A DNA stretch of 64,000 bases from Candidatus Aldehydirespiratoraceae bacterium (GTDB lineage: Bacteria; Actinomycetota; Acidimicrobiia; Acidimicrobiales; Aldehydirespiratoraceae). Shown one piece after another: positions 1-64,000 of the stretch. The position numbers and the translations under genes are program-made. How positions within the stretch are numbered: the stretch's first letter is position 1; each line of letters begins with the position of its first letter. The notes below the pieces were generated by a model that ran no database searches, was not told where the DNA came from, and was given only the letters and a program-made list of their open reading frames with translations. The stretch lies in NCBI GenBank assembly GCA_965198315.1, contig OZ240616.1, positions 2,536,351-2,600,350 of the forward strand. Direction: 5' to 3'.

Positions 1-380
1 CCGCTGGGCTGGTTCTGTTGCCTCTTTTGCGTGATCCCACCAGCGACACCTATCCGTTTTCGACTTACCCGATGTTCGCCACGGACCGTGGCCAGATTCA
101 CAGCATTGCCACCGCAGTGGAACGAACCAACGACGACTTCGCGCGGCTGTCGCCCAAATTGATCGCAGGAACCGACGAAGCGGTGCTCGCCTCGGTGACC
201 GTCAAGCAAGCGGTACGGCTTGGTGAGGCAGAGATTCTCTGTGAGGAGATCCTTGAGCGACTTGGTCCCGGTCGCCAAGTTGAGGTGCGCACCGAGACGC
301 TCGATGTTGTGGAGCTCAGCGTGGAGGGTTCAACCGACTCCACGGTCACCGTGTACGCGACTTGCGGAGGTGAATCGTGA
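1..380 (+). CDS. Hypothetical protein, probably 5'-truncated by the window edge
   Basis: The frame is open from nt 3 with no upstream stop. The ORF track gives 18..380. The TGA stop overlaps the GTG start of the next gene (GTGA at 377-380). No family recognised. Confidence 0.4.
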   Translation, partial: AGLVLLPLLRDPTSDTYPFSTYPMFATDRGQIHSIATAVERTNDDFARLSPKLIAGTDEAVLASVTVKQAVRLGEAEILCEEILERLGPGRQVEVRTETLDVVELSVEGSTDSTVTVYATCGGES

Positions 381-1258
381 CGCAGCGATTGGCCATGTTG
401 CGTATTCTCGTCTTCGCGTACGCAGCGGTGTGGACGATAGTGCGAACGCCGCATCTGCTGGACACCATCGACTTGTCGTCGCGCCGCTTCGAAGCGATCG
501 GCCCACTGTGGTGGCTCAACGAGCCCGTACCAGCACTGGTGACAGTCGCAGCCGTCGTGGTCACGCCCATCGCCTGTGGTGCCGCCGCCTTGGGCTGGCG
601 ATATCGCTGGTCCTCGCTGGTCGGGGTAGCAGGCTTCCTTTTCCTCACCACCTACCGGAACTCTTGGGGTCAGATCTTCCACACCGAGAACCTGGTGGTG
701 CTGCATCTCTGTGTTTTGGCCCTGTTCCCGATGGCTTGCGCGTATTGGTCGATGGACAAGGTCGCGGTGCCGGCCGATCACGAAGAACTCGCGGGTTCGA
801 TCGTCAAGGCGTTATCGGTGCTTACGGTCGGCACCTATTTCTTGGCGGGTATCGCCAAGCTGAGAATCAGCGGTCTCGGCTGGATCGATGGCGACGTGTT
901 GCGTCATCAGATTGCTTTCGACAATGCCCGAAAGGAGCTGCTCGGCGATCCGACTGCACCATTCGGGGCGCTGATGTTGCGCAATTCGTGGACACTCGCA
1001 CCAGCGGCAATAGTTGCCATCGCGGTCGAATTGGCAGCGCCTGTGGCTCTCGTTGGCCGCAGAGCAGCGTGGGTGTGGGCCGGTTTGGCTGTGGCCTTTC
1101 ATCTGGTGATCCTCGCCGTGATGGCGATTGTCTTCCCGTACCACCTCATCGGCATTGCTCTGGCACCGTTGCTCCCGGTCGAACGCCTTGGCACTACCGT
1201 TGCAGCGTGGCATTGCCGATTCCGGAGACGCTCGACGCGATTACGGCCGACTGGCTGA
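377..1258 (+). CDS. Polytopic membrane protein, HTTM-like domain candidate
   Basis: 293 aa with several hydrophobic helices. The N-terminal LAMLRILVFAYAAVW resembles the start of HTTM (vitamin-K-carboxylase-type) domains. Start overlaps the upstream stop. Confidence 0.5.
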   Translation: MTQRLAMLRILVFAYAAVWTIVRTPHLLDTIDLSSRRFEAIGPLWWLNEPVPALVTVAAVVVTPIACGAAALGWRYRWSSLVGVAGFLFLTTYRNSWGQIFHTENLVVLHLCVLALFPMACAYWSMDKVAVPADHEELAGSIVKALSVLTVGTYFLAGIAKLRISGLGWIDGDVLRHQIAFDNARKELLGDPTAPFGALMLRNSWTLAPAAIVAIAVELAAPVALVGRRAAWVWAGLAVAFHLVILAVMAIVFPYHLIGIALAPLLPVERLGTTVAAWHCRFRRRSTRLRPTG

Positions 1259-2391
1259 CCCTGGCTTTGCGCCGGCGCCAGGTCATCTCTGAAGAGACCA
1301 CGGTGCTCAGCCGCACAATCGAAGTTCTTGGTGTCGGTGAAGGATTCGCCGCCGAACTGGCGCGGATTCACCTCACCTATGAACTCGGTTCTGGTCCGGC
1401 GACGGTTATCGCCAAGATCCCCACTTCGGTAGAGGACAACCGCAACGGATCAGAGATGCTCGGCGTGTACGAGCGGGAACTACGGGTCTACGAACAGATC
1501 CTCCCCGAGATCGACGTGTTGGCCCCGCGCCTCTATTACGGCGACATCGAAGTCAATCCGGATGCGGCGCGGCAGTTGGAGCGGATTCGCAGAATGGAGC
1601 GCCTGCCCATCTGGTTGCTGCGCCTGATCATGTTGCTGCTGATCCGCTTTGCGAAACCTAAGACCTTTCCGAGCATCTTGCTTCTCGAGGATCTGGCCCC
1701 TGCTGTGATCGGCGATCAGGTTCAGGGGTGTGACGTTGAGCGGGCAGGCGAAGCGCTTGAGGCCGTCGCTCGATTGCATGCCGCGACTTGGCAGGATCGG
1801 CGTCCAGCAGAGCGCTATTGGCTGGTTTCATCAGCGATTGCACCCCGCCTCTTCCATGCGGGATCTCTTAGTGCTCGACGAGGGTTCCTGAAGAACTACG
1901 GGCAGTACCTCAGCGATCACACTCGTGAACTGTACGAAACGACCCGCAAAGACAATATTGATCGGACGATTCGGTTACACAGCGACGTTCCCCAATGCAT
2001 GCTCCACGGTGATTTTCGGCTCGACAATATGTTCTTCGCTGCCGGCGGAGGGTTACGCGCTCTGATCGACTGGCAGTTGTCGAGCTTTGGTCCGGCGGTG
2101 TCCGATATTGCTTACTTCATCTGTGGCTCGATCGACCCCGATGTCCCGGAAAGTGAAATCGACGCCCTCTTGGCTCGATACCACAAAGCGCTGGTTTTTG
2201 CTGGCGTCACGGACTACCCACTTGATGATCTGACAGCACACTATGTCGACGTTTTGGTGGTGCTGCTAGCTCGCATGGCTTCAGTTGACTTGCTCGACCT
2301 TGGAGAACAGGACGGACGGGGCGCAGACTTGGTGTCAGTATGGATAAAGCGACTCGATGCCCGGATGGCACGGGTGAGTTCGGGAAGGTAG
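1207..2391 (+). CDS. Phosphotransferase family protein (APH / ecdysteroid-kinase-like fold)
   Basis: This is the C-terminal part of the 723-aa ORF. Motifs: LLLEDLAP, catalytic HGDFRLDNMFF, and IDWQ (Mg-binding D). A GTG at 1207 is in frame. The start is uncertain and overlaps the previous gene by about 50 nt. Confidence 0.75.
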   Translation: MALPIPETLDAITADWLTLALRRRQVISEETTVLSRTIEVLGVGEGFAAELARIHLTYELGSGPATVIAKIPTSVEDNRNGSEMLGVYERELRVYEQILPEIDVLAPRLYYGDIEVNPDAARQLERIRRMERLPIWLLRLIMLLLIRFAKPKTFPSILLLEDLAPAVIGDQVQGCDVERAGEALEAVARLHAATWQDRRPAERYWLVSSAIAPRLFHAGSLSARRGFLKNYGQYLSDHTRELYETTRKDNIDRTIRLHSDVPQCMLHGDFRLDNMFFAAGGGLRALIDWQLSSFGPAVSDIAYFICGSIDPDVPESEIDALLARYHKALVFAGVTDYPLDDLTAHYVDVLVVLLARMASVDLLDLGEQDGRGADLVSVWIKRLDARMARVSSGR

Positions 2392-2393
2392 CG

Positions 2394-3329
2394 ATGGCGT
2401 CAGACGGTGCAGCATCAGGCGGTGCAGGGGTATCGGAGATCTTTGACTCCGAGGCGTGGAGTTTGGTGGCGGGTTTTGAGACTCTGACCGATCTCACCTA
2501 TCACCGTGCCAAGACACAGGGCACGGTGAGGATCGCTTTCAACCGCCCTGAAGTGCGCAATGCCTTTCGGCCTCACACCGTTGATGAGTTGTATCGCTGT
2601 CTCGATCACGCTCGCATGTCGACTGACGTCGGCTGTGTTCTTCTCACAGGCAACGGTCCTTCACCCAAAGACGGCGGTTGGGCCTTCTGTTCGGGAGGTG
2701 ATCAGCGGATTCGTGGCAAATCCGGCTACCAGTACGCCACGGGTGAAACGGCCGACACAGTCGACGCATCACAAGCGGGGCGATTGCACATTCTCGAGGT
2801 CCAACGACTGATCCGGACGATGCCGAAGATTGTGATCGCGGTTGTGTCCGGATGGGCCGTCGGCGGAGGCCATAGCTTGCATGTCACCTCGGATCTCACC
2901 GTCGCCAGCGAAGAATTCGCCATCTTCAAACAAACTGACACCGATGTGGCCAGCTTCGACGGTGGCTTCGGTTCTGCGTATCTGGCTCGTCAGGTCGGCC
3001 AGAAACGGGCTCGTGAAATATTTTTTCTGGGACGCAACTATTCGGCTCAGCAAGCTTTTGAGATGGGGATGGTCAATGCGGTTGTTCCCCACGACCGCCT
3101 GGAAGTGGTTGCACTCGAGTGGGGGGCGGAGATCAACTCAAAGAGTCCCACGGGCCAGCGAATGGCCAAGTTCGCCATGAATTTGATCGATGACGGGCTC
3201 GTTGGTCAGCAAGTGTTCGCCGGCGAGGCAACTCGACTTGCTTACATGACCGACGAGGCCGTGGAGGGACGCGACGCTTTCCTTGAGAAACGAGACCCCG
3301 ATTGGTCAAGCTTCCCCTGGTATTTCTGA
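2394..3329 (+). CDS. menB: 1,4-dihydroxy-2-naphthoyl-CoA synthase
   Basis: Crotonase fold with MenB-typical strings: RIAFNRPEVRNAF, FCSGGDQR, GWAVGGGHSLHV, EGRDAFLEKRDPDWSSFPWYF. The ATG at 2394 lies directly after the upstream TAG (2389-2391). Confidence 0.9.
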   Translation: MASDGAASGGAGVSEIFDSEAWSLVAGFETLTDLTYHRAKTQGTVRIAFNRPEVRNAFRPHTVDELYRCLDHARMSTDVGCVLLTGNGPSPKDGGWAFCSGGDQRIRGKSGYQYATGETADTVDASQAGRLHILEVQRLIRTMPKIVIAVVSGWAVGGGHSLHVTSDLTVASEEFAIFKQTDTDVASFDGGFGSAYLARQVGQKRAREIFFLGRNYSAQQAFEMGMVNAVVPHDRLEVVALEWGAEINSKSPTGQRMAKFAMNLIDDGLVGQQVFAGEATRLAYMTDEAVEGRDAFLEKRDPDWSSFPWYF

Positions 3330-3330
3330 C

Positions 3331-4002
3331 TCACAGGTTTGGAATACGCCAGTCAACCGGTTCACGTCCGGCTTCGATGAGCGCCGTGTTGGCCCTGCTG
3401 AACGGTCTTGTTCCAAAAAAGCCGTTGTGCGCGGAGAGGGGCGAGGGATGGACAGACTCGACGATGACGTGCTTGCCAGAGTCAATCAATGACCGCTTTT
3501 TTCGGGCGGCGGCTCCCCAGAGAATGAAAACGACTCTTTGTTCTTTGGCATCCACACAGCGAATCACCTCGTCGGTGAATGTCTCCCAACCGTGGCGTTG
3601 GTGGCTGGCGGCTCGATGAGCTCGCACAGTGAGGGTGGTGTTGAGCAGCAGCACTCCGTTGCGAGCCCAAGTTTCGAGGTTGCCGTGGTTGGGAGGTTCG
3701 ATCCCGAGATCTTGCTCCAGCTCTGCGAAAATATTGACTAGAGACGGGGGTACCTGCACGCCATGACTCACCGAAAAGCAGAGCCCATGGGCTTGGCGCG
3801 GACCGTGGTAGGGATCCTGGCCGAGAATCAGAACTTTCACTTGAGCCAAGGGAGTCAAGTGAAGTGCCGCGAACACCTCTTCATGGGGTGGATAGACCTC
3901 ACCAGTCATGCGCTCTTGGCGCACGTAGGCCATGAGTTCGCGCCAGTAGGGCTTGTCGAACTCTTTACGGAGTACCGGATTCCAATCCGTGGTAGGTGCC
4001 AT
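3331..4002 (-). CDS. ung: Uracil-DNA glycosylase, family 1
   Basis: Motifs: GQDPYHGPRQAHGLCFSV, LLLNTTLTV, HPSPLSA. 223 aa. Confidence 0.9.
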   Translation of the reverse strand: MAPTTDWNPVLRKEFDKPYWRELMAYVRQERMTGEVYPPHEEVFAALHLTPLAQVKVLILGQDPYHGPRQAHGLCFSVSHGVQVPPSLVNIFAELEQDLGIEPPNHGNLETWARNGVLLLNTTLTVRAHRAASHQRHGWETFTDEVIRCVDAKEQRVVFILWGAAARKKRSLIDSGKHVIVESVHPSPLSAHNGFFGTRPFSRANTALIEAGREPVDWRIPNL

Positions 4003-4028
4003 GCCCCAACGTCGCTAGACGCTTCGCC

Positions 4029-5009
4029 TCAGAAGGGCCGGGTGCCGATCACAGAAGCGCGCTCCATCACCCGAATGTCGGGGTAATAATCACTCGACGC
4101 GTAATGCTGCACCGCGGCATTGTCCCAAAACACAACCGTGTCAGGTTCCCAGCTCAAGCGGAATTGGTATTCCACTGTCTTGGCTTGGTCTGAAAGGTGT
4201 TTGATTAACTTCACGCTCTCAACCTCGTCAAAACCTTCAATGTGTGAGGTGAAATAGGTGTTGACGTAAATCAGCTTGCGTCCCGTTACCGGGTGGGTTC
4301 GCACGACTGGATGACGTACCAAAGGATAACGCTCGCGCATTTCTTCCTGTTGGCCCTCTGGCACCTGGCTCGCGAAGGCGAGCATGTAGTCATGGATCGC
4401 GTAGAGGTCGTCGATCCGTTCCTTGGTCTCGTCATCCAACCCGTCGTAGGCCGCGCCCATGTCGGCAAAGAGGGTGTCGCCACCAGTGGCGGGAACTTCG
4501 ATGGCGTGCAGAATCGCTCCCATCGAAGGAATCTGACGCCAAGTCACATCATGGTGCCAACCGTTTTCAAACCCCCCGGTGTCAGCACCTTTCTCGAAGC
4601 GCACTAGTTCCGGGTGTTGCTCGTTACCAGTGATGAAGGGATGGATCTCCAATTCTCCGAAACGTCGGGCGAACGCCACATGTTGCGCGGAAGTGAGTGG
4701 CTGGTCGCGAAAGAAAATGACCTTGTAGTCGGTCAACGCCTGGGCCACTTCAGCGATTGTCGAATCTGGCAACTCAGATGAAATATCGATGCCGCGAATC
4801 TCCGCGCCGAGCGTCACACCGCAGGGTATGGCCTCAATATAGTTGAACTGTGGGCTGGCGAGACGTTGACGTTCCGATGCGAGGTGCAGGAACGGTCCGA
4901 GCGTCACATCGAAACGTTCGATGCGAACCCGGCCCGGTGTGACGTTGCCGGCAGGATCACTGGTTCCAGCTTCGACTTCAACTTCGGTAACGGCCATCGG
5001 GATCCTCAC
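4029..5009 (-). CDS. TauD/TfdA-family Fe(II)/2-oxoglutarate dioxygenase
   Basis: WHHDVTW (HxD iron ligands), GGDTLFADM, and VVFWDNAAVQH near the C-terminus. The start may be the internal M at 4997. Confidence 0.85.
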   Translation of the reverse strand: MRIPMAVTEVEVEAGTSDPAGNVTPGRVRIERFDVTLGPFLHLASERQRLASPQFNYIEAIPCGVTLGAEIRGIDISSELPDSTIAEVAQALTDYKVIFFRDQPLTSAQHVAFARRFGELEIHPFITGNEQHPELVRFEKGADTGGFENGWHHDVTWRQIPSMGAILHAIEVPATGGDTLFADMGAAYDGLDDETKERIDDLYAIHDYMLAFASQVPEGQQEEMRERYPLVRHPVVRTHPVTGRKLIYVNTYFTSHIEGFDEVESVKLIKHLSDQAKTVEYQFRLSWEPDTVVFWDNAAVQHYASSDYYPDIRVMERASVIGTRPF

Positions 5010-5109
5010 TGCGCTGCGGTCGTCGGTCTCGTGAGTTTAGGGCGCATCGTCGGGCGATCACGAGTTTTGCGGTCGGGAGATCCCGCATCGACTGGTAAGT
5101 CCGGAAGCA

Positions 5110-6357
5110 CTAGGTCCAGAGATCGGCGATGGGTAGAGCGATCAGGCTGTCGCCGAGTTGGATGCGTCGGTCGCCGGTGTGGAAGACGATTCCGACAACG
5201 AAATCCGTTCCGACCTCGTCAAGTCGTTCACGAAGAACAGCCATCGACCTGGCATCGGCGGGTCGGGCGACCGTGGAGGCCTTCACTTCCACTGCGATCA
5301 CATGTCCGTCCGCTGACTCGATGACGGCATCGATCTCGAGTCCGTCGCGGTCGCGAAAGTGGTGGAGTCGTGCGGAGGTCTCGGACCAAGTGAGCTGTTT
5401 CGCGAGTTCCGCGATCACGAACGACTCGATCAGCGGTCCGAGCGAAGAGTCGTTTAGTCGAGCCAGTGCGGTGGGAGTCTTGCCGATGATCGCAGCGCTG
5501 AGTCCTGTGTCGCAGGCATAGAGCTTCGGGCGATGCACGATCTTGGTCGTGACATTGCGACTCCACGCTGGAACACGGTGAACGACGAAAGTCGTCTCTA
5601 TCCAAGGCTCGTAGACTTGGGCGGTTGATCGGTCGATACCGACACGGTCGGCGAGACGCGAGAGGATTAGTTCCGAACCGCTCGTCGCAAGCAGCAGTCT
5701 GGCCATAGCGAGCAACGCGTCGAATCGGCGGAGGTCGGTGGCCGTTTCAACCTCCCGCCGTAGAACGGTCTCCAAGTAGCGCTCGAACCAGCGACGGCGT
5801 ATGCTCCTGTCGAAGCTCTGGACTTCGGGGTATCCGCCCTGGCAGACGAACTCGAGGTACTCGCCTCGGCCAGGTGTTGCGCCCCGATGCTGGATCAAGC
5901 CTGACGGATCGCGAAAGGCGCGGTCTATGAGGTCATCGGGCCCGTCGTGGCGTTCGCCCATCGACAATGGCCACAGGGTGATGAGGTCGATCCGTCCGGC
6001 GAGACTCTCGGTGAGATTGGGCGATGTCAGGAAGTTCGTGGATCCGGTGATTATGTACTGCCCCGGTGAGCGCGACTGGTCGAGACGTTGCTTGATGGCC
6101 AGGATCAACCGGTCGCCACCGCGTTGGATCTCGTCGATGACTGCCGGAGTCCCCAGCGTGTCGAGGAACAAGGAGGGGTCGTCGAGCGCGGCCGAAAGAT
6201 CATCTTCGCGATCCAACGTCACCAAGGGCGCAGACAACTGGTTCGCCAGCAACCCGGCGAGAGTACTTTTGCCCACTTGGCGGGCACCTTGGAGCACTAC
6301 GGCGCGGAACGCCGAATGCGAGTCCGCGGTGGACTTGAGACTGCGTCGCGGGATCAA
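5110..6357 (-). CDS. AAA-type ATP-binding protein with DUF4143-like C-terminal region
   Basis: Walker A GARQVGKST and IDEIQ (Walker B-like). 415 aa, the typical architecture of orphan 'ATP-binding protein' (AAA_14 + DUF4143) genes. Confidence 0.75.
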   Translation of the reverse strand: MIPRRSLKSTADSHSAFRAVVLQGARQVGKSTLAGLLANQLSAPLVTLDREDDLSAALDDPSLFLDTLGTPAVIDEIQRGGDRLILAIKQRLDQSRSPGQYIITGSTNFLTSPNLTESLAGRIDLITLWPLSMGERHDGPDDLIDRAFRDPSGLIQHRGATPGRGEYLEFVCQGGYPEVQSFDRSIRRRWFERYLETVLRREVETATDLRRFDALLAMARLLLATSGSELILSRLADRVGIDRSTAQVYEPWIETTFVVHRVPAWSRNVTTKIVHRPKLYACDTGLSAAIIGKTPTALARLNDSSLGPLIESFVIAELAKQLTWSETSARLHHFRDRDGLEIDAVIESADGHVIAVEVKASTVARPADARSMAVLRERLDEVGTDFVVGIVFHTGDRRIQLGDSLIALPIADLWT

Positions 6358-6523
6358 CTGGTTCTCGTCGATGCCTGAAGCCTAGCTCGTAACCAACAAT
6401 TTGTCGATCTCGATTCCAGCATTTTGTCGTAAGATCTTGTTCTGCCAGGGCCTCCTTCAGATTTCGGTGTTCCAACATCCAGATTCTGGAGCCCCCAACC
6501 ATCTCGCCGCGGACCCACTCCCG

Positions 6524-6557
6524 GCTTCAATCCGAAGAGCCGCTTAATCCGAAGAGC
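6524..6557. repeat. Short tandem direct repeat (gcttCaatccgaagagc / gctt-aatccgaagagc) in the ATPase-reductase intergenic region
   Basis: Read directly. Two 16-17 nt units are 1 nt apart, and the 12-nt core aatccgaagagc is identical (6529-6540, 6546-6557). Confidence 0.6.
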
Positions 6558-6675
6558 TTGGCCCCTCCTGTTCCCGTCACGGCGAACGAGACCGAGACGG
6601 GTATACGAAACCACAGTGCCAACTACACCCAGAGTATGTGCAACGGTCGGGTGGCTAACTCACAAGCGCGTAGCT

Positions 6676-7210
6676 GCTGTAGCGTCGGGGGGTGGGCAAC
6701 AAGGCGCGTGACGTGGTTGTTATCGGAGCTGGGCCGGCTGGAGCGGCCGCGGCGATACAGGCCGCTCGGGGTGGAGCCTCAGTAACTGTCTTCGAGAAGG
6801 CCTCGGCGGGTCGCGACAAGGTGTGTGGAGATGGACTAACGCCGCGAGCGGTACACGCCCTCAACCAACTTGATATCGACATGAGCGACGCCCATCGCAT
6901 AGACGGCCTGCGGATGATCGCCAACAAGTCTGGTGGCAAAGTCACCTGAGTCCAACCGCTGTAGCGTCGGGGGGTGGGCAACAAGGCGCGTGACGTGGTT
7001 GTGATCGGGGCTGGGCCTGCCGGGGCGGCAGCGGCGATCCAGGCCGCAAGAGGTGGGGCCTCAGTAACAGTTTTTGAGAAAGCACCACCAGGCCGCGACA
7101 AGGTGTGTGGAGATGGACTAACGCCGCGCGCCGTTCATGCCCTCAACCAACTCAATATCGATATGAGCGATGCCCATCGCATTGACGGTCTGCGGATGAT
7201 CGCTAACAAG
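6676..7210 (+). repeat. Tandem 282-bp-period duplication covering the RBS and first 79 codons of the geranylgeranyl-reductase-family gene
   Basis: Copy 1 is 6676-6928 and copy 2 is 6958-7210. The first 45 nt are identical. By hand alignment there are then about 32 mismatches over the 253-nt copy length. Confidence 0.9.
6692..6949 (+). pseudogene. Truncated N-terminal fragment (85 codons) of a geranylgeranyl-reductase-family flavoprotein
   Basis: The translation MGNKARDVVVIGAGPAGAAAAIQAARGG... matches the first 79 aa of the 408-aa gene downstream except at 3 residues. It then runs into 6 unrelated codons and a TGA. Confidence 0.7.
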
Positions 7211-8200
7211 ACCCGCCGTGAACTTCCGTGGCCCGCCAATGGGTCGTTCGCTCCTAATGGCGCGGTGTGGCCTCGCCGGCTTCTTGACGCCCACCTGATG
7301 GCCGCCGCCGCAGAAGCGGGCGCTGAGATCATCTGGAATACCGAGGCCACGCCGATCCTTCAAGATGATGGCCGCGTGATCGGGGTGACCACCGGTTCGG
7401 ACAAATGGCACGCTGGACTAACGGTGGTTGCAACTGGCGCACCCGGCAATGTCGCGCGGATGCTTGGTGCAGGGCGAGTAGAGAACGAACCGCATGGACT
7501 GGCCATCCGAAGTTACGCGGCCTCTCCCCGCCATGCCGAAAGGCACCTCGAAGCTTGCCTGACCCTGCGCGATCCTGACGGCATACCGATCCCGGGGTAC
7601 GGATGGATGTTTCCGGCGGGAGACGGCACTGTCAATATCGGAGTAGGCGCTTTGTCGACGATGAAGGGCTACAAGAAGCTCAACTTGAATCGTCTGATTG
7701 ACTCCTACCGTGACCTGATCCGCGATGAGTGGGAACTCGGTGAATACCTTGAGCGGCCGAGGGCATGGAGGTTGCCGATGAGCGCGCAACGCCGTCATGG
7801 CGATGGCTGGCTGGCGATCGGCGATGCCGCTGGCCTCATCAATCCGATGAATGGCGAAGGCATCGACTACGGGCTTGAGTCGGGGGTTCTGGCCGCGGAT
7901 TTGTTTCTCGCCGATCCTTCTAGTGCTCCGGCGAATTACGACCGGCTCGTTGGCGAACGCTTTGATGCTTTCTTGCGAACCGGTCGGCGCTTCAGTTTCT
8001 TGATCGGTCACCCCTTGATATTGCGGTCCGGCCTGCGCTTGGCCGTGGGAACCCAAACAATCACCAACATCACCTTGCAGGTAATGGGGAATCTGCTTGA
8101 TGCCGATGCTCCGGGCGCGGCCGGCAGAGTTCTGCGCATTGCCGATCGCGCTCTGGCCTTGGCCGACCCCCTCCTCCGCAAAACCCGCGCCCCAGCCTAA
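6974..8200 (+). CDS. Geranylgeranyl reductase family FAD-dependent oxidoreductase
   Basis: GxGxxG dinucleotide fold VVVIGAGPAGAAAA, KVCGDGLTPRA, and GDAAGLINPMNGEGI (the family's C-terminal FAD motif). GTG start. Confidence 0.85.
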   Translation: MGNKARDVVVIGAGPAGAAAAIQAARGGASVTVFEKAPPGRDKVCGDGLTPRAVHALNQLNIDMSDAHRIDGLRMIANKTRRELPWPANGSFAPNGAVWPRRLLDAHLMAAAAEAGAEIIWNTEATPILQDDGRVIGVTTGSDKWHAGLTVVATGAPGNVARMLGAGRVENEPHGLAIRSYAASPRHAERHLEACLTLRDPDGIPIPGYGWMFPAGDGTVNIGVGALSTMKGYKKLNLNRLIDSYRDLIRDEWELGEYLERPRAWRLPMSAQRRHGDGWLAIGDAAGLINPMNGEGIDYGLESGVLAADLFLADPSSAPANYDRLVGERFDAFLRTGRRFSFLIGHPLILRSGLRLAVGTQTITNITLQVMGNLLDADAPGAAGRVLRIADRALALADPLLRKTRAPA

Positions 8201-8271
8201 TCCGACAGACCGCGCAGATGCCCGCGGTTCCGGCGATACACAGTTCTGCCTGCCCGGCGTATGCTGAATAG

Positions 8272-9498
8272 ATGAGTGATGTCACGCCTGCCGAAGAAGA
8301 TCTGCCTCTCATCATCTCTGTCGACGATCACGTGATGGAGCCGAAGGATCTCTGGCAGCAGCAGCTTCCCGCGAGCGTGCGAGATCGTGGGCCGAGGGTC
8401 GTTCAAGAGCGGATTCGACTCAAGTTCGAAGGGGGCCACTACGGCTTTGAGCGTCATGACCCGGACGGGCAGATGTGCGACGTGTGGCTATATGAGGACA
8501 GCGTCACTCCGACCGGTTTTCTGCATGGACCTGCCGGTGTCCCCCGCGAAGAACAGCGCAACGTGGCTGCGGTATACGAAGACTTGCGCCCGGGGACGTA
8601 TCGGCAGATCGATCGGCTGTCAGACATGGACCTCAATCATGTGGAGGCGGCAATCAACTATCCCAACATCTTCCCCCGCTTCTGTGGGCAGGGATTTCTT
8701 GAGCGTGACGACAAGGAACTCGCTCTCGAATGCCTCAAGATCTATAACGACTGGATCATCGATGATTGGGGCGGTGGCGCTGGCAAAGGCCGCCTGATCC
8801 CCTTGACATTGGTTCCTTTATGGGATCCGGAAATGTCTGCCGACGAAGTCCGGCGCTGTGCAGCCAAGGGAAGCTACGCCATTGCCTTTTCGGAGAACCC
8901 GTCAAAATTGGGCTGTGCGACCATGTACAGCGGTGAATGGGATGTCTTGTGGCAGGCATGTGAGGAGACAGAAACCACCGTTTCAATGCACATCGGTTCG
9001 TCTTCATCGATGCCTTCAACCTCGCCGGACGCGCCGTTGGCCACATCAATGTCGTTGTACGCCCAAAACGCCGAAGGTTCCATGGTCGACTGGGTATTTT
9101 CGGGAACGCTCGAGCGTTTCAAGAAAATCAAGATCGCCTATGCCGAGAGTCAGGTGGGGTGGATGCCGTTCCAGATGGAACGGATGGACTCGGTGTTCCG
9201 AGAAGGCCGTGGCGGTGTGGGCGGTGATGGGCCGCTGCCGAGTGAAATCGTCAAGGGCCGAGTGTTCGGCTGCATTTTCGACGATCTGGTAGGCCTCAAA
9301 CAGCGTGACGATGTTGGCATCGACCAGATTTTGTTCGAAACCGACTATCCGCATTCCGACGGTACCTTCCCGCACTCCCGCAAAGTGGCCCACAGCATGT
9401 TTGCAGCCACCAAGATGAACGCCGAGGAGTGTTACAAGGTGATGCGCGGCAACGCCATCCAGGCCTACGGATTGAAACGCTTCGGAATCACCGAGTAG
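8272..9498 (+). CDS. Amidohydrolase_2 (ACMSD-like) family metal-dependent hydrolase/decarboxylase
   Basis: ISVDDHVMEP (N-terminal metal ligands DxH) and FETDYPHSDGTFP (C-terminal D/H). Paralog of 19556..20752. Confidence 0.85.
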   Translation: MSDVTPAEEDLPLIISVDDHVMEPKDLWQQQLPASVRDRGPRVVQERIRLKFEGGHYGFERHDPDGQMCDVWLYEDSVTPTGFLHGPAGVPREEQRNVAAVYEDLRPGTYRQIDRLSDMDLNHVEAAINYPNIFPRFCGQGFLERDDKELALECLKIYNDWIIDDWGGGAGKGRLIPLTLVPLWDPEMSADEVRRCAAKGSYAIAFSENPSKLGCATMYSGEWDVLWQACEETETTVSMHIGSSSSMPSTSPDAPLATSMSLYAQNAEGSMVDWVFSGTLERFKKIKIAYAESQVGWMPFQMERMDSVFREGRGGVGGDGPLPSEIVKGRVFGCIFDDLVGLKQRDDVGIDQILFETDYPHSDGTFPHSRKVAHSMFAATKMNAEECYKVMRGNAIQAYGLKRFGITE

Positions 9499-10627
9499 AC
9501 GCCAGCGAAGCTGACCCGAGAGCAGCGAGTGGACTCGTGTAATCAAGCCCCTGAGCTTCGGCGACATGTTGCTCAGTCAACAATCCTCGGTGGGTGTGCA
9601 AGCCGTTGCGAAGATGTTCGTCGTCGAGCAGAGCGCACTCAAGTCCCTTCTCAGCTAGCGCCAGGGTGAAAGGAAGGGTTGCGTTGTTGAGTGCGTAGGT
9701 GGATGTTTGGGGAACCGCCCCAGGCATGTTGGCGACGCAGTAGTGGACGACATCATCGATGATATAGGTCGGTTCGGTATGAGTGGTGGGCCTCGATGTC
9801 GCGAAGCAACCCCCTTGGTCGATCGCTACGTCAACTAACACCGAACCGGGTTTCATGCGCTTGACTAGTTCGGGCCCTACCAGTTTTGGGGCGGTGGCAC
9901 CCTTGATCAGTACAGCACCAATTACCAGATCGGCGGCGAGCACCTGTTCTTCGAGGGCGGCGCCCGTTGAGTAGAGGGTCACCAAACCGTTTCCGAAGCG
10001 GCGGGAAAGCCGGTTGAGGACTGCAAGATTACGGTCCAGAACCGTGACTTGTGAGCCCATGCCGATGGCCATTTCGATGGCGTTCTCCCCCACGACTCCC
10101 CCGCCGAGGACGAGCGTTCGCGCGGGGGCGACCCCGGGTACCCCGCCGAGCAACCGTCCTGAACCGCCATTTGGGGCTTCGAGACAATGGGCACCGGCTT
10201 GAATTGACATGCGGCCCGCTACTTGGGACATGGGTGCCAGAAGAGGTAGTCCTCCGTCGTCGTCGGTGACAGTTTCATAGGCGATACAGGTTGCGCCGCT
10301 GGCGAGGAGTTCTTCGGTTTGTGCTGTGTCTGGGGCGAGATGGAGGTACGTGAACAGGACATGATCGGGACCCAACATGGCTCGTTCGGCAACCTGGGGT
10401 TCTTTGACTTTCACGATCAACTCTGATTCGGTGAAAACCGCCTCCGCTTCGGGGTCGATACGTGCTCCCGACGCCGAATAGTCGGCGTCAGAGGCACCGA
10501 TGCCATTTCCAGCACCACTCTGAACCAGAACCCGGTGACCGCGCATAGTGAGTTCTCGCACGCTTGTGGGGGTTAGACCCACTCGACGCTCGGCAATCTT
10601 GATCTCTGTGGGAACCCCGACACGCAT
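9488..10627 (-). CDS. ald: Alanine dehydrogenase
   Basis: MRVGVPTEIKIAERRVGLTP, KVKEP, NAD fold VLGGGVVG, DVAIDQGGC, YCVANMPGAVP. I chose the ATG at 10627. The ORF track's upstream extension to 10723 is not Ald-like. Confidence 0.9.
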   Translation of the reverse strand: MRVGVPTEIKIAERRVGLTPTSVRELTMRGHRVLVQSGAGNGIGASDADYSASGARIDPEAEAVFTESELIVKVKEPQVAERAMLGPDHVLFTYLHLAPDTAQTEELLASGATCIAYETVTDDDGGLPLLAPMSQVAGRMSIQAGAHCLEAPNGGSGRLLGGVPGVAPARTLVLGGGVVGENAIEMAIGMGSQVTVLDRNLAVLNRLSRRFGNGLVTLYSTGAALEEQVLAADLVIGAVLIKGATAPKLVGPELVKRMKPGSVLVDVAIDQGGCFATSRPTTHTEPTYIIDDVVHYCVANMPGAVPQTSTYALNNATLPFTLALAEKGLECALLDDEHLRNGLHTHRGLLTEQHVAEAQGLDYTSPLAALGSASLASTR

Positions 10628-10648
10628 TTTGGCTACCTCTGAGAACAG

Positions 10649-10683
10649 AATACGCGTGTCTTTGGAGAATGTGTATGCGTATT
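10649..10683. promoter_or_regulatory. Inverted repeat AATACGC-N21-GCGTATT in the ald/lrp divergent promoter region (candidate Lrp/AldR-type operator)
   Basis: The repeat arms were read at 10649-10655 and 10677-10683. The region is visibly AT-richer than its flanks. The function is inferred only. Confidence 0.3.
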
Positions 10684-10766
10684 GAGCGTCGATATGCCCT
10701 ATTAGCACAATATCCTGTTGCAATTCTTAGTATCTACAAGAGATAATTGTTCATAGGAGTCAGATT

Positions 10767-11237
10767 GTGTTAGATGAACTTGATGCCACCGATCGCGAAA
10801 TTTTGCGGGTCTTGCAGGTTGATGCCCGTATCACCAATGCAGCTCTCGCCGAGAAGGTCCACCTGTCTCCTTCGGCTTGCTTGCGGCGAGTGCGTCGCCT
10901 CGAAGAGCTCGGAGTGGTGACCGGTTATGTCGCGGTCCTCGACCGCAAGCTCATCGGGCGGGGCACCTCCGTCTTTGTTGAGATCGCCCTGACCAGTCAG
11001 CAGGAAGACCATCTCGACGCTTTCGAGGAGGCCGTCGCTGACGTCACAGAAATACTCAGCTGTCATCTGATGGCAGGCAACAGCGACTATCTCCTGCATG
11101 TCGCGGCGACCGATGTTGCCGACTACGAACGTATCCACAAGGCCTACCTGGCAAGACTCCCCCACGTCGGACAACTGCGTTCCAGTTTTGCCCTGCGCAC
11201 CGTCTGCGATCGCAAAGCCCACCGCTTCGGCAGTTGA
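10767..11237 (+). CDS. Lrp/AsnC family transcriptional regulator
   Basis: The N-terminal HTH LDATDREILRVLQVDARITNAALAEKVHLSPSACLRRVRRLEELGV is followed by a RAM/ACT-like domain. It is divergent from ald, like the AldR-ald arrangement. Confidence 0.9.
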   Translation: MLDELDATDREILRVLQVDARITNAALAEKVHLSPSACLRRVRRLEELGVVTGYVAVLDRKLIGRGTSVFVEIALTSQQEDHLDAFEEAVADVTEILSCHLMAGNSDYLLHVAATDVADYERIHKAYLARLPHVGQLRSSFALRTVCDRKAHRFGS

Positions 11238-11286
11238 ATCCCGCTGAGGCACCAACTCGCCGCGCAAGCCGATCCAGGTAGCGGGT

Positions 11287-14127
11287 TCAGGAACCACCAA
11301 TGTGGTACATCTCAGCGGCGGGTTTGAGGGGGCGGGCGTACCACAGCGGGCGGCGCAGACCTCCCGGGCCGGGCGCTGGGCGAGTCATTGAGAGCCACTC
11401 CCTGTAGGCCTCGCGGCTCTTGGCCGTGTCGACCACCACATCGCCGTACTGGTCGCCTGCTTCGGCGGGGGTGACACAGACTCGCTGGTGCCAACACTGC
11501 ATCCCGGAGATCGGATCTGGTTGCACCGAGAAAGTCAGGTTCTGGTGCACGCCGGTGTCCTTCCACCAGATGCGCTGACTGTCGGGATCCTCGGAATCGA
11601 AACGGCGGATCCCGTCGGTACGGGTCAGTTTCCAGGACTGGCCACCGTCGCTGTTGTCGATACGGTCGATCTCGGCTCTGCCCGTTCCCCACGAACGAGC
11701 CTTGTCCTCTTCGATACGCCAGCGACCCATGTGATGCGAAGCTGCAACCACACCCGGTCGGATTCCTTCAGTGCGCCAGGCTTGAATGACGAAATGGCCG
11801 ATGCGGGTGGAGATGCGCACCAAACCGTTCTCTTCGATTCCGAGTTTCTCGGCATCGCTCGGGTGAATCCACAAAGGATGTCGATGGCTGATCTCATTGA
11901 GCCACTTGGAGTTCGATGATCGGGTATGAATCAATGTCGGTATCCGAAAGGTCGGCAGAAGAATCCGCTCGTTGCCTTCGATGTCGAGGTCCTGATGGTG
12001 GACATGGGACTTGATCCAGGTGGGAGTTGCGTATTCGCGCCAGCCCCAATCTGCCAGCGTCGTCGAGAAGAGTTCCAGCTTCTTTGACGGCGTGGGAAAG
12101 CCTTCTTTGACTTCGCCATCTACTTCGACAGCCGGTGACCCCTCGCCCAGGTCTGCCAGAGTGATCTCGCTGAGATGGTCTGGGTTGCCGTCCCAGGTAC
12201 CTATGGTCCCGGGCTTGCGAAACACCTGATCATCGCCCTTGATGCAATCCGCGATGCCCTCTGGGGTGACGATCCGCTCATAGGGCGTCACCATGTCACC
12301 CGGCACCGCGAATGCACCGACGTCGCGCATGTATTCGAGCGGCGACTTGCCGGCCTCAGCAGCAGCTTCGGCTAGTCCGGGCACCGACTCGGCGAACATG
12401 GTTCCGTAGTACTCGTCGACCGATATCGGCGTGCCGGGGTTGGTGTCGGACTCGAACCACTGCCGGATTCCCCGGGTTCCGTCAGGGTCGATGTGCCAGG
12501 AGAGGTCGATCCAGAACTCATTCTCCTCTGACACTTCACCGGGGTTGAACTCGTGGCTGCGAGCCTTCGGCCCCAAAGACTCACCGCGGATCTCTGCGTA
12601 ACGACGCATGACTGGTTGGCGAAAGCCGATCCAGCGACCGTTGTGGGTCTCGAAGGAGGCCACGTCGTGTCGTTCGGTGCCTACGCCCATGGGCAGCACA
12701 TAGTCGGCATACCAAGCGGTTTCGGACCAGGTAGGGGTGAGCGCTACATGGCAGCGCACCTTTGACTCATCAGTCAGGGCCTCCAGCCAGCTGAACCCGT
12801 CCGGATTGGTCCAGATGGGGTTGTAGACACGGCTGAAGTAGACATCGAGAGTTCCCCGCCCCTCGTTGAGGAAGTGCGGCAGCAGGATCGACATCTCGTG
12901 GTGCGACAACGGATATTCCCGAGGCCACAACAACTCGTTCCACTGGTGCAGCGGTGGAGCACCCTTCGGTTGGGCCGGCTTGAACTTGTTCCAACCGTTG
13001 CCGCTCGTTCCTCCGACCGTGGCCACTGAACCGGTCAAGACGTTGAGGAAGAACAGGCAACGTGCAGTTTGCCAACCGCCGAGGTTGCCTGCGGCTGCGG
13101 CTCGCCAGTTGTGCGAGGCGAGCTTGGTCGGGTGCGCACCGATGATCTGCGCGATCTCACGCAGTTGCTCTGCGTCAACACCACAGATCTCTTCTGCTGC
13201 TTCGGGGGTGTATTCGCGATATGCGTCCAGCAAGGCGACTTCGAGCGAATCGAACTCCAGTTGCAGATCCGGGCGGGTCTCGCGCAGGTAGGTCTCCCAG
13301 TTGACCCAACGACGCACGAACTCACGCTCCCAGGTGCCGTTCTCGATCAACAGACGGGCGATCGTCAACAACAAGACGGGTTCCGTGCCAGGCCAGGCAG
13401 CCAGCCAGTAGTCGGCTTTGGCACCGGTGTTCGAGAGCCTCGGGTCGACACAGATTACCGTCGCGCCCTTTGTCTGAGCCTCGATGATCCGTTGGGCATG
13501 AGGGTTGAAATAGTGGCCGGCCTCGAGGTGCGACGAGATCAAGAAGATCACTTCGGCGTTGGCGAAGTCTGATGACGGACGGTCGTGGCCCATCCATGAC
13601 TGGTAGCCGATACGGGCATTTGAAGAACAGATGTTGGTATGGCTGTTGTGCCCGTCTACACCCCATGCTTTCAGAACACGATCTGCATAGCCGTCCTCAC
13701 CGGGACGCCCCACGTGATACATCACGCTGTTGTGACGGCCCTCGTCGAGCGCGGTAGCGATGCGTGCTCCTATGTCGCTGAGTGCTTCATCCCAGGACAC
13801 CCGCTCCCATTGCCCTGACCCCCGCGCTCCAACCCGACGCATCGGGTGAAGAATCCGTTCGGTGTCGTTGACCTGATTGAGAGTTGCGGGTCCTTTGGCG
13901 CAATTGCGACCCCGACTGGCCGGATGGAGAGGATTGCCCTCGATCTTGTCTATCTGGTTGGTCTCGTGGTTGACATGGGCGAGCAGACCACAGGCCGCTT
14001 CACAATTGAAACAAGTCGTGGGTATGAGGCTGTGGTGGCGTTCTACGCGGTTCGGCCAAGCTTTGGCGTCCAATGAGGTGTGATCGTGCCACTCCTCGTG
14101 GGGTGGGTATTGCTTCAGGTCGGTCAT
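11287..14127 (-). CDS. Molybdopterin (bis-MGD) oxidoreductase catalytic subunit, no Tat signal
   Basis: 946 aa. N-terminal FeS0 motif CFNCEAACGLL...C(N)AKG, and DMSO-reductase-family length and layout. There is no twin-arginine leader in MTDLKQYPPHEEWHDH... Confidence 0.85.
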   Translation of the reverse strand: MTDLKQYPPHEEWHDHTSLDAKAWPNRVERHHSLIPTTCFNCEAACGLLAHVNHETNQIDKIEGNPLHPASRGRNCAKGPATLNQVNDTERILHPMRRVGARGSGQWERVSWDEALSDIGARIATALDEGRHNSVMYHVGRPGEDGYADRVLKAWGVDGHNSHTNICSSNARIGYQSWMGHDRPSSDFANAEVIFLISSHLEAGHYFNPHAQRIIEAQTKGATVICVDPRLSNTGAKADYWLAAWPGTEPVLLLTIARLLIENGTWEREFVRRWVNWETYLRETRPDLQLEFDSLEVALLDAYREYTPEAAEEICGVDAEQLREIAQIIGAHPTKLASHNWRAAAAGNLGGWQTARCLFFLNVLTGSVATVGGTSGNGWNKFKPAQPKGAPPLHQWNELLWPREYPLSHHEMSILLPHFLNEGRGTLDVYFSRVYNPIWTNPDGFSWLEALTDESKVRCHVALTPTWSETAWYADYVLPMGVGTERHDVASFETHNGRWIGFRQPVMRRYAEIRGESLGPKARSHEFNPGEVSEENEFWIDLSWHIDPDGTRGIRQWFESDTNPGTPISVDEYYGTMFAESVPGLAEAAAEAGKSPLEYMRDVGAFAVPGDMVTPYERIVTPEGIADCIKGDDQVFRKPGTIGTWDGNPDHLSEITLADLGEGSPAVEVDGEVKEGFPTPSKKLELFSTTLADWGWREYATPTWIKSHVHHQDLDIEGNERILLPTFRIPTLIHTRSSNSKWLNEISHRHPLWIHPSDAEKLGIEENGLVRISTRIGHFVIQAWRTEGIRPGVVAASHHMGRWRIEEDKARSWGTGRAEIDRIDNSDGGQSWKLTRTDGIRRFDSEDPDSQRIWWKDTGVHQNLTFSVQPDPISGMQCWHQRVCVTPAEAGDQYGDVVVDTAKSREAYREWLSMTRPAPGPGGLRRPLWYARPLKPAAEMYHIGGS

Positions 14128-14144
14128 AGCAATCGGCTCGGCTC

Positions 14145-15656
14145 CTAGGAGAGCGGCACAGACTGGCCGGCGCGGACAAAGGAGTCTTCATAGGCCCACA
14201 TCCCGGCGATGGCGGAGACACCCGCGGCGGCCACCAGCGCTGAACCGGAGCCGGTGGCCAAAGCGAGAATCAGCACACATCCAGGCACGAAGAGGCCCAC
14301 CAACACGCCGAACCAGAAGCGGTCACGGTAGGTGCCCTTGACCATCTGGTGAACAGCGGCCTCGACATGGGGAGTCCCCTTGGAGGTCGCCTCCAGCGTG
14401 ATCAGAGCCGCAGTGACACATACTCCGGCGAGGAAAGCCCAGCGAATCGCATCGATTTCGGGGACCTCGACAAACAGGTCGATGATCGAATAGCCAGCAC
14501 CCCCCGCGGTCACCGCTTGTGCCAACAGGGTCGGCAACAACAGTGGCGTCTGCCAGAGATCCCGTCCTTCGCACTGTCCGAACAACAAAGCGGTGTAGCC
14601 GGCTGTAGCCGCGGCGCAGAGCACGACCGGGATTGAAAGCACTCTGAGGATGTCGGGGGCCTCGGCAATTCCGGCAATCCACCAGGCCGCGGTCAGCGCG
14701 GCGAAAGCAGCGAGCACATAGGCACCTTTCACCAGCCAGGAATCCCAGCTTCCTTTGGTGATCAGGTAATGGAAGCGGCCTGGTTGTTTGAGGTCCGCTA
14801 TGAGCAGCACCCCGGTGACAGCCAGAAAGAATCCCGCAATCATCGGCGGTACGACACCCACCGCCGTGGTTTCGGCGCTATGTCCCAGCAGCACCAACAA
14901 CGTGGCCAGCGCCATCACACCAGCGGCTATCGCCTTGGTGACCAAGTAAGCCGAAACCTTGGTGGTCCAGGCCATTTGATGCGATGTGGTGTAGGTGGTC
15001 CGGGCCACAACACCGCTGCTGTCGGGTGGCACACTCGGGTGGTTCGGGGTGGTGTCGGCCCAGATCATCCCGTCGTTGGCAATGGCGGTGCGCAACGGAT
15101 TGAGGGAGGCCTGATCTGCTCCTAGGTAATAGACCTTGGGGTTGGTGCCCTGCTCTGGAGCGCGCACTGCCACGTCTTGGCGAGCGATGATCTTGGTTGT
15201 TTGGTCCAAAGGATCGTCTAAGTCAGCGACTTTGATGGCGTGGGTTGGACAGACGACCACGCAGGACGGTTCGAGTCCCTCTTCGATGCGGTGGTTGCAG
15301 AAGTTGCATTTGTGTGCGGTGTTGGTGGCGGGGTTGATGTAGAGGGCGTCGTAAGGGCAGGCGTTCATGCATCCCTTGCAACCGATGCAGTTGTCGTCGT
15401 TGAAGTCGACGACTCCGTTGTCGGCACGAAACAGTGCATTGGTGGGACAGATCGAGATGCAGGGCGCATCATCGCATTGGTTGCAACGCATCACCGAGAA
15501 ATGACGGCTGGTGTTCGGGAAGGAACCGGTCTCTATGTATTTCACCCAGGTGCGGTTGACGCCGAGGGGAACGTCGTGCTCACTCTTGCAGGCCACGGTG
15601 CAGGCGTGGCAGCCGATACAAGAGTCGCTGTCTAAGAGGAATCCGAGCCTGGTCAC
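14145..15656 (-). CDS. Fusion of a 4Fe-4S ferredoxin-type subunit (PsrB/DmsB/SoeB-like) with an about 8-helix NrfD/PsrC-like membrane anchor
   Basis: Residues 1-190 carry four Cys clusters (CIGCHACTVAC, CNQCDDAPC, CIGCKGCMNAC, CNFC...C..VCP). From about residue 230 I count eight hydrophobic helices. The gene ends 17 nt before the catalytic subunit gene. Confidence 0.8.
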   Translation of the reverse strand: MTRLGFLLDSDSCIGCHACTVACKSEHDVPLGVNRTWVKYIETGSFPNTSRHFSVMRCNQCDDAPCISICPTNALFRADNGVVDFNDDNCIGCKGCMNACPYDALYINPATNTAHKCNFCNHRIEEGLEPSCVVVCPTHAIKVADLDDPLDQTTKIIARQDVAVRAPEQGTNPKVYYLGADQASLNPLRTAIANDGMIWADTTPNHPSVPPDSSGVVARTTYTTSHQMAWTTKVSAYLVTKAIAAGVMALATLLVLLGHSAETTAVGVVPPMIAGFFLAVTGVLLIADLKQPGRFHYLITKGSWDSWLVKGAYVLAAFAALTAAWWIAGIAEAPDILRVLSIPVVLCAAATAGYTALLFGQCEGRDLWQTPLLLPTLLAQAVTAGGAGYSIIDLFVEVPEIDAIRWAFLAGVCVTAALITLEATSKGTPHVEAAVHQMVKGTYRDRFWFGVLVGLFVPGCVLILALATGSGSALVAAAGVSAIAGMWAYEDSFVRAGQSVPLS

Positions 15657-15685
15657 ATGCTTCTTTCAAGGGGTCGAAGTTGAAT

Positions 15686-15700
15686 GTTAGACACTCTAAC
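15686..15700. promoter_or_regulatory. Palindrome GTTAGA-cac-TCTAAC upstream of the Mo-oxidoreductase operon
   Basis: A perfect 6-3-6 inverted repeat lies 30 nt upstream of the 15656 start codon on the minus strand. The operator role is inferred. Confidence 0.3.
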
Positions 15701-15723
15701 TGTACACAGAGATTAGCTTTGCG

Positions 15724-16557
15724 TTAGCTGGGGAAGTTCACGTCAACTGTGACTGACTCCCATTGATCGATCGAGGCGTTCATGTCTCGTAGTTTTTCGC
15801 GGGTTGCTTGCAAGACATCCTGCCCAAGTAGCAGACGAAGCGGCGGGTCGCTGAGTGCTGCCACCATAACCACTGCGTCGGCAACCTTGCGGGGATCACC
15901 CGGAAGATGGTCTGCAAAGGCTTTGATCAGTTCCTTGCGCGCTCCCACATTGTCGGCATAGTCGTCTATCGGTGTCGCCGTTTCACGCATTGATCTCGAA
16001 CCCCAGTCGGTGCGAAACGCACCCGGTTCGATAGCGGTCACCCTGATTCCGAGTGGGCCCACTTCCTTCGCAAGAGCCTCAGTGAGCGCCTCAAGGGCAA
16101 ACTTGGTTGAGCTGTAGTAGGCGTTTGGAGGGTTGGCGACGAGGCCCGTCATTGAGGAGATGTTGATGACATGCCCACTGCGCTGTTCCCGCATGATTGG
16201 AAGCACTGCTTTCAAGGTGTCGACGACTCCGAAATAGTTGGTGTCAAAGAGCCTCCTGACCTCGTGATCCTCCCCTTCTTCAACAGCGGACATGTAGCCG
16301 TAACCGGCGTTGTTCACCAACACATCGATCCCCCCGTAAGCGTCGGTGGTCATCTGTACCGCGTCGGCGATCTGTTGCTGGTCCGTGACGTCAAGAGTCA
16401 ATGCGATAGCCCGTTCGTTTGCGGCTGCAATGTCGGCAATCGTCTCCGGTCGGCGAGCCGTGGCAGCGACTTCGTGTCCTGCGGCCAACGCGGCAAGTGC
16501 TGTCTGGCGGCCGATGCCGCTGGAGCAACCGGTGATTAGCCATCGAGTCATGCTCAC
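15724..16557 (-). CDS. SDR family oxidoreductase (classical short-chain dehydrogenase)
   Basis: TGCSSGIG cofactor motif, NNAG, and catalytic S...YxxxK (YSSTKFA). Confidence 0.85.
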   Translation of the reverse strand: MSMTRWLITGCSSGIGRQTALAALAAGHEVAATARRPETIADIAAANERAIALTLDVTDQQQIADAVQMTTDAYGGIDVLVNNAGYGYMSAVEEGEDHEVRRLFDTNYFGVVDTLKAVLPIMREQRSGHVINISSMTGLVANPPNAYYSSTKFALEALTEALAKEVGPLGIRVTAIEPGAFRTDWGSRSMRETATPIDDYADNVGARKELIKAFADHLPGDPRKVADAVVMVAALSDPPLRLLLGQDVLQATREKLRDMNASIDQWESVTVDVNFPS

Positions 16558-17801
16558 ACCGCAACTTCGGGAAGGCGACGTAAATAACCTGCCCGTCTAG
16601 TGGTCAATTGCGTAGCTCGTGAGTCGGTGTCGACGAATACCGTTCCCTCGGGTAGCACAGAATCGAGTTCGTCGAGTTTCACGACCTCTCCCGACGCGGC
16701 GAGATCTTCGCGGGGACCGCCCTCGGGGAACTCTGCCATGCGCAGGGTGAGTATGCCTTCGTCGAGACCACAGGTGTTGACCCAGTTATGGACCCCTGGG
16801 TCGGTTTCGCTCAAGACGTAGGTGTAGGTACCGTCGGGGTTGGGCACCGACTGGGCTTTGTTGAGGCTCGCCGTTCGGTCGACGATGCCCATGGTGGTGC
16901 CCCAGATGTTCGACAGTGGCACAGTGAAGTACTCCGCTCCCCCGTCGCTCACGGTCACCACGAACGCTTCGTCGTCGGCCAACTCGAAACGTCCTCCTAC
17001 ATACACCTGATTGCGCAAGGCTCCTGTGTGTTCAGCTGACCAGGCAAGCGCGAAGTGGTTGACCGGCATGCGGTAAGTGCCTCGGCTCATTCGACGGGTG
17101 AAGTTGGCGTAGTGGGCCATGAAGTCCGCGGTCAACTGGGCTTGCTCGTCAATTGTCCGTGCCGGTGCTGCCGCTTGGTTGCCAAGCCTCTCAATTCTCA
17201 GATGGTTGGGGTCGTCGAGATTCCAGTCGAGCATCACGTCGCGTATATAGAACTCATGAGCCTCTGGAGCGGACTGAACATGGTTCGGGCGGCCGTTGGC
17301 ACGAGACGAGTCAACGGTGATCGTGAAGGAACCGTCAGAGTCGACATCCATTGTGCGGCCGTTGAGCACATCAACGGTCCCCATCTTGTCGTCCCACAGC
17401 GTGAAGTAGTTCTCGGTCATCCGGTTGCGACCGACACGCCCGGTAATCCGGTATTTCTCATCACCCGATATCGGTATCACCCGATAGATCGAGTCCGGAT
17501 TGTCGATCCCCCAACGAGAACCAGGGATCTCATGGCCCTCAACGGTGTGGGCCAGACGGGTGATACAGGTGACCTTCGGACGCAGAGGATCTTGGTTGGA
17601 GGACCAGATTGCGGCGCTGAACATAACCTCACGAAAAGCCCAATCGAAACACTCGCGCATCACCTCGGAAGGTTCGGCCAGGTCCAGCCACCGAGCCGCC
17701 ACTCGTCGGTACGCCTCGGTGACCGTCGGGTGAGCAATCAACTCCAACGCCGCGAGTTCATGGGCGTGCTGTTGGGCAGTGGCCACGGGATGCTCTGGCA
17801 T
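16554..17801 (-). CDS. Hypothetical protein, DUF1214-like C-terminal region
   Basis: 415 aa. The stop overlaps the SDR start (4 nt). The string PNPDGTYTYVLSETDPGVHNWVNT resembles the DUF1214 signature. This assignment is weak. Confidence 0.5.
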   Translation of the reverse strand: MPEHPVATAQQHAHELAALELIAHPTVTEAYRRVAARWLDLAEPSEVMRECFDWAFREVMFSAAIWSSNQDPLRPKVTCITRLAHTVEGHEIPGSRWGIDNPDSIYRVIPISGDEKYRITGRVGRNRMTENYFTLWDDKMGTVDVLNGRTMDVDSDGSFTITVDSSRANGRPNHVQSAPEAHEFYIRDVMLDWNLDDPNHLRIERLGNQAAAPARTIDEQAQLTADFMAHYANFTRRMSRGTYRMPVNHFALAWSAEHTGALRNQVYVGGRFELADDEAFVVTVSDGGAEYFTVPLSNIWGTTMGIVDRTASLNKAQSVPNPDGTYTYVLSETDPGVHNWVNTCGLDEGILTLRMAEFPEGGPREDLAASGEVVKLDELDSVLPEGTVFVDTDSRATQLTTRRAGYLRRLPEVAV

Positions 17802-17812
17802 AGGCCGAGACG

Positions 17813-18985
17813 CTAGGCGCTCATGTAACGCTCTACGTAGTCGGTGAATCGCTCATGAATCTCAGGGGTGGAAAGTCCGAAGTCCGCCGCTGTATAACGA
17901 TGCGGCGCGAGCTGCTCTTTGTTTCTGCGTTCCAACCAATCACGCATCAGTGTTTCTGTTTCGAGATTGAGAGCAATACCCAGCTTTTGGTACAAACGGT
18001 TGATCTCGCCCAAGGGATCTTGCACGACATCGGCAAACGCGATGTCGGTGAAGCGCTCGCTCTCATTGTCGAGGCTGGCTCGCATCGCCATAGCTCTGTT
18101 GTTGGTCCATGCCATGCGTTCAATCCACTGAGCACCAACACGATGAGGGTCGACATCGTCTGCGTGCATCTTCCACAAGGTGGTGTTGAGGCTTGCGCCT
18201 GAGGGGATCGTGTCGGCTGGATCGCGATGCATGTGCACGACATGGGCGTCGCCGAACAAGGCCAGTAGTTCGTTGAGGTAACCGAGATGGGCAGGAGTCT
18301 TGAGAATCCAGCGGGTGCGAATCTCGCCTCGTCGCTGTTTCTGCCACTGGAGCAGTTGCAGCATCCGGTGAAGATTTTCATACGCAGGAGTGAAATCGGC
18401 AGTGTCGAGCCACTGTCGATAGCTCGGTACATCGGCCGATGCCTCGGGCACATGCGAAAGAAACGCGTCTGCCAGAAACATGATCTCTTCTTCCGCCTCG
18501 TGCGCATACATCGGGTGGATGGAGAACAGTTCAGGGGCGAAGGCCCGAGTTTGCTCCTCTCGGGCTTCGGCGTCACCGATACGGGGGTCATCGTGGTCGG
18601 GTTGCCAGCCGATTCGTGGCGCTGCTTCACCGATCTCCCAGCCGGAGGCCGAGTAGCGGCGCTCATCGGCGGCGAGAAGACGTTGCACCAGTGTTGTGCC
18701 AGTCCGCATCATGCCCACCACGACGATTGGTGGAGCAATGCGTTGTTCGGCGATCTCCGGGTGAGCGGCGAACCAGTAGTTGGTACGGAGCCGGGTACGC
18801 AGGCTGTGTACCACTCCCCCGCGAAGAATCATGCGGCCCAGTTCGTTCAGTGGTGCAGAACCGTAAGCGTCGAGGAGCACACCGAGCGGTTCTTGAAAGG
18901 TTGGTGGACCGAAGTCCTCGAGTCCGTCTGCGGTGGCGGCCGCCGCCAGCACCGACTCAAGAGCAAAATCGTCAGAGAGATTCAT
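17813..18985 (-). CDS. Sulfotransferase family protein
   Basis: PAPS 5'-phosphosulfate-binding loop MMRTGTTLVQRLL and a later RDP...S region, with a typical length of about 390 aa. Confidence 0.7.
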   Translation of the reverse strand: MNLSDDFALESVLAAAATADGLEDFGPPTFQEPLGVLLDAYGSAPLNELGRMILRGGVVHSLRTRLRTNYWFAAHPEIAEQRIAPPIVVVGMMRTGTTLVQRLLAADERRYSASGWEIGEAAPRIGWQPDHDDPRIGDAEAREEQTRAFAPELFSIHPMYAHEAEEEIMFLADAFLSHVPEASADVPSYRQWLDTADFTPAYENLHRMLQLLQWQKQRRGEIRTRWILKTPAHLGYLNELLALFGDAHVVHMHRDPADTIPSGASLNTTLWKMHADDVDPHRVGAQWIERMAWTNNRAMAMRASLDNESERFTDIAFADVVQDPLGEINRLYQKLGIALNLETETLMRDWLERRNKEQLAPHRYTAADFGLSTPEIHERFTDYVERYMSA

Positions 18986-19029
18986 CGCCTATTTGGATAC
19001 CACGTCCGAGCGTTCTCTATCGTCTCGGC

Positions 19030-19482
19030 ATGACCGACGATGCCCGAATGATAGAAAATCTTCTGTACCTCTATGCCGAGCGAATCGACGCGGGCGACCT
19101 TGGTGGCATAGCCGACCTTTTCAAACATGGCCGCATCTGCGCTGTACCCGATGCGCCCCCGGAAGCCACCTTTGTTGGCACGGAGGGTGTTCGCAAGATG
19201 TACGACGCAGCTACTCGGCTCTACGAAGACGGCACGCCCAAGACACATCACGTCACAACCAACTCCATCATCGAAGTCGATGAGAAGGCCGGAACGGCTT
19301 CAAGCCGGAGCTATTACACCGTGACTCAAGCGACTCCGGAGTTGCCATTGCAAATCATCATCACTGGGCGCTACCACGACACCTTCCAGCGCATCGACGG
19401 CCAATGGTGGTTCGACACAAGGATCATGTTCGTGGACCAAATGGGTGACTTGAGTCACCACCTGCTGTATTCGCTTTCTTGA
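19030..19482 (+). CDS. SnoaL-like / NTF2-fold protein
   Basis: MTDDARMIENLLYLYAERIDAGDLGGIADLF... and ...GRYHDTFQRIDGQWWFDTR are typical of the SnoaL_4 family. I chose the ATG at 19030 inside the longer ORF 18616..19482. Confidence 0.7.
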   Translation: MTDDARMIENLLYLYAERIDAGDLGGIADLFKHGRICAVPDAPPEATFVGTEGVRKMYDAATRLYEDGTPKTHHVTTNSIIEVDEKAGTASSRSYYTVTQATPELPLQIIITGRYHDTFQRIDGQWWFDTRIMFVDQMGDLSHHLLYSLS

Positions 19483-19492
19483 GGATCGGGGG

Positions 19493-19520
19493 AACGGCGC
19501 GCGGGTGACCACCGCCGTTT
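19493..19520 (+). terminator. Weak hairpin after the SnoaL-like gene
   Basis: AACGGCG-13 nt-CGCCGTT is followed by only TTT. This is marginal. Confidence 0.3.
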
Positions 19521-19555
19521 AGCCCAGCGACACGGTATGCCGATACGGTTCCGCA

Positions 19556-20752
19556 ATGGCCTCGGTCACTGATTTCCCGAAAATCATCAGCGTTGACGAC
19601 CATGTCGTGGAACCGGCAAACATCTGGACAGACCGCCTTCCCGCCAAGTATCGAGACATCGGCCCGCGGATCGTGATTGCGCCGCAAGGAGAGATGACCC
19701 TCGAAGGGGGCACCTGGGTTGAGCAGCCCGGAACCGGCGACAAGATGGCGGCCTGGTGGCACTACGAGGATCACCGTTACCAGATCAAGCACATGATCGC
19801 CTGTGCGGGCACTCCACCCGAAGAGGTCACCATGGCCGGAGTCACCTATGACGATATTCGTCCGGGTTGCTACCGCGCAGCGGATCGGCTGGCGGACATG
19901 GATATCAACCATGTCGAAGCGTCGTTGTGTTTCCCCAACTACCCCCGTTTCTGCGGTCAGTTGTTCGCCGAGCGCTCCGACAAGGAGCTCTCGAAGCTCT
20001 GTGTCGAGGCATACAACGATTGGATGGTCGACGAATGGTGTGGCGACTCGGGCGGGCGTTTGATCCCGTTGTGCATCGTGCCGTTGTGGGACGTCGAACT
20101 GGCTGCCGCGGAGATCCGCCGCAACGCAGCCCGGGGCGTTACCGCCACCGCCTGGTCGGAGTTGCCGGCGTGGCTGGGTCTGCCCTCGATTCATTCCGGG
20201 TATTGGGACCCCTTCTTTACGGCTTGCGAAGAAACAGGGACAGTCATTGCCATGCACATCGGGTCTGGTACGCGCACGGTTCGCACATCCGAAGACGCAC
20301 CGACGCTAGTGACCGCCACGATGATCTCAGCCAACAGCGCGGCTTCTATGGTCGACTTTCTGTTTTCGGGGGTGCTGCACCGCTACCCGACTCTGAAACT
20401 GATGTATGCGGAGAGCCAGATCGGTTGGATTCCCTACTTCATTGAACGAGCCGACGAAAATTATCTGACTCATCAATGGGCTCAGGGTGAGGAACGGCTA
20501 TCGGAGAGGCCGTCGTTTTATTACTACCGGCAGGTGTTCAGCTGCTTTTTCAACGACTCCGCCGGCATGAAATTGCTTGACGAGGTGGGCGTCGACAATG
20601 TCCTGTTCGAGACCGACTATCCCCACTCCGACGGCACCTTCCCTCATTCCCGGGGAAAAGCCCACTCCTTGTTCGGCCATCTTGACGACGACGCCGTCTA
20701 CAAACTCGCCCGCGGCAACGCCATCAAGCTGCTAAACCTGCCTTTCGACTAA
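19556..20752 (+). CDS. Amidohydrolase_2 family protein (paralog of 8272..9498)
   Basis: ISVDDHVVEP and FETDYPHSDGTFPHSR. It is collinear with the first paralog along its whole length. Confidence 0.85.
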   Translation: MASVTDFPKIISVDDHVVEPANIWTDRLPAKYRDIGPRIVIAPQGEMTLEGGTWVEQPGTGDKMAAWWHYEDHRYQIKHMIACAGTPPEEVTMAGVTYDDIRPGCYRAADRLADMDINHVEASLCFPNYPRFCGQLFAERSDKELSKLCVEAYNDWMVDEWCGDSGGRLIPLCIVPLWDVELAAAEIRRNAARGVTATAWSELPAWLGLPSIHSGYWDPFFTACEETGTVIAMHIGSGTRTVRTSEDAPTLVTATMISANSAASMVDFLFSGVLHRYPTLKLMYAESQIGWIPYFIERADENYLTHQWAQGEERLSERPSFYYYRQVFSCFFNDSAGMKLLDEVGVDNVLFETDYPHSDGTFPHSRGKAHSLFGHLDDDAVYKLARGNAIKLLNLPFD

Positions 20753-20899
20753 CGGCCTTGCGTGCAGTGGGGTCGCTGCGCGCTCCTGAGAAACATCACC
20801 AGCCTATTGGATTGTCTCTGGATGGCTTTGATGATACGGTGTTACCCGTAAGCCACTTCCCCCTGACTCGTATAACAACGAATTGGATGGGAGACCATA

Positions 20900-21313
20900 G
20901 TGGCTCTGACAGAAAAGCAGCGAGCCGAGATCTACAGCAGTCTTTCCGACACTGTAGGTCAACCGGGAGCGGAGTTCCTCATGGCACAGCAACCACCTGG
21001 AGGATGGGAGCAGTTCGCCACTAAACGTGACTTGGCAGACCTCGAGGTCAAGACACAGGCCTCGTTCGTCGAATTACAGGCCTCGATCGTCGCGCTCAAT
21101 GCCAAGATGGATGTCCAGTTCGCCCAGCTCCGCGAACAGCTCGCGGAGATCAAGGAGCGGTTCGCGGCGATCGACACGCGGTTCGCGGCGGTCGACACGC
21201 GGTTCGCGGAGTTGTCGGACAAACGCGGCAGGGATGTCTGGGCGTTCGTTGTGGCGACTGTCTCCATCTGCGGCTCTGTCTTCTTGGCGGCCTGGCAATT
21301 CGCGCCAGCCTGA
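20900..21313 (+). CDS. Coiled-coil protein with C-terminal transmembrane anchor
   Basis: 137 aa. Heptad-like stretch LADLEVKTQASFVELQASIVALNAKMDVQFAQLREQLAEIKERF, a RFAA(I/V)DT repeat, and the terminal helix VWAFVVATVSICGSVFLAAW. GTG start. Confidence 0.55.
   Translation: MALTEKQRAEIYSSLSDTVGQPGAEFLMAQQPPGGWEQFATKRDLADLEVKTQASFVELQASIVALNAKMDVQFAQLREQLAEIKERFAAIDTRFAAVDTRFAELSDKRGRDVWAFVVATVSICGSVFLAAWQFAPA
21158..21210 (+). repeat. 21-bp in-frame tandem repeat (2.5 units) cggttcgcggcgRtcgacacg
   Basis: Read directly. It encodes RFAAIDT-RFAAVDT-RFAE. Confidence 0.85.
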
Positions 21314-21400
21314 GGTTGGGCCTGCCCTCGATTCACACCGGGTATCGGGACCCCTTCTTCGAGGCTTGCGAAGAAACAGGGACCGTCATTGCGATGCACA
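21314..21400 (+). pseudogene. 87-nt relic of an amidohydrolase_2 gene (internal fragment)
   Basis: It aligns without gaps to 20172-20258 of the intact gene, with about 10 mismatches by hand. It encodes GLPSIHTGYRDPFFEACEETGTVIAMH versus GLPSIHSGYWDPFFTACEETGTVIAMH. Confidence 0.75.
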
Positions 21401-21484
21401 CGAGCCTAAGCCCTCCCTCTCCCCGCTGCCCAACGCCGGTTACACAACCCCCGTTACGACAAACTGGGCGGACGACCTCATTTG

Positions 21485-22024
21485 CTACGAGCCACATTGC
21501 TTAGCGATCGACAACAGCACCGATGTGCTGGCATTCGAAGATTGGAACACCAACTCGACACAGCTTGGCTTCGTAACCCACACGCCTCCAGCGAAAACCA
21601 ACCAACGGTCGGAGTCGCCGGGACAGGGACCGACTGAGATCCGCTCTACCGGCGAACTGGATGTCGCCGACGACCATCCGACACGAGTTGTCTCAGGAGA
21701 GCCTTCCCCGACGAAGACCTGGAACCTTTGATTCGGGCGCACCAAGAGAGCGATCTTTGAGAATCGCAGCGGCGACTCCGGTGCAGCGTCTGTACCTTGT
21801 CGCCCCTGTTGGTGCACGATCGTCGAGTTGATCGCCGATACTTCCTGCACGACGCGAAACCCGTCGGGTAGCTCAGAGATCACGTCAATATACGACGAGC
21901 AGTCGAGGGTCGCTTCCGAGAGTCTGTCCTCGCCAGAATCGTCAATGATCGACGTAACAACACTCGCTCCAACGACAATTGCCACGACACCGACGGTAGC
22001 GCCCAGTTTTCGCCGAGGTCTCAC
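21485..22024 (-). CDS. Hypothetical membrane-anchored or secreted protein
   Basis: 179 aa with an N-terminal signal/anchor RRKLGATVGVVAIVVGASVV. No family recognised. Confidence 0.45.
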   Translation of the reverse strand: MRPRRKLGATVGVVAIVVGASVVTSIIDDSGEDRLSEATLDCSSYIDVISELPDGFRVVQEVSAINSTIVHQQGRQGTDAAPESPLRFSKIALLVRPNQRFQVFVGEGSPETTRVGWSSATSSSPVERISVGPCPGDSDRWLVFAGGVWVTKPSCVELVFQSSNASTSVLLSIAKQCGS

Positions 22025-22340
22025 GACCTTGAAGTCAGTCCGAACACGAGCGCTGCATCGGCCTCAGACGCTGGACCCACGACTACATCTGTCACCGACA
22101 CCACACCACCATAGGCGGCCCACCCGTATCACGCGCCGACAACCTACCGCGACCCGACCCTCGGGCTAAGCTTGAAGGTTCTGCAGACAGTCCGACGCTT
22201 ATCTTCAGCAGTGTTGCCTGAATGGAACCGGTCCTTATCGGTGGTTCATGCGGTCCCTGCTGATTCAACAGTGAGGACCCGTGAAGCGATGCCACCGACG
22301 ATCTCGCTAGGCCAGGGTTGCGTGGTAGGTTTCACGTCGC

Positions 22341-23156
22341 ATGAGCGTGGAGTCTGAACGGCCGACGATTCTTGATGTTCGCAGTGCCGAGGTCGTCTAC
22401 AACGATGTGATCTTGGTGCTGAGCGGGGTGAGTTTGAGGGTTGAGGCAGGCGAGATCGTGACTCTGCTCGGCGCCAACGGTGCAGGTAAAACCACATTGC
22501 TGCGAGCGATCACCGGGCTGTTGGAGGTTCATCGCGGCGAGATGACCAAAGGTTCGATCATTTTCGACGGGGCGCCGGCCGACCATGTCGACCCTTCAAA
22601 GCTGGTACGTGCAGGCGTGGCCCAAGTCATGGAGGGACGGCGGATTTTCGCGGAGCTGACCGTCGAAGAGAACCTACGTACCGGGGCCCACACGGTGCAT
22701 GACAAGGCGGCGATCACCGCGGCCCATGAGCGGGTCATGGATCTTTTCCCGGTGTTGAAACCCCGCCAGCGTGACACCGCCGGTTATCTCTCGGGTGGCG
22801 AACAGCAGATGCTCGCCATTGGCAGAGCCCTGATGGCCTCGCCGAAACTCTTGTTGTTGGACGAACCGTCGTTGGGGCTCGCCCCCAAACTCGTCGAACG
22901 AATCTCTGAGATCATCGAGACGGTCAACGCGCAGGGAACCAGCGTCCTGCTTGTCGAGCAGAACGCACGCATGGCGCTGTCGATCTCGGATCGAGCATAC
23001 GTGCTCGAGAATGGACGGATCGTGAAGGAGGGAGCGGCCTCCGAACTGCTTGAAGACGACGACATCCGCGAGTTCTATCTCGGAGTCGGCGAAGCCGGCC
23101 GCAAGTCCTTTAGAGATGTCAAGTCCTATCGACGCAAGAAACGTTGGAGCGCATGA
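22341..23156 (+). CDS. Branched-chain-amino-acid-type ABC transporter ATP-binding protein (LivF-like)
   Basis: Walker A GANGAGKTT, signature LSGGEQQML, Walker B LLLLDEPS. Confidence 0.9.
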   Translation: MSVESERPTILDVRSAEVVYNDVILVLSGVSLRVEAGEIVTLLGANGAGKTTLLRAITGLLEVHRGEMTKGSIIFDGAPADHVDPSKLVRAGVAQVMEGRRIFAELTVEENLRTGAHTVHDKAAITAAHERVMDLFPVLKPRQRDTAGYLSGGEQQMLAIGRALMASPKLLLLDEPSLGLAPKLVERISEIIETVNAQGTSVLLVEQNARMALSISDRAYVLENGRIVKEGAASELLEDDDIREFYLGVGEAGRKSFRDVKSYRRKKRWSA

Positions 23157-23923
23157 GCGCCCCGTTGTTGGGCTTCGATGCGGTGACGCTGCGTTTCGGA
23201 GGCGTAACCGCGCTCGACGACGTGTCGTTCACGGTCACCGAGGGTGAGCTGTTTGCGATCATCGGCCCCAACGGCGCTGGCAAAACCTCGATCTTCAACT
23301 GCCTCAACGGCGTGTACCGCCCCGAGAGTGGCGAGATCACCTTCCGAGGCAACTCACTCATCGGAGCGAAGCCGACTCAAGTCGCCAAACACGGCGTGGC
23401 GAGAACGTTCCAGAACCTGGGGCTGTTCTCCAACCTCAACCTGGTCGACAACTTGATGCTTGGCCGCCACCTGTTGATGAAGAGCGGGTTCATAGCTGGT
23501 GCGATCTGGTTCGGCCGGGCTAAACGTGAAGAGATCGCGCATCGCGGGCGAGTCGAGGAGATCATCGACTTCCTGGAGTTGCAGCCGTACCGCTACCGCC
23601 CAGTGGGAATGCTCCCCTATGGCATCCAGAAACGCATTGAACTGGGCCGAGCCCTTTCGATGGAACCCAGTCTGTTGTTGCTGGACGAACCGGTCGCGGG
23701 AATGAACCTTGAAGAAACCGAGGATATGGCGCGTTTCATAATCGAGATCCGCGACCATCTACACATCGCCATGATCCTCGTTGAACACGACATGCACATG
23801 GTGATGGATATCGCCGATCGAGTGATGGCGCTCAATTTCGGGCAATGCCTTGCCACTGGTGTTCCAAGCGTGATTCAGTCCGACCCGGAGGTCATCGCCG
23901 CCTACCTTGGGGAGCCAACGTGA
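23153..23923 (+). CDS. Branched-chain-amino-acid-type ABC transporter ATP-binding protein (LivG-like)
   Basis: GPNGAGKTS, ARTFQN, LLLLDEP. The ATG at 23153 forms an ATGA overlap with the upstream stop. Confidence 0.9.
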   Translation: MSAPLLGFDAVTLRFGGVTALDDVSFTVTEGELFAIIGPNGAGKTSIFNCLNGVYRPESGEITFRGNSLIGAKPTQVAKHGVARTFQNLGLFSNLNLVDNLMLGRHLLMKSGFIAGAIWFGRAKREEIAHRGRVEEIIDFLELQPYRYRPVGMLPYGIQKRIELGRALSMEPSLLLLDEPVAGMNLEETEDMARFIIEIRDHLHIAMILVEHDMHMVMDIADRVMALNFGQCLATGVPSVIQSDPEVIAAYLGEPT

Positions 23924-25737
23924 ACAGGTCTCCCGTGAACCCCTCCCCCGCGGGTATTTCACTTCCGCACAAACTGCTCGCCAGAGCCTCCGCAGATGGC
24001 GACTCGGTGGCGCTGCGCCACAAAACGCTGGGAATCTGGCACGAATACACATGGAACGACTACGCGGACACGGCGCGCCTAGTCGGTCTGGGTCTGCGCA
24101 GCCTCGGGGTGGCTAGAGGCGACAAAGTGGCGGTCCACGCCGAGAACCGCCCCGAATGGGTCTTCGCCGATCTCGGAGCGCAGGGCATTGGTGCAGTGAC
24201 CGTTGGTATCTATCCGACCAGCCCCGCAACCGAAGTCCGCTACCTGCTGGCACACTCAGAAACTAAGGTCGTGGTGGCCGAGGATGAAGAACAACTCGAC
24301 AAGACCCTTGAAGTCTGGGACCAACTCGAAGACTTGGCCTACGCCGTGGTCGTCGACCCACGAGGTGTCCGGGTGCTCGATGATCCGCGGATATTGACCT
24401 TCGAGGAACTGCTGGAACTCGGCCGGGCTCAATCAACAGCCGACTTTGATGAATCGGTAGCCGCTCTCGACAGCGCAGACGTGGCCATCATCGTCTACAC
24501 CTCAGGCACGACCGGGCCACCCAAAGGAGCGATGATCAGCCACGTCAACATGCATGCGGCTTTCACCGATTACGACGCAATATTCTCACTCGGACCGGGC
24601 GACGAAGTGCTCTCGTATCTCCCGCTGTGCCATATCGCAGAACGGTTGGTAACGGTCATCAACGGGATCAGCGCCGGCTACACGGCAAACTTCGGAGAGG
24701 GCGGAGAGGCTTTCGTCAACGACCTGCGCGAGGTGCAACCAACCTTCTTCTTGGGTGTTCCCCGCGTCTGGGAGAAGATGCTGGCAAGTGTGCAGGTGCG
24801 GATGAACGACGCTTCGTGGCTGAAACGACGCAACTACCAGTACTGGACCTCCAAAGGCAGCCGCTTGGCGAAGGCCCGCATGCAAGGGAGGCTCGGAGTG
24901 GGCGACCGAGTCGTGGGAGTTCTGGGATGGCTGATGCTGTACCGCGCGCTGAGAGAACGCCTCGGTATGAGCCGTTGCCAGAACGCCCTGTCGGGTGCTG
25001 CTCCCATCGCACCCCAGATCCTCGACTGGTTCTGGTCGATCGGGGTACCGGTTCGGGAGGGTTACGGACAGACCGAGAACTGCGCGCAAGCGACAATCAA
25101 CCCTCAGCGGGGTGTGAGGATCGGAACCGTGGGTCTACCCGTCGCCGGAGCAGAAGTGCGCATTGCAGAAGACGGTGAAATCCTCACCCGAGGTGAGGGA
25201 ACCTTCGTTGGTTACTACAAGAACCCGCAGGCCACCGCGGAGACGATCGACGCCGAAGGCTGGTTGCACACCGGTGACATCGGGGTTTTCGACGACGACG
25301 GTTACCTCAAGATCACCGACCGTAAGAAGGACATCATCATCACGGCCGGCGGAAAGAACATCTCACCGTCGGAAATCGAGAACCGCCTGAAGGTCTCGCC
25401 GTTCGTGCGCGAAGCGGTGGTGATCGGAGACCGCCGCAAATACCTGACCGCGCTGGTGGGCATCGAATATCAGACCGTCGGCGACTGGGCTACACGCCGG
25501 GGTGTCACCTACACAACCTATGCAGACCTCTCGAGCAAACCCGAAGTACGGTCCTTGATCGACCAGGTGGTGCAAGAGACCAACCAGGACTTCGCCCAGG
25601 TGGAGACAGTCAAGCGCTTCGACTTCATGACCATCGAACTCGACCACGAGGACGGGCAGCTCACCGCTACCCAGAAAGTCAAACGCGCAGCCATCGCCTC
25701 ACAGTTCGAAGACCTGATCGAGCAGATGTACTCATGA
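23920..25737 (+). CDS. AMP-dependent acyl-CoA synthetase (long-chain fatty-acid-CoA ligase-like)
   Basis: AMP-binding motif YTSGTTGPPKGAM, plus GYGQTE, GWLHTGDIG and DRKKDIIITAGGKNISP. The GTG at 23920 overlaps the upstream TGA. Confidence 0.85.
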   Translation: MNRSPVNPSPAGISLPHKLLARASADGDSVALRHKTLGIWHEYTWNDYADTARLVGLGLRSLGVARGDKVAVHAENRPEWVFADLGAQGIGAVTVGIYPTSPATEVRYLLAHSETKVVVAEDEEQLDKTLEVWDQLEDLAYAVVVDPRGVRVLDDPRILTFEELLELGRAQSTADFDESVAALDSADVAIIVYTSGTTGPPKGAMISHVNMHAAFTDYDAIFSLGPGDEVLSYLPLCHIAERLVTVINGISAGYTANFGEGGEAFVNDLREVQPTFFLGVPRVWEKMLASVQVRMNDASWLKRRNYQYWTSKGSRLAKARMQGRLGVGDRVVGVLGWLMLYRALRERLGMSRCQNALSGAAPIAPQILDWFWSIGVPVREGYGQTENCAQATINPQRGVRIGTVGLPVAGAEVRIAEDGEILTRGEGTFVGYYKNPQATAETIDAEGWLHTGDIGVFDDDGYLKITDRKKDIIITAGGKNISPSEIENRLKVSPFVREAVVIGDRRKYLTALVGIEYQTVGDWATRRGVTYTTYADLSSKPEVRSLIDQVVQETNQDFAQVETVKRFDFMTIELDHEDGQLTATQKVKRAAIASQFEDLIEQMYS

Positions 25738-26816
25738 CCACGTTCCTGCAAGCAACCTTCGACGGAGTCGCCACCGGTTCGTTGTACGCACTGATCGTGC
25801 TCGGGTTCGTGGTGATCTACCGGGCAACCGGCATCATCAACTTCGCGCAGGGTGGTGCCCTGCTGCTCGGCGGCTACATCACCTACAACGTCAGCACCTC
25901 GTGGGGATGGAACTATTTCCTCGGCATCGTCTTTTCGGTTCTGGTGTGCGCCGGATTCAGCGTGCTGCTGCAACGAGCCATGTTGCAGCGGATCTTTCGC
26001 GAGGTCATCGGAATCTCTGCTGGTCTGCTGGGGTGGGCGACGCTGTTCTACAACGGGACCACCCATCTTGTAGGGCTGGCGGGTGGTGTCGTTATTGGTC
26101 TGCTGGCGCTGTTGGTTACCGCTCGGATCGAAGCGCGCGTCGGAGACAGGGGCCCGTCTGAGTTGCCGGTGTTCGGGGCGATCATGGTCACCATCGGGGT
26201 GCTGTTCATCATCAAACAAGTCGTGGCCTCGATTTGGGGTTTCGCTGAGCTCAGCGTCAACGACCCCTGGGAATTGTCGACTTCGCTAGTCGGCGACGTC
26301 GTACTCCAACATTCGAAACTCGCGGCTATAGCCATGGCCGCAGTGGCGCTCGGAGTCTTCTTTCTGGTTGACCGCTACAGCCGTATCGGTATCGCCATGC
26401 GGGCTACCCATTTCGACCACGAGGCGGCGATCGCTCAGGGCATCTCGACCAAGATCGTGTTTGCTACCGCGTTCGCGATCGCTGGAGGAGTGGCAGCTCT
26501 GGCGGGTTCGGCAGCGACCGCCGGCCCCGAACTCATTACCCCGAACTTGGACTTTGTGGTCTTCTTCGCTTTTCCAGCAATGATCCTCGGGGGGTTGGAC
26601 TCACCGGCGGGTGCGGTGGCTGGAGGACTGCTGGTCGGCTGGATTCAGAACATTGTGAAGACCTACGTGGCTACCACCCCCGCGTGGTTCCCGATCGAGG
26701 ATCTTGACTGGTTGGGCGCTGGATTCGAGCGGGTGGCGATCTTCGTTGTCATGATCATCGTCTTGATGGCCCGCCCCTACGGGCTGTTGGGCACCGAGGA
26801 GGTGCGGCGCGTATGA
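25734..26816 (+). CDS. Liv-type ABC transporter permease (LivH-like)
   Basis: Starts MTTFLQATFDGVATGSLYALIVLGFVVIYRATGIINFAQG, typical of LivH. ATGA overlap with the ligase stop. Confidence 0.85.
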   Translation: MTTFLQATFDGVATGSLYALIVLGFVVIYRATGIINFAQGGALLLGGYITYNVSTSWGWNYFLGIVFSVLVCAGFSVLLQRAMLQRIFREVIGISAGLLGWATLFYNGTTHLVGLAGGVVIGLLALLVTARIEARVGDRGPSELPVFGAIMVTIGVLFIIKQVVASIWGFAELSVNDPWELSTSLVGDVVLQHSKLAAIAMAAVALGVFFLVDRYSRIGIAMRATHFDHEAAIAQGISTKIVFATAFAIAGGVAALAGSAATAGPELITPNLDFVVFFAFPAMILGGLDSPAGAVAGGLLVGWIQNIVKTYVATTPAWFPIEDLDWLGAGFERVAIFVVMIIVLMARPYGLLGTEEVRRV

Positions 26817-27949
26817 CGAGCAACCAGAAGATGCACATCCACTATCGTGACGAACTGCGCCTGTTCCCGAACCGGTTGAGGCGCTGCGCACTCGGAGTGC
26901 TGATTCTCGCTTGGGCCTTCATACCCGTGCTGTGGGATGTGCCTCCCTTCACGCTGCTCAGCGGGAACGGGATTTCGCTGAACACGCTGGCGTACGCAGG
27001 AGTCTTCTCGATCGCGGCCATCGGACTCAACCTGCTCACCGGTTACACCGGTCAGGTCTCACTCGGGCACTCGGTTTTCTTGGCCGTCGGCGCCTACAGC
27101 ACGGCATACGTGAGCTCTGTCTGGGGTTGGCCGATGTGGCTCTGGATATTGTTCGCACCGGCCATGGGGTGGCTCGTCGGTGCCGCGGTCGGCCCTTTCG
27201 CGCTTCGTCTCCGAGGCAACTACCTGGTGATTGTGACTCTCGGCCTGGTGTTCATCGGTGAGCATATTTTCAGGAACTGGAAGAGCGTCACCGGCGGCAA
27301 TACCGGCACCTCGGCCGCCGGTGTTGAAGTCAAACTGGGTTTCATCGACTTCGAGAATTTGAGCCTGTTCGGCAAGTCTTTCGGCAAGGACGAAAGCTAT
27401 TTCTGGCTGATCTGGTTCGTGGTCGCGCTGGTCGCGTGGTTGACAAAGAATGTCGTGCGGACACGTCCCGGCAGGGCGCTACAGGCGGTGCGCGACCGAG
27501 ACATCGCCGCGGAGATCATCGGGATCGATGTCGGCATCACCGGCTACAAGACCCAAGCGTTCGCCTGGTCGTCCGCTATAGCAGCTTTGGCGGGTGCGCT
27601 GTATGCCCCGCTCCAACTCTTCATCAGTCCGGGCGATTTCACTCTGCTGGTTTCCATCCAGTTCATTGCGATGATCATCCTGGGGGGGATGGGCACGATC
27701 TATGGATCGATCATCGGTGCGCTGGTGATCACGGCTTTGCCACGACTCATCGACGGCATTTCGGCGGACTACGGTGTACCCGGAGTGGCAGCCAAGAGCA
27801 CAGACTCTGGTCTCGTGTCTGTTGCTTCGCTTAATGTGATCATTTACGGGTTCCTCATCGCCTTGTTCTTATTAGTGGAGCACCGGGGGCTGGCTGGAAT
27901 CTGGGTTCGAATCCGCAACTATTTCTCAACTTGGCCCTTCTCATACTGA
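26813..27949 (+). CDS. Liv-type ABC transporter permease (LivM-like)
   Basis: Polytopic. GLNLLTGYTGQVSLGH is the LivM hallmark. ATGA overlap with the upstream gene. Confidence 0.85.
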   Translation: MTSNQKMHIHYRDELRLFPNRLRRCALGVLILAWAFIPVLWDVPPFTLLSGNGISLNTLAYAGVFSIAAIGLNLLTGYTGQVSLGHSVFLAVGAYSTAYVSSVWGWPMWLWILFAPAMGWLVGAAVGPFALRLRGNYLVIVTLGLVFIGEHIFRNWKSVTGGNTGTSAAGVEVKLGFIDFENLSLFGKSFGKDESYFWLIWFVVALVAWLTKNVVRTRPGRALQAVRDRDIAAEIIGIDVGITGYKTQAFAWSSAIAALAGALYAPLQLFISPGDFTLLVSIQFIAMIILGGMGTIYGSIIGALVITALPRLIDGISADYGVPGVAAKSTDSGLVSVASLNVIIYGFLIALFLLVEHRGLAGIWVRIRNYFSTWPFSY

Positions 27950-27978
27950 GATTCGCCACCAAATCCCATGGAGGGGAT

Positions 27979-29397
27979 ATGAACAAGAAACAATGGTTCC
28001 GATTGTTGGCGCTGCTGTTGACGGCCACGCTGTTCGCCGCGGCCTGTGGCGACGACGACGGAGAATCGACTGCTCCCGACGACGGTGACGACATGGCAGA
28101 CGACGACGCCGACGACGGTGACGACATGGCCGCCGAGGACGACGCCGCCGACGACGGTGACGACATGGCAGACGACGCCGCCGACGACGGTGACGACATG
28201 GCAGATGACGACACCGCAGACGATGACGACATGGCAGAGGAACTCGCCGAAGGTCCCGGTTTCGACGGGTCCACCATCAACGTCGGCGTGATCTCTGACC
28301 TGTCCGGCCCGGCTGCGATCATCGGCAATCCGCTCACCGCTGGTGGTCAGGTCTATTACGACTACATCAACAGCCAGGGCGGCGTTGCAGGCCAGTACCT
28401 GATCGAGACGGTTGAGGTCGACCATCAGTACAACCCGGCGACCGCGGTGCAGGTATACAACGACATCAAAGACGATGTCGTAATCCTCGGCCAACTGTTC
28501 GGCACGCCGATCACCAATGCGGTGCTCGAGTCTCTCAAAGAGGACGGCCTCGTGGCTGCTCCCGCCTCGCTTGATGCATTCTGGGTCCGTGAGCAGAATC
28601 TTCTGCCGATCGGCGGGCCCTATCAGATCCAGGCGATCAACGGGTTTGACTGGTGGATTAACGAGGGCGGCGGCAACGTTGACCAAGTCTATTGCTCGTT
28701 CATCCAGGACGACCCCTACGGCGAAGCGGGTCAAGAAGGGCTTGAGTTCGCCGCGGAGAATCTCGGATTCACTGTCACTGAGGTCGCCCGTTACGTCTCG
28801 GGCGACACCGACTTCTCTGCTCAGATCCAACAGTTGCAAGGAGCCGGATGTGAGGTGGTGTTCTTGGTGACACTGCCATCGGTCACCGGTGGTGCGCTGG
28901 GTACCGCAGCCGCGAGCGAATTCGCGCCGCAGTGGATCGGCGTCTCTCCAACCTGGATCAACGCCTTGGCCGGGAGCGGGCTAGCACCGTACTTGCAGGC
29001 CTACTTCGTGGTTGTGGCTGAGGGCTCAACCTGGGGTGACGAGAGTGTGCCTGGCATGACAACAATGATTGAACGGCTCGAAGAGTTCGCTCCAGATCAG
29101 GCACCCGACTACTACTTCGCCTTCGGTTACCTGCAGGCCCACGCGGTGGTGCAGGTGCTCGAGGCTGCGGTCGCGAACGGCGATCTGAGTCGCGAGGGCA
29201 TTGTCGAAGCGCTGAACAGTCTGGGCACGGTTTCCTTCGAGGGACTCAGCGGTGATTATTTCTACGGGACGCCCGACCAGAGGATCCCGAGCACCGAGAA
29301 CACAATCTTCGTTGTGAACCCTGAGGTTCCCAACGGAGTTGAAGCTGTCGCCATCGGCTACAAGTCGTCCTTCGCCGATGAGTTCGTGTTCGACTGA
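27979..29397 (+). CDS. Type-1 periplasmic-binding-fold substrate-binding lipoprotein of the Liv-type transporter, with acidic repeat linker
   Basis: RBS ggagggg, then ATG at 27979. Signal plus lipobox LFAAAC-G, a roughly 70-aa Asp-rich linker, and then a LivJ/K-like domain (INVGVISDLSGPAA...). Confidence 0.85.
   Translation: MNKKQWFRLLALLLTATLFAAACGDDDGESTAPDDGDDMADDDADDGDDMAAEDDAADDGDDMADDAADDGDDMADDDTADDDDMAEELAEGPGFDGSTINVGVISDLSGPAAIIGNPLTAGGQVYYDYINSQGGVAGQYLIETVEVDHQYNPATAVQVYNDIKDDVVILGQLFGTPITNAVLESLKEDGLVAAPASLDAFWVREQNLLPIGGPYQIQAINGFDWWINEGGGNVDQVYCSFIQDDPYGEAGQEGLEFAAENLGFTVTEVARYVSGDTDFSAQIQQLQGAGCEVVFLVTLPSVTGGALGTAAASEFAPQWIGVSPTWINALAGSGLAPYLQAYFVVVAEGSTWGDESVPGMTTMIERLEEFAPDQAPDYYFAFGYLQAHAVVQVLEAAVANGDLSREGIVEALNSLGTVSFEGLSGDYFYGTPDQRIPSTENTIFVVNPEVPNGVEAVAIGYKSSFADEFVFD
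28078..28235 (+). repeat. Imperfect in-frame tandem repeat (33-39 nt period) encoding DDGDDMA(D/A) units
   Basis: gacgacggtgacgacatggc recurs at about 28078, 28111, 28150 and 28183. Confidence 0.8.
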
Positions 29398-29427
29398 GCT
29401 GCTTTTCTCCTGACTCTCAATCGTCCA

Positions 29428-29470
29428 CTGCCCCGCCCGTTCAGCAAGAGCGGGCGGGGCAGGGCGGTTT
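29428..29470 (+). terminator. Rho-independent-type terminator after the binding-protein gene
   Basis: A perfect 12-bp GC-rich stem CTGCCCCGCCCG / CGGGCGGGGCAG with an 11-nt loop is followed by GGCGGTTT. Confidence 0.6.
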
Positions 29471-29541
29471 CCGTGGGCAGTGCGCGGTTTCCTGGACGGT
29501 AAGTTGATCACTAAGATATTACCGGATAGCGTCGCGGGGTC

Positions 29542-31188
29542 ATGCCACACGTACCTTTGGCGTCGCCGCTTCGCTCGACGCTGGACACCAACGATCCGCA
29601 GTTCGAGCAGAACACTCGAGACATGCGCGAACAACTCGACATCATCTCCGAACTGCTTGATGAAGCCGAAGCCGGGGGCGGTCCCGAGCGTATGGCAAGG
29701 CTGCGGTCCCGTCAGAAACTCCCCATACGCGAGCGGATCGCCAACGTAATCGATCCAGACAGTCCGTTCCTCGAGATCAGCCCCCTCGCGGCCTACCAAT
29801 CCGACTACGCCATGGGCGGCGGAATGGTCGTCGGGATCGGGGTCATCGCCGGGACCGAATGTGTGATCATGGGCAACGACCCGACGGTTCTAGCAGGTGC
29901 CCTCACCCCCTACGCATCCAAGAAATGGAATCGCGCGCTTGAGATTTCGCGCGACAACCACATGCCCTATGTGAGCTTTGTGGAATCCGCCGGCGGAGAC
30001 CTCCGAATCCAACCTGGGGAGGGCAGCAACAGGCGCTTCCTCCAAACCGATCATTTCGCCGAGAGCGGACGCTTCTTCTACGAAATGATCGAGCTCTCAA
30101 AGATGAGGATCCCCACCGTTTGCGTCGTATTCGGATCGTCGACCGCCGGCGGTGCCTACCAACCAGGACTCTCTGACTACACGATCATGGTCAAGGACCA
30201 GTCAAAGATGTTTCTTGGTGGTCCCCCGCTGGTGAAGATGGCCACCGGTGAGATCTCCGACGACGAGACACTCGGCGGCGCAGAGATGCACACCACGGTC
30301 TCCGGTGGAGGGGACTACTTCGCCCAAGACGAGATGGATGCGCTGCGAATGTGTCGAGAGGTCATCTCACATCTCAACATCCGCAAGGCCGGCCCGGAGC
30401 CCAGCTTCCCCCCGGACCCGCCGATCTATGAACAAGATGAGTTGCTGGGGATCGTCAGCCGTGATCTGGTGAAACCTGTCGATGTGCGAGACATCATCGC
30501 CCGGACCGTAGACGGTTCACGTTTCGAAGAATTCAAACCCCGCTGGGGCAGCACCTTGGTGTGCGGCTGGGCATCAATCCACGGATATCCGCTCGGGATC
30601 CTCGGCAACAACGGTGTGCTCTACCCCGACTCAGCTCAAAAGGGCGCTCACTTCATACAGTTGTGCAACCAGATCGACGTGCCTCTTCTGTTCCTGCAGA
30701 ACATCACGGGATACATGGTCGGCAAGGACTTCGAAGCGGACGGGATCATCAAGAAGGGCTCCCAGATGCTCAACGCGGTCACCAACTCGACCGTGCCGCA
30801 CATCACCGTGATCGTCGGATCGAGCTACGGTGCGGGAACCTACGGCATGTCGGGCCGGGCATTCGGGAACCGTTTCACCTTCCTGTGGCCGACCGCCAAG
30901 ATCGCGGTGATGGGCCCGAAGCAGATTGCGGGCGTGATGTCGGATGTGCGTCGGGGCCAGGCGAAGCGACTGGGCCAGGAATTCGATGAAGAGGCTGACG
31001 CCGAGACGGTAGCCGCGGTTGAAGCCACCCAGGAACGGGGTTCACTTGCTCTACGGGCCACCGGCGCCATCAGCGACGACGGGATAATCGACCCCCGAGA
31101 CACCCGCCATGTGCTCGGCATGTGCCTTTCTGCGGCGAGCAACCGGACTGTCGAGGGGGCAGCAGCATACGGAGTGTTCCGGCTATGA
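29542..31188 (+). CDS. Acyl-CoA carboxylase carboxyltransferase (beta) subunit, methylcrotonyl-/geranyl-CoA carboxylase type (LiuB/AtuC-like)
   Basis: 548 aa. KLPIRERIANVIDPDSPFLEISPLAA, the SAGGD... and GGAYQP regions, and YGVFRL at the C-terminus. Confidence 0.9.
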   Translation: MPHVPLASPLRSTLDTNDPQFEQNTRDMREQLDIISELLDEAEAGGGPERMARLRSRQKLPIRERIANVIDPDSPFLEISPLAAYQSDYAMGGGMVVGIGVIAGTECVIMGNDPTVLAGALTPYASKKWNRALEISRDNHMPYVSFVESAGGDLRIQPGEGSNRRFLQTDHFAESGRFFYEMIELSKMRIPTVCVVFGSSTAGGAYQPGLSDYTIMVKDQSKMFLGGPPLVKMATGEISDDETLGGAEMHTTVSGGGDYFAQDEMDALRMCREVISHLNIRKAGPEPSFPPDPPIYEQDELLGIVSRDLVKPVDVRDIIARTVDGSRFEEFKPRWGSTLVCGWASIHGYPLGILGNNGVLYPDSAQKGAHFIQLCNQIDVPLLFLQNITGYMVGKDFEADGIIKKGSQMLNAVTNSTVPHITVIVGSSYGAGTYGMSGRAFGNRFTFLWPTAKIAVMGPKQIAGVMSDVRRGQAKRLGQEFDEEADAETVAAVEATQERGSLALRATGAISDDGIIDPRDTRHVLGMCLSAASNRTVEGAAAYGVFRL

Positions 31189-33179
31189 GCCGTTTCGACA
31201 CCTTGTTGGTAGCCAACCGCGGCGAAATCGCTTGCCGGGTGATCCGCTCAGCTTCGGCGATGGGTATACGCACTGTGTCGGTTTTTGTTGAGTCTGACGC
31301 AGACGCCCTCCATGTCGCCCGAGCCGACGAGGCTGTGCGCATCGGCAGTTACCTGGATAGCGAGCAGATACTTGCTGCAGCGCGGCTTACCGGCGCAAGC
31401 GCAGTTCATCCCGGCTACGGATTCCTGGCCGAAAACGCCTCCTTTGCGAGAGCCGTTCTGGAAGGCGGTCTTGTCTGGGTTGGCCCCTCGCCTGAGGTCA
31501 TCGCTTTGATGGGCGACAAAATCACGGCCAAGAAGCTGGCGTTTGAAACCGGAGTACCCGTGCTCAAGTCAAGCGACGAGCCCAGCGAATTCGGCTCGCT
31601 GGGCTTTCCTATTCTGATCAAGGCTGCTGCTGGAGGGGGCGGCAAAGGCATGCGGGTGGTCGAGTCCGCTGCCGAACTCGACGAAGCAGTGGCAGCGGCT
31701 CGTCGCGAAGCGCTGTCCGGGTTTGGTGATGATCGTGTGTTTGCAGAGCGCTATGTCTCCAGCGCACGTCACATCGAGATTCAAGTCCTGGGCGACAAGC
31801 ACGGAAACCTGCTGCACTTCGGCGAACGCGAGTGCAGCATTCAACGTCGCCATCAAAAGATCATTGAGGAGTCTCCCTCTCCCTTCGTCAGCGAAGAGAT
31901 GCGTGCGGCCATGGGGAAAGCGGCGGTGGGTTTGGCCCAAGCTTTGGCTTACGAATCGGCAGGCACGGTCGAGTTTCTAGTTGACGATGAATCTGGGGAC
32001 TTCTTCTTTTTGGAAGTCAACACTCGCTTGCAAGTTGAGCACCCTGTTACCGAAGAGGTGACCGGTATCGACTTGGTCAAAGAACAGTTGCGAGTTGCTC
32101 AAGGCGAAGCTCTGGGTTACTCCGGCAGCAACATTTCGTTTGCCGGTCATGCGATTGAGGCTCGTCTTTATTCCGAAGACCCGAACAACGACTTTCTCCC
32201 TGCCACTGGTGTCCTGGAGGTCTTCGAACCGGCCTCAGACCCAGCGGTCCGTTACGACACCGGTGTGGCAACAGGCTCGACGATCACCCCTGAATTCGAT
32301 CCCATGATCGCCAAGGTCATAGCGCACGCCAGAACACGAACCGACGCAGCGGGTCTGTTGGCGTTGGCACTTGAGCGTCTGCAGATTGGAGGGGTTGTCA
32401 CCAACCGAGATTTTCTGGCTGCCACGCTTCGCTCCCCTGATTTTCTCGCGGGTAACACCACAACCGATTTCATCGAGCGCTTCACTCCTGCGCGAACGCG
32501 CCCACTCGAAGAGGACGAGAAGCAGCTCCTGGCCACGGCAGCGGCTATGTGGTTACAGCATGACAACCGCACCAAAACGAGCGTCTTGACCTCGCTGCCA
32601 TCAGGTTTTCGGATTGGACGCTTGGCTCGCGAGCGTGTTGCGCTGCGAATTGCTGAGACGGAGTTGACAGTGCACTACTCCCCCGACCGAAGCGGTGGGT
32701 TCGTACTCGGCTCGGCTGGTGACGACGGGGTGGCGTGCGTACAGGGTTGGTCTGATCGCCACATCGACGTCGAGGTTGATTCTCGACGACGCCGCTACGC
32801 GGTGGCGCGTCATGGTCATAATCTCTACCTGACAGGCGTGGGCGGAGGGGCTCGAATCGAAGTACTCCCCAGATTCCCAATACCTGAACCTACCGCTGTT
32901 GGCGGTGCTGTGGTTGCGCCCATGCCGGGCAAGGTGATCGAACTTCGAGTAAATGTGGGCGACCTAGTGGAGGCTCAACAGGTAGTCGCGGTGATTGAGG
33001 CTATGAAGATGGAAAACCATCTGCGAGCTTCCGAGGCGGGTACGGTCACCGAAATCCTGGTTTCGGTAGGCGAGCAAATCGAAAAAGACGTTCTGCTGAT
33101 GGTGATAGAAGCTGTGTTGTCGCCGGGCGTAGCCGGAGCCCCGAAAACTGGGGAGCCTTCGGGAGGGCTGGATGGCTGA
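31185..33179 (+). CDS. Acyl-CoA carboxylase alpha subunit (biotin carboxylase + BCCP; LiuD/AtuF-like)
   Basis: MSRFDTLLVANRGEIACRVIRS, an ATP-grasp region, and the biotinyl-lysine motif EAMKMEN. ATGA overlap with the beta subunit stop. Confidence 0.9.
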   Translation: MSRFDTLLVANRGEIACRVIRSASAMGIRTVSVFVESDADALHVARADEAVRIGSYLDSEQILAAARLTGASAVHPGYGFLAENASFARAVLEGGLVWVGPSPEVIALMGDKITAKKLAFETGVPVLKSSDEPSEFGSLGFPILIKAAAGGGGKGMRVVESAAELDEAVAAARREALSGFGDDRVFAERYVSSARHIEIQVLGDKHGNLLHFGERECSIQRRHQKIIEESPSPFVSEEMRAAMGKAAVGLAQALAYESAGTVEFLVDDESGDFFFLEVNTRLQVEHPVTEEVTGIDLVKEQLRVAQGEALGYSGSNISFAGHAIEARLYSEDPNNDFLPATGVLEVFEPASDPAVRYDTGVATGSTITPEFDPMIAKVIAHARTRTDAAGLLALALERLQIGGVVTNRDFLAATLRSPDFLAGNTTTDFIERFTPARTRPLEEDEKQLLATAAAMWLQHDNRTKTSVLTSLPSGFRIGRLARERVALRIAETELTVHYSPDRSGGFVLGSAGDDGVACVQGWSDRHIDVEVDSRRRRYAVARHGHNLYLTGVGGGARIEVLPRFPIPEPTAVGGAVVAPMPGKVIELRVNVGDLVEAQQVVAVIEAMKMENHLRASEAGTVTEILVSVGEQIEKDVLLMVIEAVLSPGVAGAPKTGEPSGGLDG

Positions 33180-34959
33180 GCCGATTCGGATTGCGAATTG
33201 CAGTGGGTTTTATGGGGACCGGCTGAGCGCTGCGGCAGAAATGGTTGAGGGCGGGCCAATCGATGCGCTCACGGGCGACTGGCTAGCCGAGTTGACCATG
33301 CTGATTCTGGCCCGCACACAAGCGAAGCGCCCCGGAACGGGGTTTGCCCGTACCTTCATACGTCAAATGGAACAAGTGATGGGCAACTGCATTGAGTCGG
33401 GCATCAAGGTCGTCTCGAACGCAGGAGGACTCGATCCCTTCCATTGTGCAGAGGCGGTTGCCGAAGTGGCTGACAAGTTGGGCCTGTCCCCCAGCATCGC
33501 TTATGTCGAAGGCGACAACCTTCTTCCTCGCCTCGATGAACTGAAGACAGCCGGGGTCGATCTGCTAGATCTCGAGACTGGACAACCAGTAGCGGACATT
33601 GACTACATCTCTGCCAACGCCTACCTCGGCTGCTGGGGCATTGTTGAGGCGCTCAACCGTGGTGCCGACATTGTTGTCACCGGACGTACCACCGATGCCG
33701 CGATTGTTTGCGGGCCCGCGGCCTGGCATCACAAATGGGCGCGTGACGACCTTGATGCAATGGCTGGAGCGGTCGTCGCAGGTCATGTCATCGAGTGCGG
33801 AACTCAGGCAACTGGTGGCAACTACTCCTTCTTTGAGGAAATTGATGGACTCGAATATCTCGGTTTCCCCTTTGCAGATATTGCCGCGGATGGATCGTCG
33901 GTGATCGGCAAACATCCCGGAACTGGGGGCAATGTCACCATTGGCACCATCACCAGCCAACTGCTCTACGAAATTGGTGCCCCGGGCTATCTCGGCCCGG
34001 ACGTGACCAGCCGCTTCGACACAATAGAACTCGACACTGTTGGACGGGATCGTGTCCGCATCTCAGGAGTGCGAGGAGAAGAACCGCCCGAGACCTTGAA
34101 GGTCTCGATGAACTCCTGGGGAGGCTTTCGAAGCGACCTGGCAATTGCTTTGACCGGTGTCGACATAGACGCCAAAGCAGATCTCGTAGAACGGGCCTTC
34201 TGGCGCAACTGCCAACATCAACCAGAGGACTTTGCAAGCGTCACGACCGCTGTTGTACGCACCGACAAAGACGACCCGGCGACCAACGAAGAAGCTGTGG
34301 CCTCCTGGCGCATCACCGTAAAAGACCCGGATCAACGAAAAACCACTGCAATCGGCTCCGCAATGAATGACATGGCACTGGCCAGCATCCCAGGGTTCTT
34401 CGGCTTGAAAACGGGCGGGTTGGGCAAACCCTTCGGCGTTCACACCTCGGGACTCGTGCCGCGTGATCTGGTACCGCAACATGTTGTGCTACTAGGCGAG
34501 GGCCGCACGGTCATTGACTCTGATGCTCCGTCATCGGGGCCTTCGGTCACCCCGGCCGTCCCGCATATCCCGGCGCCGCCCAACGGCGAGACAATGCGGC
34601 TTCCGCTCGGCGCACTCGTAGGGACGCGTTCCGGGGACAAAGGCGGAAACGCCAACGTGGGCATCTTCGTTCGTTCTGCGGAGGCATATGGCTGGTTGGA
34701 AGACTTCCTTACCATCGACCGACTGCGGCAACTCATGCCGGAGGCTGCCAACGTTCAGATCGAACGCTTCGTCCTGCCGAACATCTTGTCGATCAACTTT
34801 GTGATACACGGCATTCTCCAAGAGGGTGTGGCCTCCTCGACCCGTCAAGACGCCCAAGCCAAGGGATTGGGCGAATGGCTCCGGGCTCGGTATGTCGACA
34901 TCCCCAAGTCGCTGTTGCAAGAGGCTGAACAGACCAAAAGAGCAGGCGATGGACTTTGA
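33172..34959 (+). CDS. AtuA-like protein (DUF1446, acyclic terpene utilisation family)
   Basis: IRIANCSGFYGDRLSAAAEMVEGGPIDALTGDWLAELTM is the characteristic DUF1446 N-terminus. 595 aa, overlapping both neighbours. Confidence 0.8.
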   Translation: MAEPIRIANCSGFYGDRLSAAAEMVEGGPIDALTGDWLAELTMLILARTQAKRPGTGFARTFIRQMEQVMGNCIESGIKVVSNAGGLDPFHCAEAVAEVADKLGLSPSIAYVEGDNLLPRLDELKTAGVDLLDLETGQPVADIDYISANAYLGCWGIVEALNRGADIVVTGRTTDAAIVCGPAAWHHKWARDDLDAMAGAVVAGHVIECGTQATGGNYSFFEEIDGLEYLGFPFADIAADGSSVIGKHPGTGGNVTIGTITSQLLYEIGAPGYLGPDVTSRFDTIELDTVGRDRVRISGVRGEEPPETLKVSMNSWGGFRSDLAIALTGVDIDAKADLVERAFWRNCQHQPEDFASVTTAVVRTDKDDPATNEEAVASWRITVKDPDQRKTTAIGSAMNDMALASIPGFFGLKTGGLGKPFGVHTSGLVPRDLVPQHVVLLGEGRTVIDSDAPSSGPSVTPAVPHIPAPPNGETMRLPLGALVGTRSGDKGGNANVGIFVRSAEAYGWLEDFLTIDRLRQLMPEAANVQIERFVLPNILSINFVIHGILQEGVASSTRQDAQAKGLGEWLRARYVDIPKSLLQEAEQTKRAGDGL

Positions 34960-36169
34960 TTTCCCACCCGACGACGATCCCCGACGCCTCGAGGTTCGAG
35001 AATGGCTTGACCAGAACCCCAGTCCATCTCCCGAACAACTCCTTGAGCGAGGTCTGATCGTCCCCCACTGGCCAGCGCCATACGGACTCAGCGCAGACCC
35101 GATGCAGCAGATCATCATCGACGAGGAGTTGCGACGAGCCCAGGTCAGGCGCCCCGACAACCCGATCGGGATTGGTTGGGCCGGACCCACGATCCTCGCG
35201 GCCGGAACTGACGAGCAAAAGGCTCGGTTCCTTCCCGGCCTGTTGACGGGCGAAGACATCTACTGCCAAATGTTCTCGGAACCCGATGCCGGCTCTGATT
35301 TGGCCTCCCTTTCCACCACCGCGGTGCGCGACGGAGACGAGTACGTCGTCAACGGTTCCAAAATTTGGACCAGTGGTGGCCATTACTCCAAGTACGGCAT
35401 TCTCATCGCCCGAACTGATCCTCATGTCGCCAAGCACAAGGGCATCTCCTATTTCATCTGCCCGACTGATCTCAGTGGACTGACGATGGCACCCATCGCC
35501 GACATGACCACCGCCCATGCCTTCAACCAAACGTTCTTTGACGATGTGCGCATCGATGCAGCGAACCGCATTGGTGATGAGAACGATGGCTGGCGGCTAG
35601 CCAAAGTGACCCTGGCCAACGAACGAGTTTCTCTCAGCTCCGCCGGTTCACTGTGGGGTGCCGGCCCGACTGCAGAAATGTTGATCGATTTGATACAGCG
35701 CAACGGCGGATTAGCAGATCCGGTGATGCGTCAGCGGGCAGCAGCGCTGCACGTTGAAGCCGAGGTGCTGCGTCTCAACCGCTTGCGCACGCTCAGTGCC
35801 CGTCTCAACGCCAGAACCCCGGGTCCAGAAGCCTCAATCCAGAAGATCATGGGCGATGAACATGGTCAGCATGTCTTGGAGTTGGCCAAAGATCTTTCGG
35901 GAACTGCCGGTCTATTGGAGGGGTCGGGTCCGGTCGGCGAGATACCCCCGAGTATGCGCGGCGGAGCCACCGAGGTGAATTTCGAACATGAGCAGATCCC
36001 GGGGGTGGATCGAATCTGGCACTACGGCTTTCTTTTTTCACCGGCCTTGACTCTGGGCGGAGGGACCTTCGCTGTACAGCGCAACATTGTGGCTGAGATG
36101 GTCTTGGGCCTCCCCCGCGAGCCCAACGTAGAAAAGGGAAAGACCTGGGCGGAGACGAGGCGCAAATGA
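34949..36169 (+). CDS. Acyl-CoA dehydrogenase
   Basis: CQMFSEPDAGSDLASL, NGSKIWTSGG, and the C-terminal GGTFAVQRNIVAE. I chose the ATG at 34949, an 11-nt overlap with the atuA-like stop. Confidence 0.85.
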   Translation: MDFDFPPDDDPRRLEVREWLDQNPSPSPEQLLERGLIVPHWPAPYGLSADPMQQIIIDEELRRAQVRRPDNPIGIGWAGPTILAAGTDEQKARFLPGLLTGEDIYCQMFSEPDAGSDLASLSTTAVRDGDEYVVNGSKIWTSGGHYSKYGILIARTDPHVAKHKGISYFICPTDLSGLTMAPIADMTTAHAFNQTFFDDVRIDAANRIGDENDGWRLAKVTLANERVSLSSAGSLWGAGPTAEMLIDLIQRNGGLADPVMRQRAAALHVEAEVLRLNRLRTLSARLNARTPGPEASIQKIMGDEHGQHVLELAKDLSGTAGLLEGSGPVGEIPPSMRGGATEVNFEHEQIPGVDRIWHYGFLFSPALTLGGGTFAVQRNIVAEMVLGLPREPNVEKGKTWAETRRK

Positions 36170-36882
36170 CAGCAGTCGAGACTCCGGTGAGCGACCTCGA
36201 GCGTCGGATTCGCCTTGTACGAGGACCCAAGCCGAAGTTGTCCCGAGAGCGAAGCGGAATGCTCACCCCCCGCCAGCGTGAGATCCTCGACGAGCTGACG
36301 GAACTGGTACGTGACGGTTTCAGCCATCTCACCATGGCCGATCTTGCGACGAAGTTGAACTGTTCTCTGCGCACCCTCTACGGCTTGGCGGACAGTCGTG
36401 GCGAGTTGGTGTTGATGGCCACAGATCGCAATCTCTGGAACATCGGAAGAGGGGCCACCAAGGCACTCACTCAACAGTCCTACAGACCTCTTGAAGCCAT
36501 TCGCGTCTATCTTCTGGCAGCCAATGTTGCGGTGTCGCGCACCACCCCAGCGTTCGCCCGCGACCTCAACGCGATCGTTGGTGGACCGGAACTGTTTGCT
36601 GCACACAACAACTATCTGGTCGATGTGACTCGGGAACTACTTGACATGGCTGTCGAACAGGGTGAGATAGCCGCGATAAACACCGCTGTCGTGGCCCGGG
36701 CACTGGCAGGCCTCGGCCGTCAATTCAGCGAACCAGAAGTGGTTGCCGAGTTGACGGTGTCGCCCAAAGATGCCGCTGATCAGGTGCTGGACATAATGCT
36801 GAACGGTCTGATTCAAGGTTCTGTGGCCTGTGGCCTCGTCACCGGCGAAAGCACACAACAGGAGCATCATGCACGTCTCTGA
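36166..36882 (+). CDS. TetR-like transcriptional regulator
   Basis: HTH-like GFSHLTMADLATKLNCSLRTLYGLADSRGEL about 40 aa from the N-terminus. ATGA overlap with the dehydrogenase stop. Confidence 0.6.
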   Translation: MTAVETPVSDLERRIRLVRGPKPKLSRERSGMLTPRQREILDELTELVRDGFSHLTMADLATKLNCSLRTLYGLADSRGELVLMATDRNLWNIGRGATKALTQQSYRPLEAIRVYLLAANVAVSRTTPAFARDLNAIVGGPELFAAHNNYLVDVTRELLDMAVEQGEIAAINTAVVARALAGLGRQFSEPEVVAELTVSPKDAADQVLDIMLNGLIQGSVACGLVTGESTQQEHHARL

Positions 36883-37657
36883 GGTTCTCGCTGATCTGTT
36901 GGCTGAACAGGCCGCGCTCGACGAGGTGCTCAGCCGACTCACCGAGTCCCAATGGGCCGTGGTCACGGCAAGTCCCCGTTGGAATGTCACCGATCAGGTC
37001 GCTCATCTGACCTACTTCGACCATGCGGCAGCCATCGCGATCCGTGATGGAGAGCGCTTCGCGGTGTTGGCGAAGGCTCTGTGGAACAGTGCTGCAGATG
37101 GCGACCTCGGTGTGGATGCTCACACTCTTGATCCCGTGCGGAACCTCCCGGTGGACCAACGCCTGGCCGCGTGGCGCGCCGGCCGAGATGAGTTGGCTGA
37201 TGCTGCAGCGGAACTCCGCGACGATGCCCGGGTGGCCTGGTACGGCCCCTCGATGGGCGCCAAATCCTTTCTGACCGCGCGCCTGATGGAATGTTGGGCG
37301 CATGGCCAGGACATTGTCGACGCGGTTGGCGCCGATCGAGTTCCCACTGATCGCCTACGCCATATTGTGCAACTTGGCGTTATAACCCGCGGTTGGACCT
37401 ATGCGAATCGCAAGCTGGAAATGCCCACCGATGAGGTCCGTGTCTCCTTACAGAGCCCCTCAGGTGAGAAATGGACTTGGGGTGCGGTAGATGCGCAGTG
37501 CAGTATCGTTGGAAGCGCCGAAGATTTCTGCGGAGTTGTGACTCAACGTCGTCAGTTACAAGACACCGGCTTGTTGGTTGCCGGTGAAGCGGCACTCGAT
37601 TGGATGATGATGGCTCAGGCGTTTGCCGGCCCTCCAACCACAGGCCCCAAGCGCTAG
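36869..37657 (+). CDS. TIGR03084 / MDMPI-N (DinB-like, mycothiol-dependent-isomerase-type) family protein
   Basis: LLAEQAALDEVLSRL..W....SPRWNVTDQVAHLTYFD and LMECWAHGQD are typical of this actinobacterial family. RBS aggag at 36860, then ATG at 36869. Confidence 0.7.
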   Translation: MHVSEVLADLLAEQAALDEVLSRLTESQWAVVTASPRWNVTDQVAHLTYFDHAAAIAIRDGERFAVLAKALWNSAADGDLGVDAHTLDPVRNLPVDQRLAAWRAGRDELADAAAELRDDARVAWYGPSMGAKSFLTARLMECWAHGQDIVDAVGADRVPTDRLRHIVQLGVITRGWTYANRKLEMPTDEVRVSLQSPSGEKWTWGAVDAQCSIVGSAEDFCGVVTQRRQLQDTGLLVAGEAALDWMMMAQAFAGPPTTGPKR

Positions 37658-37666
37658 GAGCTACCG

Positions 37667-38431
37667 ATGAGCCTCGTTGAAACCCAAAAAACCCAAGGAG
37701 TGATGACGATCACCTTGGCCGACGAAGACAACCGCAATGCCCTGAGCAGCGACCTTATTGAGCAACTTCTCGACGCTGTCGACGCTGCTGACGCTGATCC
37801 AGATGTGCGGGTCGTAGTGCTCACCAATAGTGGGCGAGTCTTTTGTGCTGGTGCAGATCTCAAAGCTGGCTCTACCAGCCGTAAAGGCGTGCCAACCGGT
37901 GTCGATCTGTTCACCCGTTTCGGCGAATCACCGAAGCCTTTCGTGGGACGAATCAACGGTCATTGCGTGGCCGGCGGCCTGGGTATCGCCGCGGCCATGG
38001 ATATCTCGGTGGCTCTCGACACGGCCAAGATGGGATTCACGGAAGTTCGTATAGGCGTTGCACCAGCAATGATCTCCGTGCTGTGTCTGCCTAAAATGCG
38101 TTCGGCGGATGCGTCGGCTGCCTTCCTTCGGGGCAACCGTTTCATGGCCCCTGAGGCAGCTCGCATGGGGATCATCAACGCCGCGGTTCCGGCTGATCGC
38201 ATTGACCAAGAAGTAGCTGAGATCGTTTCGGACCTGCTGCTCGGTGGACCCAACGCTCTGTCTGCTTGTAAAGCGCTCACCCAACAGGTCCCGAGAATGT
38301 CGGTTGAAGATGCCTTCGAGTGGACCTCCCGGTTGTCTGCTGATCTCTTTGCCAGCGAGGAGGGCCGCGAAGGCATGCGGGCCTTTGCCGAGAAACGAAC
38401 CCCGGCGTGGGTTTCGAACCCAAACCCCTGA
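37667..38431 (+). CDS. Enoyl-CoA hydratase/isomerase (crotonase) family protein
   Basis: ITLADEDNRNAL, VFCAGADLKA, GHCVAGGLGIAAAMD, EGREGMRAFAEKR. Confidence 0.9.
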   Translation: MSLVETQKTQGVMTITLADEDNRNALSSDLIEQLLDAVDAADADPDVRVVVLTNSGRVFCAGADLKAGSTSRKGVPTGVDLFTRFGESPKPFVGRINGHCVAGGLGIAAAMDISVALDTAKMGFTEVRIGVAPAMISVLCLPKMRSADASAAFLRGNRFMAPEAARMGIINAAVPADRIDQEVAEIVSDLLLGGPNALSACKALTQQVPRMSVEDAFEWTSRLSADLFASEEGREGMRAFAEKRTPAWVSNPNP

Positions 38432-38450
38432 ATCGGGCATACTGACGTTG

Positions 38451-39497
38451 ATGCACGAAGACTCTTCACTGCTGATTGATCTAGTGGAGGATGATCCTGG
38501 CGCGTTGACGCAGTTGTATTCGCAGCACGGCTGGGGCGACGGCTTGCCGATGGTTCCGCCCACGCCGGAACGCGTCGACGAAATGTTGGCTGGGACAGAT
38601 CCCGACGAGGTGATCGCCGTTCTCCCCCCTCGCTCCGGGATCGCTACGCGCCGTGTGATCGCAATCAACGCGGTACTCGCCGGCTGTCAGCCGGCACATC
38701 TTCCGGTCCTTGTCGCCGCGGTACGAGCGCTGGCTGATCCCGAACTCAACCTGCGGGGGGTGAACGCCACGACCCATTGCGTTGCTCCGCTGCTGATCGT
38801 GCACGGCGAGGTGGCTGAGACCGGTGGCTACAACTCCGGACTTGGCGCTTTCGGACCGGGCAACAGGGCAAACGCCAGCACGGGCCGGGCTGTGCGTCTG
38901 ATCCTGATGCATGTTGGTGGAGCTCGCCCTGGTCCGGGTGATGCCTCAACTCAGGGCGGTCCTGCCAAGTACTCCTACTGTGTCGCCGAAAACCTGGCCC
39001 AGTCTCCGTGGGGAGGGTACGCGGTCAGCGTCGGGGTCCAAGCGCCGTCGGCAATCACGCTCCACTGCGGTGAGGCGCCGCACAACGTGCACGACATGGA
39101 ATCGTCTGACCCGGGGGTGATTCTCGACAAGGTGGCTTCGGCCATGACATCGCTGGGTCAAAACAATGCGCCTATCAGCAGCGGAGAGTACTTCGTCGCG
39201 TTATGTCCAGAACACGCGGCAGTATGCGCTAACGCGGGTTGGACGCGAACCCATATTGCCTCTTATCTGTTCAACCGTGCCACGCTGCCGGTGGCAGAGT
39301 TACGCCGCGCTTTCGGGTTGCGGGCGTGGGCTCCATGGCAGCAGAGTTTGGCCGACGAGGACCGTATATCGATGACCGAACATCCCGACAACATCAAAGT
39401 TTTTGTAGTAGGCGGGGCGGGAAAGCACAGTTCAGTGATCCCGAGCTGGGGCATGACAAGAAGCGTCACCATCCCGGTTGACGCGGCCGACGAATAA
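38451..39497 (+). CDS. Conserved-looking hypothetical protein (348 aa), family not recognised
   Basis: ATG at 38451. Distinctive strings are HGWGDGLPMVPPTPERV, VNATTHCVAPLLIVHG and GPGNRANASTGRAVRL. It ends 15 nt before the selenoprotein gene. Confidence 0.6.
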   Translation: MHEDSSLLIDLVEDDPGALTQLYSQHGWGDGLPMVPPTPERVDEMLAGTDPDEVIAVLPPRSGIATRRVIAINAVLAGCQPAHLPVLVAAVRALADPELNLRGVNATTHCVAPLLIVHGEVAETGGYNSGLGAFGPGNRANASTGRAVRLILMHVGGARPGPGDASTQGGPAKYSYCVAENLAQSPWGGYAVSVGVQAPSAITLHCGEAPHNVHDMESSDPGVILDKVASAMTSLGQNNAPISSGEYFVALCPEHAAVCANAGWTRTHIASYLFNRATLPVAELRRAFGLRAWAPWQQSLADEDRISMTEHPDNIKVFVVGGAGKHSSVIPSWGMTRSVTIPVDAADE

Positions 39498-39512
39498 GAG
39501 GACGGAGAAACG

Positions 39513-40028
39513 ATGAAGATCTATGCACCCGATGGCGCAGTTGGCTCGCCGGCGGCGACCCTTGCGTCCTCGCTGCCAGTGATGACTGGCAAGCGAATCG
39601 GCATTCTCGACAACACCAAGCCGAACGCCGGCGCTCTCCTCGAACGCTTGGCTCAACGCCTCGTTAGCCGTACCGGCGCAGTTCTCGCGTTGGTTGAGTC
39701 CAAGAACGCCGCATTGGCGGCACCCGATGATGTCATTGCCCGCTTGGAAGCAGAGGCTGACCTGGTGCTCACGGGTTCTGCCGATTGAGGCAGTTGCACG
39801 TCGTGGAGTGTCCACGACTCCGTCCAACTCGAAAGCTCCGGAACTCCGACCGTAGTGGTCACCACAACCGAATTCCGAGCATTGACCGAAGAAGTTGCAG
39901 CCACTCTCGACCTGCCCGAAGCACGTGTTGTCGAGGTCGCGCACCCGCTCGGAGGCGTTGATATTCAAGCGGTCGAACACCGTGCTGACAGCGTGGTAGA
40001 GGAAACGATCCGAGTGCTGACCGCGTGA
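39513..40028 (+). CDS. UGSC-motif (seleno)protein; in-frame UGA at 39786-39788 read as selenocysteine
   Basis: ORF 39513..39788 ends ...LTGSAD-TGA. The same frame stays open for 79 more codons (GSCTSWSVHD...IRVLTA) to the TGA at 40026-40028, which overlaps the GTG start of the next gene. There is a SECIS-like hairpin 11 nt after the UGA. Confidence 0.75.
39800..39818 (+). promoter_or_regulatory. SECIS-like stem-loop
   Basis: GTCGTGGA-gtg-TCCACGAC, a perfect 8-bp stem starting 11 nt downstream of the UGA. The apical region contains G and U. Confidence 0.5.
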
Positions 40029-40834
40029 GCATCGTTATCGACCATGAAGGCAAAACCGCGTTGGTTACCGGTGCCGGCGCCGGAATCGGGCGGGAGACAG
40101 CGCGCTGGTTGGCTAGGGCCGGCGCGACAGTGGCAGTAAACGACATACGTGGGACCCACGCCGAAGCCGTTGTCGAAGAGATCACCGCTACCGGTGGAGT
40201 TGCTTACCCCTTCATTGCCGATTGCCGAGACGATGATGCTGTTGACAGCATGGTCGATGCAATTGTGAGCCAACTCGGGGGGCTTCAGATCGCGGTCAAC
40301 AACATCGGTATGTTGCCGCCGGGGCGAACACTGCGCTCCTTTACCGACTACCGCGGAGACGATTGGCGCGACATCCTGGACCAGAATCTGGTGCTCGCGG
40401 CGCTGTGCGGCCGTGCCGAAGCAGCGGCGATGGCGGCTTCGGGTGATGGCGGAGTGATTCTCTTTGTTACCTCAGGTGAGACCACTCGTCCCTCGCCCTA
40501 CAACAGCATCTACGCGGCTGCTAAAGCGGCCCTCAATCATTTGGTGACCTCGATGGCTGTGGAGTTGGGGCCGTCGGGGATTCGAGTATTGGCTATTGCT
40601 CCGGGCACGACCCTCACTGAATCCGTTGCTGCTGCTTTCACTGACGAACGCATGGAAGCGATCGTGGCCTCAACGCCTTTACGCCGCATGGTTGAGCATG
40701 ACGAACTCGCGCGTTTGACGACGTTCCTTGCCAGCGACTTGGCCCGTTGCATCACCGGCCAGTTCATCCTCGCTGACGCGGGAGCATTCCTGTCACGCAC
40801 CCGTCCCGCGACCCGCGTTCAGGGGGCGTTGTAG
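40025..40834 (+). CDS. SDR family oxidoreductase
   Basis: TGAGAGIG and NNIG, with a YxxxK-like YAAAKAA. The GTG overlaps the selenoprotein stop. Confidence 0.85.
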   Translation: MSIVIDHEGKTALVTGAGAGIGRETARWLARAGATVAVNDIRGTHAEAVVEEITATGGVAYPFIADCRDDDAVDSMVDAIVSQLGGLQIAVNNIGMLPPGRTLRSFTDYRGDDWRDILDQNLVLAALCGRAEAAAMAASGDGGVILFVTSGETTRPSPYNSIYAAAKAALNHLVTSMAVELGPSGIRVLAIAPGTTLTESVAAAFTDERMEAIVASTPLRRMVEHDELARLTTFLASDLARCITGQFILADAGAFLSRTRPATRVQGAL

Positions 40835-40926
40835 TCGCTGATTCGTACGCACCGGTTGGTCATAGTTCCGATGTCTTGAATCACCGAGGTGATCACATCT
40901 CCGTGTTGTAGCAGCGTGCAGGAGGT

Positions 40927-41529
40927 TCAGCGTTGGGCGCGGGCCCGAATTTCTCCGTTCAGCGTGAGGTCTTCGCAGTGGTTGAGTCCTCGTTCCAAAG
41001 CGTCGTTGTCCTGCCAGCGGGCCCAGTTGAGCCAAAGCCCGTTGGAGCTGGCGATCAGGTCTTGCACACGGTCCGCAACCACGGTTTCGGACAGCTCCGG
41101 GCGAGCCGCACCCACGAGCTCGCGAAAACGCGACGAGTAGCGCTCGTAGAACTCCGCGTCAACTTCCGCCACACCGTCTTCGGTAAGTGCTAATGCCCAC
41201 AGTGCGATGCGTAATGCCAAGTAGCTGCCGTTGAGAAATTCATCGGTGAAGGCGCCACGCAGGAACGCCCGAAACTTCTCCGCAGGATCATCGTGATCCG
41301 AAGCGGCACTGACACAGGCGTCAAAAAGCCGGTCGGTAGCTCTTTGGAACACAGCCAGAATCAGTGTCTGTTTGTCATCGAAGTGGTAGCTGAGCAGGCC
41401 GACGGAAACTTCAGCCTCTTTGGCCACCGTTCGCATACTGGCCCCACCGATCCCTTCGCGTAGAATCACCGAACCAACCGCGTCAAGAATCTGCTCCTGT
41501 GTCTCAGACCGGTTCAAGCGCTCGTCCAT
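40927..41529 (-). CDS. TetR/AcrR family transcriptional regulator
   Basis: N-terminal HTH ILDAVGSVILREGIGGASMRTVAKEAEVSVGLLSYHFDDKQTL. Confidence 0.85.
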   Translation of the reverse strand: MDERLNRSETQEQILDAVGSVILREGIGGASMRTVAKEAEVSVGLLSYHFDDKQTLILAVFQRATDRLFDACVSAASDHDDPAEKFRAFLRGAFTDEFLNGSYLALRIALWALALTEDGVAEVDAEFYERYSSRFRELVGAARPELSETVVADRVQDLIASSNGLWLNWARWQDNDALERGLNHCEDLTLNGEIRARAQR

Positions 41530-41610
41530 CCTGTCCCTATCGGCGGAGAATCCAGGGCCAACTCAGCCTACTGGACGAACGTTCAGTTGGTGGAGCGACA
41601 CAATCGCTGA

Positions 41611-42423
41611 TTAGTTGAGAAATTCAGGTTCTTCGCGCATCAGTTCATCGCGCCAAGGCTGGAATTGAAACCAGCCCGCCAAGTCCGAACCTTGCTGTCG
41701 GTATCCCTCGGTGCAGAGGTGCTCTGGGATCTCAATGGGATCACCCGCGGCCTGCGCTAGTAACTGGCTTTGGCAGCAGCGTTCAAGAGCCACAAACCAC
41801 CACACAGCCGCATCAACGCTGCCACCACAGGTTATAAGACCGTGGTTCTGATGGATCAGGGCCTTTTTGTTGCCAAGTGCCTCAGCCATCAGGCGACCGG
41901 TCTCGATATCCAATACCACCGCACCACTGCCCGCATCGCAAAGCGCCACATCGTCGTAGAACATCGTGGAGTCCTGGCTGATCATTTTGAGAGGCTCACC
42001 CAACGCCGAAAAGGTCTTGCCGTACATCGAATGTGAATGTGCAGCCGCGATCACGTCTGGTCGCGCCGCATGGATCTGCGAATGGATGGCGAATGCCGCG
42101 GTGTTGACAGGGCGGTCGCCCTCGACAACTTGCCCTTCGTCGTTAACCAGAATGAGATCTGAAACGGTCATGTACTTGAAGTTTTGACCGAAGGGATTGA
42201 CCCAGAAGTGATCGAGATGCTCGGGGTCCCGAACCGTGACGTGACCCGCGACCCCCTCAGCGAGGTGAAGACGCCCCATGATTCTCAGACCCGCGGCGAG
42301 GGACTCTTTGCGTTGTTGACGTTCGGTCTCCAGGTCGTCCGCGCTCGCAGGTAGATCCAGCGAGAATTCTTCTTGAACCCGAGCCAGATTCTCAAGATCG
42401 CGTTCTTCTTGGGTGTCGGTCAT
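41611..42423 (-). CDS. Class II aldolase/adducin-domain protein
   Basis: GHVTVRDP, IHSQIHAARPDVIAAAHSHSMYG (metal His triad region), and LIHQNHGLITCG. I chose the ATG at 42423, which has a ggagaa RBS. Confidence 0.85.
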   Translation of the reverse strand: MTDTQEERDLENLARVQEEFSLDLPASADDLETERQQRKESLAAGLRIMGRLHLAEGVAGHVTVRDPEHLDHFWVNPFGQNFKYMTVSDLILVNDEGQVVEGDRPVNTAAFAIHSQIHAARPDVIAAAHSHSMYGKTFSALGEPLKMISQDSTMFYDDVALCDAGSGAVVLDIETGRLMAEALGNKKALIHQNHGLITCGGSVDAAVWWFVALERCCQSQLLAQAAGDPIEIPEHLCTEGYRQQGSDLAGWFQFQPWRDELMREEPEFLN

Positions 42424-42483
42424 GACCTTTTCTCCCGGTCTCAACGTCTAGTGCATCCAGGGTAGGGGGATGTAAGGTGCTTC

Positions 42484-43728
42484 ATGACAAAACGTGGTGG
42501 TGCTCTGGCATTTCGGTTTGGGATCTTGCTGCTGGCTTTGGGGCTGCTTGCAACAGGTTGTGGCGGTGACGACACCGAAGAATCGGCGCCGAGCGACACG
42601 CTTGAGACCACTTCTACAACAACGCCAACAACCACCGCGGCTCCCACCACGACGACCACCGCGGCGCCCACGACCACGACCACCGCGGCGCCCACGACCA
42701 CGACCACGACGACGACCACCGCGGCGCCCACGACGACGACCACGACCACTGTGCCGCCGGCAGGGCAATGGGAACAGATCGCCGGAGGCGATGAATGCAT
42801 GTGCGCTGACGGCAGCGACTACAGCTTCTGGGTCCGAGAGGCCGACCCTGAACGTGTGGTGTTCTACCTTGAGGGAGGTGGTGCTTGCTTCACTGCCGCC
42901 TCCTGTTCGTTCACCGACGGTACCTACTCGGTGACCACCGGCGAAAGCGACGACCCGACCGGAGCGGGAGGCATCTTCGACTTTTCCAATCCCGCCAATC
43001 CCCTGTCTGGCAGTTCCTTCGTGGGAGCCCCGTACTGCACCGGCGATGTCCATATCGGCAACAGTGTCCACCAATACAGCGACGATCTGACCGTTCACCA
43101 CAATGGATTTGTGAACGCTTCTCGAGCTTTGGCCGAACTCCATGCGCGTTTCCCCGACGCAACCGAAGTCGTTGTAGCCGGATCCAGCGCTGGTTCTGTT
43201 GCTGCCCCCTTCTTCGGCGGGTTGGTATCGGACCTGTATCCGGACGCCAAGGTTTCCGTTGTGGCTGACGCCTCGGGTGCCTATCCGAGCAACCCTGTTA
43301 TCAACGCCACGATCGGCTCACTGTGGGGTGCATTCTCGGTTGTCCCCGACTGGCCCGTGAACGAGGGAATAACTCCACAGGAATGGGGAGTACCAGAGAT
43401 GTTCATCCAAGCTGGTCTTCATGATCCCGAGATTCGGTTCGCTCGCTTCGACAACGCCTTCGACAGCACGCAGTTGAGTTTTGCAGAATTGGCTGGATTC
43501 GACGCCAGCAATATGGATCAGCTGATCAGATCCAACGAAGCCAGGATCGAGGCCGCCGGAGTCCCTGTGAGCAGTTATCTGGCGCCGGGCGAGGATCACA
43601 CGATTCTCGGGAGCGACGAGATGTACTCCCTGGAAGTCGAAGGAGTCGTGTTCGTTGATTGGTTGACCGAGTATCTCTTTGCGGACGCACCCATCGAAGA
43701 CGTGTCCTGCGTCGACTGCGGCTCCTAG
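42484..43728 (+). CDS. Secreted lipoprotein esterase, pectin-acetylesterase (PAE/Notum)-like
   Basis: Lipobox LLATGC-G and a Thr/Pro/Ala linker. The catalytic domain has FYLEGGGACF (GGGxC) and VVVAGSSAGSV (GxSxG-type nucleophile). Confidence 0.6.
   Translation: MTKRGGALAFRFGILLLALGLLATGCGGDDTEESAPSDTLETTSTTTPTTTAAPTTTTTAAPTTTTTAAPTTTTTTTTTAAPTTTTTTTVPPAGQWEQIAGGDECMCADGSDYSFWVREADPERVVFYLEGGGACFTAASCSFTDGTYSVTTGESDDPTGAGGIFDFSNPANPLSGSSFVGAPYCTGDVHIGNSVHQYSDDLTVHHNGFVNASRALAELHARFPDATEVVVAGSSAGSVAAPFFGGLVSDLYPDAKVSVVADASGAYPSNPVINATIGSLWGAFSVVPDWPVNEGITPQEWGVPEMFIQAGLHDPEIRFARFDNAFDSTQLSFAELAGFDASNMDQLIRSNEARIEAAGVPVSSYLAPGEDHTILGSDEMYSLEVEGVVFVDWLTEYLFADAPIEDVSCVDCGS
42631..42750 (+). repeat. 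In-frame 24-nt-period repeat encoding TTAAPTTT linker units
   Basis: accaccgcggcKcccacgacSacg is repeated about 4-5 times. Confidence 0.8.
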
Positions 43729-43753
43729 TCCTGATCACTGGATTGAATCAGGA
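43729..43753 (+). terminator. Hairpin immediately after the esterase stop (no U-tract)
   Basis: TCCTGAT-11 nt-ATCAGGA. The lack of a T run makes termination activity uncertain. Confidence 0.3.
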
Positions 43754-43922
43754 ACTCCAGTTGCCAGAAACCGTTGCAAGCGATTCTTGATAGAAAAGCC
43801 GGCAACGGATCCAGGTTGATTGTCGAGGGCTCTAGATCCTCGCCGAGTAACCTGCTCAGCCGCAACCGCGTCTTGTTGCCGCTTCTGCGAGGATCATGTC
43901 AACACGGGCCGTGCGTAGATTC

Positions 43923-44147
43923 TCAGCCGAAAGATCGTGTGTGTCCAACCGCCTCTTTTGACTCGGGCACATCAGCTAGCGCCTTATCTGCTTGCACATG
44001 GATTTCTAGTTGTTCCGTCCACCATTCCTCAGCCTCAGCTTGCTTGGCCGCGGCCTGCCCGCAATCAGCCTCCGACGGCCCCGACGCACACGCCACAGCA
44101 AACACACCCACCGTCCAAGCAGCAGTCAACAGCGCTGCAGTCTTCAC
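43923..44147 (-). CDS. Small putative lipoprotein (74 aa)
   Basis: Signal peptide plus lipobox-like VFAVAC-A. The GTG start overlaps the stop of the upstream 101-aa gene (GTGA). Confidence 0.45.
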   Translation of the reverse strand: MKTAALLTAAWTVGVFAVACASGPSEADCGQAAAKQAEAEEWWTEQLEIHVQADKALADVPESKEAVGHTRSFG

Positions 44148-44449
44148 GCTGCGGTGGTTTCGTGATCTGCTGTGTCGCTAGGTAGCGGCCAGCGGTCACG
44201 ACCCCACACAAACCAAGCAGAAAAAACTACCAACGCAAGCACTATCCCAACACAGAAAACGACGATGTTCCTAGGGAGCGTATACACCGTGAAGACAGCC
44301 ACAGGGGCCATCATCGCCCAAGTGGTCAACTCCTCACGCCGACTACGGTAGTACGCGCCAGGCCGATAGCCCTCACTCTTGCGAATCACACGGACCCAAT
44401 ACTTCTTCGCCAAGTCAGTCATTATGGTTCCTTTCAGCGCGCGGTACAT
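44144..44449 (-). CDS. Small two-helix membrane protein (about 92-101 aa)
   Basis: Hydrophobic helices WAMMAPVAVFTVYTL and IVVFCVGIVLALVVFSAWFVW. Translationally coupled to the 74-aa gene. Confidence 0.45.
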   Translation of the reverse strand: MYRALKGTIMTDLAKKYWVRVIRKSEGYRPGAYYRSRREELTTWAMMAPVAVFTVYTLPRNIVVFCVGIVLALVVFSAWFVWGRDRWPLPSDTADHETTAA

Positions 44450-44681
44450 TGGAGCGGAGAAATCGGGTCATCACACCCAGCCTGGGGCGTGGTGTCGTCG
44501 CCACCTTGGTCGATCACGACCGCAACGACGCTGGAACAGACAGTGTACAACCATGGCCCAAAAACACCGCACGGACCAGCCACTAGTAGGCTTATTCCTA
44601 TCTTCGCCTTCGGGTGGAGTGGCCTGCAGCAATCGGTGATGGATACTTTGAGCCAGTGACGGACCGGGCGAGGTGTCGCCC

Positions 44682-44966
44682 ATTCGCTTCGCCCGCTTCG
44701 ACAGCACGCAGTTGAGTCTTGCAGAATTGGCTGGATTCGACGCGAGCAATATGGATCAGTTGATCAGATCCAACGAAGTCAAGATCGAAGCCGCCGGAGT
44801 CCCTGTGAGCAGTTATCTGGCGCCGGGCGAGGATCACACGATTCTCGGGAGCGACGAGATGTACTCCCTGGAAGTCGAAGGAGTCGTGTTCGTTGATTGG
44901 TTGACCGAGTATCTCTTTGCGGACGCGCCCATCGAAGACGTGTCCTGCGTCGATTGCGGTCCCTAG
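44682..44966 (+). pseudogene. Duplicate of the last about 95 codons of the esterase gene (3' fragment)
   Basis: It aligns to 43432-43728 with one 12-nt indel (NAFD) and about a dozen substitutions. One run of about 130 nt is identical. Similarity stops exactly at the TAG stop codon. Confidence 0.8.
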
Positions 44967-45565
44967 ATCAGTTGATCAGAGGTTCCGTTGGATTCGATTG
45001 ACTGGATCAGAAAATCGAGTACTTCTGCTCTTTGCTCGGTGGATGGAGGAGCCAGCCCGAACAGGTCGATCAGCCACAATCCGTCACAGGCTATTCTGAC
45101 TAGCAGAGCAAGCCTCGGGTCCAGATCGTCGTGTTCGATCAGCCGGGTCTGCCATTCCTCAAAGAGTTCCTGCACTTGCTTCAGACGTCCGGGTTCGAGC
45201 GCGGCAGCAGCAAACACGCTGGTCGCAGACTCTTCCCAGTAGGCATGCGGCGCTCGAACATACTCCACATAGGCGCGAGCAAACGCTCCCTTCTGGTCTC
45301 CGTTGACAAGTTGCTGAAGATCGTTGTCGACACGCTCCATGGCATCGTGAAGAAGGGCCGTGACGAGCTCTTCTTTGGAAGAGAAATGGTAAAGGAGTCC
45401 GCCTTTGCTGAGCCCCGCCTCGGTAGCGACGCTCTGCAAGGTGAGACCTTGGACCCCTTGGGTCCGAACAACCGCTACGGCCGCGTCAACTAGTCGTCGT
45501 CTGGTGTCGACGCTCTTTTGTTTCGATGTGTTGTTCGTAGTTTGCAGTTTCTGCTCCCTTGTCAT
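44963..45565 (-). CDS. TetR/AcrR family transcriptional regulator
   Basis: HTH RLVDAAVAVVRTQGVQGLTLQSVATEAGLSKGGLLYHFSSKEEL. I chose the ATG at 45565. Confidence 0.85.
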   Translation of the reverse strand: MTREQKLQTTNNTSKQKSVDTRRRLVDAAVAVVRTQGVQGLTLQSVATEAGLSKGGLLYHFSSKEELVTALLHDAMERVDNDLQQLVNGDQKGAFARAYVEYVRAPHAYWEESATSVFAAAALEPGRLKQVQELFEEWQTRLIEHDDLDPRLALLVRIACDGLWLIDLFGLAPPSTEQRAEVLDFLIQSIESNGTSDQLI

Positions 45566-45628
45566 AGGGATCCGATTGTTGTAGTCGAAGTTGTGGACCG
45601 GATGGTGGATATTTGCTACCATTACTGT

Positions 45629-45642
45629 ACCGTCCGGACGGT
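45629..45642. promoter_or_regulatory. Perfect 14-bp palindrome ACCGTCCGGACGGT in the TetR / betaine-transporter divergent region (candidate operator)
   Basis: Read directly. It lies between the divergent starts at 45565 and 45691. Confidence 0.4.
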
Positions 45643-45690
45643 TTTCTTGACGGAGACTACTCAATACAACACACCCCATGGAGGGAAATC

Positions 45691-46632
45691 ATGAGGAAAT
45701 TGCTACTGGCGCTGTTGGTACTAACAATTTTTACCGCAGCCTGCGGGAATGACGACGACGAAGCCAAGCCCACTATCTCGTTGGTGGTCAACCCGTGGAC
45801 GGCGTCAGCGCTGAACGTGGCCGTAGCCGAACAGCTTATTGAAAGTGAACTCGGCTATCCAGTCGAGGCGATCAACATTGACGAGAACGAAGCAATGTTC
45901 ACTGGTCTGGCTGACGGAACCGCCGATGCAGTACTTGAGATCTGGCCCTCAGGTATTACCGACAGCGAACAGGCCTTCTTTGACGATGGCTCGGTCGAAC
46001 ATCTTGGCGAACTGGGCGCGGTGGGCAGAATCGGCTGGTTTGTTCCTGACTATGTGATCGATGCCAATCCGGAGTTGGCCACTTGGGAGGGCTACTTCAG
46101 TGATGACGCGGCTGCTGTCTTTGCCACTGCAGAAACAGGCGACAATGGCAGGTTCCTAGGCACCGATCCTTCTTATTCGCAGTTTGACGAGCAGATCATC
46201 AACAATCTCGGTATGCCTTTCGAGGTGATCTACTCCGGGTCTGAGCCGGCAACAGTTGCCGAACTGGATGCACGGGTGTCTGCGGGCGAGCCGATCTTGA
46301 TGTACTGGTGGACCCCGACCGCGGCTGTCTCCACATACAGCCTCGTTCAGGTCACCCTCCCGCCATACACCGAGGAATGCGGCGCTAGCGCAGCCAGCGG
46401 CGACGGCGGCGTGGATTGCGAATATCCTGAGGATGTCATCATCAAGGCCGTATCAGGTAAGTTGGCCGACAAGGCCCCTGATGTATACGACTTCCTCAAT
46501 GCGTTCACCATCACCAACGACGATCAACTCTCGATGCTTCCGCCAGTGGAGCTCGAAGGTGACGATGTTGCGGACGTAGCAGCCAAATGGATAGAAGACA
46601 ACGAGGACACTTGGTCCGCTTGGCTCGGGTAA
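45691..46632 (+). CDS. Glycine betaine/proline-type ABC transporter substrate-binding lipoprotein (ProX/OpuAC-like)
   Basis: RBS ggaggga, lipobox FTAAC-G, then LVVNPWTASALNVAVAEQLIE and DAVLEIWPSG. Confidence 0.85.
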   Translation: MRKLLLALLVLTIFTAACGNDDDEAKPTISLVVNPWTASALNVAVAEQLIESELGYPVEAINIDENEAMFTGLADGTADAVLEIWPSGITDSEQAFFDDGSVEHLGELGAVGRIGWFVPDYVIDANPELATWEGYFSDDAAAVFATAETGDNGRFLGTDPSYSQFDEQIINNLGMPFEVIYSGSEPATVAELDARVSAGEPILMYWWTPTAAVSTYSLVQVTLPPYTEECGASAASGDGGVDCEYPEDVIIKAVSGKLADKAPDVYDFLNAFTITNDDQLSMLPPVELEGDDVADVAAKWIEDNEDTWSAWLG

Positions 46633-46651
46633 CAATTCGAGGAGTCAACTT

Positions 46652-47686
46652 GTGATCGGTGAGGTCATCTCCAGCCCCTGCCTGTCGGCACGAGGAATCT
46701 GGAAGATCTTCGGAAACCGCCCCGGAAGGGCTCTGGAGATGGCCGACACCGGCGCCTCGCGCGCTGAAGTCCGCGAGGCCACAGGCTGCATAATCGGGGC
46801 ACGTGATGTGTCCTTCGATGCGTACCACGGTGAGACCTTCGTGATCATGGGTCTGTCCGGTTCGGGGAAGTCGACCCTGTTGCGATGCGTGGCTCGCCTC
46901 TCGGCTTTGTCGCGGGGTTCGGTAATCCTCGAAGGCGAGGATCTAACGGCAATGAACGAGTCCGAACTACGCGCGGTCCGACGAGCCAAGCTCTCGATGG
47001 TGTTTCAGCATTTCGGGCTGTTCTGGCATCGACGAGTGATCGACAATGTTGCCTACGGCCTCGAAGTGCAGGGAATCGACCGCAAGACACGGCACTCCAA
47101 AGCCGACGAAATGCTCAACTTGGTCGGTCTTGAGGGTTACGGCAACAACTATCCGAACCAGCTCTCGGGGGGAATGCAACAACGTGTCGGTTTGGCCCGA
47201 GCTCTCGTGGTTGAACCGACCGTGCTCTTTTTTGACGAACCATTCTCGGCTCTAGATCCGCTGATCCGCCGGGACATGCAAGATGAATTGCTGCGTATTC
47301 AAGCTGGGATAGGCGGCACGATTATTTTCGTTACCCATGATTTCGACGAAGCGATAAAGCTCGGTGACCGAATCGCCGTAATGAAAGATGGCGAATTCGA
47401 CCAAGTCGGAACAGCTGCAGAGTTGATAATGAACCCAGCAACGGAATATGTGGAGGAGTTCGTCAAGGGAGTGCCCAGAGTCAAAGTGCTGCGAGTGGGC
47501 GATGTGCTCGCAGAACTCGACGGATCGGCTCCCCAACACGGCGTCCCTGCCACCGAGAGCCTCGAAGCGGTTTTACCCCTACTGGTGGCAAATACAGACG
47601 ATATTGCTGTACTCGATGAGCAGAACTCTGCGATAGGTCGCATTGACCGCTCGGCTGTGACCCGCCTGATCCAACCTCAGCCGTGA
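46652..47686 (+). CDS. Glycine betaine/proline-type ABC transporter ATP-binding protein (ProV/OpuAA-like) with C-terminal CBS-type region
   Basis: IMGLSGSGKSTLLRC, LSGGMQQRVGLARAL, LFFDEPFSALD. Confidence 0.9.
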   Translation: MIGEVISSPCLSARGIWKIFGNRPGRALEMADTGASRAEVREATGCIIGARDVSFDAYHGETFVIMGLSGSGKSTLLRCVARLSALSRGSVILEGEDLTAMNESELRAVRRAKLSMVFQHFGLFWHRRVIDNVAYGLEVQGIDRKTRHSKADEMLNLVGLEGYGNNYPNQLSGGMQQRVGLARALVVEPTVLFFDEPFSALDPLIRRDMQDELLRIQAGIGGTIIFVTHDFDEAIKLGDRIAVMKDGEFDQVGTAAELIMNPATEYVEEFVKGVPRVKVLRVGDVLAELDGSAPQHGVPATESLEAVLPLLVANTDDIAVLDEQNSAIGRIDRSAVTRLIQPQP

Positions 47687-49608
47687 CTGCGTCTGCGTCG
47701 TTGGAACCGGCATCTCCCTACCCGGCGGTCGACTGGCAGCGACGCGCTCTGTGGGTTGTTGTTCCGCTCGCGCTTGTCGGGTTGCAATTGATCTTCGCCG
47801 GGACCCAACTGCCCGAACATCTTGATGAGACGTTTTCTGACCCTCTCGACCGGTTCGCTAGCTGGGCTCAACAGAACCGGAGCAGCAACTGGCTGTTCAC
47901 GGTCTTCTTCCGCCCGCTCACATCGCTTGTGAGCACTGGCCTCGACACGATCGAAGGCACTCTGCTCTGGGTTCCCTGGTTCGTGATCCCGATTGCCATC
48001 TTCTTGTACATAGCCCGGACGCGAGCGTGGAAGTCAGCAATAGCAGCTTCTTTGGCGATCATCTATCCGGGTTTGGTGGGCCTTTGGGAGGTGACAATTG
48101 AGACGTTGGCTCTGATGGGCATGGCGATTGTTTTGTCGATCATCATCGGTGTTCCGGTCGGAATCCTGGCGGCTTTTCGGAGAGGCTTCGATACTGCGAT
48201 CAGGCCGGTGCTCGACGCCATGCAGACGATCCCTGCCCCCGTCTATTTCGTGCCGATGGTGATGTTCTTCGGGATCGGTCCAGTGCCCGCCACGCTGGCG
48301 ACAGTGATCTATGCTCTTCCGCCGGTCGTACGGTTGACGACCCTCGGTATCCGCGGTGTCGCTGAGCAATCGGTGGAGGCGTCGACGATGTTCGGCGCCA
48401 CCCGCTGGCAAACCTTGCGCAAAGTACAGATTCCCATGGCATTGCCGACGATCATGGCGGGAGTCACCCAGACGATCATGATGGCGTTGGGGATCGTCGT
48501 TCTGGCGACCCTGCTCGGTGCGGGCGGGCTGGGCCAATCGGTGATGGACACTCTGAGTCAGCGTCGGACCGGTCGAGGTGTCGCCACCGGGTTGGCTGTG
48601 GTTGCCATCGCGGCTGTTCTTGATCGCCTCGGTAGGGCTGTTGTGGGTCAGGACAGGGCTACAGCACCCTCACGGCGCACGGTGTTGCTCTGTGTTTCGG
48701 GCGTAGTCGGTCTGATCATCGTTGGCCGCACCGCCAACTACGTCTCATTCCCCGAGATGTGGGAGACACGAGCGTTCGACCCGATCGACGACGGCGTGAA
48801 ATGGGCTCGCGACAACCTGCGCTGGTTCACCCGTACCTTCAACGACACGGTGGTGTCCTGGTACTACGTGCCGGTACGCGACTACTTGACCGATTCGGTT
48901 GCTTGGCCGGTAGTTATTGCTGCGGCAGCTGCGGTGGGCGCATGGTTGAAAGGTTGGCGCCTGGCGTTGCTCAACGTCGGCGCGATGGGTTCGATCTTGT
49001 TGATCGGCATGTGGGAGTTGTCGATCGACACGTTTGTGCAGGTGGTGATGGCTGTGGTGCTGTCGATCCTGCTGGCAATACCGGTCGGTATCGCCGCGGG
49101 ACGCCACCGCCGAGTGGAGGCTGCCCTCAGCCCCGTTCTCGATGCCCTGCAGACGATCCCCTCACTGGTCTACATCATCCCGGCGGTGACGCTGTTCACC
49201 ATCGGCGTGGTTCCAGGCCTGATTGCCTCAATTCTGTACGCCATCGTGCCTGGTGTGCGTCTCGCCGCGCTAGGCATCAAACAGGTGTCCACCGAAAGCG
49301 TCGAGGCTTCTCAGATGTTCGGGGCGACGCCCCGTCAGACAATGTTCGGCGTGCGGATTCCTCTGGCCGCCCGAACGATCATGGCGGGAGTCAACCAGGT
49401 GATCATGTTGGTCTTGGCCATGGTCATCATCTCAGGTCTTGTCGGTGGTGGAGGACTTGGTTTCGAGACTATTTCAGCTGTCAAGAACAGTGAAGTCGGC
49501 CTTGGCTTCGAGGTTGGGTTCGCCATCGTGATGATGGCTATCGTCTTGGATCGCTCAAGTCAGGCAATCGCTGATCGGGTCGGCGCTCCCGAAGTTGCGG
49601 CTCATTGA
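47683..49608 (+). CDS. Tandem-fused double permease (two ProW/OpuAB-like domains in one 641-aa polypeptide)
   Basis: Two collinear halves each carry ...DA(M/L)QTIP..VY..P... and EAS.MFGAT..QT...V.IP.A..TIMAGV.Q. GTGA overlap with the ATPase stop. Confidence 0.85.
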   Translation: MTASASLEPASPYPAVDWQRRALWVVVPLALVGLQLIFAGTQLPEHLDETFSDPLDRFASWAQQNRSSNWLFTVFFRPLTSLVSTGLDTIEGTLLWVPWFVIPIAIFLYIARTRAWKSAIAASLAIIYPGLVGLWEVTIETLALMGMAIVLSIIIGVPVGILAAFRRGFDTAIRPVLDAMQTIPAPVYFVPMVMFFGIGPVPATLATVIYALPPVVRLTTLGIRGVAEQSVEASTMFGATRWQTLRKVQIPMALPTIMAGVTQTIMMALGIVVLATLLGAGGLGQSVMDTLSQRRTGRGVATGLAVVAIAAVLDRLGRAVVGQDRATAPSRRTVLLCVSGVVGLIIVGRTANYVSFPEMWETRAFDPIDDGVKWARDNLRWFTRTFNDTVVSWYYVPVRDYLTDSVAWPVVIAAAAAVGAWLKGWRLALLNVGAMGSILLIGMWELSIDTFVQVVMAVVLSILLAIPVGIAAGRHRRVEAALSPVLDALQTIPSLVYIIPAVTLFTIGVVPGLIASILYAIVPGVRLAALGIKQVSTESVEASQMFGATPRQTMFGVRIPLAARTIMAGVNQVIMLVLAMVIISGLVGGGGLGFETISAVKNSEVGLGFEVGFAIVMMAIVLDRSSQAIADRVGAPEVAAH

Positions 49609-49635
49609 TCTGAGCGCTTCGCTGAGTTGAGCCGG

Positions 49636-51360
49636 TCAGTCCAGAGCCGGTCCGGAGGTGTCTCGACCGGAGCGCAGAATCGTGCCTGGCCGAGCCGCCG
49701 TGAACTGGCCTTCGCGTACGATCTCGGTTCCGTTGCACAACACATGCTTGATGCCTGTGGCCTCGGCATAAAGCCGGGATGCGCCCGCGGGAAGATCGGT
49801 TCGCACAGTCAGCGGCTGCGAATTCACTCGGGTTTCATCGAGCACGACCAGATCGGCGAATGCACCTTTTTTGAGCACGCCCCGGTCGACGAGGCCGTAG
49901 AGGTCTGCCGGCACTTCAGTGAGGAGGTGGACCGCTTCTTCGAGATTGAGCATCTGCCTCTTCGTGACAGCTTCACCCAGCATGTGAGTGGCGTAGTTGG
50001 AACTCAAGAACAGATCGAGGTGGGCTCCGGCGTCTGAAGCCCCGATCACCGCACGTTGGTCCCGCCAGATCTCAACCCTTGCTTCCCAATCCTCGTCGGG
50101 ATCGTCTCCAGCCGGATTGCCGAAAGAGGTTTCGAGGTCATCGGCAAGGGCGATGTCGCAGAGGGTGTCCCAGGCATCTTGGCCGCGTTCTTGAGCGATC
50201 TCGCCGACGCTGCGTCCGACGCAGCCTTCGTTCTCCGGCGCGAGAGTGTGAAGAATCGTCTTGGTTTCCCAGTGGGCCAGACCGCGCAGCGGACCGTCGG
50301 CCTGAGCGAGTTCGTTGAGTTTCCTTCTTTGGGTCGGATCGCTGAGGACTTCACGTTTTTCTTCTTTGGGCAAGAGCATCACCTGCTCCCAACCAGGCAG
50401 AGCGTCGAGCACGAATCCGCTGTTGAAGTTGAGGTGCAGAGCCAACGTCATGGGCACGGTTAGCGCCACCACCTTGCCTCCCTTGGCTCTTGCCGCATCG
50501 CCGGCGCCCAGCTTGATCAGATTCTCGGGCAAAGACCGAGCGGTCACGTTCATCACGTTCCAGTTGAGAGGGCTGCGAGCGGCCACTGACATGTCGGCCA
50601 TCAACTCAATGGCCCAGTCCTCGAACGGCCCCAGATTGGGGATGAACTCCAACGATGTGCCGTCAAAATCTGCCAGTACCGAACACAGGCCGACCAGTTC
50701 GTCACGCGTGCCGTGGCGGCTTGGGACCATGTTCCCCATCGGGTCGTTGTGAGTGCGCGACCACGATGATGAGAAGCCCAACGCTCCGGCTTGCAGACCG
50801 GCTCTGAGCAACACGGCCATTTTCTCTTGCTCTTCTTCGGTGCTGGGTCGTCGTACGCTGTCGTCGCCCATCACCACGCGCCGCAACGCTGAGTGGCCGA
50901 CCTTGAAGCCGGCGTTGATCGACAGCGTCCCGTCGATGGCGTCGAGGTATTCGGCGGTCGAACGCCAATCCCAAGGCACTCCCTGCTGCAAGGTGGTCAG
51001 TGGGATGCCCTCGACCCGTGCCAACATTCGCATGAGGTAGTCGCCGTCCGCTGGATCATCGGTAAGCGGAGCGATGGTGAAGCCGCAGTTTCCGCCAATC
51101 ACCGCGGTCACGCCATGGAGCGGCGAGGGTGAGAGGGTTTGATCCCAGAAAACCTGGGCGTCGAGATGGGTGTGGACATCAACGAATCCAGGGGTCACGA
51201 CCAGGCCGGTGGCATCGATCACCGTTTTGGCTTCGGCTCCATTGCCCCCGAGTCGGTCTATGGCTTCGATGCGGTCGTCGACTATGCCGACATCTGCGCG
51301 TCGCCGCGGCCCGCCGGTCCCATCAACAACATCTCCCCCGTGAATCAATACATCAAACAT
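49636..51360 (-). CDS. N-acyl-D-amino-acid deacylase (D-aminoacylase) family amidohydrolase
   Basis: MFDVLIHGGDVVDGTG, GFVDVHTHLD (HxH metal site), GASDAGAHLD. The start may instead be 51387. Confidence 0.8.
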   Translation of the reverse strand: MFDVLIHGGDVVDGTGGPRRRADVGIVDDRIEAIDRLGGNGAEAKTVIDATGLVVTPGFVDVHTHLDAQVFWDQTLSPSPLHGVTAVIGGNCGFTIAPLTDDPADGDYLMRMLARVEGIPLTTLQQGVPWDWRSTAEYLDAIDGTLSINAGFKVGHSALRRVVMGDDSVRRPSTEEEQEKMAVLLRAGLQAGALGFSSSWSRTHNDPMGNMVPSRHGTRDELVGLCSVLADFDGTSLEFIPNLGPFEDWAIELMADMSVAARSPLNWNVMNVTARSLPENLIKLGAGDAARAKGGKVVALTVPMTLALHLNFNSGFVLDALPGWEQVMLLPKEEKREVLSDPTQRRKLNELAQADGPLRGLAHWETKTILHTLAPENEGCVGRSVGEIAQERGQDAWDTLCDIALADDLETSFGNPAGDDPDEDWEARVEIWRDQRAVIGASDAGAHLDLFLSSNYATHMLGEAVTKRQMLNLEEAVHLLTEVPADLYGLVDRGVLKKGAFADLVVLDETRVNSQPLTVRTDLPAGASRLYAEATGIKHVLCNGTEIVREGQFTAARPGTILRSGRDTSGPALD

Positions 51361-51482
51361 GTTCGGAGCGTAATACGCAGCTACCACGCGGTGTTAGCCT
51401 GCCGGCGACTCGGTCGAGCGGGTCGCCTCGTTTTGCAGGATCGTGGTGAGTAGTTCGAGCAACGACCAGCCAGACTGTACCC

Positions 51483-52031
51483 ATGACGCACCGCACGTTT
51501 GAAGAACTCGAAGCAGGCTTGACACAGATCCGAGATGCACCCAGCGAGCAGGGAACGCTTCGGCTCATCGTGGCGCGCACCGAGGTGGATGAGCGTCAGA
51601 TCGTCGAGCAGGGTGAACTCACCATGGCAGGCGGCCTCGAGGGTGACAATTGGCTCGCTCGAGGAGACCGTCATACCCAAGATGGCAGCGCGGATCCTCT
51701 CCGGCAGATCACCATCATGAACTCTCGTGTTCTTGAGTTGATCGCGGGAGCGACCGAGCAGTGGCCGGCGGCCGGAGACCAGCTGTATGCGGATTTCGAC
51801 ATCAGTGAAACGAATGTCCCCTCAGGTACTCATCTCAAGATCGGCAACGCCACTCTTGAGGTGACCGAAGCGCCTCATCTGGGATGCCACAAATTCAGAT
51901 CTCGCTACGGCCGAGATGCACTGCACTGGGTCAATTCAGAGGCTGGCATGGCGCTCAAGCTCAGAGGCATCAACACCCGAGTAATCCACCCCGGCACCAT
52001 CCGAACAGGCGACCCGATCACCAAAGGTTGA
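51483..52031 (+). CDS. MOSC domain-containing protein
   Basis: 182 aa. ...PHLGCHKFRSRYG... contains the conserved MOSC Cys region, and the layout is beta-barrel-like. Confidence 0.75.
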   Translation: MTHRTFEELEAGLTQIRDAPSEQGTLRLIVARTEVDERQIVEQGELTMAGGLEGDNWLARGDRHTQDGSADPLRQITIMNSRVLELIAGATEQWPAAGDQLYADFDISETNVPSGTHLKIGNATLEVTEAPHLGCHKFRSRYGRDALHWVNSEAGMALKLRGINTRVIHPGTIRTGDPITKG

Positions 52032-52045
52032 GCGAACCCCTCAAG

Positions 52046-52840
52046 CTAACTGGGCACGCCGACTTGAACCTTGGCCGCCTTCGGACGCGACAGGAACCGC
52101 AAACGCAAGACAAAAGCAAGAACCAAGATCAATCCACCATTGAGAACTATCAACGGTACTCCTTTGGACAAACTCTCAGTAGACGTCGTCGGCACTCCAG
52201 TGCGACCCGCGATCCAGACTGCTGCGATCGCCAACAACCCTGACATCAAGTTCACGGCGAAGGCGATCATGTCATAGGGAACCTGTCCATAAGGGTATCG
52301 GGCTGTGATACGGCGCCGCATCCGCAACGCCCCGAACGTTCCAAAGATCGACGCAACAACGGGCGTCAGGACTCTCCCATAGCCGTTATCGATCCACTGA
52401 TCGAAATTGAAGACGAACGCGATCGCCAACACCAGAAGAGCGATCAAGCCGCCCAGCAGCCCGAAAACCACAGCACCCCGGGCGACTTGTCGACGCTCAT
52501 AAGAGCGGGCTTCGGCGTCGTGCAAAGGGCGAATCACACCCCACATTTGGAGTGTGTCGAAACCCCGAGACCGCAAGCGACGGTGCGCGTATGAGCAACC
52601 ACATAACGATGCAAGGCCGAGCAGAGCCACGATCAACCACCATTCTCCGCCGTAATCGGGTGGCGGCTCAGAGAATCCGAGTCCGACCCGACCATGCAAC
52701 CAAAAGCCAACAAACATCGTCGTCAAGCCCAGCGCATACAGTACCGCTGCCGGAGTGTCCTCACGGGGGCTGATCCAGCGACCGTCTGGCCAAGTCGACT
52801 CTTCATTCTTCTCGCTGTTGGGTGTAGGGACAGTCATCAC
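52046..52840 (-). CDS. Hypothetical polytopic membrane protein
   Basis: 264 aa with at least 6 hydrophobic segments. No family recognised. Confidence 0.5.
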   Translation of the reverse strand: MMTVPTPNSEKNEESTWPDGRWISPREDTPAAVLYALGLTTMFVGFWLHGRVGLGFSEPPPDYGGEWWLIVALLGLASLCGCSYAHRRLRSRGFDTLQMWGVIRPLHDAEARSYERRQVARGAVVFGLLGGLIALLVLAIAFVFNFDQWIDNGYGRVLTPVVASIFGTFGALRMRRRITARYPYGQVPYDMIAFAVNLMSGLLAIAAVWIAGRTGVPTTSTESLSKGVPLIVLNGGLILVLAFVLRLRFLSRPKAAKVQVGVPS

Positions 52841-52905
52841 TCACCGACATCAGATTGGCTGACTTCACCATACTATTAACCAGCAACTAACCGTCGAGCA
52901 CCCGC

Positions 52906-53700
52906 TTACGACAATTGCGCTTCGCTGTCGATGAAGTTGAGTGGGTTGACCTCCAGAATTGCCCAAGCTCGGTGGTCACCTTGTTTGTCGGCGGCGAGAC
53001 CCTCCACATGGGTGGAGGCCCAGTCCAATTCGCCGTCGCTGTCGATCGGCCAACTCAATTCGCTGCTGGTGCGGCGGTGCCAATGGCCGTGAAGCACCAG
53101 TTTGGGTCGTGTCGCCTTTACGGCTCGCAGGATCCGTTCGCGTACTTGCAAGCACAGCATTTCATCGCGTGGTCGAAGCTCGAAGTTCCGAATCGGTGCA
53201 CCTTCGGGTGCGTCATGGCACACGAGCACGTCGAGCGACTCTTCACCGAGATGCGTTACATCGGCGTCAGTGAGTATCTCGTTGGGCCACCAACTCACGC
53301 CCTCAACTCGGTAACGATGATCCATCGAGAAGGCACCACCTAGGGCCCCGAAGTCGACTCGGCCCCAACGCCAGCGATGACCGCGCGGAGCGTAACGACA
53401 GCGGTCGCCGATGGTCACGAAGCCGTCTTCGTCGGCTTCGAGGTCTGCCAACATGTCGTGGTTCTCGTGGTTGCCGTCGATCCAGTAGAGGCAACTGATC
53501 CCGTAGCGTTCTGTATGCCAATCAACCTGGTCCAAGAAGCGTAGGCCTTTATCAGTGTGGGCCCAATATCCGAAATCCCCGAGTTGCAGGATCGCGTCGC
53601 ATCCGTGTTGTTTTGCCAGCTTGCACAGCGTGCCTACCCACTGACCGTTGCCGTGGGTATCTCCCGCTAGCAGAACACGCTCCGGCTCAAGCTTTTCCAT
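52906..53700 (-). CDS. Metallophosphoesterase (calcineurin-like)
   Basis: GDTHGN, LGDFGYW, GNHENH, CHDAP and GHWH motifs in canonical order. The start may instead be 53772. Confidence 0.75.
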   Translation of the reverse strand: MEKLEPERVLLAGDTHGNGQWVGTLCKLAKQHGCDAILQLGDFGYWAHTDKGLRFLDQVDWHTERYGISCLYWIDGNHENHDMLADLEADEDGFVTIGDRCRYAPRGHRWRWGRVDFGALGGAFSMDHRYRVEGVSWWPNEILTDADVTHLGEESLDVLVCHDAPEGAPIRNFELRPRDEMLCLQVRERILRAVKATRPKLVLHGHWHRRTSSELSWPIDSDGELDWASTHVEGLAADKQGDHRAWAILEVNPLNFIDSEAQLS

Positions 53701-53847
53701 CCCGCAACAGTACCGAGCTTTGTAGTCCACTGACATGATAAAGCGCGATGTCGCAGCCGTTAGTGATTGCATCTCTCTGTCTCTAGCCTTGAGGGTGCGC
53801 AGTCCTACTCCTCGAGGGCTGGCGGACTTTAAGAAAGGGTTGCTCTC

Positions 53848-54399
53848 GTGCGCGACTTCTCATGGCGATGCTTGACGTTCGCGGCTGCATTGGCGGTCTT
53901 TGCCGCGGCCTGCGGCAATGACTCTGGAACCACATCGCCAGATACCCCCGGGCCAAGCAGCACCGAAGGCGCTCACGAGGGGCATTCCGACACGACAACC
54001 ACGGTTACAAGCGATGGCTCCGAGACAGACGGCCATCAACACACTCACGGCGACTCCACGGACGAGATGGATTCCTCGGAGCATGACATGTCCGGCATGG
54101 ATTCAGAAGACGACGGTTCAATGGACGAGATGGAGCCCGCTCAGACCATCGCCGTTGAAATTGTCGGCGGCGAGCCGGTAGGCGGCCATCAGCGAGTCGA
54201 GGTTGAACTCAACTCCGAAGTAGCAATCATGGTCACCTCTGATACCGCCGAAGAGATTCACGTTCACGGCTACGACATTCTGCACTCTGTGGCCGTCGGC
54301 GAACCGTTGCATTTCAGTTTTGCTGCTGGGATTCCGGGCGTGTTCGAAGTCGAGCTGGAGGATTCGGGCCGACTCCTGCTGCAGCTCACCGTTTCCTGA
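53848..54399 (+). CDS. Lipoprotein with His/Asp/Met-rich linker and C-terminal cupredoxin-like domain (metal-binding candidate)
   Basis: GTG start and lipobox FAAAC-G. The linker reads HEGHSD...GHQHTHGDSTDEMDSSEHDMSGMDSEDDGSMDEME. The roughly 90-aa beta-rich tail contains EIHVHGYD. Confidence 0.55.
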   Translation: MRDFSWRCLTFAAALAVFAAACGNDSGTTSPDTPGPSSTEGAHEGHSDTTTTVTSDGSETDGHQHTHGDSTDEMDSSEHDMSGMDSEDDGSMDEMEPAQTIAVEIVGGEPVGGHQRVEVELNSEVAIMVTSDTAEEIHVHGYDILHSVAVGEPLHFSFAAGIPGVFEVELEDSGRLLLQLTVS

Positions 54400-54404
54400 C
54401 CTCA

Positions 54405-54653
54405 ATCAAGGAACAACGCTGTGAATCCAGCGCGTCCGGATTGATCGCGCCTAGGATGCGCCTGTTCGTCAGAGCGAAGCCGGTTTGAATCCGGCACTGT
54501 CCCGCAACGGTGAAGTCGACTCACTTCGGTGAGAAGAACAAGTCCGGACGCCTCGAAGCGAACCAACGAACCGACCCTCGAGGAAGGGACGGCTCGTGCG
54601 ACCGGATCCTCTTGTCGCTCGTGCCACAACCTCGAGCCGAAAGGAGGACCCGA
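54405..54653 (+). promoter_or_regulatory. Cobalamin (B12) riboswitch with putative SD-sequestering expression platform
   Basis: The core GGTTTGAATCCGGCACTGTCCCGCAACGGTGAA (54482-54514) matches the conserved GGUG.AAUCC..C.GUCCCGC.AC.GU block. There is a B12-box-like AAGTCCGGACGCC at 54540-54552. CCTCGAGG elements could pair with the AAGGAGGA RBS (54641-54648). Confidence 0.7.
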
Positions 54654-55545
54654 ATGAAGCGAATAGCAGCCGTATTGCTAGCGCTGCTAGGTGAACAAGA
54701 CACTTCAACAACAACGACCACCGCTGCGAGCCAGGCCGACGAGACGACTGCAGACGCTGGCACCGAAGAGATCGTCGAAGAGCTGCTGCGGATAGTCTCG
54801 ATATCACCCACAGCTACAGAGATGCTGTTCGCAGTCGGCGCCGGAGATCTAGTTGTTGCCGTCGATCAGTACTCGTATTTTCCCGATGAGGCCCCGGTCA
54901 CCGACCTGGACGGCTTCAGCCCGAACGTGGAGGCCATTGCGGCCTTTGAACCCGACTTTGTTTTGATGCAGTCGAGCGGCGACCTACAGGCAGCCCTGGA
55001 GACGCTGGGCATCCAGGTAGTCGTTCAGAACGCAGCGGTCTCGATTGACGATACGTACGAACAGATTCTCCAAATCGGCGACGTGACTGACCACCAGGAC
55101 GATGCCAGTGCCCTCGTCAACCAAATGCAGACTGAAATAGAGTCGCTTGTTGCCAGCGCTCCCGACGCAAGTGGCCTCAGCTACTTCCACGAACTGGATC
55201 CCCACTCTGTATTCAGTCACAAGCTCCACGTTTGTTGGCGCGGTGTATAGCTTGTTCGGTTTAGAGAACGCGGCCGATCCTGCCGATGCGGACGGTTCTT
55301 CCTTCGGCTACCCCCAACTCAGCGACGAATATCTGGTAGACGTCGATCCTGATCTGATCTTCCTGGCTGACACGCTCTGCTGCCGACAAAACGTAGCCAC
55401 CGTCGCCGAACGACCGGGTTGGGAGCAGATGAGTGCCGTACAAAACGGCAATGTCATTGAGTTGAGCGACGACATCGCCAGCCGCTGGGGGCCGCGAATT
55501 GTGGATTTCATAGCCACGATTTCCGAAGCACTCAGGAATTTGTAA
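54654..55545 (+). pseudogene. BtuF/FhuD-like (cluster A) periplasmic binding protein, frameshifted
   Basis: Frame 1 (..IVSISPTATEMLFAVGAGDLVVAVD..YFHELDP) and frame 2 (TLYSVTSSTFVGAVYSLFG...SRWGPRIVDF) together make one collinear binding protein. The shift is at the C4 run 55200-55203. The signal peptide lacks a lipobox Cys. Confidence 0.7.
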
Positions 55546-56625
55546 ATGTTCAAACCGGACCAGTCGCCGTCGCTCTTTGGCCAAGAGGAGATCCTCACGG
55601 GATCGCACCTCACAGTCAAGGCGACGGTGGCCGGGTTCGGTGCCATCGTTTTGGCTGTCACTTTGGGGTTGACCGTCGGACCCGTTGACCTGCGGTTTGA
55701 TCGTGTCCTGATGGAGTTGCTCGACGGTATTCCCGGCGTGAATATCGACTCTGGACTTTCCGAGACGCATCAGGCGATCGTCGACAAGATCCGGCTGCCT
55801 CGCGTGGTGCTGGGTCTGCTCGTCGGAGCGACGCTGTCGCTCAGCGGAGCGGCCTATCAGGGTGCTTTTCGAAACCCGCTGGCAGACCCGTACCTGCTCG
55901 GTATCGCCGCTGGTGCTGGGCTTGGCGCAACTATCGCCATCACGCGAGGACTAGGCGATGGTGCCGGGCTTACTGACCCCGTCCCTCTAGCTGCTTTTGC
56001 TGGGGCTTTAGTGGCGGTCGGAGTGTCATTTCTCGCAGGGCACCTAGGAGGGCACTCGACAGTTTCACTGGTGCTGGCAGGAGTAGCGGTAGCTAGCTTT
56101 CTCACTGCGTGCCAGACGTATGTGCTGCAGTCCAATACCGATGTGATCAGAGAGGTCTACTCTTGGATCTTGGGCCGAATCGCCACTTCCGGCTGGTCGG
56201 AGCCGGCCCTGATGACGCCCTATTTCGTGCTGACCGCAGCGGTAGTGCTGCGCTATCGTCGAGCGCTTGACGTGCTCTCAGTTGGTGATGAAGAGGCTGC
56301 GTCGCTTGGTCTCAACCCGCGCAGGATTCGCAGCATCGTGGTGATCGTCTCCTCACTCGGCGCGGCGGCAGCAGTGTCTGTCACAGGGCTGATCGGATTT
56401 GTCGGAATCATCGTGCCACATACTGTTCGTTTGATCTTCGGTGCAAGCCATCGAGTGTTGCTTCCGCTTTCAATTCTGTTCGGAGGAGCGTTCATGGTTC
56501 TAGCCGATCTCACCGCCCGTACCATTCTGCAACCGGCAGAACTTCCGATCGGCGTTGTGACCGCGTTCATCGGGGCACCGTTCTTTGCGATCGTGTTGCG
56601 CACGAGTCGACGAGAGGTCTGGTGA
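55546..56625 (+). CDS. FecCD/BtuC-family ABC transporter permease
   Basis: LPRVVLGLLVGATLSLSGAAYQGAFRNPLADPYLLGI and IGVVTAFIGAPFF are hallmark strings. The start codon follows directly after the binding-protein stop. Confidence 0.9.
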   Translation: MFKPDQSPSLFGQEEILTGSHLTVKATVAGFGAIVLAVTLGLTVGPVDLRFDRVLMELLDGIPGVNIDSGLSETHQAIVDKIRLPRVVLGLLVGATLSLSGAAYQGAFRNPLADPYLLGIAAGAGLGATIAITRGLGDGAGLTDPVPLAAFAGALVAVGVSFLAGHLGGHSTVSLVLAGVAVASFLTACQTYVLQSNTDVIREVYSWILGRIATSGWSEPALMTPYFVLTAAVVLRYRRALDVLSVGDEEAASLGLNPRRIRSIVVIVSSLGAAAAVSVTGLIGFVGIIVPHTVRLIFGASHRVLLPLSILFGGAFMVLADLTARTILQPAELPIGVVTAFIGAPFFAIVLRTSRREVW

Positions 56626-56831
56626 ATCAACGTAATGCTGACCTTCCTCACTGGTGGTGCTCGCAGCGGTTGGTTCTGTTGACGCTGATCACACCATCAT
56701 CGTTGACTGCCTTGCGGAACAACTCGGCGAACTGGCGGTTTTGATCGTCTTCTCCCAATTATCCGACGCGCCCGCCTGGTTCTGGCTCTGAGTCGCTAGC
56801 AAGATACCGTAAACAAAGGACTCGGAACTGT

Positions 56832-58649
56832 ATGCGTATCGCTGTGCTCGTCAAGCAAGTACCTGCCATTGGAGAGATGGCGTTGGGTTCAGATGGACGC
56901 CTCATTCGCGGCGGCACTGAATTGGAGATGAGCGCTTATTGTCGCCGGGCCGTGTCCAAAGCAGTCGAGCTTGCCTCGCAGAGATCCGACTGTTCGGTCA
57001 CCGTGTTGACGTTGGGCCCACCGAGCGCCGAGGACGTACTTCGCGAGGCAGTCGCCTGGGGACTTGACCGCGATGTGGAGATAGACGCCGTGCTGATCAC
57101 CGATCCTGCCTTCGTCGGATCGGACACGCTGGCAACCGCTCGCGCTGTGGCCGCGGCACTCAACAATGACGGTCCTTTCGACTTGGTGATGTGCGGCAAG
57201 AACTCCGTTGATGCCGACACCGGTCAAGTGCCTCCACAGATCGCCGAGTTGCTCGACTTGCCTTTTGCCACCGCTGTGAAGGCTCTCACCCTCAACGATG
57301 ATCGCCTGATCCTGGGTTGTGAACTCGACGACCAGTGGGTTGATTGCGAGATCACACTTCCGGCGGTGCTGTCTTGCGCGGAGCGGCTTTGCGAGCCCAG
57401 CAAGGTCCCTCCACCCAACAGGGCTCTGGTGCCCGCGGAGCGGATTCGTTTCATAGACGCCGAGACGTTGGGCCCCGGACCTTGGGGCCAAGCCGGGAGC
57501 CCTACCTGGGTCGGCAAAACCAGAATGTTGGCAGTGGACCGAAAGCGCTACGTCGATGGAGGCCTCGCTCTCGCGGATCAGGTCCGCAGCGCCGTCCGCA
57601 TCATCGCCCAAAAGGGTGGTTTTGACACGTCCAAAAAGCCCACCGAGCCGAGGCTTGTCCGCTCTCCTGGGGGTCCTGGCGGAGTGGTGGCGGTGCTCGC
57701 TGAGCCCGGACGCCACAAACTAATGCGAGAGTTGCTCGGTGCCGCGGGCCTGTTAGCAGGCGAGATCAACGGTTCAACCGCAGTAGTGCTCCCAGACAGT
57801 GTGGGCAGCTCATCCACAGGTCCCGCCATCGACGCAGAGTTCTTGGCGACCTACGGAGCCGACCACATCGTCCGCCTCGCCGGAGCAGCAATCGAAGAAG
57901 ACGTCGCAGCTGGGTTGGCAACTTGGGCCGGTGACCGGTTGCCTTGGGCGATATTGGCGTCTGGCACCTCCGCTGGCCGAGAGATCGCTTCACGGGTGGC
58001 CGCCCACCTCCACGCCGGGCTCGTCGGTGACGCGGTGGAGTTCGATGTAGACGATGGGCGCCTCGTGGCCTGGAAAGCAGCTTTCGGTGGGCAACTCATT
58101 GTTGCGGTTCACACGCGTACCGTGGTGCAGTTGGTGACGGTGCGCGCCGGGGTGCTACCCGCGCCGGAAGGCCTTGACCCCGGCGAGCTGAGAGTGCCCT
58201 CTGAAGAACATATCGAGGTCGTCCCGAAAGGCCGGGTCCAGGTGACCGACCGCCGCCGCGACGACGACATTGACATCCTGGCCGACGCCGCTTCGGTCAT
58301 CGCAGTGGGCCAAGGAGTTGACCCGGCGGACTATCCGAAGCTCGATCCTCTAGCCAGACTTCTCAATGCTGAACTGGGCTGCACCCGCAAAGTCACCGAC
58401 AACGGTTGGATGCCCCACGCTCGCCAGATCGGTATAACAGGGCGCAGTATTGCGCCACGGCTGTTCGTCATGATCGGCGCCAGCGGCAAATTCAACCACA
58501 CCGTGGGTGTCCGAGGTGCCTCTTCAGTACTGGCTATTACCAACGATCCGGCCGCGCCCGCTTGGGAACACGCGGATGCCGGCATCGTGGGCGACTGGCA
58601 AGAAGTACTTCCCCTTTTGGTTGCCGAGATTGAGAACCTCGGTGTGTGA
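56832..58649 (+). CDS. Fused electron transfer flavoprotein: EtfB-like N-terminal half + EtfA-like C-terminal half
   Basis: The N-terminus MRIAVLVKQVPA...SAYCRRAVSKAVEL...VMCGKNSVDADTGQVPPQIAELL is EtfB-like. The C-terminus PRLFVMIGASGKFNHTVGVRGASSVLAITNDPAAPAWEHADAGIVGD matches the EtfA FAD-binding signature region. Confidence 0.85.
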   Translation: MRIAVLVKQVPAIGEMALGSDGRLIRGGTELEMSAYCRRAVSKAVELASQRSDCSVTVLTLGPPSAEDVLREAVAWGLDRDVEIDAVLITDPAFVGSDTLATARAVAAALNNDGPFDLVMCGKNSVDADTGQVPPQIAELLDLPFATAVKALTLNDDRLILGCELDDQWVDCEITLPAVLSCAERLCEPSKVPPPNRALVPAERIRFIDAETLGPGPWGQAGSPTWVGKTRMLAVDRKRYVDGGLALADQVRSAVRIIAQKGGFDTSKKPTEPRLVRSPGGPGGVVAVLAEPGRHKLMRELLGAAGLLAGEINGSTAVVLPDSVGSSSTGPAIDAEFLATYGADHIVRLAGAAIEEDVAAGLATWAGDRLPWAILASGTSAGREIASRVAAHLHAGLVGDAVEFDVDDGRLVAWKAAFGGQLIVAVHTRTVVQLVTVRAGVLPAPEGLDPGELRVPSEEHIEVVPKGRVQVTDRRRDDDIDILADAASVIAVGQGVDPADYPKLDPLARLLNAELGCTRKVTDNGWMPHARQIGITGRSIAPRLFVMIGASGKFNHTVGVRGASSVLAITNDPAAPAWEHADAGIVGDWQEVLPLLVAEIENLGV

Positions 58650-59176
58650 CGAGGACCAGATCTAGGCTGACCTGGGTGGACCGCGACACGGCGCTCAAGA
58701 CACTGGGGCTGGAGCATGACGCGCACAAAGACGACATTTCCGCGGCCTACCGCAAACTGATCCGCAAAGCTCATCCGGATGTCGGCGGTGACACCGCTGT
58801 GGCCGCCCGGATCACCGAGGCGTACGCATGGCTGCAGCACTCCGCGCCGACCGCAGTTGCCTCCCCACGCACGTCACAGGCGGCCCCGAGCGACGAGCGG
58901 CTGGTGCTGCTGCTACCCCCGGGTGATGTCTTCGCCCGCCTCTGTGAGCTGGGCCAGCGACTGGGCGAGTTGAGCTATCTCGACCCCCAGGCGGGGATCA
59001 TGCAAGTGACCTTCACCGCCTTGAACTCTGTACCATGCCAACTCATGGCCACAGTCGTAGCGGGCTCAAGCCCCGAAGAATCCCAGGTCGAGTTCACCCT
59101 CGAAGCACTGACCAACGCTGTACCACCGCCGATAGCGGCTGTCGTCGGCCACATGTTCGGCACCGGACAATCGTAG
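58646..59176 (+). CDS. J-domain protein with uncharacterised C-terminal domain
   Basis: LGLEHDAHKDDISAAYRKLIRKAHPDVGG contains the HPD tripeptide. The GTG overlaps the ETF stop (GTGA). Confidence 0.75.
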   Translation: MTRTRSRLTWVDRDTALKTLGLEHDAHKDDISAAYRKLIRKAHPDVGGDTAVAARITEAYAWLQHSAPTAVASPRTSQAAPSDERLVLLLPPGDVFARLCELGQRLGELSYLDPQAGIMQVTFTALNSVPCQLMATVVAGSSPEESQVEFTLEALTNAVPPPIAAVVGHMFGTGQS

Positions 59177-59199
59177 GAAGCCCAGTGAAAGGAGGCCCA

Positions 59200-59397
59200 G
59201 TGAGAATCCTCGTTGATCGCGACAGATGCACAGGCCATGGGCGTTGCTACACACTCGCCCCCGACGTCTACGAACCCGACGACGACGGCTACTGCCAACA
59301 GCAGGTCGCCCCTGTTCCGCGGGAACTCAAGGATCGAGCGCTTCTCGGCGCCGCCAACTGCCCCGAGGACGCCATCACCGTCACCACCGACGACTGA
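59200..59397 (+). CDS. Small single-cluster ferredoxin (CxxHxxC...CP, 3Fe-4S type)
   Basis: RBS aaaggagg, then GTG at 59200. VRILVDRDRCTGHGRCYTLAPDVYEPDDDGY...AANCPEDAITV. Confidence 0.8.
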   Translation: MRILVDRDRCTGHGRCYTLAPDVYEPDDDGYCQQQVAPVPRELKDRALLGAANCPEDAITVTTDD

Positions 59398-59461
59398 ACC
59401 GACACGAACCAGAGTCGGTAGTGTCGCATGAGCGGCCTGGATGGGCGACTAACCTTACGAG

Positions 59462-60793
59462 GTGACATTCAATCTCGAAGGGAGTCCCTACAGCCTCGAA
59501 GCAACCGGCGGTTGGATTGCCGACGAAGTCACCGATTTGCATGATCGCGTGGAGCTACTACGTGCGGAGGGACGACTGACTCCCGAGACTCTACGCGCGT
59601 ACTTCGGCGACAAGCGCTTCGAGCAAATAGCAGAGTCGAACGCCATTGAAGGCAGCACTCTGGGCATCGGTGAGACGGAACTTGCTGTGGATCGAGGGAT
59701 CACCATTACAGGCCATAACCCCGCCCACTCCGCGGACGCCGTCAATCTTTCGCGAGCCTTGGAGCGGCTTGTCCAACTAGCACTAGATCCACATCCAACA
59801 ACTCTTGAACAGGTGAAGGAACTGCACGCTCTGATTTTGGGTGCTCCAACGAGTTCCAGTCTGTTCCGCTCCACACCGGTGATCATTTCCGGGTCTCCCC
59901 ATGAACCTCCCGCTGGCTGGGAAGGCGTCATGTCAGGGATGGAAGACTGGGAACGCTGGTCCGAGTCCAACGCACGAGCGTCGGTCCTTGCACGGGCAAT
60001 CGTATTGCATTCGTGGCTCACCCACATCCACCCTTTCACGGACGGAAACGGTCGGACCGCGCGGGCCATAATGAACCTTGAACTCGTCCGCGGCGGTTTC
60101 CCCAGTGTCATCATTCGTCGCAAGGACCGACTACGGTATTACGAAGCTCTGGCGGAATCAGATGTTGGTGGCAATCTTGAACTCATCGCCGAGTTGATTC
60201 TTGAACGAGCAAAAGACGCATTGCGGGATCTGGAACGGACAGCCTCGCGCCAGCAGGGTTACGACGCTTCGCAAGCAAGGCTGCGCAGGGCACAAGAACG
60301 CCAAACCGCTATCTGGAACGAAGCAATCAAGCTCCTGTTCACGTTGCTGGAGGAGGCCCTTGATACAGCCGTAGGTCATCTGGGCGATGTCACAACACGC
60401 TGGTACGACGCAGAACTCTCAACGGACGATTACGTTGCCTTGTCAAGGGCCGATCCTCGGGGTAATTCATGGTTGTTCCGCATCGATGTGAACGTTCCTG
60501 GTCTTCCAAGTCGGCGTTTTCTTGCCTGGACCGGTTACCGCAGTTATGAACTCAAGGAATCGCACGGGATCAGCGACGGTCCGGCAATCTTCTGGTCGGT
60601 GCCAGATCCTGCCGGTAACCGTATGTGGTTCCAAGACGACAGCAAGTCACCAGGTGTCGCCGAGTTGACGTTGCAACTACCCAATGTTGATCGTTGGCTT
60701 GCGCGCCTTCCCAATGGCGAGTCGAGAACGATGTTACCGAGCGATGTTGCTAGGTGTATCGCTACCACTGCAGTCGAACCGTCCGCGGTCTGA
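59462..60793 (+). CDS. Fic family protein (class II, N-terminal inhibitory helix) with about 200-aa unassigned C-terminal extension
   Basis: Fic motif HPFTDGNGRTARAIM (HxFx[DE]GNGRxxR). Upstream, SNAIEG fits the (S/T)xxxE(G/N) autoinhibition motif. Confidence 0.85.
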   Translation: MTFNLEGSPYSLEATGGWIADEVTDLHDRVELLRAEGRLTPETLRAYFGDKRFEQIAESNAIEGSTLGIGETELAVDRGITITGHNPAHSADAVNLSRALERLVQLALDPHPTTLEQVKELHALILGAPTSSSLFRSTPVIISGSPHEPPAGWEGVMSGMEDWERWSESNARASVLARAIVLHSWLTHIHPFTDGNGRTARAIMNLELVRGGFPSVIIRRKDRLRYYEALAESDVGGNLELIAELILERAKDALRDLERTASRQQGYDASQARLRRAQERQTAIWNEAIKLLFTLLEEALDTAVGHLGDVTTRWYDAELSTDDYVALSRADPRGNSWLFRIDVNVPGLPSRRFLAWTGYRSYELKESHGISDGPAIFWSVPDPAGNRMWFQDDSKSPGVAELTLQLPNVDRWLARLPNGESRTMLPSDVARCIATTAVEPSAV

Positions 60794-60845
60794 TGACTAA
60801 CAGCAGCGAGGCGAAGACGGTTGACGCACACCGCTAGGGTGCGGT

Positions 60846-61316
60846 ATGGGCAACATGCGGTTCAACCACATGGAACTGACGCTTCCTCTGGGCACTCTGA
60901 ACGATGAGTTCAGGGCCGAGGCGCGGGAGTTCTACGGTGATGTGTTCGGGTGGACAGCAACCGACACCCAGATTCTCAAACAAACCGGGTTGCTGCTGTC
61001 AACCGATTCTGTAACCAGCCAATTCATCTTGCTGCTTGAGCATCGCCAGCCTATGACTCCACCGCCGTTCGATCATCTCGGGGTGCTCTGCGACACGCGT
61101 ACAGAGGTAGACGCCGTGCTGGCCAAGTGCGAAGCCTGGCAGGAGAAAGACCCCCGGGTGGAGATCAAGCGCTACCAGGATCTAGTCACGCCCACAATCA
61201 CCATCCATGCCTTCTATGTACGTCACCTGCTCCCCATCCATTTGGATGTGCAATGTATGGAACGACCCGACGGCGTCAGCGCTCCTTCCGGACGTTGGGT
61301 CTGGGTGGAGGACTAG
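60846..61316 (+). CDS. VOC (glyoxalase/bleomycin-resistance/dioxygenase fold) family protein
   Basis: 156 aa. The N-terminal FNHMELTLP...FYGDVFGW is a typical VOC beta-alpha-beta-beta-beta start. Assignment is moderate. Confidence 0.65.
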   Translation: MGNMRFNHMELTLPLGTLNDEFRAEAREFYGDVFGWTATDTQILKQTGLLLSTDSVTSQFILLLEHRQPMTPPPFDHLGVLCDTRTEVDAVLAKCEAWQEKDPRVEIKRYQDLVTPTITIHAFYVRHLLPIHLDVQCMERPDGVSAPSGRWVWVED

Positions 61317-61323
61317 GCCGCAT

Positions 61324-64000
61324 CTATAGGAGGTTTCCGTAGCGGTGAGCAGTCTCACTGATTGCTTGTTCGCGCAGATAGTGGAGCAGCTCAATCCGGC
61401 CTTCGGCTGTTACAGGATCGGACGCGACATGTATCCCCAAGTTGTTGGCGCCATCTCGGATCGCCGGATGGAGCGTTCCCAGCAGGCGCACGCGTTCCAC
61501 GTTCAGCTCGGCTAAGCGGTCCGCGAATGCCTCAGCTGACTCAAGCGAACCGTCAGACACCACAACATCAACCCCGCAACGCTCAGCCGCTCTGAGCACA
61601 CGATCTCGCTCCAGCTGACGGGCTTCTGCTTCGACCCTCACCGCCACCCTTTCCAGCGGGCGATAGCGAAACCGGTTGGACTCACAGAAAAGCCCACTCG
61701 GGTCGTGCTCGGTCGAGAACTCGGTGCGCCATGCATCGTCATCGCTTCTGACTGCTCTCTCCAACCAGTCGGCATCGTTGAGGTTCAACTCAAGGGGTTT
61801 CCAAGACCCCAATTGCTGTATGTAGTTCGGACCCCCGGTTTTTGCTCCAGGCCCGATCGAGGATCGTTTCCAGCCGCCAAAAGGTTGACGCCGCACGATC
61901 GCTCCGGTGATAGCACGATTGATGTAAGCGTTTCCGACCTGAACGTGCTCAAGCCAATAGGCGATTTCGGATTCATCGAGGGAGAAAATCCCTCCTGTCA
62001 GACCAAACGGAGTGGCGTTCTGCAAACGTACGGCCTCGCCAAGAGTCTCTGCTTTCATGAGACCGAGGACGGGTCCGAAGCATTCCGTTTGGTGGAACCA
62101 TGAGCCTTCTTGCACGCCAGTGCGAATCCCGGGTGTCCAAGTTGCGGGTCCCAACCGATGAGGTTCGAGCAGCCAACTTTCGTTGCCATCAAGCTGTGTC
62201 AGTCCACGCAAGAGCTTCCGGTCCGGCTCGCGGATCAGAGGTCCCATCGTTGTCGCCAAGTCCTTTGACGGACCGACTCGCAAACTCGAAGCTGCGTCAA
62301 CCAGCTGACGCCGAAGACGCTGCGAGTCGTAGACATCACCAACGCATATCGCCAGGCTCGCCGCCGAACACTTCTGACCGCTGTGCCCGAACGCCGATGC
62401 GACCAACTCCGCAACAGCTGAATCAACATCGGCGTTTGAGGTGATCACCAGGGAATTCTTGCCTGAGGTCTCGCCCAGAATTCGCTGGTCGGGTTTCCAA
62501 CTTCTGAACAGCTCGGCTGTCTCATAGGCCCCCGTCAAAATCACCGCATCGAGTCCGTCGTGAGCTATGAGGTGCCGGCCAACCTCATCTTCTGGAACGC
62601 GCACGAATTGCAGCACGTCTGGAGGAATCCCCGCCCTCCAACAACACTCCGCCACGATCTCAGCACAACGCACAGATTCCGGGGCCGGTTTGAACACAAC
62701 GGCGTTGCCCGCGGCCAGAGCCGCGGTCACCCCACCCGTGGGGATCGCAACCGGAAAATTCCATGGTGGTACCACGCAAACAACGCCAAGCGGAGTGAAA
62801 GAAGCAGCCGCGAAGGTCTCAAGATCCGAACCTCGGTCCGCGTAGTAGCGGGAAAAATCGATTGCCTCCGATACTTCTGGATCGGCCTGGGCGAAGGTCT
62901 TGCGCGCTTCGTGGACCATCGCCGCTGCAAGATCACCTCGACGCTCAGCTAGTTCATTGGCCACCTCATGAAGCTTCCGTCGTCTGTCGCTGGCGCTGCG
63001 GCGCTGCCAATGATCGTGGCCCGCCTCAGCCCGTCCGACGATTCGATCGATCTCCGCGCTACTCGTCGCAATCGGTGCGTTGATCGAAACTGCTGCTTGA
63101 GCCACTACCGATCGGGCCCAAAGGCGGTTTGCCCTCAAAGCAGGGTCGGTGTCGGCAGTGTTGTGGAAAGCCTCCCCCACCTCTTCGTGCACTTCGACGA
63201 GTCGGTTCTGGGTGCGCTGAGGAGTCGAGCCAACCAAGTTCCGGTCCCGCACCGAAACCCTGAATCGCTCGGCTTCGTTGCTTATCGATCCACCGTTGGA
63301 ACTCATCGAGAGGAGTTGATGGAGGAAGTTCTCGTCCGCAGCATTCTCTTCGAGACGCCTGAACAGATAGCTGATAGCAACATCGAAGTCTTCAGCGGAG
63401 ACGACCGGAGTGTAAAGAAGCAGCCCTGATTGCTGTCGGCGAACCAACCGCGCGTGCGTTGGCGCCATGCCTTCGAGCATCTCGAACTCAACCCGATCTA
63501 CGACGCCACGGGTTTCGGCTAGAAGCTTGGCGAACGCAATGTCGAACAGATTGTGAGTCGCGACACCGACCTTGACCCCACGAAGCCGGTCGGGTTGAAA
63601 CAACCAGTCAAGGCAGCGTTTGAAGTTGGCATCGGTTTCCGCTTTGCTGCGATACGGAGCCTGCTCCCACCCATGAATCACGGCGTCGACTCGTTCCATC
63701 GCCAAGTTGGCGCCTTTCACCAACCTCACCTTCACCGTGCCACCCGTTTGTCCATCGACTATTCGCTGATGGCGCTGAGTGGCCCATGCCTCGAGCTTGG
63801 TGAGAGCATCGAGCGAATCTGGCAGGTAGGCCTGTATCGCGACACCTGCATCGAGGGTGTGAAGCTCGGGCTCGTCGAGGAGCATTGTGAACACAGCCAG
63901 CGTGAGTTCTAGATCGTGATACTCCTCCATGTCGAGATTCACGAATGTCGCCGGCCTGGTCTTTTTAGCTTTCACGAATATGGGCTGAAGTCGCTCCGTT
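61324..64000 (-). CDS. putA: Bifunctional proline dehydrogenase / L-glutamate-gamma-semialdehyde dehydrogenase, N-terminus beyond the window
   Basis: PRODH region (VNLDMEEYHDLELT, VRLVKGAN) is followed by an ALDH domain (FKPAPES, GHSGQKCSAAS with the catalytic Cys). The frame is still open at 64000. Confidence 0.9.
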   Translation of the reverse strand, partial: TERLQPIFVKAKKTRPATFVNLDMEEYHDLELTLAVFTMLLDEPELHTLDAGVAIQAYLPDSLDALTKLEAWATQRHQRIVDGQTGGTVKVRLVKGANLAMERVDAVIHGWEQAPYRSKAETDANFKRCLDWLFQPDRLRGVKVGVATHNLFDIAFAKLLAETRGVVDRVEFEMLEGMAPTHARLVRRQQSGLLLYTPVVSAEDFDVAISYLFRRLEENAADENFLHQLLSMSSNGGSISNEAERFRVSVRDRNLVGSTPQRTQNRLVEVHEEVGEAFHNTADTDPALRANRLWARSVVAQAAVSINAPIATSSAEIDRIVGRAEAGHDHWQRRSASDRRRKLHEVANELAERRGDLAAAMVHEARKTFAQADPEVSEAIDFSRYYADRGSDLETFAAASFTPLGVVCVVPPWNFPVAIPTGGVTAALAAGNAVVFKPAPESVRCAEIVAECCWRAGIPPDVLQFVRVPEDEVGRHLIAHDGLDAVILTGAYETAELFRSWKPDQRILGETSGKNSLVITSNADVDSAVAELVASAFGHSGQKCSAASLAICVGDVYDSQRLRRQLVDAASSLRVGPSKDLATTMGPLIREPDRKLLRGLTQLDGNESWLLEPHRLGPATWTPGIRTGVQEGSWFHQTECFGPVLGLMKAETLGEAVRLQNATPFGLTGGIFSLDESEIAYWLEHVQVGNAYINRAITGAIVRRQPFGGWKRSSIGPGAKTGGPNYIQQLGSWKPLELNLNDADWLERAVRSDDDAWRTEFSTEHDPSGLFCESNRFRYRPLERVAVRVEAEARQLERDRVLRAAERCGVDVVVSDGSLESAEAFADRLAELNVERVRLLGTLHPAIRDGANNLGIHVASDPVTAEGRIELLHYLREQAISETAHRYGNLL

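Follow-up and report, generated by a model that had tools for sequence, protein, structure and literature searches.

In E. coli conjugation with DNA that has homology to the chromosome on one side only, integrants mostly arise by single crossovers of circularised DNA, and 109-950 bp are found duplicated (PMC3240628). In homology-facilitated illegitimate recombination (HFIR; the work of de Vries & Wackernagel 2002 and of Prudhomme et al. 2002, cited in PMC3240628 and PMC5361080), recipient DNA is usually deleted and the illegitimate join shows microhomology of 3-10 bp. At T6SS effector-immunity, Rhs and CDI loci, displaced cassettes leave orphan gene ends behind, and the observation that copies within one genome group with alleles of other strains has been used to argue that such copies are not duplications (Kirchberger et al. 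2017, PMC5361080). Islands that integrate by means of an integrase produce another kind of duplication, namely the attL and attR repeats at their borders.

We examined a stretch of 64,000 nucleotides (the window) in which the 5' end of a reductase gene is present twice in tandem, next to a variable gap between this gene and a TauD-family gene. We propose, with a probability of roughly 0.8, that the tandem repeat is a recombination scar of islet turnover in the TauD-reductase gap, and neither an in-place duplication nor a selected mini-gene. The related loci used for comparison come from uncultured Acidimicrobiales, several of them labelled Ca. Aldehydirespiratoraceae, and the contigs that were compared are designated by the letter L and a number. 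The features of the locus are as follows.

3950-8150, no strand: tract of about 4.2 kb with the TauD gene, islet A, the duplication and the reductase gene, 99-100% identical to L161.
4029-5009, minus strand: gene for a TauD-family dioxygenase, which is conserved and borders the variable gap on the left, 99-100% identical to L001, L007 and L161.
5010-6645, minus strand: islet A, the variable DNA inserted between the TauD and reductase genes, with an AAA_14/DUF4143 ATPase gene at 5110-6357 on the minus strand.
6646-6927, plus strand: repeat unit 1 (copy 1), 46 nt of upstream DNA and codons 1-79 of a reductase allele; a chimera, of islet-A type to 6727 and of islet-B/L006 type from 6733.
6676-6733, plus strand: conserved 45-nt block (6676-6720) and predicted crossover interval of copy 1 (6727-6733).
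6692-6949, plus strand: 85-aa ORF, 79 N-terminal reductase residues (with GxGxxG) followed by SGGKVT from the upstream DNA of copy 2.
6922-6934, plus strand: novel junction AACAA(G)/TCTGGTGG, at which position -46 of copy 2 directly follows codon 79 of copy 1.
6928-7209, plus strand: repeat unit 2 (copy 2), 46 nt of upstream DNA and codons 1-79 of the intact gene; the reciprocal chimera, of islet-B/L006 type to 7015 and of islet-A/L002 type from 7018.
6958-7018, plus strand: conserved 45-nt block (6958-7002) and predicted reciprocal crossover interval of copy 2 (7015-7018).
6974-8200, plus strand: intact gene for a FAD-dependent reductase of 408 aa, geranylgeranyl-reductase family, MenJ-like (HMM, Pfam).

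The locus resembles Campbell-type integration (PMC3240628) in that an insert lies between direct duplications, which measure 339 bp in the related contigs L162 and L171 and are trimmed to 282 bp in the window, and in that an integrase is not involved. It differs in that the event is natural, concerns alleles that are about 14% diverged and took place in uncultured Acidimicrobiales, where we infer the circular intermediate; moreover, the window's insert would later have been deleted, which leaves a bare tandem repeat. With HFIR the locus has in common a single homologous anchor combined with an illegitimate join, and imprecise junctions beside a conserved gene; here, however, the anchor is present twice, in copies that look like reciprocal chimeras, and microhomology at the window's junction amounts to 1 nt. 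As at T6SS, Rhs and CDI loci, displacement of cassettes beside a conserved anchor gene leaves fragments of the displaced genes behind, and the same phylogenetic argument applies. In those systems it is the variable 3' ends of toxin genes that undergo displacement, and selection acts on the immunity genes that remain, whereas the present duplication concerns the conserved 5' end of a housekeeping-type reductase gene, the remnant is apparently neutral and the insert has been lost. Direct repeats of a gene end that flank an islet while the target gene stays intact also recall attL/attR duplication, but an integrase, a tRNA and a defined att core are lacking here, and the ends of the repeats vary (codons 69, 79 and 97). 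The event is thus of a known kind, a further example that will not surprise specialists.

The intact reductase scores 210.6 bits against the family model TIGR02032, above the cutoff of 158.8, and carries FAD-binding Pfam domains as well as the N-terminal sequence VVVIGAGPAG, which contains the GxGxxG FAD-binding motif. Its best named match is the MenJ equivalog NF045655, where its score of 266.5 bits falls short of the cutoff of 700. A menB gene is located at 2340-3329, about 3.6 kb upstream of the reductase gene; its proximity is suggestive only as a pointer to a MenJ role. The only coding content of islet A is the AAA_14/DUF4143 protein. This protein matches the PADLOC candidate defence family PDC-S01 (PDLC04790, E = 1.2e-133) over its full length, with residues 1-415 aligned to positions 11-419 of the 422 in the model, and its gene can be regarded as a candidate defence gene; a comparison of the same protein with PHROGs gave no match. 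Islet B, an alternative insert found in relatives, encodes an LRR lipoprotein and a 196-aa lipoprotein. Integrase and transposase genes are absent from islet A, islet B and the locus, a tRNA scan of positions 1-14000 detected none, and an Rfam scan returned only a chance-level match and no known RNA family. There is no att core at the islet borders, and the locus therefore does not qualify as an integrase-mediated island. A scan for sigma-70 promoters and terminators across 6300-7300 yielded nothing, and there is no terminator-like site between the copies. Exact-protein look-ups for the 408-aa, 85-aa, DUF4143 and TauD products gave no gene positions.

A repeat search and TRF both identify a direct repeat with a period of 282 nt, in which copy 1 occupies 6646-6927 and copy 2 occupies 6928-7209. 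This bears out the initial annotation, which had described a 282-nt tandem copy of the 5' end of the gene at 6676-6928 and 6958-7210. Those bounds enclose the better-conserved core of the repeat; homology begins 30 nt further to the left, where each unit opens with 30 nt of upstream DNA of about 65% identity (20 of 31 positions match in the leftmost stretch added to the earlier bounds). Over their full length the units differ at 43 of 282 positions, which corresponds to 85% identity. As had also been noted, the core starts with 45 nt (6676-6720 and 6958-7002) that do not contain any difference between the copies. This block is nearly invariant across all close relatives, and gene conversion between the copies, considered as a source of the 45 identical nucleotides, was dropped given that conservation. 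Within codons 1-79 there are 32 nucleotide differences, distributed over the three codon positions as 4, 0 and 28. They affect 29 codons, 26 of them synonymously only, and cause three replacements (S38P, A39P and D61N), so that the earlier counts of about 32 differences, about 26 synonymous codons and three replacements proved exact. Copy 1 then runs into six further codons (SGGKVT) and a stop, again as described before. The formal Nei-Gojobori calculation on the 79 codons (S = 61.8, N = 175.2) gave dS = 0.74 and dN = 0.017, and hence dN/dS = 0.024 (Fisher p ~1e-16). No other gene end in the 64-kb window has a diverged duplicate directly next to it. A further repeat of a gene end, at 43458 and 44696, is 96% identical and flanks an insert of about 1 kb.

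In order to place the two copies we compared each of them with related genomes. None of 11 close single-copy relatives has both copies. Over the 79 codons copy 1 is nearest to L006, with which it shares an identical protein (dS 0.34, dN 0, 17 nt differences), and copy 2 is nearest to L002 (dS 0.30, 17 nt differences), followed by L001 (dS 0.46). The dS of 0.74 between the copies is the same as that between the single-copy genes of L006 and L002 (0.74) and similar to that between L006 and L001 (0.70), while dS in the rest of the gene is only 0.30-0.43 among these three genomes and between them and the window. Quartet sites for copy 1, copy 2, L006 and L002 group copy 1 with L006 and copy 2 with L002 in 17 cases, against 2 and 1 for the alternative groupings, and just 0.6% of 1000 bootstraps unite the two copies. 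The copies are thus not mutual closest relatives, as an in-place tandem duplication would make them. Codons 1 to about 80 of the reductase gene exist in the clade as two deeply diverged allele classes, both functional. One class goes with genomes that carry islet A, and all four single-copy genomes of that kind (L002, L165, L166 and L167) have the class other than that of the coding part of copy 1; the other class is found in the islet-B genome L006, on which the linkage between islet B and the copy-1 class essentially rests. A scan of metagenomes for relatives added just one close locus (L081), whose allele equals that of L004. The fact that the copies are not sisters, together with a dS equal to the divergence between the classes, argues that the wobble-dominated divergence built up in two functional gene lineages. 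The initial annotation had proposed that the copies diverged while both belonged to functional genes and that they were brought together by recombination; both points agree with the placement of copy 1 in the L006 class and of copy 2 in the L001/L002 class.

The gap between the TauD and reductase genes exists in several states among the relatives. It is empty in L001, L007, L163 and L164, and it holds islet A in L002, in L167 and in L166, where an additional insert of 1.6 kb is present. In L006 it holds a gene for a lipoprotein of 198 aa together with 81 nt left over from an LRR gene, an islet different from islet A. The window combines a TauD gene that is 99-100% identical to those of L001 and L007, and about 85% identical to that of L002, with an islet A that is 96-97% identical to that of L002, and the identity to L002 drops to 84% inside copy 1. 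Judging from these alignments, the neighborhood is a mosaic and a hotspot for islets. L165 carries an independent, decayed 5' fragment of the reductase gene on the other side of islet A. This stub differs from L006 by 16 synonymous and 4 replacement changes, and it has a 2-nt frameshift and an A16D replacement in the GxGxxG motif; it represents an independent and older scar. Pfam searches of the L166 insert and of the left neighbor of the L165 stub returned nothing informative. The point at which the repeat ends also varies among events (codons 69, 79 and 97).

A search with the 85-aa ORF led to a protein, P0001 (the same ORF called from codon 8, 78 aa), that is encoded on two contigs of more than 1 Mb. 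One of them is the window's own chromosome of 4.15 Mb, on which a cluster look-up also places the 408-aa reductase, and the other is L161 (2.48 Mb, ENA ERZ25067264). L161 has the same gene order as the window, belongs to a different genome and is 93% identical to the window over 8.2 kb. Its junction is identical to that of the window, and its repeat units differ from those of the window by 2 nt (copy 1) and 4 nt (copy 2) of 282. Sliding windows along the alignment show a tract of about 4.2 kb (from about 3950 to about 8150) with 99-100% identity, within flanks of only 74-95% identity, and the module that bears the scar is therefore common to two genomic backgrounds.

These observations bear directly on the concern that the repeat is an assembly artefact, in which two strain haplotypes would have been joined end to end with a 282-nt overlap of 85% identity retained. 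Such an error would explain why the units come from different allele classes, as two strains would give; the locus is variable among strains, and strain-variable loci are where assembly graphs are prone to break; and a search of the JGI metagenome contig collection did not retrieve a 25-mer spanning the junction. However, the junction is not confined to a single assembly. It recurs, identical, in the independent 2.48-Mb contig L161, which is 6 nt apart from the window in the repeat and 5-26% apart in the flanks, and a related structure with a different junction is present in two more contigs (L162 and L171). Furthermore, the two sides of the junction share 1 nt, which leaves a graph assembler no k-mer to traverse without reads that span the junction, and the 64 kb contain no second diverged tandem of such kind. 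An artefact is very unlikely because it would have had to arise twice in the same form, and we consider it the least probable of the explanations discussed here. Mis-assembly, named in the initial annotation as grounds for rejecting the duplication, is thus contradicted by the same junction in an independent genome.

The protein cluster of the mini-ORF contains a second protein, P0121 (109 aa), which led to contig L162. The order of elements in L162 is TauD, islet A, a reductase fragment that extends from -46 to codon 97, islet B (2.3 kb), and then a -46 upstream region followed by the whole reductase gene. Direct repeats of 339 nt that are 86% identical (L162 positions 3552-3890 and 6181-6519) flank the 2.3-kb cargo. 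The fragment in L162 is of the same allele as copy 1 of the window, from which it differs at 4 of 237 nt, and it stays in frame past codon 79 to codon 97. To the left of copy 2 in L162 lies an upstream region of L006 type, and the right half of the cargo corresponds to the islet of L006 at about 91% identity. L171, a second contig of the same sample, is collinear with L162 at about 96% identity and shows the same layout as far as the contig end; its fragment and junction are identical to those of L162, and the fragment likewise differs from copy 1 of the window at 4 of 237 coding nt. A search via homologues of the lipoprotein did not find an intact islet-B genome with the exact copy-1 allele: three homologues (L168-L170) lie in unrelated contexts, and the fourth is L171, the second example of the L162-type layout.

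The window corresponds to the L162 layout minus L162 positions 3836-6181 (2346 bp), a stretch that runs from codon 80 of the fragment to position -47 of copy 2. We interpret the window's junction as marking where a deletion of about 2.35 kb ended. The microhomology at the junction is 1 nt, short of the 3-10 bp that characterise the illegitimate join in HFIR (PMC3240628), and an imperfect similarity (GGATGAT..CA.AC) occurs nearby. The reverse direction, an insertion into a tandem like that of the window, was rejected as less parsimonious, given that it must recreate codons 80-97 of the same allele.

The allele types within each copy were determined at 37 diagnostic sites, at which the four single-copy islet-A genomes (L002, L165, L166 and L167) agree among themselves and L006 differs. 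In copy 1 the upstream part (unit positions 1-46) has 8 sites of islet-A type (A) and 1 of L006 type (B), and the coding part (47-282) has 6 A and 21 B (Fisher p 7e-4). Copy 2 shows the opposite arrangement, with 0 A and 10 B upstream and 19 A and 6 B in the coding part (Fisher p 4e-5). The switch from A to B in copy 1 falls at unit positions 82-88 (window 6727-6733), and the switch from B to A in copy 2 falls at 88-91 (window 7015-7018). Copy 1 is thus of islet-A type in its upstream part and first 14 or so codons, and its remainder is of the type linked to islet B. Two marks of Campbell-type integration can be recognised here. Direct repeats enclose an insert in L162, and in L171 to the end of the contig, the insert being gone from the window; and the copies are reciprocal chimeras with one shared breakpoint, a pattern from which copy 2 of L162 deviates. 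Reciprocal chimeras with breakpoints only a few nucleotides apart argue for a single homologous crossover, because such a crossover yields exactly these products. The coincidence of the breakpoints is suggestive of a single reciprocal event but does not prove it: the 45-nt block is the longest identical stretch, and independent homologous exchanges would also tend to resolve at its edges. Copy 2 of L162 is L006/L007-like to about unit position 200 and unlike the islet-A type, so that a later exchange in the L162 lineage has to be added to the single-crossover model.

On this basis we propose the following course of events, the order of which is reconstructed from five sampled structural states. 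A fragment of an islet-B genome, consisting of islet B and reductase codons 1-97, would have been circularised by an illegitimate join. A single homologous crossover, placed at the edge of the 45-nt block, would then have integrated the circle into an islet-A genome and thereby doubled the 5' end of the gene, as reciprocal chimeras on either side of islet B. The order of islet A followed by islet B fits the polarity of the crossover. A later illegitimate deletion of 2.35 kb, with 1 nt of microhomology, would have taken codons 80-97 and islet B. It would have stopped just short of the proximal upstream region of copy 2 and so left the intact gene its start signals; copy 2 retains its own 46 nt of upstream DNA including the conserved block, and the gene probably keeps its start signals for that reason. 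Finally, homologous recombination would have spread the resulting module, to judge from the near identity of the 4.2-kb tract to L161.

A different route to the same layout is linear, one-sided HFIR. A donor fragment consisting of TauD, the DUF4143 islet, the upstream region and reductase codons 1-97 would have entered an islet-B genome, anchored by its TauD homology and joined illegitimately on the right; the truncated copy would be the start of the donor's gene, and the later deletion would be as proposed above. This route readily accommodates the uninterrupted succession of islet A, its type of upstream region and copy 1 in the window, L161, L162 and L171; it is moreover an established way of islet gain (PMC3240628, PMC5361080), and in a locus with such a fine-scale mosaic an unsampled haplotype that combines islet A with a copy-1-type allele is possible. 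Yet the coding part is of the other allele class in L002, L165, L166 and L167 alike, and the change of type in copy 1, at unit positions 82-88, coincides with the converse change in copy 2; HFIR therefore needs two extra independent exchanges with coinciding breakpoints, and we consider it unlikely, although it is the strongest competitor of integration by a single crossover. The same evidence bears on the suggestion in the initial annotation that the truncated copy was brought in together with the DUF4143 islet. This is probably wrong: four of four single-copy islet-A genomes have the other class, copy 1 is chimeric, and the part of it that is not of islet-A type is linked to islet B, which still lies between the copies in L162 and L171.

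The 85-aa ORF itself is absent from the single-copy relatives examined. Among the truncated copies of the window, L161, L162 and L171, the variable sites comprise three replacements and two synonymous changes. The replacements that followed truncation (R6S, I11V and H68L) are all at residues that are invariant in the functional alleles compared. Three or more replacements in five changes would have a probability of 0.002 at the gene's own dN/dS, and the neutral expectation is 74% replacements. Four further states are present in all truncated copies and in no functional allele (coding nt 76 C, 84 A, 96 T and 210 A); all of them are synonymous, and the best explanation is that they date from a time when the source allele still functioned as a gene. 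The fragment thus appears to be under relaxed constraint and drifting since truncation, and we interpret the 85-aa ORF as a young pseudogene by-product.

The alternative that the initial annotation had offered, maintenance of the ORF by selection, takes its fullest form as an old in-place duplication whose 85-aa FAD-binding mini-ORF is under purifying selection, for example as a small protein or a regulatory upstream ORF. The dN/dS of 0.024 between the copies invites this view, as do a start context that is the same as that of the real gene and an ORF that is intact in two genomes. It is opposed by the fact that the copies are not sisters and differ by a dS equal to the divergence between the classes in single-copy genomes. 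The protein of copy 1 is that of L006, so no period of separate constraint is required. The single-copy relatives are without the ORF, the fragment in L162 and L171 has another length and another tail along with the three replacements at invariant residues, and the fragment in L165 is frameshifted. We regard a selected mini-ORF as highly improbable, scarcely more credible than an artefact of assembly; the lack of the ORF in single-copy relatives and the excess of replacements over synonymous changes since truncation weigh against the earlier suggestion in any form.

A recombination scar at this position has consequences for how such loci are read. A very low dN/dS between a gene and a truncated neighbor need not signal selection on the fragment, since it can be inherited from two functional alleles, and the 85-aa ORF should accordingly be annotated as a gene remnant. 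An unusually full set of structural states is preserved at this locus among the genomes compared (an empty gap, islet A alone, islet B alone, the two islets separated by a stub, and the tandem scar), which documents the integrase-free gain and loss of islets beside a housekeeping-type gene in an uncultured lineage, and the scar module appears to move among genomic backgrounds via homologous recombination.

At least two independent stub events are visible at the locus, the stub of L165 and that of L162 and the window. A similar scar, of a 3' end, is present elsewhere in the window at 43.4-45.0 kb. Somewhat short of even odds, we tentatively suggest that the 5' end of the reductase gene with its 45-nt block serves as a recurrent, integrase-free landing pad, to which islets are added by single-crossover integration of circularised DNA and at which each of them leaves a stub. 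The cargo would be small islets that encode, for instance, a candidate defence ATPase or LRR surface proteins. If this suggestion is true, stubs from different alleles would record the order in which islets were acquired, and this would be a general and under-recognised route of islet gain in uncultured marine Acidimicrobiales.

We found a repeated gene end elsewhere in the window, where the segment 43458-43728 occurs again 1.24 kb downstream, at 44696-44966, with 96% identity. The repeated part comprises the final ~90 codons of a gene for a 414-aa secreted protein (42484-43728) and ends exactly at the stop codon, and ~1 kb of small ORFs lies between the two copies. This pair resembles the gene-end scar formed by the reductase 5'-end copies and looks like another of that kind, here at a 3' end. 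The ORF that reads its second copy and a further repeat pair in the window are as follows.

44673-44966: 97-aa ORF, reading the second copy of the secreted-protein gene end
20172-20258 and 21314-21400: 87-nt repeat, 89% identity, copies 1.1 kb apart

The 87-nt pair may reflect paralogous genes. Two coding low-complexity arrays were also observed (28043-28252 and 42608-42751), one of them GAC/GAT-rich with a 33/72-nt period and the other ACC/ACG-rich with a 12/24/36-nt period.

At the reductase locus, both 5'-end copies carry a 45-nt block (6676-6720 and 6958-7002), which consists of 16 nt of upstream sequence and the first ~10 codons and is nearly invariant, wobble positions included, in relatives whose divergence elsewhere is ~10-20%. 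None of the Rfam families searched matches this block. It contains the hexamer TAGCGT six nucleotides ahead of the GTG start, which might be a -10 element for a transcript with a short leader or none.

In L165, which has a single reductase copy and islet A (the variable insert next to the reductase), a decayed reductase 5' fragment with a 2-nt frameshift and the changes A16D and M64K is found at 3165-3327, on the far side of the islet; the left context of this locus differs as well, with a UvrD helicase and a 243-aa protein, the latter bearing a weak M78-peptidase match, where TauD otherwise stands. In L162, where islet B lies between a reductase fragment and the full-length copy, a frameshift near codon 252 splits the full-length copy (6228-7455) into two called ORFs; it is either a real pseudogene or the product of an error in an 8x contig.

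The lone gene of the strain-variable islet A encodes an AAA_14/DUF4143 ATPase (5110-6357, minus strand), which is a full-length match to PDC-S01, a candidate defence family in PADLOC (E = 1e-133), and has no match in NCBIfam or PHROGs. Two features were located in the non-coding part of the islet.

6524-6557: 17-nt unit GCTTCAATCCGAAGAGCC in 1.9 copies, upstream of the DUF4143 gene
L166 3172-4789: 1.6-kb insert within the right part of the islet in this single-copy genome

The insert has no similarity to any of the other fetched loci with which it was compared, and its three short ORFs, all on the minus strand, gave no matches in a Pfam search. Because coverage of this contig is 4x, it is possible that the three represent one frameshifted gene.

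The TauD gene (~3800-5000) is 99-100% identical to its counterparts in L001, L007 and L161, the last being a second genome with the same tandem junction, and the adjoining DNA is 77-95% identical. The window and L161 share a near-identical 4.2-kb module (~3950-8150). Both the TauD gene and this module have the look of tracts that recombined, or swept, recently across backgrounds differing at species level.

More mosaic boundaries were noted in the window. At 10528-10977 identity is 97-99% to L002, another single-copy genome, and ~80% to L001 and L006; from ~11130 on, L001 matches the window at 92-98% identity, and homology to L002 and L006 stops there.

The 196-aa lipoprotein of islet B has homologues, 59-68% identical, in L168, L169 and L170, which come from the same sample series and encode them in unrelated genomic contexts. 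This gene family appears to be mobile cargo without a tie to the reductase locus.
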